61,593 nucleotides of DNA from a virus (taxonomy: Duplodnaviria; Caudoviricetes). A program made the position numbers and the translations under genes. Shown piece by piece: positions 1 through 61,593 of this stretch; position 1 is the first letter of the stretch; each line of letters opens with the position of its first letter. The notes under the pieces are model-generated. The model saw only the letters and a program-made list of their open reading frames with translations. It made no database searches and was not told the origin of the DNA. The stretch covers positions 1-61,593 of IMG/VR virus record IMGVR_UViG_3300022074_000038. One strand, given 5' to 3'.

Positions 1-551
1 TCGTTTACATTATACGGCAAACCCAAAAAGTTCTTTCCGTAATAAGTTCCATCAGGGCGTTGATATATAGTCTGCTCTGTATATGGATTGGTGTAGGGTA
101 AATCTACATTGCTAGTGTCATAAGCCACCTGACCCAAAGTGTTAATGGGGCTTATGAAGGGTTCTAGTAATCCAATTTTCTGGTCTTGCTCTCTCAATAA
201 AGCAACAGAACTAGCATATGGAGTTTGCGCATTAGAAAAATCTGGTTCTCCTTCCAGCTTTTCAATCGCGTCTCTCTCTGCCTGAGTCATGTCAAGAATA
301 AATTGTGGAGTGTTACCTGCGGCTGCCTGATAATCCTTTGGTGCCATAAGGGGTCCACCGCCGTAAGACACTTGGGCATTACCAAAGCCTGTAGAAATGG
401 CTGGCTGGAAATCAGAGGCTATATTATTAGGGTTGTTATCTTGCCCGCCGCCACCAGTTGCTTGGCGATTTAACTTTCTTGCTACTTCTGCTCTCGCCGC
501 GTTTCCTAAACTACCTTCCAGAGCCTGCGACTCTTCATAAGTTATTCCCAT
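1..551 (-). CDS. Hypothetical (probably virion) protein, runs off the left window edge
   Basis: Not in the ORF track. Manual translation from ATG at 549-551 (overlapping the upstream stop as TAATG) gives MGITYEESQALEGSLGNAARAEVARKLN...GKNFLGLPYNVN, open to base 1. Confidence 0.75.
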   Translation of the reverse strand, partial: MGITYEESQALEGSLGNAARAEVARKLNRQATGGGGQDNNPNNIASDFQPAISTGFGNAQVSYGGGPLMAPKDYQAAAGNTPQFILDMTQAERDAIEKLEGEPDFSNAQTPYASSVALLREQDQKIGLLEPFISPINTLGQVAYDTSNVDLPYTNPYTEQTIYQRPDGTYYGKNFLGLPYNVN

Positions 552-760
552 TACTTAGACCCCGCTTCTTTGCTCATCCAGATGCCAAAGCATCCTGTGA
601 GTGCGCCCATGCAGACAGATACCAAACCTGCCGACTGCGTAGTGTGTGATTCTGGTGGCAAGTTCATAAACCAATGCACTGCCTGATAGGTCAACACCGT
701 GACAACAAACATCATCAGTCGGGGAAACACCTTCCAATCGTCTATAATATTCTTAGCCAT
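551..760 (-). CDS. Small two-TM membrane protein, putative holin
   Basis: 69 aa with two hydrophobic segments (FPRLMMFVVTVLTYQAVHWF; AGLVSVCMGALTGCFGIW), at the end of the tail module. Confidence 0.55.
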   Translation of the reverse strand: MAKNIIDDWKVFPRLMMFVVTVLTYQAVHWFMNLPPESHTTQSAGLVSVCMGALTGCFGIWMSKEAGSK

Positions 761-769
761 GTCAGTCTC

Positions 770-1168
770 CTACGTCGATACCGCTGCCCGTGTATCAACA
801 CGCAGCCAATTAGATCCATCACCAAACGCAACAACAGGGCTACCTGCTGCCCCATCAGAAACGTATATTAATGTGCCAGTCTCAACGGTTGGTAATGTTG
901 ATACTGTATATGTGGGCAGTGGCATACCCACAGTATTTTTTGCTGCCGTAGCAGACTTGAGTCTAAGAACCGTATTGCTTTCATATACGGTGCCAACCTC
1001 ATCACCAGATAAAGAAGATGCTGGGATCTCAATGAGTATAGGCTTTGCTATAGCGGGGTTTGTAATCTGGGTAGCAAACACAGAGAACGCACGAACCACC
1101 TCTGCCATATACTGTTGTGTATACTGGGGCGGTGGTACTGGAAAGAATGGTACTGGAGCTATAGACAT
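770..1168 (-). CDS. Putative tail-associated structural protein
   Basis: 132 aa, translationally coupled to the upstream tail gene; C-terminal LPT..GTLIYVSDG..DGSNW motif typical of fibre or head-decoration domains. Confidence 0.55.
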   Translation of the reverse strand: MSIAPVPFFPVPPPQYTQQYMAEVVRAFSVFATQITNPAIAKPILIEIPASSLSGDEVGTVYESNTVLRLKSATAAKNTVGMPLPTYTVSTLPTVETGTLIYVSDGAAGSPVVAFGDGSNWLRVDTRAAVST

Positions 1169-3363
1169 TATCTTCTCCCGTCCGATCTTATATCAACGCG
1201 GGGGATACCTAATCGCCACAACACATCTGCATCTGTTGACTGGACTTTAAACGTAAAGCTACGGCCTCGCAGTCTGGTCTGATACTGGCTGGTATACTGA
1301 TCTACAGGAACATTAGATGTCTTTGTAATAGTATCAGTATTGGTTGTTTGAGCCACCTGACCGGGTGCGTTCTTGGCGCTGAGAATAAAATCTACCGTAG
1401 TATTGTTTACGTTAGTATCTCTGAAGTTAAGATCAGGGATTACTCTGGTAACAAAAGAGAATTGGTTTCCGTCAGAAACTCCAAGATCACCCGACTCAAT
1501 AAAGGAGGTCATGGCAGCGCCATCTGCTTTTGCGCCCACCTCATGGTTAAATAAATAGTTGTCTGTACCTGTGCCCACAGGAAGCGAGGATATCCCACGA
1601 TCAAGCCATGCTGTACGGTCCAAAGTGCCTATGTACCAGATGCCTTCTTGGTAGTTATAGACTACATACTTGTCATTTTCAGTAGAGCTTGCGGATGGGT
1701 AGAACCACCACACTTCAGAGAATGATATGTTTGATCCCGCAATAACCTTATCAGACTGTGCAGTGTTGAAGTTATCAAACACATGGTCACGAACCGTACA
1801 AGGCAGGCGCTGCACTGCACCGTTATAGGCATAGAACTCCGCTGCGCCCATCCAGTACACCGCATCATCCACGGCAACTGCCGCCTTTGGTGAAGTAATG
1901 CTTATGTTGCTTGAAATAAGGTTGATACCAAACGTAAACGGTGGCCCAATAAACTGCATTGCGTAGATGGCAACGTCAGTAAATACTAGGATTTGCTGCC
2001 TTGTCTCTACGGCTTGTACGATCTTTGAGCCAGAATCAATTCGTAGATCACCCGCTGTATTTGTAGTAGTCGGATACCAGTCAATAGGGTTCTCTTGACT
2101 TGAGAACCTAATCAGCATTGGGTCTTGAGTCTCATCACCTTTTGGAGCAGACGAACTTCCCCCTAAACCATCCGCACCAAAAGCAATCACATGCCTGTCA
2201 CGATCTGATAAAAGTATTTGCGCTGCTTTCTGGGGCACAGATGTTGGAGTTCCCGTCAGCGTAGAAAGTTCTATGCCCCTTGTAGTTACACCGTTTGTTT
2301 TATCCCAATAGAACACCTGACCGTTACGCTCGTTAAAGATAAGGTCTTCGCCAAAATTATCATGCGACCAAATACGCAGGTTTGTAGTTGCGGTTTGGGT
2401 TCCCGTGGCAACTGCTTCACCCCACCCATTAAAGTTATTAGCACTGTCTGTGTTGCCCAACGTAAGGAATATGTTTGCACCGTTGCTATGTGTGGCAGCA
2501 CTACTTCCACGGGTTCCGCGAGTAACTGTCAACGTATCTGTAGCGACTGATCCCACTGTCATAAGTTCACTGCCCACCAAAACAACATCGTTAGTTGCAA
2601 AGTTTGAACCTTGACTTGACGCTACGTCTACCCCTGTCTCAGATGCATCTAAATCTTCTGCTATAGTAGTTTGGAATGCAGAGTTATTTGTTCCACCCCA
2701 AAGTCCAGCGCCCCAACCAGCGCCTTCAACAGAGGAGTTGAGGCCTGTTCCTATTTGGTAGGTGCCAACAGTGCTACTCCCACCGTTACCTGTATCGCTT
2801 CCGTTGGCGTTTACAGCCGTAGCGTTTAGACCGCCAGTAATAGTAATGCTAGGGATAGTGCTAACAGTACGCGCAGATATCTTGTACGAATTTCCGTTTA
2901 CAACTTCTGTAACTTGGTACTCTTGGTTGAGAACCGCCGCCGTTATGTTGCCGCCTAAAGATGCCGCTCCAGAAAACGTGACAAAATCATTTGCAACACA
3001 ACCATGATTTACTTCTGTAACTACGATTACAGGAGATCCGTTTGTTGCAGCGAAGGTAACATCTCCCGCAGATGTGGTTAATCTAATAGGGGTAATGTCA
3101 TTATAATCTGTACCCTGCTTGATGTAATACTTTTGCTCTGTGCCTACACCTAGAAACTTTTCCCCATTGAGTGCAACCCATTCATGCAGTCCACGGCACA
3201 GTCCAAGAAAAGCGTTACCTGAGTTCTTCTCCCACCCATTGAGCTTTTCTGGATACCCAAACCTAAAGCGCACCTTATCGCAGTCTACCCACCCATTCTC
3301 CTCAGAGTACGGGGTAATCTCTTTGTTAATTCCAGCTTTAAATCTAAGGTCCGTATAGGGCAT
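1168..3363 (-). CDS. Tail hub / DNA stabilization protein (P22 gp10-like, tail tubular B-like)
   Basis: 731 aa, beta-propeller-like (IRFSSQEN, VWWFYPS, YVVYNYQEGIWYIG), with an inserted Thr/Gly-rich domain; tail-module position. Confidence 0.7.
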   Translation of the reverse strand: MPYTDLRFKAGINKEITPYSEENGWVDCDKVRFRFGYPEKLNGWEKNSGNAFLGLCRGLHEWVALNGEKFLGVGTEQKYYIKQGTDYNDITPIRLTTSAGDVTFAATNGSPVIVVTEVNHGCVANDFVTFSGAASLGGNITAAVLNQEYQVTEVVNGNSYKISARTVSTIPSITITGGLNATAVNANGSDTGNGGSSTVGTYQIGTGLNSSVEGAGWGAGLWGGTNNSAFQTTIAEDLDASETGVDVASSQGSNFATNDVVLVGSELMTVGSVATDTLTVTRGTRGSSAATHSNGANIFLTLGNTDSANNFNGWGEAVATGTQTATTNLRIWSHDNFGEDLIFNERNGQVFYWDKTNGVTTRGIELSTLTGTPTSVPQKAAQILLSDRDRHVIAFGADGLGGSSSAPKGDETQDPMLIRFSSQENPIDWYPTTTNTAGDLRIDSGSKIVQAVETRQQILVFTDVAIYAMQFIGPPFTFGINLISSNISITSPKAAVAVDDAVYWMGAAEFYAYNGAVQRLPCTVRDHVFDNFNTAQSDKVIAGSNISFSEVWWFYPSASSTENDKYVVYNYQEGIWYIGTLDRTAWLDRGISSLPVGTGTDNYLFNHEVGAKADGAAMTSFIESGDLGVSDGNQFSFVTRVIPDLNFRDTNVNNTTVDFILSAKNAPGQVAQTTNTDTITKTSNVPVDQYTSQYQTRLRGRSFTFKVQSTDADVLWRLGIPRVDIRSDGRR

Positions 3364-4493
3364 TAAGTGTTCACCTCGTAATGGTTGGCAATAATTGCGC
3401 CAGAGCCGCCCCTGCCGGGTTGCACATTAGTCCCCGGTTGATTTACAGAGCCGCTGGTCCCAGCATTACTTGAACCGCCGCCACCGCAACCGTAACCAAA
3501 ATCATTTACGTTACCTTGAAGACCCGTACCCCCTGCACAAGAAGCAACCGCACTTCCTGCTATGATGCCGTTTACACCATTCCAACTACTTGGTTGAGTA
3601 ACTGTTTGAGCATTTAATATCTGCGTAATGCCGCTAGAAACAATAGTGTCAGATGCTTGACTTCCCTCTCCAAAGTTTGGAGATCCCCCTGTAGACGATG
3701 CCGCATCATCACTTCCAACATTTATAGCCTCTGAAGGGCTTCCTGTATAGAACAGGAGAGAAAGCTTCCCAGAAACGTCTGCACTTGTAGCACTAGCACT
3801 TCCAGCTAAACCTGCGGAAGCGCCCCCATATTGACCACCTGTGGTGGTGTTCCCGTTATCAGAGGTTGTAGAGTAAGGCGCGGCTAAAGGATTAGTGTAG
3901 GTAACTCCCCCTTGACGACCACCAAAACCTTTACCGCCACCCGTTGCAGTTACTGTTACAGTAACATTTCCGTTAGGAGAGAATGTAGTAGATCCACCAT
4001 CCACACCTGCTCTAGTTGAACCATCATCATTTGCTAGTCCCAAAGAAGCCGCAGGTCTAGTAGCAATCGCAACAGTAGCAGAAGTCATACCCGTTGCAGT
4101 AGAAGAAATTATAACTTTTCCACATCCTGCACCGCCGCCGCCAGAGCCTGACTTTTCTCTACCGCCATCTCCATTACTACCCCCACCAGTACCCCCTGCG
4201 CCTATAACCCAAATATGATGTTCTACCGTTCCTGATTCGCTGGGAGTGAAAGTAGTGCCTGTAGTTTGAACCTGTGTATCACCCTTTTTCTTTAGTATCC
4301 TGTTTTTACTACGGAAGTCGGACATTTTAAGTGCTGATCCAGCCGCAGGCAAACTGCTAGGAACGGGGTTAGTACCCCCATTAAGATTTGCATTAAGAGA
4401 TACAGACCCAGTAAGGCCATAATAATCACGCAACTCACTCATAGATATCGAGCCGCTTGCATGTCCAAAGTTATCCGCTGAAGTTATTGTCAT
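3363..4493 (-). CDS. Glycine-rich tail fibre adhesin / receptor-binding protein
   Basis: 376 aa; N-terminal SGSISMSELRDYYG motif and polyglycine blocks (GAGGTGGG, GSGGGGAG, GGGGSS). Confidence 0.65.
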   Translation of the reverse strand: MTITSADNFGHASGSISMSELRDYYGLTGSVSLNANLNGGTNPVPSSLPAAGSALKMSDFRSKNRILKKKGDTQVQTTGTTFTPSESGTVEHHIWVIGAGGTGGGSNGDGGREKSGSGGGGAGCGKVIISSTATGMTSATVAIATRPAASLGLANDDGSTRAGVDGGSTTFSPNGNVTVTVTATGGGKGFGGRQGGVTYTNPLAAPYSTTSDNGNTTTGGQYGGASAGLAGSASATSADVSGKLSLLFYTGSPSEAINVGSDDAASSTGGSPNFGEGSQASDTIVSSGITQILNAQTVTQPSSWNGVNGIIAGSAVASCAGGTGLQGNVNDFGYGCGGGGSSNAGTSGSVNQPGTNVQPGRGGSGAIIANHYEVNT

Positions 4494-6655
4494 TATAAGC
4501 TACCAAAGGATGTTACATCTCCCGCAACAACTAAATTCCCGCTAGTATCTATTCTAGCTAATGAGGTTCCGTTGTACTGGATTACTAAGCGATTGCTACC
4601 GTCTACTTCAAAAGTCCAGTCTTGAGCGCCACCAGTAAGTTTAATTTCTCCCCCTGCTTTTAAATCTGCCCCTGCCTCAACATCTGCAACAGCGTAGATA
4701 TCGTTGTCTGTAGGTGATGTTGCATCTCCAACGCGAAGACCTGCAAGAGAATTTAATCCTGCACTGGTAATTCTTAATTTTTCAGATAGAGAGCCTGCAA
4801 TATTTAAATCAAGTTTTATTGTATTTGCCGTATCTAAAGTAAACGCACCTTTCGTTGCTCCACCAGCTTGCAAATAAATTTGATCCCCATCAGCATCTAA
4901 ATAAATGTCACCTGAAGCATCTATTGTAAAATCACCCGTCTTAGTTACATTTCCTGTAAGTGCCGCTGCCGTAGTGGCTGTCGCTGCATTCCCCGTAATG
5001 TCTGAACTTATGCTGGAAGGGAGCCTTGCGTCATTTACGGTCCCGCTGTCTAGGTTTGACGCATTTAAGGACGTACCGTCGATCTTACTGTTAATCTGCG
5101 TTTGGATTGCAGACGTCACGCCATCGACGTAGTTAAGCTCTGCCGTTGTGGCAGTAACACCGTCCATAATGTTTAGTTCTGCGGTTGTGGCAGTGACGCC
5201 ATCCATAATGTTTAGTTCTGCGGTAGACGCCGTTAATCCATCTAAAATATCAAGTTCCGTTGTTGTTACGCCTGATACTGCAACCTTTCCGCTTGCATTT
5301 GATATAACCGCACGACTGGCTGTAAGATTAGCGTCATCAATAGTGGTAGCGGCTCCTGTGATGGTTGCCTGTTTGCTATCAATCTGCGTTTGAATAGCAG
5401 ACGTTACGCCATCAAGGTATCCCACCTCTGTGTTGGTGACAGGAGATACACTAACAGATCCCCCACTATCTGAAATCAAAGCTCTGTTCGCGGTTAAGGA
5501 TAGAGTGCCCTGCTTACTATCTATTTGCGTTTGGATGGCAGAGGTCACGCCATCTAAGTATCCAAGCTCTGTTGTAGTAACCGCAGATACCGCGATATCT
5601 CCTCCCGCATCAGAAGTTAAAGCACGGCTTGCTGTTAGATCTGACATGCGAACCACAGCCTTGCCACCCATGCCTGAGTGATTGGAGCAATAGTAGTACA
5701 AAACCGCAGGAGCATCTTGCTCTAGCTTTACTTGCGTATAAGCACCTGCACTCCCCGGTGTTCCCGCAGTTGTAACCCCTGTTGTAAACGGAGCATTAGG
5801 CGAGTTGTTATCATTGGTTGAAAACCGCAACGGATGGCTACTATTAGAAGCATCTGATTGATCAAATCTGTATGTGACAGAAGGCTTTAACTCCACCGTC
5901 TGTTGTAAAGATCCATCAATATAGTATCTATTACCTGAACCGGGATTTGCCACTGTTACAATTACAGTCCCAAGAGGTTGCTTTGCGTCAATCTGGGTTT
6001 GGATTGCAGACGTAACACCGTCCACATAATTTAGCTCCGCAGCCGTAGCTGTGATAGATGTGCCCGCTATCTGTAGCGTGGTGGCGTTTACCTCGCCAGA
6101 TGATCCGTAAATTACGGCTTTACTGTTAGCGATGGTGCCCGCACCAGAGCCATCTAGCAAATTTAATTCTGCGCCAGAAGTGGTGACGCTAGTAGCACCA
6201 ACATTAAATGGGCTAGATAAGTCCGTTACGTTCTGAACCGCAGCGGTAAAATCGGTTACTGCCGCACCAGAGCCTGCACCATCTGCAAGAACAATAGCTC
6301 CCTTACCAACCTCAAGAGTAACATTTCCACCAGACCCCTGCGTTATAATCAACGCTTGGTTTGTTGAGTTTAGCAACATATACATTCTGGCTTTATCATT
6401 TTGCGCCAAAGTTACCGTACATGTGCCGCCGGGAGATCCCGTAAACTTTATGGCTTTGTAGTGCCCGTTTTCCGCAGAAGAAGGTTGTGCCGATAGGGCA
6501 AGAGTGTAACTGGTTGAGCTTAGAGCAATGGACTCAAAACCGTTTGCTGCACGATCTAATATTTGAAGGTTGACGTTAGTACTAGAACCCCACGTTCCAG
6601 CCTCATCACCTGTGGTTATTAGTTTAACGCCATTTGCGTCTGTATATGTAGCCAT
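4493..6655 (-). CDS. Tail fibre protein with repeats and a cupredoxin-like insert
   Basis: 720 aa; ExxYxDGVTSAIQTQIxxK repeated 4 times; TAELNIMDGV repeats; HPLRFS...YYYCSNHSGMG motif. Confidence 0.7.
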   Translation of the reverse strand: MATYTDANGVKLITTGDEAGTWGSSTNVNLQILDRAANGFESIALSSTSYTLALSAQPSSAENGHYKAIKFTGSPGGTCTVTLAQNDKARMYMLLNSTNQALIITQGSGGNVTLEVGKGAIVLADGAGSGAAVTDFTAAVQNVTDLSSPFNVGATSVTTSGAELNLLDGSGAGTIANSKAVIYGSSGEVNATTLQIAGTSITATAAELNYVDGVTSAIQTQIDAKQPLGTVIVTVANPGSGNRYYIDGSLQQTVELKPSVTYRFDQSDASNSSHPLRFSTNDNNSPNAPFTTGVTTAGTPGSAGAYTQVKLEQDAPAVLYYYCSNHSGMGGKAVVRMSDLTASRALTSDAGGDIAVSAVTTTELGYLDGVTSAIQTQIDSKQGTLSLTANRALISDSGGSVSVSPVTNTEVGYLDGVTSAIQTQIDSKQATITGAATTIDDANLTASRAVISNASGKVAVSGVTTTELDILDGLTASTAELNIMDGVTATTAELNIMDGVTATTAELNYVDGVTSAIQTQINSKIDGTSLNASNLDSGTVNDARLPSSISSDITGNAATATTAAALTGNVTKTGDFTIDASGDIYLDADGDQIYLQAGGATKGAFTLDTANTIKLDLNIAGSLSEKLRITSAGLNSLAGLRVGDATSPTDNDIYAVADVEAGADLKAGGEIKLTGGAQDWTFEVDGSNRLVIQYNGTSLARIDTSGNLVVAGDVTSFGSL

Positions 6656-6709
6656 CTGAGCGCCTATCTAAAAAGTTCAATTGCACTTAATATACTTTTT
6701 ATTCCGTTT

Positions 6710-8119
6710 TTAAGCAACAAGTGTCCATTGTGGATCTTGTGCGGGTGTAACTGTAGCCCAATTTGGGTCTTGATCGGGTAGTATTAAACCGTAAACAGCA
6801 GCGCCCCCAATGAATACGGTTATTGAAACTCCCTCTACGGCCTCTCCTAGCTTCATTGTAACATCCTGTCCAGCAACACTGAACTGCCCAACATCTAAAG
6901 CTTCTGTGAATTTAGCGTTTGCATTGAAGCCTGTTAGAGAGAATGAACCTGCATCTAAAGACAGACTAAACGCAATGCCAAGTCCAACATCTTGCCCTGT
7001 AACGGCAAAAGATCCAGCATCCGCGTCAATAACTTTATCTACTTTGAAAGTAACGGCTTGACCTGTAAGAGCGATAGACCCTTGATCTAATGCAACGCTG
7101 CCCACAAACCTTGTGGAGAGGTCTTGCCCTGTGACTGTAAAACTACCTGCCTCAAGGTTAGCAGTCTTTTTAAAGTTTATCGCTTGACCCGTAAGGGCAA
7201 AGGAACCGTGGTCAATAACCTCTGTTATCTTGCGGTTAGCTGTAAATCCTGTAAGAGCGAAGCTACCAGCTTCTGCGTTCATAGATTTCTGGAAGTTTAA
7301 GTTTTGTCCGTTTGCAGCAAAGCTTCCATGCGCCAACTCTTCACGCATTGCAATCGGTGTACCTACTGCTTGCCCAGTAACCGCAAATGATCCCCTGTCG
7401 GGCTGTTCCCGCAAGGCAATTACCGTTCCCGTATCTTGACCCGTCAGTGCAAAGGAACCAAAGCCCAGAACTCTTGATACCTTGGTATCCACATTCTGCA
7501 TTGTAAGCGCAAAGGAACCCTGATCCAGTATGGCACTTACCTGCACACCAAAATCTATGGCCTGACCAGAAGCTGCAAAGCTACCGTGATCCGCAGTCAG
7601 TCGCATTGCTTTTTTAAGGTCAGATGTTTGCCCTGTTAGGTTGAAACCACCTGTTTCAAAGATTTCACCTACAAGACCAGACGCGGCCTGACCTGTTACA
7701 GCAAAGCTGCCCTGATCTAAGATTGCACTTACATCTAGTGCAGGAGAGAATGCTTGACCTGTAAGAGCAAAAGATCCTGTTTCTCCACCACCGGGAAGAC
7801 CAAAGCCTAAATCAAATGTAACATTCTGCCCTGTTGCGGAGAAGCTGCCGTGATCCAGAACCTCATTAAGTCCAATCCCAACATTTTGCCCAGTTACAGA
7901 GAAAGATCCTGCATCCAAGGTTACACGATTAGTAACATCAATGTTTATTGTCTGACCCGTTGTAGCAAAGCTACCCGTCCCAAAGCCATCACTGAGGGCT
8001 ATGTTAGTTCCCGCCGCCTGACCTGTAGTAGCAAAAGATCCATGATCTAGGCTGACAATAATAATCTCATGTCCAGAAGACGCGAGTGCAGATCCTGCTA
8101 TGGGGCTGTAACCTAACAT
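6710..8119 (-). CDS. Repeat-rich virion/tail protein (GSFxxTGQ repeats)
   Basis: 469 aa with about 19 copies of a ~20-25 aa unit containing xxGSFxxTGQ. Confidence 0.65.
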   Translation of the reverse strand: MLGYSPIAGSALASSGHEIIIVSLDHGSFATTGQAAGTNIALSDGFGTGSFATTGQTINIDVTNRVTLDAGSFSVTGQNVGIGLNEVLDHGSFSATGQNVTFDLGFGLPGGGETGSFALTGQAFSPALDVSAILDQGSFAVTGQAASGLVGEIFETGGFNLTGQTSDLKKAMRLTADHGSFAASGQAIDFGVQVSAILDQGSFALTMQNVDTKVSRVLGFGSFALTGQDTGTVIALREQPDRGSFAVTGQAVGTPIAMREELAHGSFAANGQNLNFQKSMNAEAGSFALTGFTANRKITEVIDHGSFALTGQAINFKKTANLEAGSFTVTGQDLSTRFVGSVALDQGSIALTGQAVTFKVDKVIDADAGSFAVTGQDVGLGIAFSLSLDAGSFSLTGFNANAKFTEALDVGQFSVAGQDVTMKLGEAVEGVSITVFIGGAAVYGLILPDQDPNWATVTPAQDPQWTLVA

Positions 8120-8140
8120 AGCACGAAACTAACATTGTTT

Positions 8141-9892
8141 TTAGTTTGAGTCACCCTCATATCGGCAGGTCCACATGGTCAAGCTATACTTCTTTCCCCC
8201 ACGCAAAGGCAGAACCTTATGTCCATGTGTTACCATAGATGGAAACAAAATGCACTGTCCAACTTTTACATTCTTGTTTGTAAACTCTTGTCTGGGGAAA
8301 ACAAGCTCCGCACCAGCGTAATTGTCGTTGAGCTTTACGCTGCCTGTGAACAAAGAGGCATCTGTGTGCAGGCCTAATTCTGTCTGTGTGTCCATAGAAT
8401 AACGCATAGTAAAAGCATCACGCAATCCAAGGTAGGCTTCTGGATGCCAATGCTTCTCGCATATCTTACTAAGCTTATCTGCCCATTGTTCTGATATCTC
8501 GTCCCAAAATCCTAGTTCTTTAAGCCTTATCTCTTGCGCTGGAAACTTATCACCATCAAGCTCTCCCCATCTACCAAGGCTTTCTGATGCTTCAATGTAT
8601 CGTTGACACTGGGCCTCTGACATAAATTCAGCTACCAGTATTTCTGGTGCAACCTCTTCGTACTTAAGACCCTTATGGTATGTAGGAGATAAAACCTCTG
8701 CCTCTTCTACATATCCAAACTTATCTGCAAGATTTTTAAATCTTACCTTTGCGTCATCTCCACCGTTGCCGTGGTAAATACATGGGCAGCACATGCCGTT
8801 TGATAGTTGACCGTTAATAATCTTAATATCGTCATCACATTGAAAGATGTAGCCTTCGTAATCTAAATTAGCAGAAGCCGTGGATTGCCAGTCAGATGAT
8901 AAAAATCTTTTTTGCATCCATAGTTGATCATCAGAGTCATTGGGCACTGCCTCATTAAGAAACTCTTTGAGCGTACTCACTTTACCTATGTACGCGCCGC
9001 TGTTTAAGTACCTATAGATTGTTGACAAAGGAAATTCTGAGGCCATCGTCGCATCGGGCCAACAATTTTTTTCTGCTGCGAATATGATATTCGCACCCAT
9101 GTCCTCATATCTCTCTAGGATAGTAGGCAGTGTGTCGTTTATGATAACATCATACCCATCCACAAATAGAACCACATCCCCATCATGCAGGGATTCAAGG
9201 TGGTTGCGTACAAGATTGATCTTTTGACCGCCACCTTGGGCTTCCATTGTGCCACCAGACCAAATTACTTGACGACCCAAATTTAAGTACGTTATCCCGT
9301 GCGCTTTTGCAGATTGCTCTAAAGCCCACATTTTCCTTTGATCTGTTCCAACTGTAAGTACATGTACCTGCATTGATTCCCCCTCAATCGTGCTTGGTCT
9401 AACTTCTCTAGGTATCTGCTTAACCACCTCTGGTGTAAAGAAAAAGTTCGATTGAACTTTTAACTTAGCAGGCACCCACTCATCTACAGGGATGATAGCA
9501 TCCTTGTAGCCCTCTATCAATCTCTTGGCGGTTTCTGGTCTAATAGCGTAAGCATGACAATTATACCAATAGCCAAGAGTATTAAGGCGGTATCCCAGCC
9601 AAACGCTATCATGCTCTTTCAATAAAGTATCTACCGCACTGGGGTCAATACTGTCGTAGACTGCATCCTCTTCAAGGATTATCCCGTTTCGATTTGACGC
9701 AACTATCTTTTTCCAAACTTCAAGATGGCTTACCGCGCAACCAAACTCCGTAACTAACAGGGGCCTGTCAAGTATTGGATCACGCCACTGCATGTTTCTA
9801 ACACAGCCCGTCTCTTCCTCTACGGTACTCCAGTCTTTTCCCCGTGCATCATACGCAGATCCATGCAGAGAAATCTGATATACTATTGCCAC
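8141..9892 (-). CDS. Multidomain collagen-modifying enzyme: GT25 (COLGALT-like) + PLOD-type glycosyltransferase + 2OG-Fe(II) lysyl-hydroxylase-like domain
   Basis: GT25 motifs WRDPILDRPL..EFGCAVSHLEVW, ILEED, IPVDEWVP. PLOD GT motifs GGGQKI, LFVDGYDV, FAAEKNCWP, YLNSGAYIG, DDQL, HGNG. Oxygenase motifs RY..LGLHTDAS, FPSMVTHGH, KYSL. Confidence 0.85.
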   Translation of the reverse strand: MAIVYQISLHGSAYDARGKDWSTVEEETGCVRNMQWRDPILDRPLLVTEFGCAVSHLEVWKKIVASNRNGIILEEDAVYDSIDPSAVDTLLKEHDSVWLGYRLNTLGYWYNCHAYAIRPETAKRLIEGYKDAIIPVDEWVPAKLKVQSNFFFTPEVVKQIPREVRPSTIEGESMQVHVLTVGTDQRKMWALEQSAKAHGITYLNLGRQVIWSGGTMEAQGGGQKINLVRNHLESLHDGDVVLFVDGYDVIINDTLPTILERYEDMGANIIFAAEKNCWPDATMASEFPLSTIYRYLNSGAYIGKVSTLKEFLNEAVPNDSDDQLWMQKRFLSSDWQSTASANLDYEGYIFQCDDDIKIINGQLSNGMCCPCIYHGNGGDDAKVRFKNLADKFGYVEEAEVLSPTYHKGLKYEEVAPEILVAEFMSEAQCQRYIEASESLGRWGELDGDKFPAQEIRLKELGFWDEISEQWADKLSKICEKHWHPEAYLGLRDAFTMRYSMDTQTELGLHTDASLFTGSVKLNDNYAGAELVFPRQEFTNKNVKVGQCILFPSMVTHGHKVLPLRGGKKYSLTMWTCRYEGDSN

Positions 9893-10425
9893 CTTGGGCC
9901 TTCAAACCATGCAACAAGGCTTTTCCTTGTGCCGCTCGTGATTGGCGAAACTCTATGCTGCAAATAGCTTGGAAAAACTAGAACAGTTCCCTTGAGACGG
10001 GATGAAGCATCTGGCGTTTGGCATTCCGCGAACTCGAAGCCACCCCCCTCATATTCGCTTTGGTCTGAAAGCTGCACAGTTACGCTTAACTTTCTATCTC
10101 TCGCCTCGTTGCCATCCCAATTTACATCTATGTGCCAATCGTAATGACCACCTTTAGTAGCGTGATATTCTGTAAATTGAATATCGCATATATTCTCTAC
10201 TTGGAAATGAAAGGCGTTTTCGTTTGCAGCCTTAACATATTCCCAAAGAATATCTTGAACAGCATCATTGCCGCTCAACCAAGCAACATCGCTCGACCTT
10301 ACGCTTGTGTCTGCATTGTTAAAGGTTGTTGCCGCTTGTGTGTTCAGCTTAGAAGCTTCCGCAAAGATTATTGATAAATCACTATCGGAGAGGCCACCAG
10401 ACCACATCTGCCAGTTTTGTCGCAT
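9883..10425 (-). CDS. 2OG-Fe(II) oxygenase (prolyl-4-hydroxylase/PKHD-type)
   Basis: HYDWHID (HxD), RKLSVTVQLSD, YEGG, FPSYLQHRVSPITSGTRKSLVAW (distal His and Arg). Confidence 0.85.
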   Translation of the reverse strand: MRQNWQMWSGGLSDSDLSIIFAEASKLNTQAATTFNNADTSVRSSDVAWLSGNDAVQDILWEYVKAANENAFHFQVENICDIQFTEYHATKGGHYDWHIDVNWDGNEARDRKLSVTVQLSDQSEYEGGGFEFAECQTPDASSRLKGTVLVFPSYLQHRVSPITSGTRKSLVAWFEGPRWQ

Positions 10426-10447
10426 TAAATGCCCCCCAAATATAAAC

Positions 10448-10861
10448 TTATGCTGGTTTACTAGGCCATGTTATATCATGTGGAAACCCTACCTGCTGCG
10501 GAATATTTAGCAAGTCTGTTCTGTATTGCGTCCATGCTGCGCGTTGGGCATCTGTAAGACTATTCCAGCGCAAAGTATTCCCAGCGATAGGGTCAACCTC
10601 GTCCGTAAGCTTGTTATCCCTTACCATTCTTACATGTTGTGAGGCCTCTTCGTCTAACTCAGCTTGAGTTGGCGCAACATAAGCTGCTATGTTAGAACCC
10701 AAGATAATTTTTAAGTCTGCATTATTAATTGTTGTATCTGTGTCATCGTCACGAAGAGAGTAAGGTATCCAACCATAAAATGGATGATTGATTTCACAAT
10801 CTATATTCCCATCTGTATCCTTATAAACAGCGTTTCTTGCTTCTGTGATTTGTATAGCCAT
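10448..10861 (-). CDS. Tail fibre assembly chaperone (Tfa-like)
   Basis: C-terminal R..RD.KL...W..YR..L.NIPQQ.GFP..I.WP.KP signature. Confidence 0.75.
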   Translation of the reverse strand: MAIQITEARNAVYKDTDGNIDCEINHPFYGWIPYSLRDDDTDTTINNADLKIILGSNIAAYVAPTQAELDEEASQHVRMVRDNKLTDEVDPIAGNTLRWNSLTDAQRAAWTQYRTDLLNIPQQVGFPHDITWPSKPA

Positions 10862-10862
10862 G

Positions 10863-11231
10863 CTATGAAATCCTCACCCATAATGTGCCACCATAATAGC
10901 CAAAATTATTACCTGTATCAATAGGGGCCATGCAACGCCATGTTCCAGATAAACCAGTGGTTGAAGTTGTTGTGTTGTTGCTAAAACGCTCAAACTGGTT
11001 ACTAAAATCGCCCGTCATATTATAAAGCGAAGATGCTGCTATAGTATCACCACCAGCGTATTCATTGTAACGTGGCAAAAGCGCCCCAGTATAAGTTCCC
11101 ACAGCCCCATATGTGGTTGGTGGGCTACTAGCCGCTGAAATTGTGCTGGTTGTGGTGCTGTCTAAACTGGCAATATTCTGCAATTCTCTACTGTCATTTA
11201 CGACCGTTGTGCCGCTTATTTGAATAGCCAT
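10863..11231 (-). CDS. Small tail-fibre tip / associated protein
   Basis: 122 aa; AVGTY...LSGTWRCM...LWVRIS motif typical of short fibre tips, between the fibre and its chaperone. Confidence 0.6.
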   Translation of the reverse strand: MAIQISGTTVVNDSRELQNIASLDSTTTSTISAASSPPTTYGAVGTYTGALLPRYNEYAGGDTIAASSLYNMTGDFSNQFERFSNNTTTSTTGLSGTWRCMAPIDTGNNFGYYGGTLWVRIS

Positions 11232-11249
11232 CTTCGTGTCCTTCCACTA

Positions 11250-13451
<2,202 letters not shown>

Positions 13452-13886
13452 TTATGTTAGTTGGATGACACCGTTGCTTGGGCTGAAGTCTAAGGTGAAA
13501 GTATCACCGTTGTTCAGCGTCAATGAGGTGCCATAATCATAGTACCCAATGATTGGATCTGCTGGAGAAGAAACCGTATCATCAAAAATATAAATGTAGC
13601 GGAATGGACCAACAGTACCAGAGGCAGTGAGCGTAAGATCTGCAACAACCAGCTTATATACACCACCAGACTGTGATGATGCGCTTGTAGTCAGGTTGCG
13701 AGAAGACACATTGCTGTAGCTAATCTGTGTGAGATTACCAACAATGCCGTTACCATCTGCGGTTGGGTTGCTTGATTCACTTCCCGGTGCAGTATTTGTT
13801 AAGGCCACCGCAAGCTGATCGCTTGCCAGATCCATATTGTGGACTGCGTTTACCACAAAATCGTTTACTTTGTTAAAGCTCGCCAT
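13452..13886 (-). CDS. Virion structural protein
   Basis: 144 aa, beta-rich, in the structural operon; resembles the adjacent 144-aa gene (YDYG vs LDFG near the C-terminus). Confidence 0.6.
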   Translation of the reverse strand: MASFNKVNDFVVNAVHNMDLASDQLAVALTNTAPGSESSNPTADGNGIVGNLTQISYSNVSSRNLTTSASSQSGGVYKLVVADLTLTASGTVGPFRYIYIFDDTVSSPADPIIGYYDYGTSLTLNNGDTFTLDFSPSNGVIQLT

Positions 13887-13900
13887 TTAGATAACTCCTA

Positions 13901-14335
13901 TCATGCTATGCGAATTATAGCAGATGTGGCATCCGCTACGGGGAATTGTATTTCAAAGGTACTATCACTAGCAACTCTGTCGCTTCCAAAGTCTAACACA
14001 GCAACCGCTTTATTGGAAGCACTCGCGTTATAGATCAGCGCCCCCCTTGCTGTAAAGCTTGCGTCAGTCCATGAAATATTATCAAAGTCCACAATAGCGG
14101 TCGTGCCAGAGGTCTTTGGAAATGTAGATGTCACTGTCAACGGCTTGCCCCCCGCAGTGTATGCCGTTCCAGTTGTATTAGTTATTTCGTTTGATGTGCT
14201 ATACACAGTGGTATCCGCACCCAAAGATGCCGTGCTAGAATACAAAGCTATCCTGAACGTATGTGCATCAAAGTCATGCTCTGCCTTTAAAAGCTGAAGC
14301 TTAAAAGACGTACATGTTGTTTGAATTATTGCCAT
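13901..14335 (-). CDS. Virion structural protein
   Basis: 144 aa; FRIALYSS, TARGALIYN, VAVLDFG motifs common in phage virion proteins. Confidence 0.6.
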   Translation of the reverse strand: MAIIQTTCTSFKLQLLKAEHDFDAHTFRIALYSSTASLGADTTVYSTSNEITNTTGTAYTAGGKPLTVTSTFPKTSGTTAIVDFDNISWTDASFTARGALIYNASASNKAVAVLDFGSDRVASDSTFEIQFPVADATSAIIRIA

Positions 14336-14345
14336 ACCTTATCTC

Positions 14346-14978
14346 CTAAGCGGCAGGTTGTCTGTATGTATCAGTTCTCAACTTAGCCCCTAAAGAAGCC
14401 ATATTAACTAATGCTGATGAATATCTTTCATTATATAGCTGAACCATATCACCTTCGCCCTTCATGAACGTATACGCCTCTATGAGAGATCCGTAAAGCA
14501 ATGTTGCTTCTGCATTATCTCCAAGCCATGATGTGCCAGAGGTAACGATGGAGGGTGGGTCATAATAGTAATGCAATTCCAAGTCGTATGCAGCATCAGG
14601 CGTAGGGCCAAGCAAAAAGTTACCATGACCTGTAGCGGTATCCCCATCAAATATTGCGTAATACTGTGGTAGTCCCTGCACCGTGGTATCTGGATAGGCT
14701 TCTCGCACAAAGTTTACCTCTTTGTCCAAAAGGTAAGTGTACGTTGTGCCATTAATAATAGCTAAGGAGAACGTGGCTAAAAAGTCATCAGGCCTCGCAA
14801 CATACTTATTGCCAGCGTTTACATTGCCTGTGACGTTCTTGCGTAGCTCTGGAATGGTGATGTCCCTAAAGATCCGCTCTTCAGCCTGACGCACAAAGTT
14901 AGGGATATTGGTCACAAAGGTACTCTCTGTGTTCTCCGTATAGTCTTTGATCGCTTGCGTCAGTTCTGAATAGTTCAT
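14346..14978 (-). CDS. Head-tail adaptor / tail tubular protein A-like
   Basis: 210 aa; MNYSELTQAIKDY..FVRQAEERI, GLPQYYA, LGPTPD, LLYGSLIEAY motifs. Confidence 0.65.
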   Translation of the reverse strand: MNYSELTQAIKDYTENTESTFVTNIPNFVRQAEERIFRDITIPELRKNVTGNVNAGNKYVARPDDFLATFSLAIINGTTYTYLLDKEVNFVREAYPDTTVQGLPQYYAIFDGDTATGHGNFLLGPTPDAAYDLELHYYYDPPSIVTSGTSWLGDNAEATLLYGSLIEAYTFMKGEGDMVQLYNERYSSALVNMASLGAKLRTDTYRQPAA

Positions 14979-14984
14979 TTGAAC

Positions 14985-15659
14985 TTATTCCTCTTGGTAC
15001 AGGTTATCGAATATTTTGTTGACATCCATAGTATAGTCTAAATCGGATTTTGAATAGTGTATATGTTGAGATGGCTTGAAGTCTGGGGCACCAGTACCAG
15101 TCTCAAACCACGCAGGGTGAGTAACCCTTACACGATTGTTAGGCAGTGCCACCACATTCCCAGTCCATTCTCCAGCATCTAGAAGCTGCATAACATGACT
15201 TTGCTTATGCTGCGCTGGGTCATCCGCTATCTCACCTTCAGAGTAATCAACAGTGAACATGTACTTAGCAGGATACATGTTACCATCTATCTTTGCCAAC
15301 CAAGGACATGGGGTCGCTCTATCCAAGACATACACAGCGTGATTGTAGGACGAACAGTCCCAAGGCTGGGCATCATGCACAGCCATAGCAGAAGGCCACT
15401 CATTGAGCGGCTCATCGGCTACAAGAGCGGTTATAGGCATTCTCGCCCACATTGCGCCACCGTGTACATTCTCATCCCCTTCTTCATCTGCCTCACATCC
15501 TGTAAAGATAACTTGGAAGCTCAAGCATCTGTTTGGCATTGTCGTTACCGCTATTGCCATCGCATGTAAGAACTCGCCGTGGTATTGTTCATGGTTGTGA
15601 GTATACTCACGGCGAACCCAACACTTGAAGTGCGGTATGTTACTCTGCAAATAAGCCAA
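14985..15659 (-). CDS. Conserved phage hypothetical protein
   Basis: 224 aa ORF in the operon, with an SD-like GGGGGA upstream. Confidence 0.6.
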   Translation of the reverse strand: MAYLQSNIPHFKCWVRREYTHNHEQYHGEFLHAMAIAVTTMPNRCLSFQVIFTGCEADEEGDENVHGGAMWARMPITALVADEPLNEWPSAMAVHDAQPWDCSSYNHAVYVLDRATPCPWLAKIDGNMYPAKYMFTVDYSEGEIADDPAQHKQSHVMQLLDAGEWTGNVVALPNNRVRVTHPAWFETGTGAPDFKPSQHIHYSKSDLDYTMDVNKIFDNLYQEE

Positions 15660-15679
15660 TCTATCCCCCCAAGTTGACT

Positions 15680-15937
15680 TTACTTTTTAGTCTTACCGCC
15701 TTTGGCGTAACCCTTTTTCTTTTTCATCATAGCGCCACCCATTCTCTTTTTGGTAACACCACCTTTTTTCATCTTGCCTACACCATCAGCCGCAAATGCT
15801 GGGACGCTCTGCCCGTTCTTTTTGACCATAGGCATCTTTCCACCTGACTTCATGGCAACAGGCTTTTTCTTTTTCATTGCACCACCAGCCATCTTCTTGG
15901 TAACGCCGCCTTTTTTATAACCCTTCTTCTTCATCAT
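15680..15937 (-). CDS. Small Lys-rich basic protein
   Basis: 85 aa, highly Lys/Gly/Met-rich; AGGAG RBS upstream. Confidence 0.6.
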   Translation of the reverse strand: MMKKKGYKKGGVTKKMAGGAMKKKKPVAMKSGGKMPMVKKNGQSVPAFAADGVGKMKKGGVTKKRMGGAMMKKKKGYAKGGKTKK

Positions 15938-15948
15938 CGCTTTAACTC

Positions 15949-16263
15949 CTAAGTTATGTTGATAGTAACAGTGCCAACTTCAGCCTGCATAAACTGAAGG
16001 TCATTCCAAACAGGATTAAACCCAAACAGGCCACGACTCTCTTGTAAGGATGTATCTGGTCTTGGGTTCCTCAGAGACTGGGGATCATTTATCTTAACTC
16101 TGCCAAGAAAGTTTTGTGGTTGATCAGGGTCAACAACATCACGCCCAACCAGAAATCCAGTCTTCACGCCATTGTTAAACTCAGGCACAAGGTCTGCCAA
16201 AGGATATCTGAACCCTGTCTTATCGCAGTAACCAAAAGCGTATTTGCCCCTAGCGTAACTCAT
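15949..16263 (-). CDS. Hypothetical phage protein
   Basis: 104 aa, coupled to the upstream gene; CDKTGFRY...DPDQPQ...DPQSLRNPRPD. Confidence 0.6.
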   Translation of the reverse strand: MSYARGKYAFGYCDKTGFRYPLADLVPEFNNGVKTGFLVGRDVVDPDQPQNFLGRVKINDPQSLRNPRPDTSLQESRGLFGFNPVWNDLQFMQAEVGTVTINIT

Positions 16264-16940
16264 CAGGCACCCATTATGTATGTATTAAAGGGCACAAACC
16301 TTATTGACGCTCGCTCTTCATCTTCACCTGCTGCAAGATTATACTGAAGCTCATACTCTTGCTTTAGTCCAACCGCCATCTGTGGGTTCTTTTTCATGGC
16401 TAGGTAATAAGCCATGCCAGCTACCAAACAGGGCACAAAGCGAGGTGGCACAGAAGATATAGTTGTACCTACTCCAGATGACAGCCCATCAATACCCTTT
16501 AGTCTATGGTAAGATATTGTGTAAGCTGTTGTGTTATCAGGAACAGGCCACAAAGTTACTTTTGTTTCCGTTGGGAGCCTTTGGACGTAGATTTGGGTCG
16601 GCCTACCTTCCGTGTTTTTGTTGGTTTGCTGGGCGTAGGTCGAGACACTGACTCTTTCGAGGGAGGTGTCGATTTGGTTTGTACCTGTTCCTGTACGGAT
16701 TTGGTGTTCGATGATATCGATGGTGTCCGTAGGAAGGGTATACGTTGCCGTACCCGCTGTAACAGCGAGCGTACCCGCTTCAATAGTGAAGAGATTAAGA
16801 CCACGGTTCTGCCACTCCAATGTTAAAAGATTTAAACTTCTTCGTGCGGTTTTAAGATCGTATCCAGTACGCATCTCAAGGCCAGCCCTTTCAAAGGCTT
16901 CCTCAAAGATCTCTGGCATGTCTGGGGTTACTACAGCCAT
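16263..16940 (-). CDS. Head-tail adaptor-like protein
   Basis: 225 aa; EEAFERAG, ARRSLNLL..EWQNRG, GRPTQIY, LWPVPD motifs. Confidence 0.6.
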   Translation of the reverse strand: MAVVTPDMPEIFEEAFERAGLEMRTGYDLKTARRSLNLLTLEWQNRGLNLFTIEAGTLAVTAGTATYTLPTDTIDIIEHQIRTGTGTNQIDTSLERVSVSTYAQQTNKNTEGRPTQIYVQRLPTETKVTLWPVPDNTTAYTISYHRLKGIDGLSSGVGTTISSVPPRFVPCLVAGMAYYLAMKKNPQMAVGLKQEYELQYNLAAGEDEERASIRFVPFNTYIMGA

Positions 16941-17203
16941 TATGTTACTACGCTCCTAAACCGTTTGGTTTTTTCTGCAATTTTCTTAGGCTGCTTGGCA
17001 ACCTGCTTGCCCTTCTTGGTGGCCTCGCGTTTCTTTTTCGTAGTAGCGGCGTACTCCGCAGAGGTCAAAGACTTGATAGCCTTCTCAGGAAGATATCGCT
17101 CGCCTGTAGCCTTGCTCCCTTGCGTCGATGGCTTGCCAGACTTTGTTCGCCACTTTTGCTTCGTCCAAGACTTCAAGCTCTTCTGTGACTTCTTGAGCGC
17201 CAT
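16940..17203 (-). CDS. Small basic protein
   Basis: 87 aa, Lys-rich (SLKSWTKQKW, GERYLP), coupled to its neighbours. Confidence 0.65.
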   Translation of the reverse strand: MALKKSQKSLKSWTKQKWRTKSGKPSTQGSKATGERYLPEKAIKSLTSAEYAATTKKKREATKKGKQVAKQPKKIAEKTKRFRSVVT

Positions 17204-17496
17204 TAGCTTTTATAGCCTCCACCTGCTTTTTTATAAGCCTTCGCCAACATTTGCGCTTTTCTTGCCGACCATTGCCCCGGTTTGCCGCCCTTGCCGCCAG
17301 CCTTTATGCGGTTAAATATCCGCTTTCTTTTCTCTGGTTGAGTATAGTTGCCAGCTTCATTAACACGACTTTTAGATTTCTTCTTCGTCTTGCCACCTTT
17401 GCCAAAACGAATAATGTCCAAGTCTTTAGCATCATCACCTGTAGAGGTTCTGTTGCCTGTTAGTTGACTGCCCATCTGGGAACGAGAAATAGCCAT
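17203..17496 (-). CDS. Small basic protein
   Basis: 97 aa, Lys/Gly-rich; WSARKAQMLAKAYKKAGGGY. Confidence 0.65.
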   Translation of the reverse strand: MAISRSQMGSQLTGNRTSTGDDAKDLDIIRFGKGGKTKKKSKSRVNEAGNYTQPEKRKRIFNRIKAGGKGGKPGQWSARKAQMLAKAYKKAGGGYKS

Positions 17497-17787
17497 TTAA
17501 CATTTCCACCGTTTTCTTGCTTGCCTTAATCTACTGTTAGGATCTTTAGCAGCTTTAGGAAACTTCTTCATCTGTCCAGCAGAACGAGCGCAGAAAGATT
17601 TACGCCGCTTTGCATCCTTGCTTCCTTTTTTTACTTTACCTGTAACAGCAGTCTTTAACTTAGAGCCGGGGTTGTCCTTACGGTACTTAGCAACACCCTT
17701 CTTGGTCATGCCAGCACCAGATTTGGTAGGGCGCTTGTGACCGCCCTTTATAGTATGACCCTTCATGGTGCCCTTCTTCTCAGCCAT
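17497..17787 (-). CDS. Small basic protein
   Basis: 96 aa; RRKSFCARS, KDPNSRLRQARKRWKC. Confidence 0.65.
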   Translation of the reverse strand: MAEKKGTMKGHTIKGGHKRPTKSGAGMTKKGVAKYRKDNPGSKLKTAVTGKVKKGSKDAKRRKSFCARSAGQMKKFPKAAKDPNSRLRQARKRWKC

Positions 17788-17799
17788 ACCTTATCCTAT

Positions 17800-18405
17800 T
17801 TAGAAATGACCAAAGGCTGTGACCATATGAGATCCATCAACACGATATTTAATCACAAGACCGCCCTCAAATAGAACACCTTCATCTGGTATATAAACAT
17901 CATCAGCAGCATTGTTTACGCCGCTAGTTTTAGTTCTAAACAAAACAGAACCATTCTCTGGCGTTAGGCCGCTAATAAAATCAACCTGATGCGCTGCTGA
18001 ATTTGATATTGTTGTGAACGCCTTTAGCACAGCCCTGTTTTTAGTGATCTGTGAAACAGCTTGCGCTGCCATTCCTACAGATACGTTAGCAGCATACTGC
18101 GTACTACAGGTGGCTGAAGTTATTGTCTTGAAATAACTTGCTCCCGTAACGGTTGCGGCAGAACCAGTAGATGTTATCACTTCAGTAAGAACATCACCGT
18201 TTGCATCAGTGCCAACTATAGTGACTGTCTTTCCGCTATCACCTGTTCCTGTAGTGGTAACAGTAAGCAACCTAGCCGTTCCAGCGGTAAAGCTAGAGTT
18301 TGCAATAGTAAACGCTGTGTTTGGCCTATCGGCAGCGGCAACATAAGTAGTAGACGCAGCCTGTGCATCTACCACTGTTGTAGCCTGTATGTGGGATACA
18401 CCCAT
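17800..18405 (-). CDS. Virion structural protein
   Basis: 201 aa, Thr/Ala-rich, downstream of the capsid genes; AAGGAG RBS. Confidence 0.6.
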   Translation of the reverse strand: MGVSHIQATTVVDAQAASTTYVAAADRPNTAFTIANSSFTAGTARLLTVTTTGTGDSGKTVTIVGTDANGDVLTEVITSTGSAATVTGASYFKTITSATCSTQYAANVSVGMAAQAVSQITKNRAVLKAFTTISNSAAHQVDFISGLTPENGSVLFRTKTSGVNNAADDVYIPDEGVLFEGGLVIKYRVDGSHMVTAFGHF

Positions 18406-18417
18406 ATCCGTTACTCC

Positions 18418-18888
18418 TTACGGCTGGACCGCTGTATTGAATGCCTGTGCATACATCACTGTTATAACAACTGATCCCGCATTAGTACCTGCACTTGAGG
18501 TAGCTGTTAGTTTTAAATCAGATGCGCCAGTGTTTTTCCATGTAAGTGTACCACCGCCAGAAGCGCCTAACGCCTTGATACCTACAGTAGTTCCAGAAGC
18601 GACAGCATTAACGAGAGTCGCTGCACCACCTACAGTATCACCAACACTAATATTTGTCGTGGTGTTAGCAGCCACTTCTAAATCAATAATTATATCTACG
18701 ATTTTTGAGTTGGCAGGGATTACTACATTTGTGGCTTCTGCTGCGACAGCACCGCCAGAAATATCCATTACATGTTGTTGAGTCATTACAACATAACCTA
18801 CGTTTGCTATGTCTGACCCAACAGTAGTGCCCGTTGTGTTGCGAATGTTGCCAGCCCGTATAGGACCAGAAAAAGTAGTAGTACCCAT
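18418..18888 (-). CDS. Virion structural (head decoration-like) protein
   Basis: 156 aa; MGTTTFSGPIR N-terminus and IPANSKIVDI; AGGAG RBS. Confidence 0.6.
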   Translation of the reverse strand: MGTTTFSGPIRAGNIRNTTGTTVGSDIANVGYVVMTQQHVMDISGGAVAAEATNVVIPANSKIVDIIIDLEVAANTTTNISVGDTVGGAATLVNAVASGTTVGIKALGASGGGTLTWKNTGASDLKLTATSSAGTNAGSVVITVMYAQAFNTAVQP

Positions 18889-18960
18889 GTTGATCTCCTG
18901 TCTGGGTTAGTCAAACACACCATGTGTTTGTCAGGGATGCATATACAATACTAGATATTT

Positions 18961-18994
18961 AAACAAAAAGAAAGGGGCAACCTAAGTTGCCCCT
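18961..18994 (-). terminator. Rho-independent terminator after the major capsid gene
   Basis: AGGGGCAAC-ctaa-GTTGCCCCT hairpin (18973-18994) followed by a U-rich tract on the minus strand. Confidence 0.75.
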
Positions 18995-19046
18995 AAGTTA
19001 GAAAGGAGGAGAATACATGAAGTACCTTCTGCCCTTATAACACACT

Positions 19047-19952
19047 TTATGCTCCGCGAGAAGCGTACATTCCTAAAGGATCTGATACACCAAAGCTGTA
19101 ACGCTCACGCGCTTTATAGCGCACGTTACCAGTGTCAAAATCACCATCCATGCCTGTTTGCATAGCAGTACGAACAAAGTGCTTTAGCCCATTAGGCACA
19201 TCAGTTGTGATGAAGAAAGCATCATTGTCGGTCAGATAATGGTTCACTGCGTAACCCTCTGGGATGGACCCATTTGAGTTAAGTGCGTTGATATCATTAT
19301 CTGCTGTACCAACACGCTGAGTTGTTTCCAACAAGCGAGTTGCAACAAACATTAACGCTGGTGGAATGATAAGCTTACGAGGGCGAGCAGCAATTAACAA
19401 ACCACGTTCATCAGTGAACGCAGCAATATCAATAACAGCTTGCTCAAGTGAGGTTTCATTCAAATCAGCGTCAGTCGCAGGGCGGTTAGCGTTTGTAGTA
19501 CCCTGAACTGTAGGATGCGCTGTGTTAAACAATGTGACGCCATCACCTGAGTTAAAGGTGGTGAAGCCTGTATTTAACAAGGCAGCGGCCTTAGTCTGCT
19601 TGGTGTAAGCCATACCACGGGCAAGGGCCTTAGTATAACGTGCAGACAAGGAATCATACAGATTATCTTCCATAGCTTCTTCTGTGATGGAGAAACCCAT
19701 CGCAACAGTCTCATGGTTGTAACGCGCAGTGAATGATTCTTGTGCGTTGTCATATGAGATGGCAGAACCTTCCGCTTTCACGGGGGCTGCACCAAAGCCA
19801 GATAATTTTACTTCCTCTTCAAAACTACGCTCTGATGATTCAGTTTCATAAATTTCTGCATGTTCATCTTCGTATCTACCATATTCGATACCAAACAAAG
19901 CATTCAGACCGGGTAATAGCTCTTTAAGGAGCTGGGCGCGAGAAATAGCCAT
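19047..19952 (-). CDS. Major capsid protein
   Basis: 301 aa; MAISRAQLLKELLPGLNALFG, FSITEEAMEDNLY, PRKLIIPPAL, YKARERYSFG; strong RBS; followed by a terminator. Confidence 0.85.
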   Translation of the reverse strand: MAISRAQLLKELLPGLNALFGIEYGRYEDEHAEIYETESSERSFEEEVKLSGFGAAPVKAEGSAISYDNAQESFTARYNHETVAMGFSITEEAMEDNLYDSLSARYTKALARGMAYTKQTKAAALLNTGFTTFNSGDGVTLFNTAHPTVQGTTNANRPATDADLNETSLEQAVIDIAAFTDERGLLIAARPRKLIIPPALMFVATRLLETTQRVGTADNDINALNSNGSIPEGYAVNHYLTDNDAFFITTDVPNGLKHFVRTAMQTGMDGDFDTGNVRYKARERYSFGVSDPLGMYASRGA

Positions 19953-19964
19953 TGTTTATACTCC

Positions 19965-20558
19965 TTAAATACCAACGCCATTCGTCATCGAATGGGAGCT
20001 GGGGTTGAACTTTACGATAACATCAGTAAACGCATCGTTTACTGTTGAACCGGGCGCATCAACAAAACCAACAATCTTAAAAGCGATTGTAGCGGTTGTG
20101 TTTTTAGTAGCGATATCTAGAGAGATACCAGAGTTACCATCAAAGGTGCTTCCAGCATTTTGATTGATCGCCATGTTCTGATGCAAATCAGTCTGAGGCA
20201 CTTGACCATCAGCTTGAATTTGAAAACGAACAGTTGGATCATCAACGATATACGCCTGAGCGTCTGATGCCACTTGACCAGCAGGCCAAGACTGACGCTG
20301 AATGAATCCTTGAGTTGAGTCTGTGTAAGAACAACCCATGAATACACCGATAGTGCCAGCAGTGAAAGGCGCAGCGTTAGTTCCGACTGTGCCCATTTTT
20401 TCAATCGTTCCAGCGGCGACAACAGCAACGATGTCTCCGTAGAAGATTCCGGTAGCATATCCACTAGCAATAGGAAGCTGAGTAGTGGCACCTGCATAAG
20501 CAGTGCCCCCAACTTTATTCAGTGGGCGCAAACCGTAAGGATTAGATGTAGTAGCCAT
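19965..20558 (-). CDS. Capsid-associated (decoration/cement) protein
   Basis: 197 aa directly upstream of the MCP; NPYGLRP, GIFYGDIV, VDDP motifs. Confidence 0.6.
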   Translation of the reverse strand: MATTSNPYGLRPLNKVGGTAYAGATTQLPIASGYATGIFYGDIVAVVAAGTIEKMGTVGTNAAPFTAGTIGVFMGCSYTDSTQGFIQRQSWPAGQVASDAQAYIVDDPTVRFQIQADGQVPQTDLHQNMAINQNAGSTFDGNSGISLDIATKNTTATIAFKIVGFVDAPGSTVNDAFTDVIVKFNPSSHSMTNGVGI

Positions 20559-20610
20559 AAGGCCCTCCTGTCACCTAAGTTTACAAACTAGCAAGCACCC
20601 TTACTATAGG

Positions 20611-21054
20611 CTACTTACCAAACGAAGACCGCGTACTACGTTCTGGAGCCAGAACAGGCATACGTGGATCTGATTGTTTTAGGTAGGAATTGTCTACAGC
20701 TTCCATCTGGCTCTGTGCCATATCTAGCTGCTTTTCAACCCTAGCCTCAACTTGTTCAGTGGCGTTTTGACATAGCAATAAACCACCTACCTCAATGCCG
20801 TCTTGAAATCTTGAATCAATATCGGACACGATTTGAAGGTTTGGATGATCCTCTTTACGAACAGGTGTCCAACCTTCACGAAATCTGGAAGAGACATTTT
20901 TGTTATCCGTATTACCCAAAGTAGAAGTGCGAATCCAACGATAGCTAATGCCAGCGCGAGGTTCGGGGTTCGGTAACATTGTCGGTCTTTCCCATGACAC
21001 TTTACGTTTGACCGCTTCGCGGTCATCATTGCTGCGTGAGGTTCTGTTACTCAT
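20611..21054 (-). CDS. Conserved head-module hypothetical protein
   Basis: 147 aa between scaffold and capsid genes; YRWIR, REGWTPV, GGLLLC. Confidence 0.6.
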   Translation of the reverse strand: MSNRTSRSNDDREAVKRKVSWERPTMLPNPEPRAGISYRWIRTSTLGNTDNKNVSSRFREGWTPVRKEDHPNLQIVSDIDSRFQDGIEVGGLLLCQNATEQVEARVEKQLDMAQSQMEAVDNSYLKQSDPRMPVLAPERSTRSSFGK

Positions 21055-22004
21055 TTGGATTGATCCTTCAACATTTGCGCCACATATTGCTCATTCGAGA
21101 TACCAAGCCGCTTGGCGAGAGAGGCTTGCGTCGAGGTTAATCGCACTGTGCGTGGCTTTTTAGTCGTTCTTGACGGTGCAGCAACCACGGAGCTGGATTG
21201 ACGTTGGGGTGCTTCTTCCTCTATTTGCCCATCGTCAAACTTATCTGGAAAGGCTTTTCTCATAGCCTTGTCTATTTCATCATAATAGGAATCGCTTCTT
21301 GGATCAATCCCTGATTGTACGAGCTTTTGGTGTACCCCATATGCAAAGCCTGTCATCTCAGGAGTTTCAGGATTTTCAAACCAAGTGTTCTTTTTCCCCC
21401 ACTCAAGAGCTTTTACATCAGGTTTATTAGCTTGCGGGGTAGGTTGAGCATACTGCGGCTGCTGCTGCGGCGCGGTTCTAACCTGCGGTTTATAATTATT
21501 TACCCTATCAGCTTCTACTTTTAAGGTAGTTAATTGCTCTTGCGCTTCTATTAAAGCATCAGGATCTCCTGACTCATATGCAGCTTTATATGCAGATTTA
21601 GCCTTGTCTAGTTGCGCTTCGATACGCCCTTTAGCCTGCCCAATAAGGGTTTCTTCACCCGCATCAAGGTTTTTTCGTAGCTGCTCGTTTTCAGATTTAA
21701 TCTGTTGAGCATACCGCAAAGCCTCTTCTTGTAGCCTGTGGGCCTCAAGTTTTTGCCGTTCTTGCTCTTGCGCTTCAAATTTTAACTTATTTATACGCTT
21801 TTGAACCCCGACAGAATATTTATCTATCTCATCGTCAGAAGGCACTTCTGGCTCTCTATCTTCTGCCAAACGTGGTTTCTCTTCTTCAGGAGTGTCGTCA
21901 GACACTTCTATTTCAAACGAATCATCCGCAACATCTTGTGTTTCAGGTGATTCGTTTTCAAGATCTTGTTCTGTAAGCTCTGGTTTATCTGCCAAGTTAT
22001 TCAT
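21051..22004 (-). CDS. Capsid scaffolding protein
   Basis: 317 aa with an acidic N-terminus and long coiled coil, between portal and MCP. Confidence 0.7.
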   Translation of the reverse strand: MNNLADKPELTEQDLENESPETQDVADDSFEIEVSDDTPEEEKPRLAEDREPEVPSDDEIDKYSVGVQKRINKLKFEAQEQERQKLEAHRLQEEALRYAQQIKSENEQLRKNLDAGEETLIGQAKGRIEAQLDKAKSAYKAAYESGDPDALIEAQEQLTTLKVEADRVNNYKPQVRTAPQQQPQYAQPTPQANKPDVKALEWGKKNTWFENPETPEMTGFAYGVHQKLVQSGIDPRSDSYYDEIDKAMRKAFPDKFDDGQIEEEAPQRQSSSVVAAPSRTTKKPRTVRLTSTQASLAKRLGISNEQYVAQMLKDQSK

Positions 22005-22399
22005 ACCCGTGTGTACCCCCGTGGATCTTCAACAACAGCTTCAATAGTATCATCGTTTACTAAACGAAACTCTTTCCCATGTATTTTAAATCTAGTTCCT
22101 GAATAAGATCTAAAGATTACAAAATCACCTTCTTTGCAGTAGGCTCCATTTGGAAATCTGTCTTTATCAGAATACGCATCAGGGCCAGTTTTAAGCACAA
22201 ACCCTATGATAGAAGCGGTTTCTTCTGCCTGCCTAAGTTGGTCAGGCATATACACCCCGCCTTCGGTCTTCTCATTAACCTCAACAGTGCTAATAAGAAC
22301 TTTGTAGCCTTTTGGTTCTGGTAACTGAGTTGCTACTTTATCGTCAGTTACTTTTTCATCTTTATACATTGCATATACCTTGCAGTGATTAAGGTTCAC
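22001..22399 (-). CDS. groES: Co-chaperonin GroES-like protein (real start probably ATG at 22369)
   Basis: PKGYKVLI, EKTEGGVYMP mobile loop, GDFVIFRSYSGTRFKIHGKEFRLVNDDTIEAVV. Confidence 0.8.
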   Translation of the reverse strand: MNLNHCKVYAMYKDEKVTDDKVATQLPEPKGYKVLISTVEVNEKTEGGVYMPDQLRQAEETASIIGFVLKTGPDAYSDKDRFPNGAYCKEGDFVIFRSYSGTRFKIHGKEFRLVNDDTIEAVVEDPRGYTRV

Positions 22400-22456
22400 A
22401 GAAACCTTGCGCGGTCTATCCGCGAAGCCCCCAATTACGAAATAGAATACTAGAAC

Positions 22457-22645
22457 TTATTGTGCAATAATTCTTTCTTCCAAATCAACTAAATCGGCTT
22501 CAATTAGTTTTAAAGCCTCATATCTCCCTACAAGACGACAGTAATCTTCCATAGATTGTGCTTGGCCCCCAGCCAAAAACTGTTCTATTTCCGTCTTGGA
22601 CTCGGATATGCTACGTTTCATCAACGCAACAACTGTATCATCCAT
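22457..22645 (-). CDS. Hypothetical protein
   Basis: 62 aa helical ORF overlapping the portal stop. Confidence 0.6.
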   Translation of the reverse strand: MDDTVVALMKRSISESKTEIEQFLAGGQAQSMEDYCRLVGRYEALKLIEADLVDLEERIIAQ

Positions 22646-25052
22646 CCCCCTTGCCTAGCTCCTTTGCTAATTCAACTCCCAGTTTCGCCCCAGCCTGCTG
22701 ATCTGCACGTTGGGAATTATCAAGATCGGTTGCCAGCTTAACTCCCAGCTTGGCACCCTCTCTTTGATTGGTGGCTTTAATCTTCTCAGCTTCAAGCTGA
22801 AGCTTAGCCGTGTCTAGTTGCATCTTATGCTGAAGCTCTTGCGCTTTTAGCTGAAGCTCTTGCTGTTGCATCTGTACAACAGGATCTTGTTGTTGCGCTT
22901 GAGCCTGCTGCTGAGACATCTCTGCCTGATCTTTCTTGAGAAGCTTCTCTGCTGCATCCTTAGCCAATCTAGAAATTTCAACCTCAACATCTTCAGGCAA
23001 TGGCTGATCTTCGCTAGGCATCTCGACCCCCAGCATCTTTTCCATTTCCCTACGATACTGAAAGGCAACATGTTCTGTAATATGAGCAGCCATTGCCTGT
23101 TGTATTACTTGGGCAAATGGAGACTGCCCTACCACCTGCATAATTTTTGGATCTTGTGCCGCAGCCATATGCACCGCTAGGTGAGCTTCGTGGTCTTGAT
23201 ACTTGAACGCTTTGACTGGTTCCTGCTTCAAGATCATCATGTTCTCAGTTACAGGGTCAGAAGGTTTAATATCTTCAGGTAGCTTGATTAAATCCTCCGC
23301 GTCTTGGATGCCAAGAACCTCAAGCATTTGCCTGTGCAGCTTACCCATGTCGTACAATTGGGGCGCTTGTTGCGCTAGTTGTAACGCGGCTTGATACTGC
23401 ATGATACGCTGCGCCATAGTAGCGGCGTTGGGGTCAGATACAGGTATAACGTCTATACGTTTGTCAAAATCAGCGGTTCGACTAAAATCACCATCGACCT
23501 CATATGCATACTCATCGGGCATATAATCGTGAACAATCTTAGACAAAAGTCGTAACTCTTTTTTCATGGCAGCATGGAGGCGGGCCTGTACACCAGACAT
23601 TACCTTCATTGAACGCTCCATAAGGGCAAGAGTTGTGCCCACAGGTGCCTGTGCGTTAGTATCTCCTACTTGGATGTCTGCGACTGAGCCAATTCGGCGT
23701 CCCTCTTCGACAATATTTCCAAGTAAAGAGTACAGTACGCTTGATGGCTCTTTGTAAGGGATAAACGTAATCGAGTCACGGATGGCACCGCCCGGTACGT
23801 CCACATCCCTAAATTCACCCGGCATAAGAGGAGTGTCGTCCCCCTTAATACGCATACCGCGAGCTTTAAGCCCTGCTGGCAAATTCGACAGTGTGCCAGC
23901 ATCAACCAACTGACGAAGGATAGAGGTAGCCGACTTAGCAAGGCCACCAATAAGGTGAATAAGCCCCGTTCCATAGAACCCAAGGCCCGGTAGATAACGG
24001 TAGTGTACAAAGTGTAGGCGTTTTTTCTTTTTAGCGTCATCTTCGTACCAATTCTTGCGTATAGATAATATCTCGCGTGACGACTTGTCTATAGTGACTA
24101 CATAAGGTCGCGCTATGCTATCAGGATCGTCAAACTCTTCAGGCATGTTCATTGTGACGTGCATCTCAAGAATTGTATGCCTATCATCATTTTCAAGAAC
24201 TGCGCTCTCACCATCAAGCTCGTCATACTTTTCTTGTATGTCAGAAAAATCAGGTGCAGGTGCGGGTAGCTCCACACCCCTATAGAAACCTGCAACTTGC
24301 AGCTCTAATATTTCGTTTTCTGTTTTTTTCATTACATGCGTATATCGTGGGCATGTCATTAGATCCGTAGCGCCATAAGACGCTACAAAGTCCTCTGACG
24401 GGACAAACACCGCACAAGGTCTGTCCATAAGTGGATCATAGTATACCTTCTTGAACGCAGACCCCGCCAATGGAAGCTTAAACAACATCTGCTCCATCTC
24501 GTCGCGGTACTCTGTCATCTCCTCTGTTAAAAGGTAATTCATCTCATTCTGCACACGTTCAGCTTGGTCAAACTTCTCTGGAGTGAGCTTACCCATAATT
24601 TTGCTTTTTACAGGGCCTGAAGCAGGGAACAGCTCTCCCATAGCCTGCGCCTGAAACCTAACAACTGATTCTGTAAGAACTGGATGAAAAACTCCAGACG
24701 CCCCTGCCCAAGGCTGCTGACGCTCCTCAATCTTCATACCAAGAAGATCTAAGCCTTTTACATAAGCCCTAGCCCAGTCGGCACGAGACTCACGATCAGA
24801 CTCAAAATCACTCACAAGCTCAGACGCCATAGCCTCAAGATCTGCTTCGTCTATAAATTCAGCTAGATTTGAATCATGGTCTTGCCCCATCAGTTGCCCT
24901 GACAGGCCACCTTCAAAATCAATTATAACCCCGCCATCTTCAGTTTCCATAGAAACAGCTTCAGGGTTTATAACTTCGATAGTAAGTTCTTCTTCCGTAG
25001 GATCTGTATCTATCTCTAAATCAGAAGGAACTAAGGGTTTTTCTACAGCCAT
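22638..25052 (-). CDS. Portal protein
   Basis: 804 aa; LAGSAFKKVYYD, GFYGTGLIHLIG, Gln-rich coiled-coil C-terminus; lies between terminase and scaffold. Confidence 0.85.
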   Translation of the reverse strand: MAVEKPLVPSDLEIDTDPTEEELTIEVINPEAVSMETEDGGVIIDFEGGLSGQLMGQDHDSNLAEFIDEADLEAMASELVSDFESDRESRADWARAYVKGLDLLGMKIEERQQPWAGASGVFHPVLTESVVRFQAQAMGELFPASGPVKSKIMGKLTPEKFDQAERVQNEMNYLLTEEMTEYRDEMEQMLFKLPLAGSAFKKVYYDPLMDRPCAVFVPSEDFVASYGATDLMTCPRYTHVMKKTENEILELQVAGFYRGVELPAPAPDFSDIQEKYDELDGESAVLENDDRHTILEMHVTMNMPEEFDDPDSIARPYVVTIDKSSREILSIRKNWYEDDAKKKKRLHFVHYRYLPGLGFYGTGLIHLIGGLAKSATSILRQLVDAGTLSNLPAGLKARGMRIKGDDTPLMPGEFRDVDVPGGAIRDSITFIPYKEPSSVLYSLLGNIVEEGRRIGSVADIQVGDTNAQAPVGTTLALMERSMKVMSGVQARLHAAMKKELRLLSKIVHDYMPDEYAYEVDGDFSRTADFDKRIDVIPVSDPNAATMAQRIMQYQAALQLAQQAPQLYDMGKLHRQMLEVLGIQDAEDLIKLPEDIKPSDPVTENMMILKQEPVKAFKYQDHEAHLAVHMAAAQDPKIMQVVGQSPFAQVIQQAMAAHITEHVAFQYRREMEKMLGVEMPSEDQPLPEDVEVEISRLAKDAAEKLLKKDQAEMSQQQAQAQQQDPVVQMQQQELQLKAQELQHKMQLDTAKLQLEAEKIKATNQREGAKLGVKLATDLDNSQRADQQAGAKLGVELAKELGKGDG

Positions 25053-25235
25053 GTGCGCTCCATAAGCGTTGCTTGCGGGTAACTTATCATTTTAATGCCC
25101 AGCGGTCTAGTGTCGAGGTGGGCAACTTGGGGGAAGCCGCCACACCTCGACTAGGGTACTGGGAGATGTACCCTATTTACCCTTTATCTCAAGCGGTCTG
25201 TTGAAACAAATATTATATTCCTGTATTGAGAGATC

Positions 25236-25457
25236 ATGGATAACATGCTGATTTGGAACATCGTATTAACTTTTGTGGTTCTACCCATAGGGTGGTGGGC
25301 CAATCAAATCGCATCTGAAGTCAAGCGCCTTAATATTCTTTTGAACATGACAAGAGAGAATTATATAAAGAGGGAAGAACACGCGGGGGAACTTGGGAGA
25401 GTTGTTGACCACCTCGTTAGACTTGAAGGCAAGATAGATAAGCTTGCAGAGAAATAG
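25236..25457 (+). CDS. Small membrane-anchored coiled-coil protein
   Basis: 73 aa; N-terminal TM, C-terminal RLEGKIDKL coiled coil. Confidence 0.65.
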   Translation: MDNMLIWNIVLTFVVLPIGWWANQIASEVKRLNILLNMTRENYIKREEHAGELGRVVDHLVRLEGKIDKLAEK

Positions 25458-25476
25458 GGGGAGATAGGCATGAGAT

Positions 25477-25665
25477 ATGTTTATATGCGCCCTAACAGCA
25501 ATATTCGCTAGTCAAAGCCCTATTATAGGTCTGCATCAGACCTGTGAATACAGGTGCCCTAGAGAAATTTCACAGTTTTATTATCAATACCCAGCTAAAG
25601 TCAGAGTGCCTTGGAAGCACTTCTGTCCACCATACATTGTTGTTGGTCGGGGAAGAGAGACATGA
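25477..25665 (+). CDS. Small Cys-containing, possibly secreted protein
   Basis: 62 aa; hydrophobic N-terminus, CEYRC and FCP motifs; its stop overlaps the next ATG (ATGA). Confidence 0.5.
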   Translation: MFICALTAIFASQSPIIGLHQTCEYRCPREISQFYYQYPAKVRVPWKHFCPPYIVVGRGRET

Positions 25666-26105
25666 TTGATCCATTTACGGCGCTTGCTGCTGTAAAATCC
25701 GCCGTATCCGCAGGTAAGGAACTCGTCAACGTCACAAAGCAGATCGGTGAGTTTTTTGACGGGGTGGATGATCTACGAGCAGCACATGAGAAAAAGAAAA
25801 ACAGTTTGTTCTCTGGATCAGATGAAAACGCTATGGAGACTTTTGTGAATTTACAAAAAGCCAGAGACGCAGAGGAGGAGCTTCGTCAGATCGTCATTGC
25901 AACCAGAGGCTTTAGCGCGTGGGGCGAATTGCAAGCTATACGTGTACAAGCACGAAAAGACCGCAAAGCAAAGGTTGAGGCTGATAGGAAACGCAAGGCA
26001 AAGCTAATTGAGAGAATTGTTATTTATGGTGGGGCCATAGTTATTGTTTCTATAATGATAGGTATCACTGTTGTAATTATTCTCGCAAAACAGGGTAGGA
26101 TATGA
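25662..26105 (+). CDS. Membrane protein (coiled coil + C-terminal TM)
   Basis: Likely start is MIDPFTALAAVK at 25662 (ATGA overlap); C-terminal TM IVIYGGAIVIVSIMIGITVVIIL. Confidence 0.7.
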   Translation: MIDPFTALAAVKSAVSAGKELVNVTKQIGEFFDGVDDLRAAHEKKKNSLFSGSDENAMETFVNLQKARDAEEELRQIVIATRGFSAWGELQAIRVQARKDRKAKVEADRKRKAKLIERIVIYGGAIVIVSIMIGITVVIILAKQGRI

Positions 26106-26356
26106 GTGACGGTTTATCGGGTATAGGTTCAGCCCCGTTTAACATACAGTCGGATATCCATCAGCAAACTCAAAGTCGTGAGCGAATAGAAGCTCACCTT
26201 GCTGAGCAGAGGGTAGAGAAAGAACATAGGGCTAATCACAGCCACCTAGAGGCACTTGCCAAGCAAAGGTTTGACTTGGGAGAAGCGTATGACCGCTTTG
26301 GTCGCAAAACTAACGCAGATCGGCCCCAAGGAACTAAAATAAACATAGAAGTTTAG
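26102..26356 (+). CDS. Hypothetical protein
   Basis: 84 aa; ATGA overlap with the upstream gene; converges on the terL stop. Confidence 0.6.
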   Translation: MSDGLSGIGSAPFNIQSDIHQQTQSRERIEAHLAEQRVEKEHRANHSHLEALAKQRFDLGEAYDRFGRKTNADRPQGTKINIEV

Positions 26357-27918
26357 TAATATTCCACAGGTCTACGGTATGTAGGTTCATCATCCCACTC
26401 ATCTGTGGGTAATCTGATGAACCCGCCCTGCCTAAATCGCAACAACGCCATGACTGTAGAGTCAACAAGGTCATCGTTAGACATAAACGGGAACCCCGCC
26501 ACCTCTTCTATGACTTCCTCGGCCCAACGCTTGGCTGGTGCCCACACAAACCCGCTGGCGATGATGTCTGATACACTATTAAGGCGAGCCATTTTGTCTC
26601 CAGTACCCCTATGAGGTGTATATTCCTGTATTGGGAGGCCCATACGGCGCAATTCTTGGTATAAAGCTACGCCAGAGGACTTTTTCTCCACAATAAACGA
26701 GTCTGGCTCCCAAGTATTGTACTCTTCAAGCGCCATACCCTTTAATTCTGGAAATTCTAGGCGTTCTTTGATGCTATTTAGCAAAATTATGTGGTGTGCG
26801 TTCTCTTCTTCGTTAAAAAACACGCCCCAAGTCGTCAATGCGGTGTAATCGGCGCGATTATTCTTCTCTGCGGCAGCATCAAGCGACATAATTATGTATT
26901 CACAGTGGGGTGGGTCGTCTTTTGTCCATATTTGCCACCATTCCCGCTTAACAATCGACGCTTCTTCGGCTGTCGGCTGCTGTTGGTACTGCGAATTCCA
27001 CTGAAATGTAGGCATCGATGCTTTTGTGCGCAGCAATGCGGTCAAATCAAAGAACTCAGGCCATAACGGCTTCTGTGTCGGCTTACCATCAGAGTCCTCG
27101 CTATCCAAAATAGCGGGGAACTCTACAATTTCGTACTGATCTGACTCTGGATTCTTGACCATATCGGTCGTCACACGCCCCGTGAGGTCGTCCATGTGCC
27201 AACGAGTCTGAATTATTGCAACCCTACCGCCCGGCATAAGGCGAGTACGGGCACCGAAGGTGAACCACTCGTATGCTTTTTCAAACACAGAGAAGTTTCC
27301 GTTAATAACATCCTGCTCAGAATGAGGATCATCAACAAGCAGAAGATCAGCACCACGTCCCGCAAGTGCAGACCCAATACCACACGCATAATATTCTCCT
27401 CCGAAGTTTGTATTCCACCGCCCCGCAGACTTACTGTCCACCGCCAACGATACCTGCGGAAATATTTCTTTGTAGTCGTCTACCGATATCAAGTTTCTAA
27501 CCTTACGCCCAAAGTCCACAGCAAGATCGGTAGTGTGAGACACCATCATAACCTTCTTACCGGGATTGCGCCCCAAGAACCACGCAGGGAAGAAGATACT
27601 CACAAGCTGCGATTTACCATGTCGGGGTGGGATGTTGACACATATACGGTCTTTACCCCCCTGCTCAATGTCCATCAGCATGTCTGCGAGGATGCGGTGG
27701 TGCTTGCCAACCTTATAATCTGGCTGCATCCGCTTACAAAACTCTATTAGATCGTCTTTGGCGTTGTCGTTACGCTGCCTACTTGCCAACTCCTCAACAA
27801 TTTTATCTATCTCCCCTAGTTCTTGAGGATCAAATTTATCTAAATTTTCTAAAACCTGTTGTATATCTTCTAGGGAGAAATCCATACCTGCTGCAATCTC
27901 GGCAAGATTAGTCGTCAT
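26353..27918 (-). CDS. terL: Terminase large subunit
   Basis: Walker A NIPPRHGKS, Walker B LLLVDDPH, IQTRWH, nuclease motifs SLDAA and NDDLVDS. Confidence 0.92.
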   Translation of the reverse strand: MTTNLAEIAAGMDFSLEDIQQVLENLDKFDPQELGEIDKIVEELASRQRNDNAKDDLIEFCKRMQPDYKVGKHHRILADMLMDIEQGGKDRICVNIPPRHGKSQLVSIFFPAWFLGRNPGKKVMMVSHTTDLAVDFGRKVRNLISVDDYKEIFPQVSLAVDSKSAGRWNTNFGGEYYACGIGSALAGRGADLLLVDDPHSEQDVINGNFSVFEKAYEWFTFGARTRLMPGGRVAIIQTRWHMDDLTGRVTTDMVKNPESDQYEIVEFPAILDSEDSDGKPTQKPLWPEFFDLTALLRTKASMPTFQWNSQYQQQPTAEEASIVKREWWQIWTKDDPPHCEYIIMSLDAAAEKNNRADYTALTTWGVFFNEEENAHHIILLNSIKERLEFPELKGMALEEYNTWEPDSFIVEKKSSGVALYQELRRMGLPIQEYTPHRGTGDKMARLNSVSDIIASGFVWAPAKRWAEEVIEEVAGFPFMSNDDLVDSTVMALLRFRQGGFIRLPTDEWDDEPTYRRPVEYY

Positions 27919-28501
27919 CTAAACCTAACTCCTTGTCTACATTTATCGCACTGCCCTCAACTACGATAGCGTCTTCAACCGTGGGTTCAGGCTTCATTAA
28001 ACGAGTTAGTTTATCTCGCAACCTATCTTTAAGGTCATCTGTAGTCTGGTGGGTTATGGTAACTTCTGTTTTTTCAGCAAACAATCCTACATCACTGATC
28101 TTACCCAATAACTCCAAGGCACGTATACGCACCCGTGGGTCGGGGTTCTCTGTCTCCTCAATCAGTTTGTTTGTGACGAGGTGCCTTACCTGCGTAGCCG
28201 ATTTTACTACAGAATGACCAAAATCTTTCAAGATGCGATCTGTCATCAGCAGGGTGGCTGGGGTGAGGTGGGCTACCCGCTTAGGGGTTGCAGCCTTTGA
28301 AGTTTTATCTGGGTCTTCCGCGTAAGACACCGCCAGTGCAGCAGCCACATCCTTGTCTTCTTGGTTAGGTTTTATTTCTAATCCATTCTCGTGGAGTAGC
28401 TCTACCGTCCCAGCAGCGGCACTGGCTTTTACTGCGAGATCTTTAAGTTTGGGTGGGGTGCGTTGAGCGACCCCTTTTTCGGGTTCGATATGTATAGCCA
28501 T
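27908..28501 (-). CDS. Terminase small subunit (putative)
   Basis: 197 aa directly upstream of terL; RIRALELLGKI..VGLF motif. Confidence 0.65.
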   Translation of the reverse strand: MAIHIEPEKGVAQRTPPKLKDLAVKASAAAGTVELLHENGLEIKPNQEDKDVAAALAVSYAEDPDKTSKAATPKRVAHLTPATLLMTDRILKDFGHSVVKSATQVRHLVTNKLIEETENPDPRVRIRALELLGKISDVGLFAEKTEVTITHQTTDDLKDRLRDKLTRLMKPEPTVEDAIVVEGSAINVDKELGLDDD

Positions 28502-28629
28502 GTTCGCAACATAGTTAGATTTAATAGAAACGCAAAATATTTGTGCGGAATAGTATTATATAGTTGCTGTGTGTGCGTGTCGTACAGGGGGGGTCGGGGG
28601 TAGGTGGGGTTACGCCTAGCGTCAAAAAG

Positions 28630-28644
28630 GTAGTGGTTCACTAC
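28630..28644. promoter_or_regulatory. First copy of the recurrent palindrome GTAGTG-N3-CACTAC (putative operator)
   Basis: GTAGTGGTTCACTAC; further copies at 29612, 29741, 30070, 30224, 30665, 33363, 37061 and 42764. Confidence 0.6.
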
Positions 28645-28776
28645 ATTTTACAATTATCTACCATCTGGCGCGGCTGATACTAAGACACAAGGTGACATAT
28701 CACGTATAAAGCTCTTGTCAGGCGGCGATGGACGCCACTGATTAAACCTTAATCATGTTACATAGGAGAATATGAC

Positions 28777-29322
28777 ATGACACATACACCAAAACTGAAC
28801 GACGAACTAGGCAAGCAAATTTCAGCAGTCGCAAACCTTGCCCATAAAGACAATAAGGCAAAAGCCAAGTTGTTAGATCTATTCGTGGCAAGCAATTTTG
28901 CCAGTACTGATTTGATATCGCCGACCAGCGAGGGTTCAACAGCGTCTGTTGAAACATTCAATTGGGTCAAGAGCTGCATATTCGCGGGGTTCCCGAAAGG
29001 GGTTCAAGATTTACTTGAATTGTCAGCCAAAGCAGCGGGTGACAAATTAGTAGACGGGCAGAATAGAGCCTATTGGAAACGTCAGCCGAATAGCATAATC
29101 GGTAACATGCAAACGTCTCTGCGCAAACGTGAAGAGATTGATGCAGAGATAGCATCAGGCAAGCAGGGCGCGGATGCTAGAACACGTTCTAAGGAAGCCG
29201 TTGTTCGGGAAGCCCTTGAAGACTGCGTTAAGCGTATGCAAAAGGCTGAAACATTCCAGTCTGATATGGCAATGGATGACATGATCCAAATGTTGAATAC
29301 GCTAATAAAAGCTATTGGCTAA
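28777..29322 (+). CDS. Early hypothetical protein
   Basis: 181 aa; AGGAG RBS; first gene of the rightward arm. Confidence 0.7.
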   Translation: MTHTPKLNDELGKQISAVANLAHKDNKAKAKLLDLFVASNFASTDLISPTSEGSTASVETFNWVKSCIFAGFPKGVQDLLELSAKAAGDKLVDGQNRAYWKRQPNSIIGNMQTSLRKREEIDAEIASGKQGADARTRSKEAVVREALEDCVKRMQKAETFQSDMAMDDMIQMLNTLIKAIG

Positions 29323-29528
29323 TGCAGCACATCAGCAAGTATACGCTGGCATTGATTGCGCGGGTTCCGCGCAATCAATTGCTTAATAGTCGAAACTATC
29401 TTATCGATATTTATGGGATGGAAACATGGATAACATTGCTAGAATTAAATGCATCATACGAGAACAAGTTGAAGTATGGGGTTTCGCATACACAGTCTGG
29501 TTTTACATTGCGGCAACCGCCGCGATAA
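29322..29528 (+). CDS. Hypothetical protein
   Basis: 68 aa; TAATG overlap with the upstream stop; followed by a terminator. Confidence 0.5.
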   Translation: MQHISKYTLALIARVPRNQLLNSRNYLIDIYGMETWITLLELNASYENKLKYGVSHTQSGFTLRQPPR

Positions 29529-29566
29529 CACTGTTCACACTGACAATACTTTTTATCTAACTTACC

Positions 29567-29597
29567 GCCCCGAGCCGAAAGGTTCGGGGCTTTTTTT
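29567..29597 (+). terminator. Rho-independent terminator
   Basis: GCCCCGAGCC-gaaa-GGTTCGGGGC followed by T7. Confidence 0.85.
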
Positions 29598-29629
29598 GTG
29601 TCTTCATTTTGGTAGTAATTCACTACCCC

Positions 29630-29790
29630 ATCGAAGCCAGTTCTCGAAGCAGCATTGCGTCCTAGCCGACCAGTTGGCCCCTTCTGTTCCACACCACACA
29701 AAAAGAAGTTGGCGTGTCATATACAACAGTCTGGAAAAGAGTAGTGATCCACTACCTTATCGAAGCCAGTTCTCGAAGCAGCATTGCGTC
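29630..29790 (+). repeat. Exact 32-bp direct repeat
   Basis: ATCGAAGCCAGTTCTCGAAGCAGCATTGCGTC at 29630-29661 and 29759-29790. Confidence 0.9.
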
Positions 29791-29795
29791 TTTTG

Positions 29796-30053
29796 TAATG
29801 TTCGCAAAGAAGTTCCCTAATGTTCGTTTTTGCATAAAAATAAGTTATTGATTTTATTATAATGTTCCTAATGTTCCTAATGTTCGCAATTTAAAAAGAT
29901 ACACTTCATACGCGACCCCCTCTTTATTGAGATTGTTCGGCTCGCAAATACAATCCTACCCCCCCTTCATAACCCAAGAACAAAAGAACTTTAGAACATT
30001 ACTTTACAATCAAATACTTACAGCCACCACTAAACGAACATTAACGAACATTA
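29796..30053. repeat. Inverted octamer cluster, putative replication origin
   Basis: TAATGTTC at 29796, 29818, 29860, 29869 and 29878; its reverse complement GAACATTA at 29994, 30036 and 30046; AT-rich and non-coding. Confidence 0.6.
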
Positions 30054-30138
30054 CTCTAGCGCCAGTATTGTAGTGAAACACTACCATAAAACGAACAATA
30101 TATACCCACGTCAGAAAACAAACTATACATCAGAAAGC

Positions 30139-30167
30139 TTGACATTTACCATCTTATGTGATATTAT
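30139..30167 (+). promoter_or_regulatory. Sigma70-type early promoter
   Basis: TTGACA-17 bp-TATTAT with an extended -10 TG; flanked by palindromes at 30070 and 30224. Confidence 0.75.
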
Positions 30168-30258
30168 ACATATAAGTTGTCAGGAGACTGACAACGACAC
30201 GGCAACCCTGCCTCAACAAAAGTGTAGTGAAACACTACCGAAAACAATGGAGAACAGC

Positions 30259-30414
30259 ATGTGGTATGAGATTGTGCATCGCGTGAACTGGTACACTACC
30301 GACAGATATACTGTCTGGCTAAAGACAAAGGATGATGTCTGGCCCCTTTTAGATCATCTAGAAATCAACGAGTGCCTGATGCACGAGTACAATGGAGAAC
30401 AACATGGCACGTAA
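30259..30414 (+). CDS. Small early hypothetical protein
   Basis: ATGGAGAACAGC-ATG RBS; MWYEIVHRVNW..., 51 aa (3' part of track ORF 30073..30414). Confidence 0.55.
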   Translation: MWYEIVHRVNWYTTDRYTVWLKTKDDVWPLLDHLEINECLMHEYNGEQHGT

Positions 30415-30619
30415 GAAAGCAATCTGTGCCTTGTGTGGCGAAGCATACGACCAACGCCGCCGCGAACTTGGCATTAACTTTTGTCTCGACTGCGGTGACA
30501 TCCGCGCCGAGCAACAACGTGCGTCATGGTGCATCGCACCTATCGCGCACAAGCAAGGGGCAACCCTTGTGACAAACCGCAACGACCTCAAAGGTCTAAA
30601 CAAATATGTTGGAGAATAA
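30404..30619 (+). CDS. C4 zinc-finger protein (DksA/TraR-like finger)
   Basis: CALCGEAYDQRRRELGINFCLDC; GGAGAACAAC-ATG RBS. Confidence 0.6.
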   Translation: MARKKAICALCGEAYDQRRRELGINFCLDCGDIRAEQQRASWCIAPIAHKQGATLVTNRNDLKGLNKYVGE

Positions 30620-30621
30620 TC

Positions 30622-31554
30622 ATGGTCATGGTACCCGCACTTGATAATATACAAACAATTAACCGTAGTGAAACACTACACAATGTGCTTGCACCAACGC
30701 TTGCATCGTCTGCAATGCTTATTGAGTTGAACATCTCACATTGGATTGGCAGCAAGAAAGACAAGCGCGCCTCTGATGAAGTCGCGCATAGCAACAACGC
30801 TATCAAAGGTTCTGTACGTGCGATCAAAGATCTACTGCACGACAACGCCGACCTGCGAGCCGTTACACGTCATGTGTCGGCAACTCGTGACATGCATTCT
30901 CACATGACATTGCCGTGGTCAAACTCTGGTTTACGTCTGGTATCGACAGCGCAGTACTTCAAGTACAACCAAGCCATGACCGAGATGCAAAACGAGTTTG
31001 AGCGTCTAGTCTCCGCAGTGCTTACCAATTACAACGATGCCGTGATTGATATGCAGTTGAAGCTTGGGCACTTGTTCTCACATGATGATTACCCCACGCT
31101 CGAAGAGCTGACACGTAAGTTTCGTTTCAAGCTATCGTACATGCCGTTACCTGATTCGGGTGACTTCCGTGTGGATATTGGCAATGAAGCGTTGGCTGAG
31201 ATGAAACAAAAATACGAAGAATTTTACACCGAGCAGTACGAGCGAGCAATGAATGACGTGTGGACACGTCTACACAAGTACCTTCAAAAGATGTCTGAGC
31301 GTCTCGACTACAAAGAACATGAGAAGAAGAAGATCTTTCGTGACACTTTGGTTGGTAACGTCAACGAGATGATCGAACTATTGCGCGGATGCAATGTAAC
31401 AAATTCTGTCCAGATGAGAGCGATGGCTGACAATCTGGAAGAAGCCATGTCGGGTGTAACGCCCGATGCCTTGCGTGAGGACAGTACGTTCCGCGCCGAA
31501 ACCAAAGCAGCGGTGGACAAAGCAATCTCCGCGCTTCCTAGCCTAGATATATAA
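30622..31554 (+). CDS. Conserved phage protein (DUF3150-like), helical
   Basis: Likely start follows GGAGAATAATC; TLPWSNSGLRL, DDYPT, GDFRVDI motifs; precedes the AAA/vWA pair. Confidence 0.6.
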   Translation: MVMVPALDNIQTINRSETLHNVLAPTLASSAMLIELNISHWIGSKKDKRASDEVAHSNNAIKGSVRAIKDLLHDNADLRAVTRHVSATRDMHSHMTLPWSNSGLRLVSTAQYFKYNQAMTEMQNEFERLVSAVLTNYNDAVIDMQLKLGHLFSHDDYPTLEELTRKFRFKLSYMPLPDSGDFRVDIGNEALAEMKQKYEEFYTEQYERAMNDVWTRLHKYLQKMSERLDYKEHEKKKIFRDTLVGNVNEMIELLRGCNVTNSVQMRAMADNLEEAMSGVTPDALREDSTFRAETKAAVDKAISALPSLDI

Positions 31555-31565
31555 TGGAGAAAACT

Positions 31566-31718
31566 ATGGGCATTTTTAACGTAGAAATCAAATCAACCCC
31601 TGACGCCAGAGTGCAAGAAGTACGCACAATAATGAGTGAGCAGTTGGGATTTAACTTAACAAAAGAGCAGGCGGTTGAACGTCTGTGCAATTTGTATCTT
31701 GCAGAAGCTAAGAAGTAG
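31566..31718 (+). CDS. Small hypothetical protein (50 aa)
   Basis: Below the track cutoff; ATGGAGAAAACT-ATG RBS; MGIFNVEIKSTPDARVQEVR...; fills the intergenic gap. Confidence 0.55.
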   Translation: MGIFNVEIKSTPDARVQEVRTIMSEQLGFNLTKEQAVERLCNLYLAEAKK

Positions 31719-31729
31719 GAGAACACAAA

Positions 31730-32824
31730 ATGACTAATCAAGCACAAAATATGTACGCACTACCACTCGACAAATGCGTGGAACTTATCAAGGCAATCGG
31801 TAAAAAGCGTACTGTCTTAATGCAGGGTGATATGGGTAACGGTAAATCATCAACCCTAAAGACGTTGCAGCAAGAACTGCCAACACATATCGGCGTGTAC
31901 TTTGACTGCACTACAAAAGATCTTGGCGATCTGATGATCCCAAACATGAACTCAGTCGAGACTGAGGGCTGTGTGAGGATGGCACCCAACGAAGAACTAG
32001 GTGTGCATTACAACAAACCGATCATCTTGATGGTTGACGAGTTTGGTAAAGCCAATCCTGCTGTCAAGTTGGGCATGTTGCGTCTGATGCTAGAGCGTAA
32101 AATTGGTAGTGTTTCACTACACCCCGACAGCATTATCTTTGCAACGACTAACAAGGGGAGCGAGGGAGTTGGCGACTTGTTGCCACCTCATGCACGTAAC
32201 CGCATAACGGTTGTGCAGGTTCGCAAGACTGACCACATGGAGTTGATTGAGTTTGGTATCAACGATGGTTGGGATCACACGTTGCTTGGTTGGATCAGAG
32301 ACAATCCGCATCTGTTGCAACCATTTGAGGACGTGAAAGATCCTGACGAGAACCCATACATCTTCCATCCAAAATCACAACGTGCGGCGTTCATCACACC
32401 AAGATCTCTACATGCGTCATCTGACATACTGTTGGCCCGGGAACATCTGGATGACCAAACGCTTGTCGCTGCTCTCATGGGTACGATTGGTGATCGCGGT
32501 GCAATGGATCTGATGGCGTTCGTGAAGATCGCCGATCAGCTACCAAGCTTGCAGTCTATCAAGGATGATCCGAAGAACGCTAAAGTACCCGACAGCGCCG
32601 CAGCCATCTGTATGGTTGTGTACAGAACTCTGTCTGCGTTGGAGAAAGAATGGATTAACGCTTGGATGGATTATTTGCCACGACTGAACCCCGAGGCGCA
32701 AGCGATGTTTGCTAACGGTGTTCGTTCAGCGAAGTACAGTAAGCAGTCAATGGTTATGACTAACAAGAAGTTTACAGACTGGGCTATGGAGAACAGTCAT
32801 CTGTACACAGCGGATAAAGTATAA
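31730..32824 (+). CDS. AAA+ ATPase (MoxR-like)
   Basis: Walker A GDMGNGKS, Walker B ILMVDEF, ATTN sensor, RNR finger, TPRS. Confidence 0.85.
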   Translation: MTNQAQNMYALPLDKCVELIKAIGKKRTVLMQGDMGNGKSSTLKTLQQELPTHIGVYFDCTTKDLGDLMIPNMNSVETEGCVRMAPNEELGVHYNKPIILMVDEFGKANPAVKLGMLRLMLERKIGSVSLHPDSIIFATTNKGSEGVGDLLPPHARNRITVVQVRKTDHMELIEFGINDGWDHTLLGWIRDNPHLLQPFEDVKDPDENPYIFHPKSQRAAFITPRSLHASSDILLAREHLDDQTLVAALMGTIGDRGAMDLMAFVKIADQLPSLQSIKDDPKNAKVPDSAAAICMVVYRTLSALEKEWINAWMDYLPRLNPEAQAMFANGVRSAKYSKQSMVMTNKKFTDWAMENSHLYTADKV

Positions 32825-32836
32825 GGAGAATAACTA

Positions 32837-34096
32837 ATGTTTATGCAAAATCTAACAGAGGAGCAACGACTGGACAAAGCGGTCGTTGCTATTATGGGCC
32901 ACAAAAAATACGTGGCTCTAGCACCAGTGCTTATGGTTGGTAAGCGCATTATTGTAGACGATCCTAGTGTGCCCACCGCATGTACTAATGGACGTGACGA
33001 GTGGTATGGACGTGAGTTTGTTAAGAAGCTTAACGACGCAGAACTACGTTTTCTTGTGCTTCACGAGGTGTGGCACAAGTTGTACAAACATCTTATCATA
33101 TGGCTTCATCTGTACGAAGAAAATCCATTTCTCGCAAACTGTGCAAATGACTTTGTGAGTAACCTTCAGATTGTTGACGAAAACCAAGATGGGTTTGCGA
33201 CTATGACAGGTGAGTTGGAGAAGGGTTGTTACGACGAGAAATATCGTGGCATGGACAGCGCACAGGTCTACAACTTGTTGTGTCAAGACTTACCAACCCC
33301 ACCTCCGCCGCCGCGTGGAATACCTAACGACAGCGGTGAAGATGGCGCAGGCGCTAATCAAGGTAGTGAAACACTACCAAACGGACAGTCACCATTTGAC
33401 ACTCACGACTGGGAAGGAGCGAAGGAATTAACGCCTGAAGAAAAACGTGCATTGGGGCGCGAACTTGACGAGGCAATTCGTCAAGGCGCACTAATTGCGG
33501 GTAAGATGGGTAGCGGCGGTGCGCGTGATTTCAGCGAATTGTTGGAAGCACAAGTTGATTGGCGCGAAGCGTTACGCGATTTTATATCTGATACATGCAC
33601 AGGCAAAGACTATAGTACATACCGCAAGCCTAATCGTAGGTTCCTGTCACTAGGTATCTACATGCCAAGCGGCGTCACCGAAACTGTTGGAGAACTGGTG
33701 TTAGCTGTTGATACGTCTGGTTCGATTGGGCAGCGTGAGATTACGCAATTTCTATCTGAAATAAAATCTATCTGCGACACGGTACAACCTGACGGGGTGA
33801 GGCTTCTTTATTGGGACACAAAGATATGTCGTGACGAGAAGTACGATAAAGAAGATTTGAAAACTATCGTGGAGTCAACCAAACCAGAAGGTGGCGGGGG
33901 CACAAATGTTAGATGTGTCACCGAGTACATTCGTGACGAAGCTATCAACGCGCAGGCATGTATCGTTCTAACCGATGGTGATTTGTATAACGGTTGGGGC
34001 GAGTGGAGTATGCCTGTGCTTTGGTGCGTCATGGACAACAGCAGCAAGACCGCAGACGTAGGTAAAACAATTCACATTAACTCAAGGGATATGTAA
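32837..34096 (+). CDS. Metallopeptidase-like + vWA domain protein (DUF2201-type)
   Basis: TACTNG, HEVWH (HExxH), MIDAS motif VDTSGS, GGGGT, LTDG. Confidence 0.8.
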   Translation: MFMQNLTEEQRLDKAVVAIMGHKKYVALAPVLMVGKRIIVDDPSVPTACTNGRDEWYGREFVKKLNDAELRFLVLHEVWHKLYKHLIIWLHLYEENPFLANCANDFVSNLQIVDENQDGFATMTGELEKGCYDEKYRGMDSAQVYNLLCQDLPTPPPPPRGIPNDSGEDGAGANQGSETLPNGQSPFDTHDWEGAKELTPEEKRALGRELDEAIRQGALIAGKMGSGGARDFSELLEAQVDWREALRDFISDTCTGKDYSTYRKPNRRFLSLGIYMPSGVTETVGELVLAVDTSGSIGQREITQFLSEIKSICDTVQPDGVRLLYWDTKICRDEKYDKEDLKTIVESTKPEGGGGTNVRCVTEYIRDEAINAQACIVLTDGDLYNGWGEWSMPVLWCVMDNSSKTADVGKTIHINSRDM

Positions 34097-34461
34097 TGCA
34101 GATAGTAATCAATATTAACGGGGGCGCGGTGGATGTACTGCCGCAACCCAAACAAACCGACCCGACACTTTACACGTTTCGGGATGATATGAACGTGAAA
34201 CTAGCTATGGAGGAACTCGCCAACCTCTACATTGATGAAGCAATGCGTCAGGTAGGTACAGGTCACGGTTGTAAGACAGCCGCTGCTAAACTGTTGGGAT
34301 TTAACTCGTATCAAGCTTTTGTATATTGGGTAAAGCGCAGAGAGAACTCGTCAAGTGATAGTACTGTCGGACCTGTCGGACCTGTCGGTCCTGTACCACC
34401 AACTGTGGACGATGTTCGGCCTTCGAAAGATCGGATGCCATACCAGATGGACGGTGTATGA
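34096..34461 (+). CDS. Fis-like HTH protein with a collagen-gene-like insert
   Basis: AMRQVG.G..KTAAAKLLGF HTH-like segment; [11 protein letters not shown] near the C-terminus. Confidence 0.55.
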   Translation: MQIVININGGAVDVLPQPKQTDPTLYTFRDDMNVKLAMEELANLYIDEAMRQVGTGHGCKTAAAKLLGFNSYQAFVYWVKRRENSSSDSTVGPVGPVGPVPPTVDDVRPSKDRMPYQMDGV

Positions 34462-34646
34462 TGAGCAATATTTTTGTAGATAACCCGTTCATCCGCTGCC
34501 CCGAATGTAAAGGCGTAGGTAAAGAAATCGCTGAGCGCAACGTGATGATGAGTAAGGACAACCCATACGGTTACAAAGAGGAGTATGAGCGTGATTGTCG
34601 TAACTGCGATGGGCTTGGCGAAATCGAAAGGGATTATGATGATTGA
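34458..34646 (+). CDS. Small zinc-finger protein (DnaJ-type CxxCxGxG)
   Basis: CPECKGVG and CRNCDGLG. Confidence 0.65.
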   Translation: MMSNIFVDNPFIRCPECKGVGKEIAERNVMMSKDNPYGYKEEYERDCRNCDGLGEIERDYDD

Positions 34647-34881
34647 ATTTTTTACAGCTTTGATCTTGCACTACGAGTTGCAGGGTAAAGAAGTTGAGGC
34701 AGTGGTGTGGTTTGAAACCGAAGCCGACTGCCGAGCGGTGATGCAAAACGGTATTGCAGCACCATTGTACGACGAGTTGTACGACTTGTACGGCAATAAC
34801 ATAATGATGTTCTGCGAAGTATCGGAGGGCGTCTCAAATATAATCAGGCCGAAAACACGGCCAACACAGGAGAATAACTAA
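34636..34881 (+). CDS. Small hypothetical protein
   Basis: Likely start MMIEFFTALIL (hydrophobic N-terminus); FETEADC...FC. Confidence 0.55.
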   Translation: MMIEFFTALILHYELQGKEVEAVVWFETEADCRAVMQNGIAAPLYDELYDLYGNNIMMFCEVSEGVSNIIRPKTRPTQENN

Positions 34882-35879
34882 TGGCACTTACATACTCAGC
34901 ATTCCAAACTTTTGCAGAGGTGGAGCATCACTACAATGCTGTCAAACCTTTGATATCGAAATGCCACACCAAAGCGGAAGATATCCGACCCATCGGGGAT
35001 CGTAAGCGTAAGTGGGAGCGCATCGTTAAACTCAGCGATTACTGCTATGCGCTTCTTGACGGGTATTGCTTTGGCGACCCCGTGTTCAAAACGTGGGGAA
35101 CCGACAGAACCGTTACCAAAGCGGATACCGAATTTTATGCGGCTGTTGTGTGGCGCAAGCACCGTGACGGAACCACAAGCGTTAAGATACGCAACGGTAC
35201 AGGGCCGTGGAACCATGTCAGTAGGTATCAGTTCCTATTACGTCACCGACCGAGAGGTATGTACTTCCTAGTGTACAACGGGAAGCAGTATATCAGTCTG
35301 ACCAGTAATTACGGGGATAACGATAGACATTTCCTAGCCAAAGGCAGAACCGTGCCAAAAGATATAAAACCCCATTGGAAAGATTTTACGCACCGCAAAG
35401 ACAACACGGCGTTAGCCTTCAATCTAACTCCTGACGGGAAGTGGCTGCGTGATCCAGAAACAGGCGAGGATCTGCCGATACCGCCGCGTGTCAACAAGGC
35501 GTTGAAAGCCAAGTTCAAGGAGCCGCTGAGAGAGTTCTTTGAGTGGGGTATGACGATCGCAAACATGCTACCGCTTACAGATAACGACTACACCCGAAAG
35601 ATGCGCACCGAGGCGTATGAATATTATTCAACACCAGAGAACATCGGGTACATACGATCCAGAGATACCTACAATGTGAAGAATTGTAGGAGTATAATTA
35701 CAGACCCCAAACACCCGCTGCGCCTGCATCTGTTTGTAGAGTTCGCGGAAACTACGAGTGAGGGTTGGTGGCAAAACTGTACTTACAAAGTGCAAAAAGT
35801 AGAGACGAAGGAGGATCTGTCAGCAATACGAAACAAATACAATAACTGGGTGAACAAGCACCTTGGTTTCAAATCATAA
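34881..35879 (+). CDS. Hypothetical protein
   Basis: 332 aa ORF with AGGAGAATAACTA-ATG RBS. Confidence 0.75.
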   Translation: MALTYSAFQTFAEVEHHYNAVKPLISKCHTKAEDIRPIGDRKRKWERIVKLSDYCYALLDGYCFGDPVFKTWGTDRTVTKADTEFYAAVVWRKHRDGTTSVKIRNGTGPWNHVSRYQFLLRHRPRGMYFLVYNGKQYISLTSNYGDNDRHFLAKGRTVPKDIKPHWKDFTHRKDNTALAFNLTPDGKWLRDPETGEDLPIPPRVNKALKAKFKEPLREFFEWGMTIANMLPLTDNDYTRKMRTEAYEYYSTPENIGYIRSRDTYNVKNCRSIITDPKHPLRLHLFVEFAETTSEGWWQNCTYKVQKVETKEDLSAIRNKYNNWVNKHLGFKS

Positions 35880-35900
35880 TATAAAAATGGAGAATGACTA

Positions 35901-36800
35901 ATGAGTATTTATGTAAATTTACTAACAGTGAGCCAAGCTAAGGAAGAAGGTTCAAAGTACCCCCAACAGTACCACGATGACAAGCTACTACTCTTTGCGA
36001 AAGAACTAAAACTTGTGATGAAAAGTTATCAGACAGTTTCACGTAATGCTGAAACTATGTGGGTGTTTCGTGAGGGCGACAGCTTTTGTATGGGGTATAT
36101 TGGTTTCGGTAACTTTATGGACAAAGGTGATGGGGTAAACAGGTACGCAATATTTTCGCCACATATTGAAAATTGTAAGTACGCTTCTGGTCGTCGGCAA
36201 AACATGAAGTTATCTATAAACCTAAAGCAAGCGGTAAAAGCCTGCTCCGCGCTTAGACCATTAAACGTGGAGCATGTCATGCGGATAACAGGTAGTAACT
36301 GTGCGCGACAGCGGCGTAAGTTTGTCTCTGAAGCTAGAGACGTTGTGGTAACTGACAAAAGGAAAATGATAGACAAACTTTTTACCTTAGATGCAGACAT
36401 TCTACGCCCAAATGAAATACAAGAAGAACTACGACACCTAGTTGATACCGGACACACGTTTCTAAACCCAACACTGGGAGAGAAGTTGTCGAGTATGTTT
36501 GCAAACATTAGCGAGGTGAGGGCAACATCTAAGGCTGAAGCACAGCCCATGCTGTTCGTTGAAGCTATTAGTACCTTTGGTAAACCTAAATACCGTGTGG
36601 CAGAAGGTGTAAATGTAGATCACCTGACTACTTCTTGGGAATATAAAGAAAATTATGAAGTAAAGGTATATTCTCAAGAGGATATCCCCGAAGAAATATC
36701 TGGCAAGATGGCGGTTCTGTCAATGGTGGAACAAGGTCGGTACGTTGCGGGTGTTGGCTATCGCGCTACTGAAACCATATTTTTTCTTAAAAGTGTTTGA
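35901..36800 (+). CDS. Hypothetical protein
   Basis: 299 aa ORF with a GGAGAA RBS. Confidence 0.75.
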   Translation: MSIYVNLLTVSQAKEEGSKYPQQYHDDKLLLFAKELKLVMKSYQTVSRNAETMWVFREGDSFCMGYIGFGNFMDKGDGVNRYAIFSPHIENCKYASGRRQNMKLSINLKQAVKACSALRPLNVEHVMRITGSNCARQRRKFVSEARDVVVTDKRKMIDKLFTLDADILRPNEIQEELRHLVDTGHTFLNPTLGEKLSSMFANISEVRATSKAEAQPMLFVEAISTFGKPKYRVAEGVNVDHLTTSWEYKENYEVKVYSQEDIPEEISGKMAVLSMVEQGRYVAGVGYRATETIFFLKSV

Positions 36801-36806
36801 CACTAC

Positions 36807-37064
36807 GTGAGTGTATGTGATAACAAGACTTATCGCGTTCTACTACATCCTAATACAGGAAAAGTAGAAATAACATGTTTTGGCCTAGAAGCTATTGACG
36901 CGGCAGCATTAGGTGACTATATAAACATGTGTGACACACCCGAGTGGGTACAACGAAAGGTAGCTGTACTAACTATGACTAGCGATAAACCACCGACTGA
37001 GACAGTCAAAGGTGTTGGTCGGCGTATAGATACAAATACTTTTTGGTTATTCCACGAAAGGTAG
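36807..37064 (+). CDS. Hypothetical protein
   Basis: 85 aa; PEWVQRKVAVLTM...VKGVG resembles the C-terminus of the upstream protein (PEEISGKMAVLSM...VAGVG). Confidence 0.6.
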   Translation: MSVCDNKTYRVLLHPNTGKVEITCFGLEAIDAAALGDYINMCDTPEWVQRKVAVLTMTSDKPPTETVKGVGRRIDTNTFWLFHER

Positions 37065-37127
37065 TGTTTCACTACCATTGCGGGGGCGGGAGATCGCCCT
37101 CGTCGATGCCAGTTCTTAGGGGGGTTT

Positions 37128-37412
37128 ATGACACCGGAAGCCAAGGTAAAGAAAAAAGTAGTAAGTATCCTGAAGGAAGTGGGTGCGTATTATTTTTATC
37201 CTGTCACAGGTGGATACGGACGTAGTGGTGTTCCCGATATAATCGTTTGTCACAAAGGTAAGTTTGTAGGGATTGAATGCAAAGCGGGGAAAAATAAACC
37301 CACTGCATTACAGCAAAAGAACCTACACGATATCATAGAGGCAGGTGGTATAGCACTGGTTATCAATGAAGAAAGTATGAGCCTCATAGAGGCGATTTTT
37401 AAAAAACTCTAA
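37128..37412 (+). CDS. VRR-NUC domain nuclease / resolvase
   Basis: TPEAKVK, GVPDII, IECKAG..KPTALQ, GGIALV. Confidence 0.85.
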   Translation: MTPEAKVKKKVVSILKEVGAYYFYPVTGGYGRSGVPDIIVCHKGKFVGIECKAGKNKPTALQQKNLHDIIEAGGIALVINEESMSLIEAIFKKL

Positions 37413-37428
37413 ATGGAGAATAGCAAAC

Positions 37429-38265
37429 ATGGCTATCACAGAAAAGAAAATAGTAGAACCCTCTGCACAAACACTGCAAATCAGTCAGTTTAAAAAAGGG
37501 CGTGTTCGTTTACGGATGGTTGGTACAACGCCGTTGTACTTTAACAGCATGAGTGCAAAGACAATGAGAGATCTTGCTGCGCCTAAAGAAAAAATAAAAG
37601 GGAAGAAAAGCACAGGAATGAAGCACGATCCTGTTAAAGAGTTTTATGATTCCGCGTACAAAAAAGATTTTGGGGAGACAATGTTGTGTTTCCCTGCACC
37701 GGGGGTTAAAGCAGCTATGGCTACAGCGGCCCTAGAAACGGAGAACGTATCTAAAGCATCCGTGCAGCGTTTGATTTTTATGCCGCAAACTCATATTCAA
37801 ATTTGGGGTAAGCCACAATTAAAAACTGACATTGTTCGCACGGCAGATATTAAACGTACCCCAGATGTGAGGACACGTTGTTATTTACCGCGTTGGTGTG
37901 CGGAAGTTGATATCGCTTATGTCCAACCGACTTTAAGTGCTTATGGTATTGTTTCATTACTCAGCAATGCAGGCGCAATTATTGGCATTGGCGATTTTCG
38001 ACAAGAGAAAGGTCGCGGTTCATACGGCACGTTTGTTGTAGGTACAATGGACGAAGACGGCCATGATGATTGGACTGATCTTATGCCAGACGGTAGCTCT
38101 CCACAAAAAGTTTGGCAAGAGTTGATGTCTGAGGGGCGTGAGGTCCAACAGGCGGCTATGAGCAACCCTGAATATGCTGACGAAGTTACAGCGGATCTAG
38201 TTGAGTACGTTAAATCTGAGATGGATCGTAGGTTTGATCCAGACGTTCAGATAGCCGCAGAATAA
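37429..38265 (+). CDS. Stand-alone RAMP / Cas7-like RNA-binding protein (putative effector of the adjacent GGY-NN array)
   Basis: RAMP hallmarks: beta1 LRMVGTTPLYF, FPAPGVKAAM (compare PgSslKG), C-terminal Gly-rich loop GIGDFRQEKGRGSYGTF. Confidence 0.7.
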   Translation: MAITEKKIVEPSAQTLQISQFKKGRVRLRMVGTTPLYFNSMSAKTMRDLAAPKEKIKGKKSTGMKHDPVKEFYDSAYKKDFGETMLCFPAPGVKAAMATAALETENVSKASVQRLIFMPQTHIQIWGKPQLKTDIVRTADIKRTPDVRTRCYLPRWCAEVDIAYVQPTLSAYGIVSLLSNAGAIIGIGDFRQEKGRGSYGTFVVGTMDEDGHDDWTDLMPDGSSPQKVWQELMSEGREVQQAAMSNPEYADEVTADLVEYVKSEMDRRFDPDVQIAAE

Positions 38266-38289
38266 GCAAGCAGCGGTATCACTTTATTT

Positions 38290-38889
38290 GGTCGGGGTCC
38301 GGTACGATATGGTTGGGCGTGGAGAGTTACGGTGCGGCAAGGCGGTCGAGGCGCGGTATGGAGAGGTACGTTTCGTTCAGGTGGGGCGCGTTCAGGCGGT
38401 CGTGGTTCGGGTCGGTTTGGTCGGGTCGGGTGTGGTCAGTCAAGGCGGTCGAGGCGTGTTAGGTTGAGGCCTGTCTGGGTCCGTTTAGGTCCGGTCTGGC
38501 GGTCGAGGCGCGGTGAGTTGGGTTAAGGCACGGACGGGCGTGGCACGGCGGTCATGGTGTGGCATAGCAAGGCGAGGTTAGGCAACGGTTTGGCTAGGCG
38601 GTCTAGGCGCGGCGCGCTCGGCGCGGTTTGGTTTGGTCTGGATGGCTTGTTTGGATGCGGCAGGGCGGTCAAGTTAAGGCTTGTTGGGTCGAGGTGGCGA
38701 ACGGCGGGTTGCGGCAAGGCGGTCGGGGAACGGTTCGGTGAGGCATGGTAGCCGAGGTGAGGCTGGGTGAGTTTGGGTGTGGTTTTGGCAAGGCGGTCAC
38801 GGCACGGCTAGGTGCGGTCAGTTTAGGCGCGGTGGGGTTAGGCGGTTATGGCACGTCCCGATGCGGCGGGGCACGGTCGGGCTAGGCAC
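38290..38889 (+). ncRNA. GGY-NN pentamer array segmented by GGCGGTY anchors; putative guide-RNA array
   Basis: Anchors at 38341, 38395, 38444, 38498, 38547, 38597, 38664, 38718, 38792 and 38841; 7 of the 9 spacings equal 9+5n; no credible ORF. Confidence 0.75.
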
Positions 38890-38916
38890 TAGAATATAAT
38901 TTGGATTGGAGAAGAT

Positions 38917-39411
38917 ATGAATTTTAAGAAGAGTGATAAGCAAAGGCTTATAAATGAATATGCATCAGAAACGGGTAAGAATACCTTAGATGTTGCAGAC
39001 ATACGTGTTTGGTTAAAAGAAAAACCTAATCACGAATTTTACGAGTATGTCTTTGGTGCTTCTGATGATAAGAAGATTGAAGAATACGAGAAAGATCGTA
39101 TCTCAGGGTTAATTCGTGGTTTACGTATAACTGTAAAACATGAAGTGACAAAAGATGTTAAAGTTAGGATTAAAGTAGCAGATTACCCTGCTTACATTAG
39201 CCCTATGAAAGATAGGAAGCAGGGGGGCGGGTACGTACCCTTTGATCCTAATAGTGAGACTTCTCAACAGGAGTTAAGATTACAGGCAGCGCAGGCTATG
39301 GCTGCATGGATTTCACGTTATCGTGGGTGTGTTGAACACTCCGGTTACGACATTACTCCAATGGAAGAACTCGTTCATAAATTACGTGGCTTAGATGAAG
39401 AAGCCGCTTAA
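38917..39411 (+). CDS. Hypothetical protein, putative accessory of the RAMP-array locus
   Basis: 164 aa, starting 28 nt after the array; GGAGAAGAT-ATG RBS. Confidence 0.7.
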   Translation: MNFKKSDKQRLINEYASETGKNTLDVADIRVWLKEKPNHEFYEYVFGASDDKKIEEYEKDRISGLIRGLRITVKHEVTKDVKVRIKVADYPAYISPMKDRKQGGGYVPFDPNSETSQQELRLQAAQAMAAWISRYRGCVEHSGYDITPMEELVHKLRGLDEEAA

Positions 39412-39431
39412 ACCCTAAAGTTTAAAGGAGA

Positions 39432-39872
39432 ATGGCTATGGGTAAGAAAGCAGAAAAGGTTTGGGCGTACATTGTGAAGCATCCAACGGCCTCTAATGCA
39501 AAAATTGCTAAAGCGTGTAAGTGTTCGCCATCTTATATACACCTGCTAAAGAAAAAGATCGGCACACCGAAAGAGGTGTTGGAAGAAGTAAATCTAACTG
39601 TAACACGTTCCGAAGTCCTCGACACAGCTAAAGACTATGTGACGAAGGATCGCGCTGCGGAGCATGGTGACATGGAGACTAACTTCAACACCATTTCGCG
39701 ATACTGGTCTGTGCATCTGGATGCGCAAATAACCCCGACAGATGTTGCGGTTATGATGAACCTGCTCAAGGTTGCGCGGATAAAGTCTAACCCAAAGTCT
39801 AAAGATAATTGGGTTGATGGTGCAGGGTACATGGCTTGCGGTGGAGAGATTGCCAGTGCCTTACGTGCGTAA
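39432..39872 (+). CDS. HTH + DUF6378-like protein
   Basis: N-terminal HTH (ASNAKIAKACKCSPSYI); DRAAEHG..NF..I...W, DVAVMM.LLKVAR, DNWVDGAGY. Confidence 0.7.
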   Translation: MAMGKKAEKVWAYIVKHPTASNAKIAKACKCSPSYIHLLKKKIGTPKEVLEEVNLTVTRSEVLDTAKDYVTKDRAAEHGDMETNFNTISRYWSVHLDAQITPTDVAVMMNLLKVARIKSNPKSKDNWVDGAGYMACGGEIASALRA

Positions 39873-39985
39873 GCCTAGTAAGCCTAGTAAGTCCAAGAAA
39901 GCAAAGATTGGGGCGGGTGTTTATGACGCTCGCTTCAACGACAAAAAAGTAACGCTATCCAAAGCACCGTGGGAGAACGACGAAG

Positions 39986-41812
39986 ATGGACATAGTGACG
40001 TTGGATTTCGAGACGTACTACGACAAGGAGTACAGCCTGTCGAAGATGACGACTGAAGAATACGTGCGTGATAAGCGTTTTGAGGTTATAGGCCTTGCGA
40101 TTAAAAAGAACAGTAAGCCTACTAAATGGATTACCAGACCAGCACTAATAGAAAGTTTACTATCACACATAGACTTCTCTAACAGTGCTATACTTTGCCA
40201 TAACACTATGTTTGATGGCGCAATACTTTCATGGCGGTACGGTGTAAAACCAAAAGTTTGGTTTGATACAATGTGTATGAGCCGTGCCCTACACGGTATA
40301 GAAACCAGTGCTTCTTTAAAAGCGGTAGCGGAACGCTACGGCGTAGGTGTTAAAGGTACAGAAGTTAATAACGCTAAAGGTAAACGCCAATCCGATTTTA
40401 CTGTACAAGAGCTTGCAAGCTACGGCGAATATGGAAAAAACGATGTAGATTTAACTCATAATTTATTTAGGATTATGGGGCAGGCGTTCCCTCGACAAGA
40501 ATTAAAGTTGATTGATTTAACTCTACGGATGTTCATTGAACCCACATTAGATTTGGATTTAGGATTGCTTGAGCAGCATTTAGAAGACACTCGTGAACGC
40601 AAAGACAAACTATTGCGCGACGCAAATGTCACCGACAAAAAAGATTTGATGTCAAACCCTAAGTTCGCCGACATGCTAAGAGAGCTTGGTGTGGAACCAC
40701 CTATGAAAATAAGCCCAACTACAGGCAAGCAGACATACGCTTTAGCCAAAGCTGATGAAGGTTTTAAAGCCTTACAAGAACATGAAGATGATAGGGTACA
40801 AACTTTAGTCGCTGCACGTTTGGGTAGCAAAAGTACCTTAGAGGAAACACGCACCGAGAGGTTTATATCTATTAGTAAACGTGGGCTTCTTCCGGTCCCT
40901 GTTAGATACTACGCTGCTCACACAGGTAGATGGGGCGGGGCCGATAAGATAAACTTACAAAATTTACCGAGCCGTGGGCCAAATGCAAAGAAGCTGAAAA
41001 AAGCATTGGTTGCTCCCGAAGGCTATACGCTCATAGATGCAGACAGCGCGCAGATTGAAGCTAGAGTTCTGGCATGGTTTGCAGGGCAAGATGATCTTAC
41101 AACTGCATTCGCAAACGGTGAGGATGTGTACATAAAAATGGCTGCACGTATATATGGATGTGAAGAAGAGGACGTTACGAAAGATCAACGCTTTGTAGGT
41201 AAAACTACTATCCTTGGCGCAGGCTACGGCATGGGGGCTGAGAAGTTTGGCACACAATTAAAGACGTTTGGGTATGAAGTATCACCTGACGAAGCAAGAA
41301 GAATTATAAAAATTTACCGCGATGCTAACTATAAAATTAGTAAGGTATGGCGCGATGCCCATTACATGGTGCAGCAGCTTACCAATGGTAGATCTGCTAT
41401 GTTTGGTCGAAAGGGCGTTGTTAAGGTATCGGGAGATAGCAGTTCATTAGTTATGCCTAATGGCCTTAGTATTATTTATGATAATCTAAATAGTGAACAA
41501 GGTGAAAAAGGTCTTGAGTATAGTTATAAAACTCGACGTGGGCGTACTAGAATATACGGCGGTAAGGTAATTGAGAACGTGTGCCAAGCACTAGCACGTT
41601 GTATTATAGGTGAGCAAATGTTAAGAATAAGTAAGAAACGCAAGGTTGTGCTTACCGTACACGACTCGATTGTTTGCTGTGTGAAGGATGAAGAAGTACC
41701 CGAAGCGCAAGCGTTTATTGAGGATTGTATGCGATGGACGCCTGACTGGGCAGTGGGCCTACCTGTAGATTGCGAGAGCGGCACAGGTAAATCATACGGA
41801 GATTGTGAGTGA
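39986..41812 (+). CDS. polA: DNA polymerase family A with 3'-5' exonuclease
   Basis: ExoI LDFETY, HNTMFD; TGRW..NLQNLP; motif A DSAQIEAR; motif B RFVGKTTILGAGYG; motif C TVHDS. Confidence 0.93.
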   Translation: MDIVTLDFETYYDKEYSLSKMTTEEYVRDKRFEVIGLAIKKNSKPTKWITRPALIESLLSHIDFSNSAILCHNTMFDGAILSWRYGVKPKVWFDTMCMSRALHGIETSASLKAVAERYGVGVKGTEVNNAKGKRQSDFTVQELASYGEYGKNDVDLTHNLFRIMGQAFPRQELKLIDLTLRMFIEPTLDLDLGLLEQHLEDTRERKDKLLRDANVTDKKDLMSNPKFADMLRELGVEPPMKISPTTGKQTYALAKADEGFKALQEHEDDRVQTLVAARLGSKSTLEETRTERFISISKRGLLPVPVRYYAAHTGRWGGADKINLQNLPSRGPNAKKLKKALVAPEGYTLIDADSAQIEARVLAWFAGQDDLTTAFANGEDVYIKMAARIYGCEEEDVTKDQRFVGKTTILGAGYGMGAEKFGTQLKTFGYEVSPDEARRIIKIYRDANYKISKVWRDAHYMVQQLTNGRSAMFGRKGVVKVSGDSSSLVMPNGLSIIYDNLNSEQGEKGLEYSYKTRRGRTRIYGGKVIENVCQALARCIIGEQMLRISKKRKVVLTVHDSIVCCVKDEEVPEAQAFIEDCMRWTPDWAVGLPVDCESGTGKSYGDCE

Positions 41813-42480
41813 GCATAGCACCTTGGTCGTTTAGTAAAGCTAAAGCTTTTGAAACGTGCCCAAAACAATTCTACCATGAAAAGATATTAAAACAATATCC
41901 TTTTGAAGAAACTGAGGCCATGCGATATGGCACTGAGTTTCACAAAGCATGTGAAAATTATATTGGGTCGAGTACCGCATTACCTCCACAATTTGAGTTT
42001 ATTAGAGCCACCCTTGACGCTTTGAACAACAAGCGCGGCGTTAAGATATGTGAAAAGAAGTTAGGTCTAACGGCTGATTTAAAACCATGCGATTTCTTTA
42101 ATGATCGTGTTTGGTTTAGGGGCATTGCGGATTTAATAATTGTAGATGTGTTAGCTGAAATTGCGTGGGTAATAGATTATAAGACAGGTAAGTCTGCAAG
42201 GTATGCAGATAAAGGTCAGCTTGAGCTTATGGCCCTGACAATATTTAAACATTATCCAGAAGTTAAAAAAGTTAAGGCTGGGCTACTATTTGTAGTAGCA
42301 AACAAGTTGATAAAAGAAGAGTATGAAATTTCTTCTGAACCTAATCTTTGGGAGAAATGGTTGGGAGTTTATGGTAGAATGGAGAAAGCGTTTGACACAG
42401 ATGTCTGGAATCCACGTCCTTCTGGTTTGTGCAAACGTCACTGCAAAGTTTTAGAATGTCCACATAACGGGAATAACTAA
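41809..42480 (+). CDS. PD-(D/E)XK Cas4-like exonuclease
   Basis: WSFS..F..CPKQF, GTEFH, RGIAD, IDYKTG, QL, C-terminal CxxxCxxxxC. Confidence 0.8.
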   Translation: MSIAPWSFSKAKAFETCPKQFYHEKILKQYPFEETEAMRYGTEFHKACENYIGSSTALPPQFEFIRATLDALNNKRGVKICEKKLGLTADLKPCDFFNDRVWFRGIADLIIVDVLAEIAWVIDYKTGKSARYADKGQLELMALTIFKHYPEVKKVKAGLLFVVANKLIKEEYEISSEPNLWEKWLGVYGRMEKAFDTDVWNPRPSGLCKRHCKVLECPHNGNN

Positions 42481-42767
42481 TGCCTTACAAAAACAAACCA
42501 AGACCGTACAAAAAAGAATATAAGCAACAAAAAGAAAGAGGTGAACACGAGGATCGCATGGAGCGGCAACGTGCGCGGCGTAAGATGGATAAGACTGGCA
42601 AGGATGCCAACAAGAACGGCAAAGCCGACAAGCGCGAGGGTAAAGATATCGCGCACAAGAAACCGCTCAGTAAGGGTGGCAAAAATAAAGACGGTGTAAA
42701 AGTACAAAGCCGCAAGAAAAATAGAGCCGCTGGCGGTGCTATGAGCAGTCCCAAGAAGAAACGGTAG
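42480..42767 (+). CDS. Small basic HNH-like protein
   Basis: DIAHKKPLSKGGKN....N motif. Confidence 0.55.
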   Translation: MPYKNKPRPYKKEYKQQKERGEHEDRMERQRARRKMDKTGKDANKNGKADKREGKDIAHKKPLSKGGKNKDGVKVQSRKKNRAAGGAMSSPKKKR

Positions 42768-42791
42768 TGAAACACTACCACGGAGAACAGT

Positions 42792-44327
42792 ATGGAAATT
42801 ATAAGGGATAAAGCGTTACTGCTAAATGTCCGTAATCCTAAACAGATCACGACAATAATCCCTAAAAGCAGGGAGTTGTCTATGAATAAAGTTATCGTAA
42901 ACTGGGGACTTGATGAAGTTCACAAACTATTAAGATTAAATATAAAGGCACCGTCACCTATTACTAGACGTTACAACTGGCCCGGACAATACAAGCCTTA
43001 CGAACATCAAAAAGACACTGCTGCATTTCTTACTAAAAATAAGAAAGCTTTCTGTTTTAATGAGCAGGGTACAGGTAAAACGGCCTCTGCTATATGGGCG
43101 GCTGATTACTTGATGAAGCAAGGGAAGGTAAATAGAGTTCTAGTTATCTGCCCACTATCTATTATGGATAGCGCATGGCGTAACGATCTATTCTCTTTTG
43201 CCATGCACCGCACTGTAGACGTTGCTTACGGCGGTAAAGAAAAGCGTAAGAAGATAATTAATAGTGGCGCTGAGTTCGTTGTAATTAATTATGATGGCAT
43301 TGACATTGTGAAGGAAGAAATAGCTAACGGTGGGTTTGATCTGTTTATTGTAGACGAAGCCACCCATTATAAAAACGCGCAAACTAAGCGTTGGAAAACC
43401 CTTAACAAGCTCATAGGAGAAGATGATTGGCTGTGGATGATGACAGGTACTCCTGCCGCACAGTCACCACTTGATGCGTATGGCCTAGCTAAAATGGTAA
43501 ACCACTTATCAGTTCCAAGGTTCTTTGGGTCGTGGCGTGATATGGTGATGTGGAAAGTGACACAATTTACTTGGAAGCCAAAAGAAACAGCAAAAGATAC
43601 CGTTTACAAAGTGTTGCAGCCAGCAATACGTTTTACTAAAGACGAATGTCTTGATTTGCCAGACATGACTTACACGAAACGATTTGTTGAAATGACAAAG
43701 CAGCAAACAAAATACTACGAAACGCTCAGAAAAAAGATGGTTATGGAAGTGGCAGGGGAAGAAGTGACCGCCACAAACGCTGCGATAAGTATGAATAAAC
43801 TCCTACAAATATCAGCGGGGGCTGTATACACTGACGATGGTGATACAGTGCGGTTTGATATTAAAAACAGATACCAAGCACTTAAAGAAGTTATAAACGA
43901 GAGTAGTCAGAAGGTACTAATATTTGTACCATTTAAGCATACAATCGATATGCTTGTAGAAGAGCTGACATCTGACGGCATAACGTCAGCAATCATACGA
44001 GGAGATGTTCCTGCGTCTAAAAGGACTGAGATATTCGCCCGCTTTCAAAATGATAAACACCCAGAAGTGTTAGTAATCCAACCTCAAGCTGCGGCACATG
44101 GGGTCACACTTACTGCGGCAAACACTGTGGTATGGTGGGGGCCGACACCTTCATTGGAAACCTACGCGCAAGCAAATGCAAGGGTCCACAGGTCAGGGCA
44201 AAAGCATAAATGTACAGTTATACAGCTCGCGGGGTCGAACGCAGAAAAACGTATTTACCGCCTTCTAGACGAGCGTATCAACATACACGCAGAAATGATA
44301 AATTTATACAAAGAAATACTTGACTAA
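42792..44327 (+). CDS. SNF2-family helicase
   Basis: EQGTGKT, DEATH, MTGTP, HGVTLT, QANARVHRSGQ. Confidence 0.9.
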   Translation: MEIIRDKALLLNVRNPKQITTIIPKSRELSMNKVIVNWGLDEVHKLLRLNIKAPSPITRRYNWPGQYKPYEHQKDTAAFLTKNKKAFCFNEQGTGKTASAIWAADYLMKQGKVNRVLVICPLSIMDSAWRNDLFSFAMHRTVDVAYGGKEKRKKIINSGAEFVVINYDGIDIVKEEIANGGFDLFIVDEATHYKNAQTKRWKTLNKLIGEDDWLWMMTGTPAAQSPLDAYGLAKMVNHLSVPRFFGSWRDMVMWKVTQFTWKPKETAKDTVYKVLQPAIRFTKDECLDLPDMTYTKRFVEMTKQQTKYYETLRKKMVMEVAGEEVTATNAAISMNKLLQISAGAVYTDDGDTVRFDIKNRYQALKEVINESSQKVLIFVPFKHTIDMLVEELTSDGITSAIIRGDVPASKRTEIFARFQNDKHPEVLVIQPQAAAHGVTLTAANTVVWWGPTPSLETYAQANARVHRSGQKHKCTVIQLAGSNAEKRIYRLLDERINIHAEMINLYKEILD

Positions 44328-44376
44328 GTATTATAAGTTACCATATAACAGTAACATAAATATAAAACGGAGAATA

Positions 44377-44769
44377 ATGATGGCGGTGACTGTCGAAAAG
44401 TTGGTCAAAGCGTATGTAAACATACGTTCCAAACGGTCAGAATTGAAGGCACAATTTGCTGAAGAAGATGACAAACTTGCGAGTAAGCAGGATAAACTAA
44501 AGCGCGCACTGCTAGACCATTGCAAAGAGCATAATGTCGATAGCGTCAAAACATCCTCGGGCCTGTTTTACCGTACAATTAAATCGCGCTACTGGACAAA
44601 TGATTGGGGATCTATGCACAAATTTATCATGGATCATAATCTTCCTGAGTTTTTTGAGAAGCGTTTAAATCAAACCCATGTACGACAGTTTCTTGAAGAG
44701 AACCCAGACCAAATGCCTTCGGGTTTAAACGTGGATTCTGAGTACGTTATTTCTGTGAGAAAAAAATGA
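44377..44769 (+). CDS. Conserved replication-module protein (coiled-coil N-terminus)
   Basis: GGAGAATA-ATG at 44377, within track ORF 44320..44769. Confidence 0.65.
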   Translation: MMAVTVEKLVKAYVNIRSKRSELKAQFAEEDDKLASKQDKLKRALLDHCKEHNVDSVKTSSGLFYRTIKSRYWTNDWGSMHKFIMDHNLPEFFEKRLNQTHVRQFLEENPDQMPSGLNVDSEYVISVRKK

Positions 44770-44987
44770 GTGATGTAGAAACCCCGTATACAAACATAAA
44801 CAAGGTCGCGGATTATTTCCAAGTATCTATTTCTACTATTAGAAAATGGATGCAAACAGGCGCGATCCCTGCGAATACATACATTAAAGTCGGCGAAGTA
44901 TATCGGTTTAGGCTTGATGATGTAGAAGCGGCGTTGACAGCCGCGCAAGAAAAGGGGCAAGATGATGCCCTTCTTACTGAAAATTAA
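44766..44987 (+). CDS. Excisionase-like (MerR-type) HTH protein
   Basis: VADYFQVSISTIRKW...GAIPA..IKVG..YRF. Confidence 0.75.
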   Translation: MSDVETPYTNINKVADYFQVSISTIRKWMQTGAIPANTYIKVGEVYRFRLDDVEAALTAAQEKGQDDALLTEN

Positions 44988-44998
44988 TGGAGAACAGT

Positions 44999-45889
44999 AT
45001 GTCAGACATGACTCTTTTTGAAGGGGGCAACTCCTTAGTATCCAGCGATCTGTTCAAACAATTACAGGGCGTTGATGATAATTTATCAGGTGGTTCTAAT
45101 AGCAATAGATCTCGCCGAATTAGTTTGCGGGGCGGTCGCTTTCGCCAGATCGTAGGTGGTGAACAAATAAACATTAAGAACGATGGTTTTTTAAATGTAG
45201 TTATTGTAAACGCTGCTAAATTATCACGTACTTACTACTCAGGATCTTACGATGCTGAAAATCCTTCCGCACCTACTTGTTGGTCACCTGACACACAAAA
45301 ACCTTCTTCTGATGTACCAAAAGATCAGATGCAGGCGTCTCGTTGTATGGAGTGTCCTCAAAACATTAAAGGTTCTGGTCAGGGAGAAACCAAGGCTTGT
45401 AGGTTTTCTCAACGTGTAGCAGTTTGTTTAGAGGGTGACATGGAGACAGTTTACCAACTGTCTTTACCCGCAACCTCTATTTTTGGTGATGCCAAAAATG
45501 GTAAGATGGGTATGCAAGCATATGTTAGACACTTAAAAGCTCATAAAACTCCATCCATTGCAGTAGTTACTACTATGGCTTTTGACGAGAATAGCGATAC
45601 CCCAAAACTATTCTTTAAAGCAGCTCGCCCTTTAACAGAAGAAGAGCTACATGAAGCTGTAAAGGCAAAAGATAGCGCAGAAGCTATTGATGCTATTACT
45701 CTAACGGTATCACAAGCTGATGGAGTTCAAGCGCGGGGGGGTGTGGTAAAAGACGATGAAGTGGATATTTATGATCCACCGCAATCGGAACCTGAACCGC
45801 AACCGAAGAAGGTCGCAAAAAAGAAAGAGGTGCCTGCTCCCTCTGATGATGACGACCTTTCTGCTATCGTTGATGACTGGGACGACTAA
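44999..45889 (+). CDS. Single-stranded DNA-binding / annealing protein (putative)
   Basis: Acidic C-terminal tail DDDDLSAIVDDWDD; Cys cluster (CWS, CMECP, ACR); lies just before the primase. Confidence 0.65.
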   Translation: MSDMTLFEGGNSLVSSDLFKQLQGVDDNLSGGSNSNRSRRISLRGGRFRQIVGGEQINIKNDGFLNVVIVNAAKLSRTYYSGSYDAENPSAPTCWSPDTQKPSSDVPKDQMQASRCMECPQNIKGSGQGETKACRFSQRVAVCLEGDMETVYQLSLPATSIFGDAKNGKMGMQAYVRHLKAHKTPSIAVVTTMAFDENSDTPKLFFKAARPLTEEELHEAVKAKDSAEAIDAITLTVSQADGVQARGGVVKDDEVDIYDPPQSEPEPQPKKVAKKKEVPAPSDDDDLSAIVDDWDD

Positions 45890-45975
45890 GGTCTAACAGT
45901 TGGGGTCATCAACGATAGATTTGTCGTGGCGGGTTGGACTGACCCCCAATCCGTCACGACATACGGAGCAGAGAA

Positions 45976-48792
45976 ATGGGAACCAAAGAATTTTTAGAAG
46001 GGGTACTCAGCAGTAGTGGTCACTATTGTGTATTTGCAGCACGAAGCGAAGACGATATAAGAATACAAAAGTTTTACGATACCATCGAAGAAGTTGAACG
46101 CGCAGCTTACAAGTTCGACAATGATGGGTTAGACGTTTATTTTGCGCTTGCAACCTTCAGAGAGCCGACCAACCGAAAAGGCGACAACGCACAAGAATTT
46201 AAATCTTTGTTTTTAGATTTGGATGTTGGACCGTCGAAAGAATATCCTACGCAGCAGCTCGCTGTAAGTGCGTTACGTAGTTTCTGTAAACAACTCTCTC
46301 TACCTAAACCTTTGATGGTGAATAGCGGTAGAGGTGTGCATGTGTATTGGCTATTGACCGAAGCAGTTTCGGTGGAGATATGGTTAGACGCAGCAGAGCG
46401 ATTAAAGAAAGCTTGCGCTGACAATGGATTACTTGCAGACCCTGCGGTCACAGCAGACGTGGCACGTATTTTACGTGTGCCAGATACACATAATTACAAA
46501 GACAACCCACCTCTACCTGTCAGTTTGTTTGGTGTAGACATACCAAAATCTGTAGTCCTGTCTGAGTTTGTAGAAAAGCTTGGCGTAATTTTGAAGCCAG
46601 TTATCAAGATAAACTTGGGGACAGACGCGCTATACGAAGCTTACGTCGAAAATTCTGAAAACATATTTAAAAAAATTATGCAAAAAACTATTGCGGGGCG
46701 TGGGTGCGCACAGCTTGGGTATATTGCAAGTAAGCAGACAGAAGTTAGTGAGCCACTTTGGAGGGCGGGTTTATCCATCGCAAAGTTTTGCGTGGACGGT
46801 GAAGAGGGCGCGACTAAAATATCTAGTAGGCACCCCGATTACAGCGAAGCAGAAATGCGCAAGAAGCTTGACGAAATTAAAGGGCCATATACCTGCGCAC
46901 GTTTTGACGAGTTAAGAGAAGGTGTTTGTCAGGACTGCCCATTATGGCAAGAAATAAAATCCCCAATCGTACTAGGTAAACGTATTCGGGAAAGTGAAGG
47001 AATAGTCAGTGTTTCAGTCCCCGTACAAGGAAAAAAGGACGATCAAGCCTTTGATATACCCGAGTACCCTAAACCGTACTTCAGGGGTGCAAACGGTGGC
47101 GTGTTTTTACGTGCAAGCAACGATGATGGTGATATCGAAGAAGAAGTAGTATACCATCACGATATATACATTACACGCCGCCTGCACGATCAGGAATTAG
47201 GTGAGACTTTGGTGTTTCGTCTACACTTACCAAAAGACGGTGTGCGTCAATTTAGTGTCCCACTCACGCACATTACATCTAGGGAAGAGTTTCGTAAAAG
47301 CATGGCGCATGAGGGCGTCACTGCATGGGGAAAGAGCTTAGAAAAACTTATGGCATATACAACAAAATGGGTAGATGAACTACAACGCACATCGGTTGCA
47401 GATGAAGCGCACCGTCAGTTTGGTTGGGTCGATGACGACATGGAGAAGTTTGTTCTTGGCGAAAAGCTTATTGAGGGTAGCAAGACAACATACAACCCGC
47501 CATCCTCAAAGACCGCAGGGCTTATGGATACTTTTGAGCCGAATGGCAGTAAAGAAAAAAGTATAGAACTACTTAACTTTTATAACAGGACGGGTTTTGA
47601 ACTGCATCAATACGTTGTGGGTGTTGGTTTTGGCTCCCCACTCATGGCATTGACGGGATTAAATAGTATGGCTGTTCATCTATACGGTGGTACGGGTGTA
47701 GGTAAAACTACAGCACAGTTTGCCGCTATGTCGATTTGGGGGCATCCAGAATTATTGACTTTACAAAAAGACGACACTCATAATTCACGGATGAATCGGG
47801 GTGAAGTAATGCACAGTTTACCTCTTGTATCTGATGAGATGACAAATGTAACAAGCAGAGAGATGTCGGAGTATGTTTACCAAGTGTCAGGTGGGCGACA
47901 GAAAAACAGGCTATCCGCAAATGGAAATGTAGAACGTGCTAGGGGGAAGCCTTGGAAACTGTTGGCACTAAGCTCTGGAAATACCAGTGCGTGGGAAACT
48001 CTGAGTAGGGATAAGGCTACACCGAAAGCAGAGATGCAGCGGTTGTTTGAAATTAAAGTGACTAAGATGATCCATACAACCGGAAACAATGCAGATACTT
48101 CAGATCTGCTTGAGGATCTAAAAAAGAACTATGGGCACCTTGGCACGGAGTATATCCAGTGGATAATAAACAATAGAGATGAGGCCCGTGCTATTGTTAA
48201 ACGTGCTAAAGAGCGTCTTGATGCAGCGGCTAAACTTGGCCCCGAAAATAGATTTTGGTCTAATGGTAACGCTGTTGTTCTGGCTGGCTTGATAATAGCA
48301 AAGCAGCTTGGGTTCATCCAGTATGACGTAGGTAAAGTATATAAGTGGATAGTTGCCGAACTGATACGTCGAAATAGTTTTGTCAATGAAATCGGTGCAT
48401 CGGTAGCAGAAACATTAAACAACTACTTGTCAGAAAACTACAACAACCTATTAAAGATTGAAAGTACAGAAGATCTTCGTGGTAAAAACGATAACGGCCT
48501 AGACCAACTAATGCCTGTAACAGCAGCGCCTCGCGGTGCGTTGGTAGCGAGATACGAACCAGATACACAGTTACTATTTTTACGTATTAAACCATTCAAA
48601 GAGTGGTGCGTAGATCAGCAAATTAACTATGCTTCAGTTGTTGATGACCTAAAAGACAAGATGGGGGCAAAGCGTGTGAAGAAGCGTCTTACCAAAGGCA
48701 CTGACCTAAACATGCCGCCACAAGATGTTCTTGAGTTAAAGTTTGCAGCGTTTGACGAGGGGGAAGATGGATCAAAAGGTGATGAAGCTTGA
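45976..48792 (+). CDS. Primase-helicase (AEP-type primase + DUF927 / P-loop domain)
   Basis: FLDLD, NSGRGVHVYW, RILRVP, Cys cluster, Walker A GGTGVGKT, LVSDE. Confidence 0.85.
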   Translation: MGTKEFLEGVLSSSGHYCVFAARSEDDIRIQKFYDTIEEVERAAYKFDNDGLDVYFALATFREPTNRKGDNAQEFKSLFLDLDVGPSKEYPTQQLAVSALRSFCKQLSLPKPLMVNSGRGVHVYWLLTEAVSVEIWLDAAERLKKACADNGLLADPAVTADVARILRVPDTHNYKDNPPLPVSLFGVDIPKSVVLSEFVEKLGVILKPVIKINLGTDALYEAYVENSENIFKKIMQKTIAGRGCAQLGYIASKQTEVSEPLWRAGLSIAKFCVDGEEGATKISSRHPDYSEAEMRKKLDEIKGPYTCARFDELREGVCQDCPLWQEIKSPIVLGKRIRESEGIVSVSVPVQGKKDDQAFDIPEYPKPYFRGANGGVFLRASNDDGDIEEEVVYHHDIYITRRLHDQELGETLVFRLHLPKDGVRQFSVPLTHITSREEFRKSMAHEGVTAWGKSLEKLMAYTTKWVDELQRTSVADEAHRQFGWVDDDMEKFVLGEKLIEGSKTTYNPPSSKTAGLMDTFEPNGSKEKSIELLNFYNRTGFELHQYVVGVGFGSPLMALTGLNSMAVHLYGGTGVGKTTAQFAAMSIWGHPELLTLQKDDTHNSRMNRGEVMHSLPLVSDEMTNVTSREMSEYVYQVSGGRQKNRLSANGNVERARGKPWKLLALSSGNTSAWETLSRDKATPKAEMQRLFEIKVTKMIHTTGNNADTSDLLEDLKKNYGHLGTEYIQWIINNRDEARAIVKRAKERLDAAAKLGPENRFWSNGNAVVLAGLIIAKQLGFIQYDVGKVYKWIVAELIRRNSFVNEIGASVAETLNNYLSENYNNLLKIESTEDLRGKNDNGLDQLMPVTAAPRGALVARYEPDTQLLFLRIKPFKEWCVDQQINYASVVDDLKDKMGAKRVKKRLTKGTDLNMPPQDVLELKFAAFDEGEDGSKGDEA

Positions 48793-48994
48793 TGATCTAA
48801 ACCCTGACGGGCTACGGATCACTGTAAATTGGGATGGTATGGATGTTGGTTCGTCTTTCTTTGTACCGTGCGTTAATACCGATATGGGCGCAAAACAATT
48901 AAAAAGTGTGGCAAAAATGAAATCTTGGGAGTTTAATATACAAATTTGCATAGAAAATCAAAAACTAGGTTTGCGTGTATGGAGAACTTTGTGA
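48767..48994 (+). CDS. Small hypothetical protein
   Basis: MDVGSSFFVP...GLRVWR motif; GAGGGGGA RBS before ATG 48767. Confidence 0.6.
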   Translation: MDQKVMKLDDLNPDGLRITVNWDGMDVGSSFFVPCVNTDMGAKQLKSVAKMKSWEFNIQICIENQKLGLRVWRTL

Positions 48995-49040
48995 TATACA
49001 AAATGGGACAACTGTTCCTTCATGTTGTTCTCCATTGACT

Positions 49041-49069
49041 GGCCTCCACTATATGTGGGGGCCTTTTTT
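49041..49069 (+). terminator. Rho-independent terminator where the two arms converge
   Basis: GGCCTCCAC-tatat-GTGGGGGCC followed by T6. Confidence 0.8.
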
Positions 49070-49070
49070 G

Positions 49071-52000
49071 TTAGTAAAGTTGCAAGCCTTGGTCAAATTC
49101 CTTCAAGCTTTGCTCCATAAATGGAGTGTAAGTCATACCGCCGCGCATCTTTTCTGTAGTTCTACCAAAAGAACCAAGTGATCTGCGCTTTGTATCTCCA
49201 ATTATAAGTGACTTACGTGCGCCTTCTGGAAGACCTGAATTAAATCTTGCTATCTTTTCATCAACTCTGCGAACTTCTTCAAAATCGCCCTCACGGTAAG
49301 CCATGTTTCTTTGGCGCAGTAGTTTACTACGGCGACTGTTAATAGCTTCCTGTCTACGGCGATTGTTTTTATTAAACTCAAGCTGCTGTATATATGCTTG
49401 AGGTGCAAATCCTGCCGCCTGCATTACTATATTGTATGGATTTATGTCTTCTGTGATCGGATCACCACGGCGAGTTGTTGCGCCCTCTCGCGCAAACCGT
49501 TCCGCTTTTGAAAAGTTACGAAGAGCAGAGGGGGCCATAGCCTCAAGACCCCTACGTACTTCTCCACTCGCAACATCTTTTACCCCTCTACTCATAGATA
49601 AATATGTGCCAAGTACAGGGCCACCTAGCTGTTCCGCTAAAGTCCAAAGTGCATCTTGATCTTTATCAATGATCGGTGCGCGATATAGTAGGCTGTTCAT
49701 GGAAACACGATTTGCTACGTCTACACCTAATATTTCATTTGCGAGGCCACCGTATATACCCTCGCCGACTACTTTACGTGTGGCGGCTTCAAAGTCATCT
49801 TCGTCGTCATCCCTAAACAAGTTGTAGATAGCACCGAAAGTTCCCATCAACGGCATCCCACCAAGCCCTGACAGCATCCCCGTCATCACTAAAAAGTTAC
49901 GCGATCCTGCACGAGCAGCTTTCCTGCTGTCAGCTATATCTTGTGCTTTTTGTAGCGACACACCTTCGTCAGCCATAATCTTATCTACATTGGTGGTCTT
50001 AATACTCTCTTTCGCAAGACGCTCCATCATGTAATATTTACTGATTGCAAAGCGTTTAAATAAGAATAGCACGTTACCTATACCAGATTGCGCTACAATC
50101 GGGCGTCCTGCCGCCGCAGTTGCACCCAACGTAAACTCAGTATCATCAATAGCATTCTGTGCAGCCTGCTTATAGTCTGCGTCTGTTGGATTTTTATTCT
50201 TTTTGAGGAGTTTTTTAACTTCTAATAAATAAGACGCCTGTAGAGTTGCTTCCCTGTTAATGCGTTCTGAATGGTGGAACATAAAACTAGATATACGGTT
50301 CACAGATTCTAGCGGGGCGTCCCTACCAATATCTAAATTTTCTTGTGTAATAGATTGATTGAATTGAGCTTGATCCAGCCCACTCTCAACAAGAATATCC
50401 ATGCGTACATCTTTACCAAAACGCTCTAAAAGTTGTTGAGGGGTATAATTTGCGATTGTTTTACCTTGAACACCCATATTTATTTCTTGCTCTACAGGCT
50501 GACCGTCTGGGCCAGTCACCATAACAATGCGAGTAGTTGGTGCGTTCATCAAGGCTCGCATGGCATCGCCATATGCTGCTGTTGTAGCACGTATGCCATG
50601 TTTACCTGCTAAGATAGGCATGGCACTCATTGCTACGTCAAAAAACGTAATCGCTGCTGACGATAAGTTGAGGCCCATAGTCATACCGAACCCTAAGCTA
50701 GTAGCAACTTGTGACCAACGAGGTACATTTGGGCTTTGTGCAAATGTAGCGATCTTATCTAGTTTTTGCGCAGTCATCGCCGTTTCAGGATTAGTTAAAT
50801 ACCCAGCTTCTGGATCAGCTAACTTCTTGCGGAAATTTTCTATTTCTGCTGCGGAACGTAGTTGTACTAGCTGGCGGTTAAGATCGCGGCCTTTCTCTTT
50901 AAGCATTGTATATGCGTCAAATTCTTGACCAAGGATACCTGTCGGTGTCGTATCCCCGATAAAACCTCGTATACCTTTACGCCGCCTAAAGTTCTGCATA
51001 AACGACCGCTCGGGCATTGCATCAAGCGCAAGGTCCACAAGCTGCTGCATAGCCTGTTTATAATCTTCATCCGAATTAAAGTTTTCGCGTTGCAGTTGTA
51101 CAGTTTCTAAAACATTACGTACAAAGCTAGTGGATGGCGCACGTTCAAAGTTCATAGCTCTTGAAGCTTCAGTAACTTCTACATCCGTACCGCCCACTTT
51201 GGAAACCATATCTCTGGCTTGCTGCGCTTTGCGTAGGGTCGGGTAATATTCTACGTACAGCTCTGGTTGTCCTGTATCTGGATCAGGCGCAGTATACACC
51301 AGTCTGTAATTACCTTTACGCTGCAAGGGGAAATAAGGTCTAATTACACCGCTATCTTTTTCTAGTAACTCACGTAAACGTGCAAACGCTGTTTTACGTA
51401 CCGCTGCGTCTGGAATAGTAGCCGCGAGCCGTGCGTCTAAAGCGGCAATGATGTCATCGTAAGTATCTTGGAAGTAATTACGTAGTTGTCTATATAGTTC
51501 CTGACCTTTTTTATCCATACTCAGGTACTGCTTGCGTAGCTGTTTATATTCAGCCATGCGTTGCTTATCATCTTTAAAAGTAGCTGTGTATTTTTTATCA
51601 GTGCGGGATGGATCTACTTTTAAATAAGTGCTTCGCGGAATTATATTATCTAATGTTCTAGCGTGATTTTTGTTTTTACGTTGCCATTGCTTTAAATCAT
51701 ACGTCATTGAACCTAGAATTTCGGTCTTTTCCCTAAGCCGACCACTCATGCGATTAATGATAGTATTTAATTCTTTAGCAAACGGTATCTTATCTTGTGC
51801 TTTTTCGGTTAAAATATTTACGGGTAGCACGTTTAAATACCAGCTTTTAGCAGTTTTAGCTATTCCTTCGTTAAACATAACATCCGATGCATCTAAAACT
51901 TTGTCTTTAACATCAAAATTAGACATGCTTTGTAAGAGGCGTGAACTACCTTCTTTTGTGCCTGCTTCTAGGAGTATATCTGGCGCTGCGCGTGTTGCGG

Positions 52001-55000
52001 GTGAGGGAGCCAACATCCCCTGTATAACCCGATCTATCTCTGTTAGCGCGCTTGGTGATGGAGATAAACGTAACACTTTACGAATGACACGCATAACAGC
52101 ATCGTAATACTTCTCTATGCCTGATCGCTTACCGCCATCTACTCGAAGAAGCGTAAGTGCGCTTCTAAACTCGGGATTACCTTGAGACTCAGCTACAAAC
52201 TCGTCCAAGTTTTTTGTGCCGTATACTTCACCAAATTGCTCACGCGCTGCGTTAAGCAATGCTTGTAATTGTTTCGTCTCTGGTAATGAGGGGTTAGCTA
52301 TTGCAGCAGAAGTAGCCGCATGTGACATCTCGTGCAGTATAGTATGCACATTCATGCCACGGTTTGCGTCGATCTGTATCGTATTTGTTTCTGGACTAAA
52401 CAGACCAGCAGCGGTGCGCCCCACAACCTGAGACAAATCATCAACCACTTGCACTTGTGTATCACCAACAACATTTGCAAACGCTGCCGCTATCCTACGA
52501 ACATCTTCAACTTGGTTTGTTGAGGCTATAGCGTTTAACGCAAAACCTAGATCCCCACGTTGTAGTGCGTTACGAATGCTTGGAAGTAACGCTTGATCTA
52601 GCCCATGCACAGGATCAATAAGTAGGAAACCTAGCTCACTTTCAGTGTAAGCAAAACTATCATAGAAATCCATAAGCTCTTCGTCGGTTAGAGCTTTTTT
52701 AGTATTAGGGTCTATGAATACATAGTCATCTTGCTTGGGTACTTTGCGTTTCTTAAAGCCCAAACCAAGCAAGTAAGAATCAAAAGTTGTTTGACCTTTT
52801 ATAAGTTCAGTTGCACCAACCGCGCCTTCTGCTCGCATCTCTTGATCTGGTGCGGCAGGATCGCGAGTCTGTGCTTCTAGTTTAAGCGCATCAAGCTCAC
52901 GATCCATTTGTTTTTGAAACGCTCTGTCATCTTTGCGTTTGATACTTTTGGCTGCTTTAGTTACAGCAATAACCGCATCGGATGGATTAAACTTAGATGT
53001 ATCTCTACGTGCCAATACATTCGCATCGCGTGTCTTTACAAAGGCTTGACGAGACAGATTATCAAACACCCACTTCCGTGCATCCATAGCAGACTTTTGA
53101 GTCATGCCCTTGTAGAAGGCAAAGTCAGCCGTCATATCTTCAGATTTTAAATCTTCTTCTGTTTTTATGGGTTTACTATCTTTATCTAAATTATAGTCTT
53201 TTACAAAGTCCAATTTAAAAGTTTGAGTTGGCCCAATAGCACTAACCATACCCATTTCGGCGAGAGCATCAACAGGTCTACGGAACCGTTTAAAGTATAA
53301 CTTTGCGGCTTTAGCTTGCACGTCGAGTTCTTTGTCAGAGGTTTCTAGTAACTCTGCAACACCTTCTTTATCTACAGCAGTTGTGGTTTCTGGCGCAGAG
53401 CGTGGATCTAGTTGCGTGTCGTGATACTCCCGAATCTGTGGCTGCTTACCCCTATTGTTTTCAAATGTTCGCTCAATACGCGCTTGTGCTACTGCGTCTC
53501 GCTCTGCTTCTACTGCCTGTAGCTGTTCTTGTGGGACAGGCGCGGCTTGTATTAGCGGTGCAGCGGGTACTTGTACAGCCGCAGGTATAACTTGCTCTGC
53601 GGCCCCCGTCACTGTCCCGCCAATACCCGTTTTAGGTGCAGGAACTTTTAATGGTTCAGGTTGCCCTTCAGCTAAAACCGCCTTCCTTTTGTTTAATTCT
53701 TCTGGCTCTACAAGAACTTCCGCAGGTGTATCGTATCCTGATTCTTCTTTTGCATCTCTAATTTTTTGTGCATATAACTTTGGGTCGGCGGCGATACGCT
53801 TTCGCTCTGCCGCTAATGCTTCAGAATCTTTTTTTAATGCACTTGGCTGTTCTCTTGCTGGATCTAATGCACTTGGCTGTTCTCCTGCTGGATCTGTAGT
53901 TCTACCAGAAGGCAGCAGATCTGTTCCCACTCTTTTATTGTTAGGTTCAACAGGGGTTTCGGCACTGTCAATTCCACTTTGTGCCCCTGTGCTTCCATCC
54001 AAGCCTGTTCTACTACTTGGAATGCTAACTCCAGCTTTTTCTGCGATAGGTTTAACATCGGCACCTTTCAACTTATCTAGATATTCTTTAACTTTAGGTG
54101 AACTACCCCCATTCTTTACATATAATTCTAGTTCTTCACGTACTTTTGGATCATCAGAAGACAACCCTACAATGGATCGCTTTGCGCCTCTTACGATATG
54201 TGCGTATGGTTGGACGCCTAACTCTTCAACCAAAAATTCTTTTGTAACCTTGTTTTCTTCTGGTATAATTTCTGGGCTTGGTTTTGAATCAACCTGTATA
54301 TTTTCACCAGTCTGCTCGCTCTTAGCCGCCGCAGCTAAGTTTTTTCCTACTCGTTTTTTAGCTATTATTGCTTCAATAAGTTCTGGAGAATACTCTGTGT
54401 CTAGCTCTTGTCTTATAAAGTCTTCATCCAAATTAGGATCTGTGAGACGAGGATCTGTGGCTATTGCTGCTTCTACTTCTGAAGCAGAGAAAACGGATTG
54501 TTTTTTAAGGTATTCATCAGTTTTAGCCGCTGCTTTACCATCCGCATTTTCAGCTTCTCTTGTAACCGCAGCTTGTTGATTTGTGCTGGTATCTATCTCA
54601 GCCGCTGCCGCTGCTTGGGCTTCATTAGTTTCTTGTGCTTTACCTTCGGGAGGCGCAGGGTTTGCAGCGTTCCGTGCTTCGGTTTGTTGTGCTGGAGTTG
54701 CTTCGGTTTGTTGTGCTGGAGCTGCTTCGGTTTGTTGTGCTGGAGCTGCTTCGGTTTGTTGTGCTGGAGTTGTTGTATCTACGATGGGTTCTACAGCGCC
54801 AGTATCGGTATCAGTTTCAACTTCTAACGCGGCTTTCTTTTTAGCGTCTAGCGCGGCTTTCTTTTCCGCTTTTAATCTAGCTTTTCTCTCAGCCCCGGTT
54901 TCAGGAATACCTTGAAACGCACCGAATGTAGCTCGTGTACCGCCACCAATTAAACCGCCTGCGATAGCAGCTTCACGATATTCTGCGATGGCATCGTCAC

Positions 55001-55820
55001 TGTCGATGGCTAAACCAGCTTGCGCTCGCTCCATCACTTGCTGACCGACTTCTGTTAAACCTTCAGTGGTCGCACCGCCACCTGCACGGCTCGCTGTGCG
55101 AGTAAATATTGATTTGCCAAGAGGACGTAGAACACCACCCAGCAAGATCTTATCAGCTAAACCTTCAAGCGTAGCTTGTCCAAACGTAGCGGTAAGAGCG
55201 GCTCCAATATCTACACTTGTTTTTCTACCTGCTGCAACTTCGTCTTCTTGCCGTTGAATGTTGTTACCAAACAAAATCGGCGCAGTCGCTCCTGCCGCTG
55301 CCGCAACACCGACACCAAATCCTGCTAAACCTGTGGCTCCTGCTACAGCAGGCGCTAATGCCGCTGCGCCTAAACCAAGACCTAATTGAGGTATTTGTTC
55401 ACCAACAACTTGACCTGCAAAGGTGAACGCATCGCCAAAACTATCTACGTCAGTAGATTGCAGTCTTTCGGGCTGCTCAAGAAGTAATTCGCCTAGTCTT
55501 TGTCTGGCTTTTTCTTCCGTATCTTGTCCGTATTGCGCTAGAAATCCTAGTCCCGCCTGCTCTCCCGCAGTGCCTACTGTTTCACCGATTGCGCTTTTAA
55601 TTTGTTGATATCCACGGCGTAACCCACCACGAACAGCGGTTTCATCATCGGACTCAAACTCTTCCCCAAAAACAGATTGATACTTTTGCCCATAATCAAC
55701 ACGTTCACCGTCTAAATATTGACGTATTTTAACAAAATCTTCATTGCTAGGGTTATCTCCTGCAATGTTAAAGTTGTAGCTGCGCTGCGTTTGTGGGTCG
55801 GTGTATTGGTATACGCCCAT
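49071..55820 (-). CDS. Very large internal virion / DNA-ejection protein with a zincin-like motif
   Basis: 2249 aa; hydrophobic Gly/Ala N-terminal region; ILHEMSH...DEFVAE; last gene of the internal-protein cluster. Confidence 0.75.
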   Translation of the reverse strand: MGVYQYTDPQTQRSYNFNIAGDNPSNEDFVKIRQYLDGERVDYGQKYQSVFGEEFESDDETAVRGGLRRGYQQIKSAIGETVGTAGEQAGLGFLAQYGQDTEEKARQRLGELLLEQPERLQSTDVDSFGDAFTFAGQVVGEQIPQLGLGLGAAALAPAVAGATGLAGFGVGVAAAAGATAPILFGNNIQRQEDEVAAGRKTSVDIGAALTATFGQATLEGLADKILLGGVLRPLGKSIFTRTASRAGGGATTEGLTEVGQQVMERAQAGLAIDSDDAIAEYREAAIAGGLIGGGTRATFGAFQGIPETGAERKARLKAEKKAALDAKKKAALEVETDTDTGAVEPIVDTTTPAQQTEAAPAQQTEAAPAQQTEATPAQQTEARNAANPAPPEGKAQETNEAQAAAAAEIDTSTNQQAAVTREAENADGKAAAKTDEYLKKQSVFSASEVEAAIATDPRLTDPNLDEDFIRQELDTEYSPELIEAIIAKKRVGKNLAAAAKSEQTGENIQVDSKPSPEIIPEENKVTKEFLVEELGVQPYAHIVRGAKRSIVGLSSDDPKVREELELYVKNGGSSPKVKEYLDKLKGADVKPIAEKAGVSIPSSRTGLDGSTGAQSGIDSAETPVEPNNKRVGTDLLPSGRTTDPAGEQPSALDPAREQPSALKKDSEALAAERKRIAADPKLYAQKIRDAKEESGYDTPAEVLVEPEELNKRKAVLAEGQPEPLKVPAPKTGIGGTVTGAAEQVIPAAVQVPAAPLIQAAPVPQEQLQAVEAERDAVAQARIERTFENNRGKQPQIREYHDTQLDPRSAPETTTAVDKEGVAELLETSDKELDVQAKAAKLYFKRFRRPVDALAEMGMVSAIGPTQTFKLDFVKDYNLDKDSKPIKTEEDLKSEDMTADFAFYKGMTQKSAMDARKWVFDNLSRQAFVKTRDANVLARRDTSKFNPSDAVIAVTKAAKSIKRKDDRAFQKQMDRELDALKLEAQTRDPAAPDQEMRAEGAVGATELIKGQTTFDSYLLGLGFKKRKVPKQDDYVFIDPNTKKALTDEELMDFYDSFAYTESELGFLLIDPVHGLDQALLPSIRNALQRGDLGFALNAIASTNQVEDVRRIAAAFANVVGDTQVQVVDDLSQVVGRTAAGLFSPETNTIQIDANRGMNVHTILHEMSHAATSAAIANPSLPETKQLQALLNAAREQFGEVYGTKNLDEFVAESQGNPEFRSALTLLRVDGGKRSGIEKYYDAVMRVIRKVLRLSPSPSALTEIDRVIQGMLAPSPATRAAPDILLEAGTKEGSSRLLQSMSNFDVKDKVLDASDVMFNEGIAKTAKSWYLNVLPVNILTEKAQDKIPFAKELNTIINRMSGRLREKTEILGSMTYDLKQWQRKNKNHARTLDNIIPRSTYLKVDPSRTDKKYTATFKDDKQRMAEYKQLRKQYLSMDKKGQELYRQLRNYFQDTYDDIIAALDARLAATIPDAAVRKTAFARLRELLEKDSGVIRPYFPLQRKGNYRLVYTAPDPDTGQPELYVEYYPTLRKAQQARDMVSKVGGTDVEVTEASRAMNFERAPSTSFVRNVLETVQLQRENFNSDEDYKQAMQQLVDLALDAMPERSFMQNFRRRKGIRGFIGDTTPTGILGQEFDAYTMLKEKGRDLNRQLVQLRSAAEIENFRKKLADPEAGYLTNPETAMTAQKLDKIATFAQSPNVPRWSQVATSLGFGMTMGLNLSSAAITFFDVAMSAMPILAGKHGIRATTAAYGDAMRALMNAPTTRIVMVTGPDGQPVEQEINMGVQGKTIANYTPQQLLERFGKDVRMDILVESGLDQAQFNQSITQENLDIGRDAPLESVNRISSFMFHHSERINREATLQASYLLEVKKLLKKNKNPTDADYKQAAQNAIDDTEFTLGATAAAGRPIVAQSGIGNVLFLFKRFAISKYYMMERLAKESIKTTNVDKIMADEGVSLQKAQDIADSRKAARAGSRNFLVMTGMLSGLGGMPLMGTFGAIYNLFRDDDEDDFEAATRKVVGEGIYGGLANEILGVDVANRVSMNSLLYRAPIIDKDQDALWTLAEQLGGPVLGTYLSMSRGVKDVASGEVRRGLEAMAPSALRNFSKAERFAREGATTRRGDPITEDINPYNIVMQAAGFAPQAYIQQLEFNKNNRRRQEAINSRRSKLLRQRNMAYREGDFEEVRRVDEKIARFNSGLPEGARKSLIIGDTKRRSLGSFGRTTEKMRGGMTYTPFMEQSLKEFDQGLQLY
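54675..54770 (-). repeat. 4 x 24-bp tandem repeat (xPAQQTEA)
   Basis: TGCTTCGGTTTGTTGTGCTGGAGY repeated 4 times. Confidence 0.9.
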
Positions 55821-55829
55821 ATTTACCGC

Positions 55830-58037
55830 CTATGATATATCTACAGTTGTTGCTCCACTAGGACTAGCGCCAGAGCCACCCATTGCTATTTCAACAAGAG
55901 CATTACCGTAATCGATAATTTGTCGTGCCCTTGCGGCTGCATCAGCATTATCTCCTGCGCCCTCTAACATCTCTTGCCCTTGTTTTAAAAGGGTCGTGCC
56001 TCTAGTCAGCATTTGGTTAGCGTTTAACCCGCTTTTGCCTGACGCCCTTGCTTTATAAGCATCTATACGCGCTTGTAGAGTCATCATATCAGTGTCAAAT
56101 TTATTTTTTCCTGCTCGCGCTGTTTGCAAGTATTTTAAACCCGCCGTGCCAGCTTTTGATATATCTGCGGGGTTACCACTAGCCAATATAAGTCCTGATT
56201 GTGCGAGAGCTAACCACTTATCTTGTTCCGCTTGTTTTTCTCTCTTTGCAATAGCGTCTGTAATTCGAGCTTCTAAAGATCCCGCCTGTGCTGTTACCGC
56301 TTTGTTTTGCGCATTGGTGTTCTGTTGTTCTCGTGCGATAAGATCTCTAACTTGCTGCGCGGCTAACTCTGAATTTTTTGTTGCTTGCCTTGCTTTAGCA
56401 GATGCAGGGTCAGCGAGTATTGCATCAAAATTAACTGGTTCGCTGCCAACGCCTACGGTATCGGCGTCAAAAGCGGCTGATTCTTTTCGGTTTTTTCTTG
56501 TAGTAGCAGCGTCTTTAACTACCCCCACAACGTCTCTTGCGACAGTCTTAGCGGCGTCCAGTGCTGCGCCTGCGCGTTGTCCTACTGACCCTTCATCTGC
56601 TTTATTTAAGTCGTCTAAAGCTTGCTGTTGAGCCTCGTTTGCTGCATCAAATTCTGCTTGGACCTCTGCGTCCTCTGCGGCAAACTTTTTATTTGCTTTA
56701 GCTTCTTGGCCTTGTTGTTCCTCAAGATATAGACGATTTGAAAACGCATCCATCTCAGATTCAGGCGCTTCTTCATACGCAGCTAAAATCCTTGGATCAG
56801 CTATACCAGAATAAATATCCTGTCCTCCATAAAGATCTTTATAGACATCCTTTGGCGCTGTAAATTGATCATCACTATAATAATCTTTTACACGATCTCT
56901 AAGATCGTCTATTGCAGGTCTTTGACTTTTTAAAGGCCCTGTGTCCCCAATGTAATCCAAATTTCCTTGGCTTACAGTAGCTAGTGGAAGGCCAAAAGCG
57001 CGTCTAGGATCGCCTGATTGCGGAGAAGGCACGTCAAACTTTGAACCTTGCAGTGCTTCAAACCCAAAACCTACATCGTCACGCGCTAGAAAATCCCTAA
57101 TGGCTTCTTGGTTTGAAACTCCTGTAATTGCGTCTAAAGCTGGATCTCCGCTCTCACTATCAATAACGTCTGGCATTTGTGGGGCGCTTAATCCTCTTGG
57201 TACAGTAGTTTCCTCCCGTGATAGAAAATCAGGGCGAATATCAGGAACGGTATATGAGTCTGCGCCTTCAAGATCAACGTACTCTAATGCTAACCCGGGA
57301 TCGTTTCTTTGTACAGTGCCTCTTGTTAGATACTCTACAGGAGCGCCTTCAGCAAACACTGGATCGTCTTCACTTTTTGCTCGTAAGGTAGATAAAGCTT
57401 GCGCCCGTGCGTCCAACGCTCTTTGCGGTTGAGATTCAGCTATACCTCTTTGCATTTTGTCAACCGCACGATTAGACGGATTAACCATACTAAAAGTTTT
57501 TTCAAAAAGACTAGGCTGTCTTTCTACTCCCTCTAAACCTGTTTGTTTAGGCTCCATTGCAGTCGGGATCATATATTCCGCTATCACAGCAAGCTGTTCT
57601 GGGTCGTCTTTATTCGTCTCGTAAATTTCTGGGAAGCGTTCTTTTAATAGCTGTATTTTAGATTGTACCTGACCCCCCGGAGCTAGACGCACAATACCGC
57701 CTTCAGCCATCATTTGCGGTTGTGGCGCTTGGGTAGCAGCCCGTGGCATCATATCACCCATGCCAGTGTTCTGCCCCATGTCAGTCTTGGGTGCTAATGC
57801 TCGTGCTGCGTCTGCTATACCACCCTGCGGCATACCCGCAGCCATGACGACTTCTTCTGCTACTGTCGGTGTATCAGCGGCTTCTCTACGAGCGTAGTCG
57901 TCCCGCATACGCTTACGCCGTTTTAGCTCAGACGTAATAAATATAGGCGCTATTTCGCCTGTAGGCATCTTCATCTGCTGGATTAACGCAGCGTCTGGTA
58001 GATCTTTAAGGGCTTCGGTTTGCTCTAAGATGTTCAT
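55830..58037 (-). CDS. Internal virion protein
   Basis: 735 aa, Ala/Gln/Asp-rich and helical; TVAEEV and MAEGG motifs. Confidence 0.65.
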   Translation of the reverse strand: MNILEQTEALKDLPDAALIQQMKMPTGEIAPIFITSELKRRKRMRDDYARREAADTPTVAEEVVMAAGMPQGGIADAARALAPKTDMGQNTGMGDMMPRAATQAPQPQMMAEGGIVRLAPGGQVQSKIQLLKERFPEIYETNKDDPEQLAVIAEYMIPTAMEPKQTGLEGVERQPSLFEKTFSMVNPSNRAVDKMQRGIAESQPQRALDARAQALSTLRAKSEDDPVFAEGAPVEYLTRGTVQRNDPGLALEYVDLEGADSYTVPDIRPDFLSREETTVPRGLSAPQMPDVIDSESGDPALDAITGVSNQEAIRDFLARDDVGFGFEALQGSKFDVPSPQSGDPRRAFGLPLATVSQGNLDYIGDTGPLKSQRPAIDDLRDRVKDYYSDDQFTAPKDVYKDLYGGQDIYSGIADPRILAAYEEAPESEMDAFSNRLYLEEQQGQEAKANKKFAAEDAEVQAEFDAANEAQQQALDDLNKADEGSVGQRAGAALDAAKTVARDVVGVVKDAATTRKNRKESAAFDADTVGVGSEPVNFDAILADPASAKARQATKNSELAAQQVRDLIAREQQNTNAQNKAVTAQAGSLEARITDAIAKREKQAEQDKWLALAQSGLILASGNPADISKAGTAGLKYLQTARAGKNKFDTDMMTLQARIDAYKARASGKSGLNANQMLTRGTTLLKQGQEMLEGAGDNADAAARARQIIDYGNALVEIAMGGSGASPSGATTVDIS

Positions 58038-60052
58038 CCTGTTAATCCTTTATACAGGCCCAACCCAGATATACCTGCCCCCAAGGCTTGCTGTATTGGA
58101 TTATATGCTTGATACGTGGCTGTACTGATATCAGGCTGTACAGGCACACCGCTAAGCAAACCAGCAAACCTTTCATATTGACGCATTGGGTAGTCTTGTT
58201 GACGTAAGAAGTCCTGATATGCGAGGTCAAGTCTTGCCTGATCTTCGCCCCTAATGTCACGACCAACAGTCTCAAGTAGCTGGGCACCCTGTATGTCTGC
58301 TGCCCTTGCTCTCTCACCGTAGTCTACAAGCCCTCTACCAGCCCCCAGAGCAGCCTGATACGCAGCCAGCCCCTGACCTGCACCAAACTGTCTTGACGCC
58401 TCTCTGGCAGATTGCACTCGCGCTCTCTCAGCGGCCTGTGCTTGTTGTACCCTAGCTGCTTCGTCAAGACTTATGCCTTGAGTTCTCGCAAGCTCCGCTG
58501 CCTCTGCCTGTTGCACCCGTGCAGCTTCATCCAAGCTAATACCTTGTGTCCTTGCAAGCTCCGCTGCCCTAGAGTTCTGAACTCTACCTGCCTCAGATAC
58601 ATCAATGCCCTGCATTCTGGCGCGTTCTGCTGCTTCTGATCCCTGTATCCTCGCGGCCTCATCTAAACTAATGCCTTGAGTTCTGGCTAATTCCGCAGCC
58701 TCTGAACGCTGTATCCTAGCAGCCTCATCCAAGCTTATACCTTGAGTTCTAGCAAGCTCTTGTGCCCGTGCGCCCTGCACTCTCGCATCTTCGCTAACGT
58801 CGATGCCTTGCACTCTCGCTCTTTCAGTAGCTTCTTGTCCTTGTACTCTTGCCGCTTCATCAAGACTAATGCCTTGAGTGCGAGCCAGTTCAGCGGCTTC
58901 TGCTTGTTGTACCCGTGCGGCTTCAGCAAGAGTAATGCCCTGTGTACGAGCAAGCTCTGACGCTCTGGCATTCTGTACTCTGCCAGCCTCACCAGCACGA
59001 CCAGCTTCCATTCTGCCGATCTCGCTAATACCAAGCCCTTGGGTTCTGCCAAGTTCTGCTGCGCGACGAGCATCAACATCCATTTGCGCTGCCCTATCAG
59101 ACTCAAACGCTCTCATTGCTTGTTGGAATGCAGCCTGACTTCCAGCCGCTTGGATATCGCCAAGTTGTTCTTGCAATCCTTCTTCTGCCATGCCTTGCTG
59201 TATGGCCTGACGAGATCCACCAAATGCTCCCGCGCTTATTGCTCCTGCATCTCTTGCTGCTTGGCTCCTGCCAAAGTCCTCACGGGCCTCACGTTTCTGA
59301 ACATCCACAACATTCTGCATGTATGGGTCCATGTACTGCTGTATTTCCGATCCACTGAACTGACGGGCTGGATCGAAATCGTATTGATCCGCAGTCTGCG
59401 CTGTAAATTGAGCTTCCCTAAAATCACTAAATGGATCAGCCCTGCCAGCTTGAAAACCTCCATAGGCATCAGCCTCTCCTGCTGTAAAACCTGTATACTC
59501 TCTACCTCTTCCCGCTGAAAAATCAGAGAACGGATCAGCACTACCAGCTACAAACCCAGAGTAGGGATCAGCAGCGCCAGCTTGAAAGCCAGTGTACTCT
59601 GTGCCCCGTTGCCTCTGAAACCCACTGAACGGATCTGCACTACCTGCTTGAAAGCCAGAGTATGGATCTGCTGATCCAGCTTGGAAGCCCATATACGGAT
59701 TAAATGCTGCCGTGTTATAATTGGCTAACCCTTCAAGACCAGCAATACCTCTACGCTGTAAGGCCGCTGCCTCACCAAGACCACCAATGGGGCTTTCAGC
59801 AATGCCACGAACCATAGCACGGGATGTGTTGATGTCACCGTAAGTGCTGGAATCGGCGAGGCGCTCACCGCCATACGGCACATAAGTAGACTGCCCCGCA
59901 AGATCCCCATAGGCAGGATCATCAGGATAGAATGGCTGTGTGGCTTCCTCAGATCCCTTCAGAAGTCTACGAAAGTACGGGTCTGCATAATCTGGCAGAC
60001 TTACTGTTCTTGTGGTGCCGCCAGCGGGTGCCTGCTGTGATCCCTTGCCCAT
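58034..60052 (-). CDS. Internal virion / pilot protein with 11-aa and 22-aa repeats
   Basis: QQYMDPY, AGAFGGSRQ, YQDFLRQQDYP; GFQAGSADPYS and AELARTQGISLDEAARVQ repeats. Confidence 0.7.
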   Translation of the reverse strand: MGKGSQQAPAGGTTRTVSLPDYADPYFRRLLKGSEEATQPFYPDDPAYGDLAGQSTYVPYGGERLADSSTYGDINTSRAMVRGIAESPIGGLGEAAALQRRGIAGLEGLANYNTAAFNPYMGFQAGSADPYSGFQAGSADPFSGFQRQRGTEYTGFQAGAADPYSGFVAGSADPFSDFSAGRGREYTGFTAGEADAYGGFQAGRADPFSDFREAQFTAQTADQYDFDPARQFSGSEIQQYMDPYMQNVVDVQKREAREDFGRSQAARDAGAISAGAFGGSRQAIQQGMAEEGLQEQLGDIQAAGSQAAFQQAMRAFESDRAAQMDVDARRAAELGRTQGLGISEIGRMEAGRAGEAGRVQNARASELARTQGITLAEAARVQQAEAAELARTQGISLDEAARVQGQEATERARVQGIDVSEDARVQGARAQELARTQGISLDEAARIQRSEAAELARTQGISLDEAARIQGSEAAERARMQGIDVSEAGRVQNSRAAELARTQGISLDEAARVQQAEAAELARTQGISLDEAARVQQAQAAERARVQSAREASRQFGAGQGLAAYQAALGAGRGLVDYGERARAADIQGAQLLETVGRDIRGEDQARLDLAYQDFLRQQDYPMRQYERFAGLLSGVPVQPDISTATYQAYNPIQQALGAGISGLGLYKGLTG

Positions 60053-60053
60053 C

Positions 60054-60470
60054 CTATAACTCCATGCGGTATGCTATATACTCTGAATAAAAGCCGTTCC
60101 CCCGTAAAGCTCTTTCCCAACCTTTTCTGCCATAACCCTCAAGATGTTGACAGTCATTTTCTTTTGCGAACCGACCTATCGTTTCAATAACAGTGTCTTT
60201 CCATTTGTGTAGTTTAGTGCCGCCAACAAAATCAAGAACCATAGATTTACGTCTTGGATATGTAGCTATCCTTGTTGTTATCGCAGCGACCATATTATCC
60301 TCTTCATCAAGAACTACCCAAAGAACGTACACATCAGTTAGAATGCCATTTAAAACGTCTATAAGATCTATTTTCCCTCTAGATGTATCCTCAACGCTCT
60401 TCCTTAGTAACTTTTCAACATCCTTCCAAATATGCTTTACAGCCTCTTTAGGAACTGTGCTTACCCTCAC
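60054..60470 (-). CDS. GNAT-like protein in the internal-virion cluster
   Basis: 138 aa; LWVV, FVGG, FAKENDC..LEGYGRKGWER. Confidence 0.55.
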   Translation of the reverse strand: MRVSTVPKEAVKHIWKDVEKLLRKSVEDTSRGKIDLIDVLNGILTDVYVLWVVLDEEDNMVAAITTRIATYPRRKSMVLDFVGGTKLHKWKDTVIETIGRFAKENDCQHLEGYGRKGWERALRGNGFYSEYIAYRMEL

Positions 60471-61471
60471 GCAACTGCCACCTTCTCTTTTAATTTCTTA
60501 GGAGCATCCTTACCAGCGTCATTAACTTCGTCTAAAAATCCCCCACCAAAAGCTTTTGTTATGGCGTCTGTAGATTCTTCTTTAAGTACAAACTCACCAT
60601 CAGTCAAAAGCACATCTTGTTCACGGTCCATCGTGGCTGGCACCATATCATCTTCTCCAGAACCATCGCCGGGGCCGTTTACCATCCCTTTGTCACCATT
60701 AGCAAAGCGTTCAATGGTGTCATCCAATGCACCTGACTGTACCTTATCAACCAGATCTCTTAGTGCCTCTTCGCCGTACTCTTTAAGGAATACGCCAAGT
60801 GCAACCTCTGGTGCGTCAGACAATCCTTTGACTGCTTTTACTGCCTCAACGATTACATCCTTTTCGTTCATCTCTTCTGATACAGTACCGCCCTCTGCGT
60901 AGTTTGTTAAAGCATTAGTCATAATGCCTGCCTGCATAGGGTTATAGTATCTGATCATCTCTTCTTCAGCGGTGCTATCCATGTTCTGCTTGGGCTGATA
61001 AGATCTAATGCGAGGCATAGGCGGTGGTATATCTACTTTTTCTTTCTCTGACATTTTAAAAGTAGGTGGGTTCATAGCATCGGCTATAAGCCCTGTGCTA
61101 AACCCAGTCCCTGCTGCGCCCAAGGCTCCTTCCACAGTTGTAGCCCCAATAGGCGCTGTAAGAGCTTTCTCGCCTATAAGGCTTGTTAAAAACTTATTTC
61201 CTGTAGTTTGCGCTGCCGCTGGCGCTGCCCCCGCCGCTGTCTGCGCAGTCGCTTGTGCCCCTGCACCGCCCAAAGCCCCTGCCGCACTGCTCATCAATTT
61301 GCCGCCAAACCCAGCAATAAGGCCTGTCTCAATACCTTTTCCTACATCACCTGTCTGCAAGAACGAGCCTAAACCTGCGCCAATACCAGATAGTAAAAAA
61401 GGGCTTGCCGCCATACCCGTGGCAGCGCCAAGAGCGGGTAGTCCAAGACTTAAAAGAAAAGGTAGGGCCAT
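60467..61471 (-). CDS. Internal virion / DNA transfer protein
   Basis: 334 aa; hydrophobic Gly/Ala N-terminus; GPGDGSGEDDMVPA..LTDGEFV motif. Confidence 0.65.
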   Translation of the reverse strand: MALPFLLSLGLPALGAATGMAASPFLLSGIGAGLGSFLQTGDVGKGIETGLIAGFGGKLMSSAAGALGGAGAQATAQTAAGAAPAAAQTTGNKFLTSLIGEKALTAPIGATTVEGALGAAGTGFSTGLIADAMNPPTFKMSEKEKVDIPPPMPRIRSYQPKQNMDSTAEEEMIRYYNPMQAGIMTNALTNYAEGGTVSEEMNEKDVIVEAVKAVKGLSDAPEVALGVFLKEYGEEALRDLVDKVQSGALDDTIERFANGDKGMVNGPGDGSGEDDMVPATMDREQDVLLTDGEFVLKEESTDAITKAFGGGFLDEVNDAGKDAPKKLKEKVAVA

Positions 61472-61528
61472 CTGTTTACCTCAAAGTTTTGTAGATCATA
61501 ACATCTACATCGTAAAAGTTCAATTGAA

Positions 61529-61593
61529 CTAATCTATCAGTTCAAAGTGCGGTCCATCAATGAAGGGCCTGCGTCCTTGACTCCTTCTTAAAT
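61529..61593 (-). CDS. 3' end of an M15-family peptidase endolysin (partial)
   Basis: Manual translation ...LRRSQGRRPFIDGPHFELID*; DxPHFEL is the C-terminal Zn-ligand motif of L-Ala-D-Glu peptidases. Confidence 0.7.
   Translation of the reverse strand, partial: LRRSQGRRPFIDGPHFELID

Follow-up and report, generated by a model that had tools for sequence, protein, structure and literature searches.

VIPR (Viral Interference Programmable Repeat) systems are carried mostly by phages and combine a RAMP protein, Vipr, with vrRNAs of GGY/NN composition and a vap gene (10.64898/2026.04.26.720920). In that preprint, seven types with the accessory genes vap1-6 are distinguished, arrays are called from at least four tandem YNNGG or GGYNN units, and 'a related consensus' is allowed beside GGY. 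The same text places the experiments so far mainly on two type II systems, names small-RNA sequencing confirmation only for ribozyme arrays and single-vrRNA systems, and lists staggered arrays (10.64898/2026.04.26.720920). For Escherichia phage SUSP1, the structural account describes one Vipr subunit per 5-nt unit, with GGY held and NN displayed, and gives D177, W178 and R179 as the contacts to G1, G2 and Y3 (10.64898/2026.04.26.720927).

A preliminary description of a phage locus, made from its letters alone, had proposed this same arrangement of subunits, GGY and NN, and had pointed to a likeness to VIPR-type systems. The arrangement is the one published for SUSP1, and VIPR is in print in three bioRxiv preprints of 2026. 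Here we analysed the locus within a 61.6-kb stretch (61,593 nt) of its viral record, referred to below as the window. The RNA-guided VIPR reading of the locus is supported: it is very probably a marine-phage VIPR system in which a + strand array gives rise to up to 11 vrRNAs, one of which, U1, likely silences the large-terminase gene (terL) of a competitor.

Genomic organization of the locus

The 278-aa gene, the array and the 164-aa gene follow one another on the + strand at the coordinates first given for them, with the array 25 nt past the stop codon (Table 1). The setting between a VRR-NUC gene and a PolA module was also described correctly, as an Hjc/VRR-NUC-like ORF lies on one side and DUF6378 and then DNA_pol_A ORFs lie on the other. 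No Cas family, including Cas10, Cas6, Cas1 and Cas2, was found among the 68 Pfam-scanned ORFs of the window (seven scanned at E up to 1 and 61 at E up to 1e-5), nor was a small subunit of type III CRISPR-Cas. A survey of direct repeats found no CRISPR-like repeat-spacer array within the 61.6 kb, and the claimed absence of both cas genes and a CRISPR array is thereby borne out. The remaining direct-repeat families of the window fall inside coding sequence, such as the collagen-like repeats at 12006-12869. A megablast search of 50,697 deposited phage genomes returned no close DNA relatives.

Table 1. Features of the putative VIPR locus and its neighbours, in window coordinates unless residues are named
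Feature	Position	Strand	Details
94-aa ORF, Hjc/VRR-NUC-like	37128-37412		Pfam Hjc E 6.3e-5, VRR_NUC E 0.097
vipr, 278-aa ORF	37429..38265	+	ORF list
Vipr RRM core and thumb	residues ~19-218
Vipr G-loop	residues G186-G200
Vipr C-terminal helical part	residues 225-277
Short leader	38266..38289	+	vipr stop codon to first array unit
vrRNA array	38290..38889	+	600 nt, G-rich, 11 staggered units of G[G/T]YNN pentamers
U0	38291..38345	+	11 pentamers; NN = GG CC AC AT TG GT GA AC GC AA, then constant GGCGG
U1	38345..38399	+	NN = GA GC AT GA AC TC CA GG GC CA; guide with predicted natural target
U2	38399-38448	+	low complexity
U3	38448-38502	+
U4	38502..38551	+	10 pentamers
U5	38551-38601	+	internal 4- or 6-nt irregular steps
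U6	38601-38668	+	internal 4- or 6-nt irregular steps
U7	38668..38722	+	11 pentamers
U8	38722-38796	+	irregular, internal 4- or 6-nt steps
U9	38796-38845	+
U10	38845-38889	+	last unit, without closing GGCGGTC
vap-like accessory gene, 164-aa ORF	38917..39411	+	ORF list
DUF6378 ORF	39432-39872		Pfam
DNA_pol_A ORF	39986-41812		Pfam E 4.5e-40

The leader carries no GGGGCAGCAATGCCCC hairpin, which relatives have at the same place. Because no hairpin or terminator separates vipr from the array in the window, the array would probably be read from the + strand together with vipr. Promoter-like and terminator-like sites were no more frequent than in shuffles, and a GGAG stands 5-8 nt upstream of the accessory-gene ATG. 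RNA-seq libraries of two studies contain contigs over parts of the array; these contigs are of low depth, carry no strand and may be DNA carry-over, and the uncovered parts carry no meaning.

Predicted fold and putative RNA-binding triad of Vipr

Backbone subunits of the Cas7 family polymerise along their guide with a fixed nucleotide period. The three motifs that had been taken as signs of a RAMP are present in the 278-residue translation (GTTPL at 32-36, FPAPGVKAAM at 88-97 and GIGDFRQEKGRGSYG at 186-200), and the fold that they suggested was predicted. Foldseek searches with an AF2 model of middling confidence (pLDDT 70.3, pTM 0.69) gave 26 PDB matches at E ≤ 0.001, with Csm3 chains on top and 6ifn_F (Csm3) as the best match (E 1.7e-5, prob 1.00), the TM-scores to Csm3 being low (0.26-0.39). 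VIA-align matches over residues 19-218 ran from Z 9.0 (132 residues aligned at rmsd 3.5) to Z 7.0. Of the best 50 VIA-align rows, 49 were named CRISPR complexes or subunits, and sequence identity to the matched Cas7/Csm3 structures was 8-18%. Overall, the protein models as a Cas7/Csm3-like RAMP.

At the sequence level, the best PDB match is annotated 'SUSP1 Vipr protein' (36pp_D), with E 0.17 for the single sequence and 0.016 with profile A1. This weak match (E 0.016) covers only ~53 residues and places GIGDFR opposite GVGDWR, so that D189-F190-R191 stand opposite D177-W178-R179 of SUSP1 Vipr with the aromatic kept in the W to F exchange. All 30 aligned homologues keep these three residues unchanged. 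R138, the published thumb contact, lies opposite L153 in the alignment with SUSP1 Vipr, and H17 and K33 fall outside the aligned stretch; not all published contacts can therefore be mapped onto the 278-aa protein. PHROGs returned only phrog_4652, of unknown function (E 2e-13), and neither Pfam nor PADLOC returned a family. The protein family comprises 1342 database proteins at E ≤ 0.001, and the Vipr clade is common in marine viral metagenomes.

A staggered array of pentamers

The spacer between the two genes (38266-38916) is rich in G (292 of 651 bases, 45%), with G autocorrelation maxima of 0.34, 0.26 and 0.23 at lags 5, 10 and 15. Strict in-phase runs of at least three GGYNN units occur 12 times on the + strand of the window, all within 38331-38889, and never on the - strand of the 61.6 kb; the longest strict GGY runs reach five units and are confined to the array. 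Counted in 200-nt bins, GGY-GGY pairs at distance 5 have a + strand median of 0, a 95th percentile of 1 and a maximum of 18, against a - strand maximum of 2, and the 13 bins with at least five pairs all start between 38201 and 38801. The periodicity is far beyond chance. Tandem Repeats Finder gave only short rows of period 9, 10 or 15, which indicates a periodic code and not a classical repeat. With units of about 9-15 pentamers, the 600-nt tract falls under the published calling rule of at least four tandem units.

In a set of 375 unique guides drawn from 75 sources, 87% of pentamers begin with G, 66% have G and 25% have T at position 2 (91% for the two together), and 92% have C or T at position 3. 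Positions 4 and 5 are near uniform, with each base at 19-30%. The proposed division into a constant GGY and a variable NN is therefore correct in its fixed positions 1-3 and free positions 4-5, but the second scaffold base in this clade can be T as well as G. A tract of this kind might instead be a structural or regulatory element, such as a two-tier G-quadruplex, iterons or a recombination hotspot, with the RAMP-like protein acting as a general RNA binder. GGNNN repeats could in principle form two-tetrad G-quadruplexes, no regular long repeat appears in Tandem Repeats Finder and no promoter stands out. We nevertheless consider this highly improbable, as it leaves unexplained the near-uniform positions 4-5 beside fixed positions 1-3, the strict strand asymmetry and the conserved GGY-binding triad, as well as two results described below, the in-frame terminase matches of U1 (10 of 10) and the enrichment specific to a 1-nt skip.

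Ten copies of GGCGGT[C/T], at 38341, 38395, 38444, 38498, 38547, 38597, 38664, 38718, 38792 and 38841, form the junctions of the array. Distances from junction to junction are 49-74 nt, seven of ten being 5k-1 nt. Neighbouring units overlap by 1 nt, with the junction G ending one register and starting the next, and the 7-nt GGCGGTC is the sole constant sequence of the array. Parsing the array gave 11 units, in agreement with the earlier figure of ~11 guides. That figure had been attached to an array of guides, which holds as to the 11 units, except that these are not free-standing but staggered, with a constant GGCGGTC junction. U5 and U6 may be decayed or fused units, given their irregular internal steps. 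No Rfam match was found in the array at E ≤ 1, which speaks against a hammerhead or other known RNA, and no structured 3' tail or pseudoknot was seen in its units. Since the units are periodic throughout and GGCGGTC is their only constant part, the architecture is not that of type II (the SUSP1 / P. fulva clade).

Linkage and unit turnover in related loci

A following array had been named as the feature to look for beside homologues of the 278-aa protein, and it is present in 74 of 80 related viral loci from IMG/VR, directly 3' of vipr on the + strand in all 74 and on the - strand in none. Two of the six loci without an array call have 33 bases or fewer downstream, and four (L066-L069) have a weaker array; L066, the one weak-array locus read, contains four GGCGGTC. 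A homologue of the 164-aa protein follows the array in 68 of 80 loci, and all 12 others end within ~1.1 kb past vipr. At least three GGCGGT[CT] occur in the spacer of 67 of these 68 loci (median 8), at a density of 13.6 per kb in the spacer versus 0.28 per kb outside. Flanking genes are common to only 14-19 of 80 loci, so vipr, the array and the accessory gene move as a cassette. Its genomic context varies, and in one relative the cassette lies between terL and portal.

Loci with 99% identical Vipr have about five of 11 units in common at 96-100%, and the rest are replaced. Among the near-identical loci L001-L004, U0 and U7 are 100% identical, U5 and U6 are common at 96%, and U2 and U3 are swapped for other units. 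One RNA-library contig is without U2 and U3, with 38394 joined to 38498.

Predicted guide targets

Guide patterns were built by concatenating the displayed NN with one target base skipped between them, following the published 1-nt-skip rule. The search of public collections took in the seven guides U0, U1, U3, U4, U7, U9 and U10, the remaining four being of low complexity (U2) or irregular in register (U5, U6 and U8). At a 1-nt skip, U1 matched 19 of 20 positions in locus L075 (L075:33), where the best of 30 shuffles reached 16. The exact 20-base pattern of U1 occurs 10 times in IMG/VR, in 10 viral contigs. All 10 matches fall in frame 0 within ORFs that encode 362-654 aa, and their wobble bases vary. 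Both TerL domains were found in each of the three U1-hit ORFs tested, and the L075 fragment has a TerL nuclease domain. The site is the [DE]AI[ED]TSQGA motif of large-terminase genes of other phages, and the match spans the first NN after GGCGGTC to the last variable NN before the next junction. The terminase of this phage itself is of the Terminase_6 type and is unmatched, whereas the U1-target terminases are of the TerL_ATPase/TerL_nuclease type.

U1 was the only one of the seven searched guides with a convincing target, the six others, with patterns built alike, giving 0, 0, 0, 0, 0 and 1 matches. U0, U3, U4, U7 and U10 had zero exact matches in IMG/VR. Two candidate target sets were set aside as chance: the single IMG/VR match of U9 is out of codon frame in a 402-aa ORF, and six metagenome-contig matches of U7 have no gene, frame or GC content in common. 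The gapped NN.NN.NN search proposed earlier thus delivered in-frame terminase targets for U1 and nothing convincing for the six other guides, and the idea of guides against competing phages stands for U1, which matches large-terminase genes of other phages, but for only one of seven searched guides. No guide matched the window itself above null, and when five whole target records (117 kb) were scanned, U1 alone exceeded its order-shuffled null.

At the level of the family, 11 of 375 guides had a best local site with one mismatch or fewer at skip 1, compared with one guide each at skips 0 and 2 and none among shuffled guides; the 11 matches, from related guides, amount to ~8 distinct sites, and the local target set was enriched in terminase loci fetched with U1. 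These family-level matches fall on both strands. The exact U1 pattern had no match in 596 Gb of prokaryote genome contigs. An Ala variant of the pattern, carried by guides of relatives, had 10 matches in the same 596 Gb (three Paracoccaceae/Rhodobacteraceae in two genomes, one Microvirga and six other MAGs, one labelled archaeal), which is only a hint about hosts.

The exact limits of the U1 match also bear on whether the array is cut at all. An uncut array would yield a VIPR ribonucleoprotein built on a single long scaffold RNA, or on a few of them, along which Vipr forms a continuous or kinked filament, and GGCGGTC would be a register-shift hinge instead of a processing site. Several features would suit such a scaffold: neither a ribozyme, another Rfam match nor a structured tail was found, a single clean cut cannot leave both neighbours with full ends when units overlap by one nucleotide, and internal 4- or 6-nt steps occur in U5, U6 and U8. 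On the other hand, the U1 match starts and stops exactly at the variable NN borders of the unit, and near-identical phages, as well as one RNA-library contig, differ by the gain, loss or replacement of whole units, the breakpoints lying at junctions. The legend of fig. S18 in the published account also speaks of 'individual processed vrRNAs' in staggered arrays (10.64898/2026.04.26.720920). On balance, we regard the uncut scaffold as unlikely and favor separate guides.

The accessory protein and the probable outcome of targeting

The predicted model of the 164-aa protein (pLDDT 82) consists of an N-terminal four-helix domain (5-66) and a C-terminal helical hairpin (114-157). Homologues (alignment A3) have an invariant loop R100-x2-G103-G-G-Y106, followed by a nearly invariant F109-D-P111. 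Pfam and PHROG searches returned no family, and PADLOC returned only an RdrA row at E 0.014. All rows of a PDB profile search had E > 0.4, and Foldseek gave nothing at E ≤ 0.001. In the widest VIA search the best score, Z 5.0, fell on the C-terminal helical hairpin, and the N-terminal domain reached Z 3.8-4.4 to several small helical domains, including the ArgR DNA-binding domain. These scores are too weak for a winged helix, and no recognisable DNA-binding or other fold was found by Foldseek or VIA. A predicted complex of Vipr with the 164-aa protein scored 0.00, which has no bearing either way.

The absence of an assignable function from fold searches leaves room for a system that destroys or otherwise acts on its target without transcriptional silencing, either through a nuclease that the 164-aa protein supplies or recruits or because the target is RNA. 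Predicted nuclease or helicase vap genes are reported for VIPR types III-V (10.64898/2026.04.26.720920). The 164-aa protein, however, belongs to no nuclease or helicase family in Pfam, PHROG or PADLOC, the RdrA row at E 0.014 being the exception. U1 has the coding-strand sequence in 10 of 10 matches; its partner could be the template DNA strand but not terL mRNA, and the family-level matches on both strands are as DNA recognition predicts. Destruction of the target, or an RNA target, is accordingly rather improbable, and silencing at the DNA remains our preferred reading.

Discussion

We propose that the + strand transcript would be converted to up to 11 vrRNAs of ~50-75 nt, each with the form GTCNN-(G[G/T]YNN)n-GGCGG and with one G common to neighbours. 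Judging from the SUSP1 structures and the conserved triad, each Vipr protomer may bind one pentamer, with D189-F190-R191 holding G-G/T-Y and the two variable bases displayed. In pairing with double-stranded DNA, the displayed dinucleotides would leave out one target base in three, so that a guide in register would read codon positions 1-2 and ignore the wobble base. The apparent target of U1, the conserved [DE]AI[ED]TSQGA site, belongs to the large-terminase gene of phages from an unrelated family. The likely outcome, judged by analogy with SUSP1 vap1, is that a competitor's DNA-packaging gene would be silenced at transcription when the cell is co-infected or lysogenic, with the 164-aa protein as a putative accessory factor.

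A more far-reaching reading, which we hold only tentatively and think doubtful as a whole, is that the locus represents an uncharacterised form of VIPR, with tail-less junction-defined guides, an accessory gene outside vap1-6, head-gene targets and an arms race among VIPR phages. Guides of this form would need neither a structured tail nor a ribozyme. At GGCGGTC, with its shared G, one Vipr filament register would stop and another begin, and this double role of the junction would imply that Vipr itself or a ruler-like host RNase sets the guide ends. The 164-aa protein, with its R-x2-GGGY loop and FDP, might be an accessory factor outside the published vap1-6. Targets would be conserved head-morphogenesis genes (large terminase, prohead protease) of HK97-like phages that infect the same hosts; some of these phages have VIPR cassettes themselves and could thereby drive such a race.

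The locus extends the published VIPR picture and does not alter it. It is a clean natural case of the staggered tail-less array form, known here from sequence, and at 2 kb it is compact enough to suit the study of staggered-array maturation. It also supplies a concrete natural target candidate, a conserved terminase site read through codon wobble, and documents both guide-unit turnover between phages with 99% identical Vipr and varied genomic contexts.

Compared with staggered-array VIPR as described, the locus likewise has a phage-borne Vipr RAMP and a vap-type gene without cas genes, and an array of GGY/NN-type pentamers with a 1-nt overlap from each vrRNA to the next, a likeness drawn by description. 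Set against that description of published staggered arrays, three features are observations of this locus: the GGCGGTC junction, the occurrence of G/T at scaffold position 2, and the terminase target. With the SUSP1 type II system, so far as it is described, the locus has in common the RAMP fold, the G-loop G-x-G-D-[W/F]-R, the putative pentamer per protomer, the 1-nt skip with codon wobble bases as the skipped positions, and targets in competing mobile elements. The two differ in the length of Vipr (202 aa for SUSP1, PDB 36pp, versus 278 aa here) and in their RNAs: each of the SUSP1 vrRNAs described measures ~100 nt and carries an invariant 3' tail and a pseudoknot, one of them lying before the genes and three after, whereas 11 tail-less units lie here between vipr and the accessory gene. 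The described SUSP1 target is a satellite, in contrast to the phage terminase gene that is the single resolved target here. Relative to type III CRISPR-Cas, the window is without a repeat-spacer array, Cas10, Cas6, Cas1, Cas2 and small subunit. The predicted RRM core, glycine-rich loop and thumb nonetheless resemble those of type III Cas7/Csm3 (PDB 6ifn, 9g9i, 6xn3; Z 8-9 over residues 19-218), in which a 6-nt period with five pairing bases takes the place of the 5-nt period with two predicted pairing bases at this locus.

Locus organization and genome setting

The window is an entire virus record and encodes a Terminase_6-type terminase, a capsid protein, SU10-type adaptor proteins and a collagen-like fibre. 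The 278-aa ORF (vipr), the G-rich tract and the 164-aa ORF all lie on the + strand where the preliminary description had placed them, and their neighbours, a Hjc/VRR-NUC-like gene, DUF6378 and a family-A DNA polymerase, agree with the setting between VRR-NUC and PolA that it gave. Its statement that cas genes and a CRISPR array are absent also held: the 68 ORFs scanned contained no Cas family and the window no CRISPR-like array, and CRISPR-Cas identity was therefore rejected. Elsewhere in the window, the PLOD-type fusion and the second oxygenase near the collagen-like protein suggest that the phage carries enzymes for modifying its own collagen-like protein fibre.

Coordinates of the locus, of other genes in the window and of features in related loci
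Record	Feature	Coordinates	Strand	Basis or remark
The window	vipr, 278-aa ORF	37429-38265	+	ORF call
The window	G-rich non-coding tract	starts 25 nt after vipr, to 38889	+	Sequence
The window	164-aa ORF, GGAG upstream	38917-39411	+	ORF call
The window	PLOD-type glycosyltransferase / 2OG-Fe(II) oxygenase fusion	8144-9892	-	Near collagen-like repeat protein
The window	Second 2OG-Fe(II) oxygenase	9886-10425	-	Near collagen-like repeat protein
The window	Collagen-like repeat protein with Peptidase_S74 chaperone domain	11253-13442	-	
The window	Phage-encoded Cpn10 (GroES-like) co-chaperonin	22004-22399	-	
The window	2249-aa ORF	49074-55820	-	Sole family match, LPD39 domain
L075	Head module: terL, cassette, second array, portal, S78 prohead protease	1-5421		
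L078	Array	3915-4527		GGCGGGC junctions, almost pure GGC/NN, 51% G
L078	Second array	5052-5265		3' of accessory gene
L005	Hairpin GGGGCAGCAATGCCCC	4838-4880		
L011	Hairpin GGGGCAGCAATGCCCC	3909-3950		
L121, Gordonia phage Ecliptus OP820472.1	Distant vipr homologue	1980-2836		
L122, Gordonia phage UmaThurman NC_031249.1	Distant vipr homologue	1986-2933		

Vipr is predicted to be a Cas7-like RAMP protein

The 278-aa protein is one of a large family whose members are unnamed and come mostly from metagenomes (1342 relatives at E <= 0.001 in one database, 1681 representatives at the same threshold in another). No Pfam family matches it, and a single PHROG family of unknown function is its sole match there. 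AlphaFold, given 30 homologues, produced a model (pLDDT 70.3) that bore out the RAMP/Cas7-like reading, as Foldseek ranked Csm3/Cas7 chains best (6ifn_F, E 1.7e-5). A second structural aligner placed residues 19-218 on chains with Z of 9.0 to 7.0, 24 of them at Z >= 8, and 49 of the 50 structural matches listed were named CRISPR complexes or subunits. The best PDB sequence match was the "SUSP1 Vipr protein" 36pp_D, from an Escherichia phage; this match is weak (E 0.17 with a single sequence, 0.016 with a profile) and confined to the thumb-to-G-loop stretch.

VIPR (Viral Interference Programmable Repeat) systems, which the preliminary description had named, are in print in three 2026 bioRxiv preprints (10.64898/2026.04.26.720920, 10.64898/2026.04.26.720927, 10.64898/2026.10.15.759431). 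Mainly viral in distribution and discovered from the Cas7 query 6ifn chain E, they comprise the RAMP protein Vipr, guide RNAs (vrRNAs) in which GGY and NN alternate over 9-16 repeats, and an accessory gene, vap (10.64898/2026.04.26.720920). The earlier proposal of one subunit per 5-nt unit corresponds to the published one protomer per repeat, with H17 and D177 reading G1, R138 and W178 reading G2, and R179 one of the residues that read Y3 (10.64898/2026.04.26.720927). Our GIGD189-F190-R191 aligned on GVGD177-W178-R179 of SUSP1 Vipr, and D189-F190-R191 is invariant in 30/30 homologues; in this weak alignment the thumb contact R138 falls opposite L153, without a clean mapping.

A staggered array of eleven putative guide units

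The spacer at 38266-38916 is 45% G with a 5-nt G period (autocorrelation 0.34 at lag 5, 0.26 at lag 10 and 0.23 at lag 15). All 12 strict in-phase GGYNN runs of at least three units in the 61.6-kb window fall within 38331-38889 on the + strand, and none was found on the - strand. GGY-GGY pairs at distance 5 reach 18 per 200 nt in the tract, against a window-wide median of 0 and 95th percentile of 1; the tract is the sole region of its kind within the window.

GGCGGT[C/T] occurs ten times along the tract, at intervals of 49, 50, 54, 67 and 74 nt. A dynamic-programming parse yielded 11 units (U0-U10) of the form GTCNN-(G[G/T]YNN)n-GGCG, in line with the roughly 11 guides first estimated. The base after GGCG is a G that ends one register and starts the following one, and 7 of the 10 junction-to-junction distances are therefore 5k-1 nt. 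Additional steps of 4 or 6 nt interrupt U5, U6 and U8, which may have arisen by decay or fusion of units. No Rfam family matches the array.

Contigs from RNA-seq libraries of two studies span the vipr 3' end into the array and several array parts; given low depth, no strand or end information and possible DNA carry-over, they are only a hint of expression. One contig (run X19) joins 38394 to 38498, lacking exactly U2 and U3; in this natural variant of the array, both breakpoints fall on GGCGGTC junctions.

One guide matches phage terminase genes in frame

Targets were sought by the published rule, under which NN dinucleotides pair with target DNA and each third target base, usually a codon wobble, is skipped (10.64898/2026.04.26.720920), by joining NN dinucleotides with one wildcard. 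In the local search, U1 matched position 33 of the related locus L075 at 19/20 informative bases (best of 30 shuffles, 16), and the L075 fragment carries the nuclease domain of a large terminase (TerL); the other guides stayed within their own nulls, and no guide matched the window itself. The exact U1 pattern has 10 matches in IMG/VR, all in frame 0 of long ORFs and spelling [DE]AI[ED]TSQGA with varying wobble bases, and both a TerL_ATPase and a TerL_nuclease domain were present in 3/3 full ORFs scanned. The terminase of the phage itself is of a different family, Terminase_6.

As empirical nulls, like-built patterns for U0, U3, U4, U7 and U10 gave 0 matches in IMG/VR and that for U9 one, out of frame. 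The gapped search yielded an in-frame terminase for U1 and nothing comparable for these six guides. Six U7 matches in a much larger metagenome set are mutually unrelated and were taken as chance. As a further null, 596 Gb of prokaryote genomes held no match to the U1 pattern.

Family-wide, 11 of 375 guides had a best local site with <=1 mismatch at skip 1, against one at skip 0, one at skip 2 and none when shuffled, in a local set enriched in terminase loci fetched with U1 and with the 11 related guides falling on about 8 sites. Other relatives' guides match further sites in U1's terminase family, and the L075 prohead protease gene is matched by guides of L036 (1 mismatch) and, at the same site, L033 (2 mismatches). 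Between them, terL and the protease gene of L075 are matched by guides of other loci at 19/20 (U1), 18/18 (L021) and 21/22 (L036). Since U1 has the coding-strand sequence of its target, its possible pairing partner is the template DNA strand and not the mRNA, a strand sense that fits DNA recognition.

The cassette is conserved while its guides turn over

Among the best 80 of 557 confirmed IMG/VR relatives, a + strand array directly follows vipr in 74 loci and a - strand array in none, so that homologues are followed by arrays as anticipated. Two of the six loci without an array call have at most 33 bases of downstream DNA; in the other four (L066-L069) the array is weaker, and L066, the one that was read, has four GGCGGTC. 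A 164-aa homologue lies 3' of the array in 68/80 loci, all 12 misses being truncated loci, and 67 of these 68 spacers hold at least three junction motifs (median 8), the exception being L078, where GGCGGGC replaces GGCGGTC. The window's flanking genes recur in just 14-19/80 loci; in L075 terL and portal flank the cassette, and the accessory gene is followed by a second array.

In a set of 375 unique guides, the pentamer has G at position 1 (87%), G or T at position 2 (91%) and C or T at position 3 (92%), with a nearly even base composition at positions 4-5. Loci with 99%-identical Vipr share U0, U1, U5, U6 and U7 at 96-100%; their remaining units differ.

In most relatives the stretch from the vipr stop codon to the first unit contains a conserved hairpin, GGGGCAGCAATGCCCC, with a T-rich run after it; neither the window nor L001-L004 has this hairpin. 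It could be an attenuator, processing signal or stability element. Distant homologues (28-30% identity, E about 1e-16) are also found in cultured phages of Gordonia terrae, each with a + strand GG-period-5 array directly 3'; that of UmaThurman underlies an annotated "hypothetical protein" (gene 40), probably a spurious ORF. Weak homologues also occur in 25 Mycobacterium phage records and in Pseudomonas phage LESphi2, where arrays lie upstream of the gene.

The 164-aa protein is well conserved (R100, G103-G-G-Y106 and others invariant, F109-D-P111 nearly so), and sequence and structure searches, the latter with a model of pLDDT 82 and pTM 0.44, gave no convincing match to any family or solved fold. 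We name it vap-like solely for its position and linkage.

Relation to published VIPR systems

Overall, the reading as a non-CRISPR RNA-guided system holds: in this uncultured marine phage the locus belongs to the published VIPR class and has its staggered-array form. By analogy with SUSP1, whose VIPR acts on a satellite gene, silencing it in codon register (10.64898/2026.10.15.759431), processing, RNA binding, DNA silencing and the role of the 164-aa protein would be similar here. The GGCGGTC junction grammar, the terminase target and unit-wise guide turnover go beyond the available portions of the VIPR texts; "terminase" has no occurrence in the main text of 10.64898/2026.04.26.720920 and, in the available portions of 10.64898/2026.10.15.759431, appears in methods passages only.

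The type II VIPR of SUSP1 has a structured vrRNA tail, whereas the units here leave no room for one, and type II was ruled out because of this absence. Seven VIPR types are described, and "staggered arrays with overlapping vrRNAs" are among their array forms. The 5k-1 junction spacing observed here agrees with the staggered arrays of a figure legend in the same source (10.64898/2026.04.26.720920).

Follow-up and report, generated by a model that had tools for sequence, protein, structure and literature searches.

VIPR systems were first described in 2026, in two bioRxiv preprints (10.64898/2026.04.26.720920; 10.64898/2026.04.26.720927). In the account given in the first of them, these systems combine a phage-borne minimal RAMP protein (Vipr) with vrRNAs composed of 9-16 GGY/NN pentamers, and double-stranded DNA is bound through the NN pairs, with one base skipped per unit; seven types, with varied array layouts, are distinguished there (10.64898/2026.04.26.720920). 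One of these layouts is the staggered array in which, according to the legend of fig. S18, neighbouring vrRNAs overlap by 1 nt, each of them beginning where the preceding one ends; according to the same source, small-RNA sequencing confirmed two other array forms, not the staggered one (10.64898/2026.04.26.720920). Regarding the protein, the second preprint, a cryo-EM study, reports that, in the Vipr of Escherichia phage SUSP1, residues D177, W178 and R179 of the G-loop and R138 of the thumb hold the bases G1, G2 and Y3, the aromatic site being occupied by Tyr in the Vipr of Pseudomonas fulva (10.64898/2026.04.26.720927). Period-5 VIPR arrays are also recovered in a survey carried out with a language model, as stated in its preprint (10.64898/2026.10.21.760802).

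The window analysed here, 61,593 bases long, corresponds to an entire virus record and is estimated to be complete. We regard it as very probable that positions 38290-38889 of this record are the VIPR guide-RNA array of an uncultured marine phage, the complete locus consisting of (i) a vipr gene; (ii) a staggered vrRNA array of 11 units; and (iii) a conserved candidate accessory ORF of 164 aa. VIPR is an already known kind of system. What is distinctive here is the tail-less staggered layout, the 7-nt anchor that shifts the register, the longer Vipr, the candidate accessory ORF, which has no assigned family, and the natural targets, which belong to head and packaging genes of HK97-type phages of marine Alphaproteobacteria.

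The closest known term of comparison is VIPR type II, represented by the systems of Escherichia phage SUSP1 and of a prophage of Pseudomonas fulva. The locus shares with it a small RAMP protein encoded beside GGY/NN pentamer vrRNAs, the range of 9-16 pentamers per guide, the Asp, aromatic and Arg residues of the G-loop together with the thumb Arg, the 1-nt skip on the wobble base, the presence of targets in other mobile elements and the lack of a self-match. But while the SUSP1 Vipr gene codes for 195 aa, the gene in the window codes for 278 aa, and the structural model of its product has an extra C-terminal helical part. In SUSP1, vipr lies between two intergenic regions which contain GGYNN/GTYNN pentamers followed by non-periodic tails, and each guide of the SUSP1 type carries a structured 3' tail of ~40 nt (a pseudoknot); here, instead, 11 guides abut with only GGCGGTC between them. 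The VIPR hosts studied are Escherichia and Pseudomonas, whereas the phage considered here is marine and uncultured; the main text of the first preprint nowhere uses the word "marine" (10.64898/2026.04.26.720920). As for staggered vrRNA arrays, the 1-nt overlap given in the figure legend matches what the window shows, both at the GGCG|GTC junctions and in the spacing of 5n-1.

Two further systems are worth comparing. Class 1 CRISPR backbones (Cas7/Csm3 on crRNA) have the same fold, one protomer per fixed number of guide bases, displaced bases and modular turnover, but their period is 6 with one displaced base, while in this array the period is 5, three bases are displaced and the guide is noncontiguous. 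Furthermore, class 1 CRISPR arrays are made of repeat-spacer units, of which there are none here, only 7 nt being conserved. The second system is TRAP, which binds the trp leader through 11 G/UAG triplets spaced by 2-3 nt. TRAP is likewise a protein oligomer that reads a triplet approximately every 5 nt along ~50 nt of RNA, but it forms a ring and not a filament, and it has neither information-carrying variable positions nor a nucleic-acid target. A TRAP-like ring binder was considered as a candidate and dropped once the protein had been seen to have a RAMP fold and targets had come to light; it leaves unexplained the free NN bases, the 5n-1 spacing and the codon-phased matches.

Grammar of the array

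The + strand ORFs at 37429-38265 and 38917-39411 are separated by a gap of 651 bp, ~600 bases of which have 64% G+C versus 38-50% in the flanks. These bases correspond to the whole vrRNA array (38290-38889, + strand), i.e., ~120 G-(G/T)-Y-N-N pentamers distributed in 11 units, whose G-rich strand is the one that carries the flanking genes. The array begins 25 nt past the vipr stop codon, on the same strand, after a short non-periodic spacer (38266-38289, +) defined from the sequence. A GC-rich hairpin occupies the position of this spacer in 13 relatives; the window does not have it.

A preliminary description of this DNA listed ten GGCGGTY anchors and their spacings, all of which were found in place: the anchors lie at 38341, 38395, 38444, 38498, 38547, 38597, 38664, 38718, 38792 and 38841, and the spacings between them (54, 49, 54, 49, 50, 67, 54, 74 and 49) take the form 5n-1 (49, 54 or 74) in 7 of the 9 cases. 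The example given there for 38792, as well as the leader unit, can also be read as they had been written. In 500 first-order Markov surrogates, GGCGGTY appears 1.01 times on average and never more than 5 times, versus ten copies in the array; the rest of the 61.6-kb genome contains 6 dispersed copies on the + strand and 11 on the - strand, which is the chance level.

The base autocorrelation of the array reaches 0.448 at lag 5, versus 0.23-0.24 at lags 2 and 3, with peaks at lags 5, 10 and 15 and also at 49 and 54. Autocorrelation had been suggested as a check of the 5-nt period, and this period is indeed stronger than elsewhere in the genome or in surrogates: the period-5 score of the array is 0.191, and it never exceeds 0.036 in the remaining 600-nt windows of the genome (n = 596) or 0.054 in the surrogates (n = 500). 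When positions 38286-38890 are parsed by dynamic programming, 122 units are obtained; the steps measure 5 nt in 105 cases, 4 nt in 13 and 6 nt in 3, and the parse has a score of 194 versus 62 +/- 6 (maximum 81) for 200 shuffles.

The window pentamers have the consensus G, G/T, Y, N, N; at position 2, 71% of them carry G and 22% carry T. The entropy of positions 1-5 is, respectively, 0.15, 1.09, 1.29, 1.92 and 1.96 bits in the window (106 pentamers) and 0.24, 1.12, 1.25, 1.95 and 1.99 bits in relatives (2209 pentamers from 259 distinct units), so that the contrast drawn in the preliminary description between three constrained bases and two free ones is confirmed. Each anchor is a pentamer short by one base (GGCG|GTC), and all ten anchors appear as 4-nt steps in the parse. 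In consequence, the register slips by -1 at every anchor, which explains the 5n-1 spacings.

The following units, all on the + strand, can be distinguished by means of the parse. The array starts with a leader unit (38296-38345) of 10 pentamers with GGCGG at its end. Units 1 (38345-38399), 3 (38448-38502) and 7 (38668-38722) have 11 pentamers each, while units 2 (38399-38448), 4 (38502-38551) and 9 (38796-38845) have 10. Less regular are unit 5 (38551-38601), which includes one 6-nt step; unit 6 (38601-38668), 68 nt long and with two 4-nt steps; and unit 8 (38722-38796), a 75-nt unit where one 4-nt and one 6-nt step cancel each other. Finally, the terminal unit (38845-38889) has 9 pentamers and ends without a closing anchor. 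Guides are 9-15 pentamers long in the window units, and 7-15 (mode 11) in the 259 regular units of relatives.

Searches for known elements gave the following results. No Rfam family matches 37000-40500 at E<=10, the sole Rfam match over the whole window being Mu-gpT-DE, outside the array, and neither the array nor an 8-kb region has a blastn match among GenBank phages. CRISPR-type direct repeats of at least 20 nt alternating with spacers are absent from the array, whose recurring motif has only 7 nt. The RNA fold of the array is no more stable than that of shuffles (z = +1.36). Likewise, an invariant structured 3' tail is absent from 493 anchor contexts, the fold being no better than in shuffles.

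A coding function is extremely improbable. It would take the form of a glycine/arginine-rich repeat peptide, and ORFs of 40-65 aa are in fact present in all three + frames because stop codons are rare in G-rich DNA. However, no + strand ORF wholly inside the array exceeds 65 aa, unit lengths differ by 5 nt, the frame is shifted at each anchor, whole units are swapped between near-identical phages, and the period is 5, not 3. In this respect, the earlier claim that a 5-nt period is not compatible with codons stands for the array itself, but not for the decoded guide, which has a 3-nt period that tracks the codons of the target.

The Vipr protein

The gene immediately preceding the array (37429-38265, +) codes for the 278-aa protein, a RAMP (Cas7-like) protein according to fold search, HHalign and an invariant loop, and presumed to be the protein that forms a filament on the vrRNA. 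Its AlphaFold model, of modest quality (pLDDT 64.6), was compared with the PDB by means of Foldseek, with 30 matches at E<=0.001. The PDB matches listed for the model are all CRISPR type III Csm or type VII effector complexes; the best of them is 8wfx_I (E 5.6e-5), and TM-scores across matches range from 0.26 to 0.51. Another match, 6ifn_E (E 2.6e-4), is one of the query chains named in the VIPR preprint (10.64898/2026.04.26.720920).

At the sequence level, the profile of the protein weakly matches PDB 36pp_D, annotated as "SUSP1 Vipr protein" (E 0.02). In the HHalign comparison with SUSP1 Vipr, the probability is 87.8% and the E value 3.3e-6, over only 54 columns located at the G-loop, the aligned part excluding SUSP1 H17. 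In this alignment, D189, F190, R191 and R150 pair, respectively, with SUSP1 D177, W178, R179 and R138. These four residues are invariant in the protein alignment, which comprises 21 homologs, and so is the glycine-rich loop GIGDFRQEKGxGSxG. The model and the alignments indicate that this upstream ORF has a Cas7/Csm3-like RAMP fold and keeps the residues with which the SUSP1 protein holds GGY.

No family of Pfam, NCBIfam or PADLOC was found for the protein. A large protein collection contains 1342 relatives of it at E<=0.001, all of them unnamed, and a search of the Atlas added only unnamed viral clusters. One Vipr relative sits on a 377-kb contig of a Sulfitobacter MAG.

Gene linkage and the accessory ORF

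In order to describe the genomic context, 80 relatives of the 278-aa protein, with 51-99% identity, were retrieved from IMG/VR contigs. A G-rich period-5 array follows the vipr homolog in 77 of these 80 loci, and the three exceptions end <200 nt from the gene. In 69 of the 80 loci, the 164-aa ORF (38917-39411, + strand, in the window) also lies downstream of vipr; this co-occurrence makes it a candidate vipr-accessory protein (vap). Other neighbours (a small Hjc-like nuclease, polA, DUF6378 and others) are kept in only 8-14 of the 80. Moreover, the genome context changes: in one sub-clade, the gene order is terminase, vipr, array, 164-aa ORF, second array and portal, and in another sub-clade an array is upstream of vipr. 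From the linkage counts and these changing contexts, it follows that vipr, the array and the 164-aa ORF move together.

This linkage bears on the notion that the array might be a replication origin or an R-loop-forming zone, whose G-rich non-template strand, placed in the replication module, would prime DNA synthesis. Pentameric G-rich switch regions resemble an R-loop-forming array of this kind; in addition, the array is located ~1.1 kb upstream of a family A DNA polymerase gene and has a GC skew of +0.42 to +0.48 and a G content of 44%. Nevertheless, it travels with vipr and the 164-aa ORF rather than with replication genes (only 13 of the 80 related loci have polA in the vicinity), it lies between terminase and portal in the sub-clade mentioned above, and an origin leaves unexplained the two free bases, the 5n-1 punctuation and the codon-phased matches to foreign genes. 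An origin function is, hence, highly improbable. Two-tier G-quadruplexes, also tried and rejected as a candidate, leave the same three features unexplained.

Concerning the 164-aa ORF itself, no family was found at the set limit in Pfam, PHROGs or NCBIfam, and its matches to RdrA (PADLOC, E 0.014) and to designed repeat proteins (PDB) are at chance level. The Atlas search gave nothing usable for this ORF. Its comparison with SUSP1 vap1 by HHalign yields a probability of 0.8%, i.e., there is no detectable relation between the two proteins. As for the remaining genes, Cas families are absent from the scanned neighbours. A tyrosine integrase (PF00589) was found neither in the window nor in three records of the target clade and, in consequence, neither phage can be called temperate on that ground.

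Turnover of units and conservation of the anchor

The heptamer GGCGGTC is the commonest 7-mer in most related arrays, and 301 of the 395 distinct inter-anchor units have a length of 5n-1. A logo of the 493 anchor contexts reveals that this heptamer alone is conserved, with a weak preference for a preceding A, and that the phase of the G moves by -1 across the anchor. The sequences of the units, on the other hand, differ among the nearest relatives: the sole window unit that is letter-identical in L002-L005 is unit 7.

The most informative comparison is that of the window with L002, a phage with 99% Vipr identity and identical flanks. In L002, units 2-4 and 8 are replaced by others, one unit is inserted and one is lost; the terminal unit is absent, units 5 and 6 have near-identical copies there, and unit 9 is the last one, shifted by the inserted unit. 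A terminator-like hairpin contained in unit 6 (38613-38625) is missing from the L002 copy. These replacements, insertion and loss occur at the anchors. It had been proposed that related phages should be compared for gain, loss or exchange of whole units, and these three kinds of change are seen between near-identical phages. Judging from the sequences, the differences between the units of relatives are a matter of cassette turnover, not of decay.

A decaying satellite had already been contrasted with the array in the preliminary description; such a satellite would have been generated by replication slippage and would have no function. Some units are irregular, as might be expected of such a satellite, and Tandem Repeats Finder detects only four short fragments in the array, with periods of 9-15. 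Yet the grammar and the 7-nt anchor are kept at 51% Vipr identity while the unit sequences differ (395 distinct units, mostly of length 5n-1, as indicated above), and positions 1-3 of the pentamers are held while positions 4-5 are free. The probability of a decaying satellite is, accordingly, minimal.

Targets of the guides

Targets were sought with the NN strings, joined by 0-3 wildcards, of the 259 distinct regular units that had been taken from the window and from its relatives. The target database contains 185 records (3.60 Mb counting both strands), with arrays masked and terminase loci unmasked; it was drawn from relatives and terminase loci and is, hence, biased. Matches were accepted at a per-guide binomial E<1e-3. 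Significant matches were obtained for 12 of the 259 guides with a skip of 1, versus 0, 1 and 0 guides with skips of 0, 2 and 3, while reversed and shuffled guides gave 0 under every skip rule. The 12 significant guides group into about 9 families and do not represent 12 independent events.

In 11 of the 12 skip-1 matches, the guide corresponds to the sense strand, the first NN base falls on codon position 1 and the skipped base is the wobble base. A sense-strand match is unable to pair with mRNA, and it fits DNA targeting. The targets in the clade include three sites within 120 nt in the ATPase part of the terminase large-subunit gene. The others are the prohead S78 protease, the small terminase subunit, vipr of relatives and one doubtful antisense match.

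Among the window units, unit 1 is the one with a target in the sequences searched. Its guide (38345-38394) has 10 NN pairs, and these match 20/20 bases at L134:6406, in a terminase large-subunit gene; together with the VIPR grammar, this match of the NN string with a 1-nt skip bears out the earlier suggestion that the two free bases store information. The same guide matches 19/20 bases in 23 and 18/20 in 7 of 80 TerL loci, and 19/20 in 7 of the 80 vipr loci, the terminase site being one and the same throughout. Matches of 19/20 were also found in a Paracoccaceae contig and a Rhodobacteraceae chromosome (Rhodobacterales), and of 18/20 in two further alphaproteobacterial records. Every match of unit 1 keeps the reading frame, the skipped base being the wobble base. 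Furthermore, the unit of L008 that is homologous to unit 1, in which 6 of the 10 GGY triplets have drifted, differs from it as follows: the guide variant TC of unit 1 fits the form of the site with a Ser codon, and the variant GC of the L008 unit fits the form with an Ala codon.

The conservation of NN among related guides was considered as a general rule and rejected, for it holds for unit 1 versus the L008 unit but not across clusters. In 44 clusters of related units, the NN positions are the ones that change fastest (0.22 and 0.19 per site versus 0.10 and 0.14 at positions 2-3), so the NN conservation of unit 1 is to be taken as an example, not as a rule.

Regarding self-targeting, the terminase of the window belongs to a different family from the target terminase, and none of the window guides has an NN match of at least 80% to its own genome, the best ones reaching 70-78% (6/6 regular units). 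In turn, the 80 terminase loci contain no VIPR-type array, i.e., no run of more than 2 anchors in that high-GC DNA.

For the other 10 of the 11 window units, units 2, 3 and 4 included, no target was found in the biased 3.60-Mb local database, the best match of the leader unit being 16/20. This result could speak in favour of an array that acts as a decoy or sponge RNA, binding its own or a rival Vipr with no useful targeting, like the solo vrRNAs of satellites which, as described in a preprint on the competition between phages and satellites, redirect the VIPR of the helper (10.64898/2026.10.15.759431). That preprint presents vrRNAs either as decoys or as directed against rival vipr genes (10.64898/2026.10.15.759431), and one guide of L061 does match the vipr genes of relatives. 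However, targets are expected to be missing when the database is small and biased, the array and its own vipr gene are inherited together, and essential head and packaging genes have in-frame matches to unit 1 and to eleven further guides. A decoy function is, for these reasons, very improbable, although slightly less so than an origin.

RNA libraries

Contigs from three marine RNA libraries, all belonging to one study, overlap vipr, the array and the 164-aa ORF at low depth, and those of a fourth library, whose RNA label is a guess, cover only 38338-39118; since they are assembled, these contigs cannot show transcription, strand or RNA ends, and no weight can be given to the parts left without coverage. 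Six of their ends are loose, and all six lie <=7 nt from an anchor. Such a position at the anchors fits the shuffling of units among strains rather than RNA processing.

Proposed mechanism

In general terms, a VIPR locus of this form could act through four steps. Firstly, the + strand would be transcribed through vipr, the array and the ORF; promoter and terminator scans gave numbers of sites not above those of shuffles. Secondly, one Vipr protomer would bind each pentamer, with G1, G/T2 and Y3 being held by the G-loop (D189, F190 and R191) and the thumb (R150), and with N4N5 of each pentamer being left exposed, as can be deduced from the SUSP1 and P. fulva systems. Thirdly, the one-base slip at GGCG|GTC would stop the filament and thus delimit a guide of 9-15 pentamers. 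Fourthly, the NN pairs would pair with one strand of the double-stranded DNA, every third base being skipped, and transcription of the target would be blocked, again by extension from SUSP1 and P. fulva.

The anchors would, then, have a role in delimiting or processing the guides. Their designation as processing sites in the preliminary description appears compatible, by analogy, with the legend that describes the staggered array (10.64898/2026.04.26.720920). A more specific idea, tentative and in our opinion rather doubtful, is that the slip at the anchor is in itself the punctuation of the array: each unit would give rise to a separate ribonucleoprotein, whose ends would be generated by filament protection and trimming. 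If this were true, no structured tail, ribozyme or dedicated nuclease would be needed, and no RNA-guided system has yet been shown to produce its guides in this manner. Either the 164-aa ORF or the additional C-terminal portion of Vipr may take part in such slip-based making of guides. If this reading is right, a probably lytic marine phage would carry an 11-guide programme against the packaging genes of prophages resident in Rhodobacterales hosts. In any case, the compact and tail-less array allows a direct test of how staggered vrRNAs are excised.

Biological meaning

The likely role of this VIPR locus is to silence competing phages or prophages that share the host, at the level of their packaging and head genes. 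The locus also provides an independent check, made with sequences only, of the 1-nt-skip rule and of its phasing on the wobble base. In a broader context, the noncontiguous guide code operates, or at least leaves the traces expected of it, in uncultured marine phages which form a large clade, far from the Escherichia and Pseudomonas systems. Finally, the natural targets that can be named (terminase, prohead protease and vipr of HK97-type phages, some of them located in Rhodobacterales genomes) point to a conflict between phages and prophages at sea.

Limits of the module

The VIPR module of this phage comprises vipr, which encodes the 278-aa RAMP (Cas7-like) protein Vipr, the array of G-(G/T)-Y-N-N pentamers and a downstream 164-aa ORF. 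An Hjc/VRR-NUC-like nuclease ORF of 94 aa (37128-37412, plus strand) ends 17 nt upstream of vipr and, in PADLOC, gives weak matches to Cas4 and PD-(D/E)xK models (E from 1e-3 to 4e-2). This ORF is retained in the 12 closest loci only and, in consequence, probably does not belong to the module.

The interval from the vipr stop codon to the first anchor (anchors being the GGCGGTY motifs at unit borders) was examined in 13 relatives, and in these it holds a GC-rich hairpin (L006:4838-4885, L012:3909-3950, L064:2995-3042 and ten other loci) whose sequence varies by sub-clade while its pairing is preserved. Past this hairpin, GGTCA(A/C)GG is found in all of these relatives except L034 (12 of 13). 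In the relatives, the hairpin could serve as an attenuator or as a landmark on the 5' side of the array; the window and its near relative L002 have no GC-rich hairpin in this interval.

Hairpin and contig ends within the array

The irregular unit 6 contains a terminator-like element at 38613-38625 (plus strand), made up of a 5-bp GC hairpin and then a T-rich run. The hairpin is not preserved in L002 and, hence, is likely due to chance. As for the contigs from RNA libraries, their loose ends (i.e., the points where a contig departs from the window sequence) fall, in six out of six cases, within 7 nt of an anchor (38338-38597), which suggests that co-occurring strains have the same units in different orders.

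Other features of the genome

The genome encodes a family A DNA polymerase, an SNF2 helicase, a T4-type terminase, a DUF927 primase-helicase-like protein and, on the minus strand, a 2249-aa ORF with a large-polyvalent-protein domain (LPD39; 49071-55820). The only Rfam match genome-wide at or above its gathering score is a Mu-gpT-DE RNA (18886-18936, minus strand; 57.3 bits), located in the structural-gene block. Neither tRNA genes nor a tyrosine integrase were found in the window.

Matches of a guide and homologs in cultured actinophages

In the related locus L061, a guide of eight NN pairs (L061:4824) matches the vipr genes of other phages in frame at 16 of 16 bases (L058:1908, L060:912, L063:2058 and L064:2815). 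The matched site is the vipr segment immediately past the G-loop, and L061's own vipr gene is absent from the best matches of this guide. This pattern agrees with the VIPR-against-VIPR targeting described in the VIPR preprints.

Among cultured actinophages, gene 19 of Gordonia phage Ecliptus (L204) encodes a protein homologous to the 278-aa Vipr (tblastn, 30% identity). After this gene comes a 261-bp gap which likewise reads as GGYNN pentamers (L204:3620-3840). Judging from this gene and gap, isolated Gordonia phages seem to bear the same kind of system as the window, and the Mycobacterium phages matched in the homolog search probably do so too.
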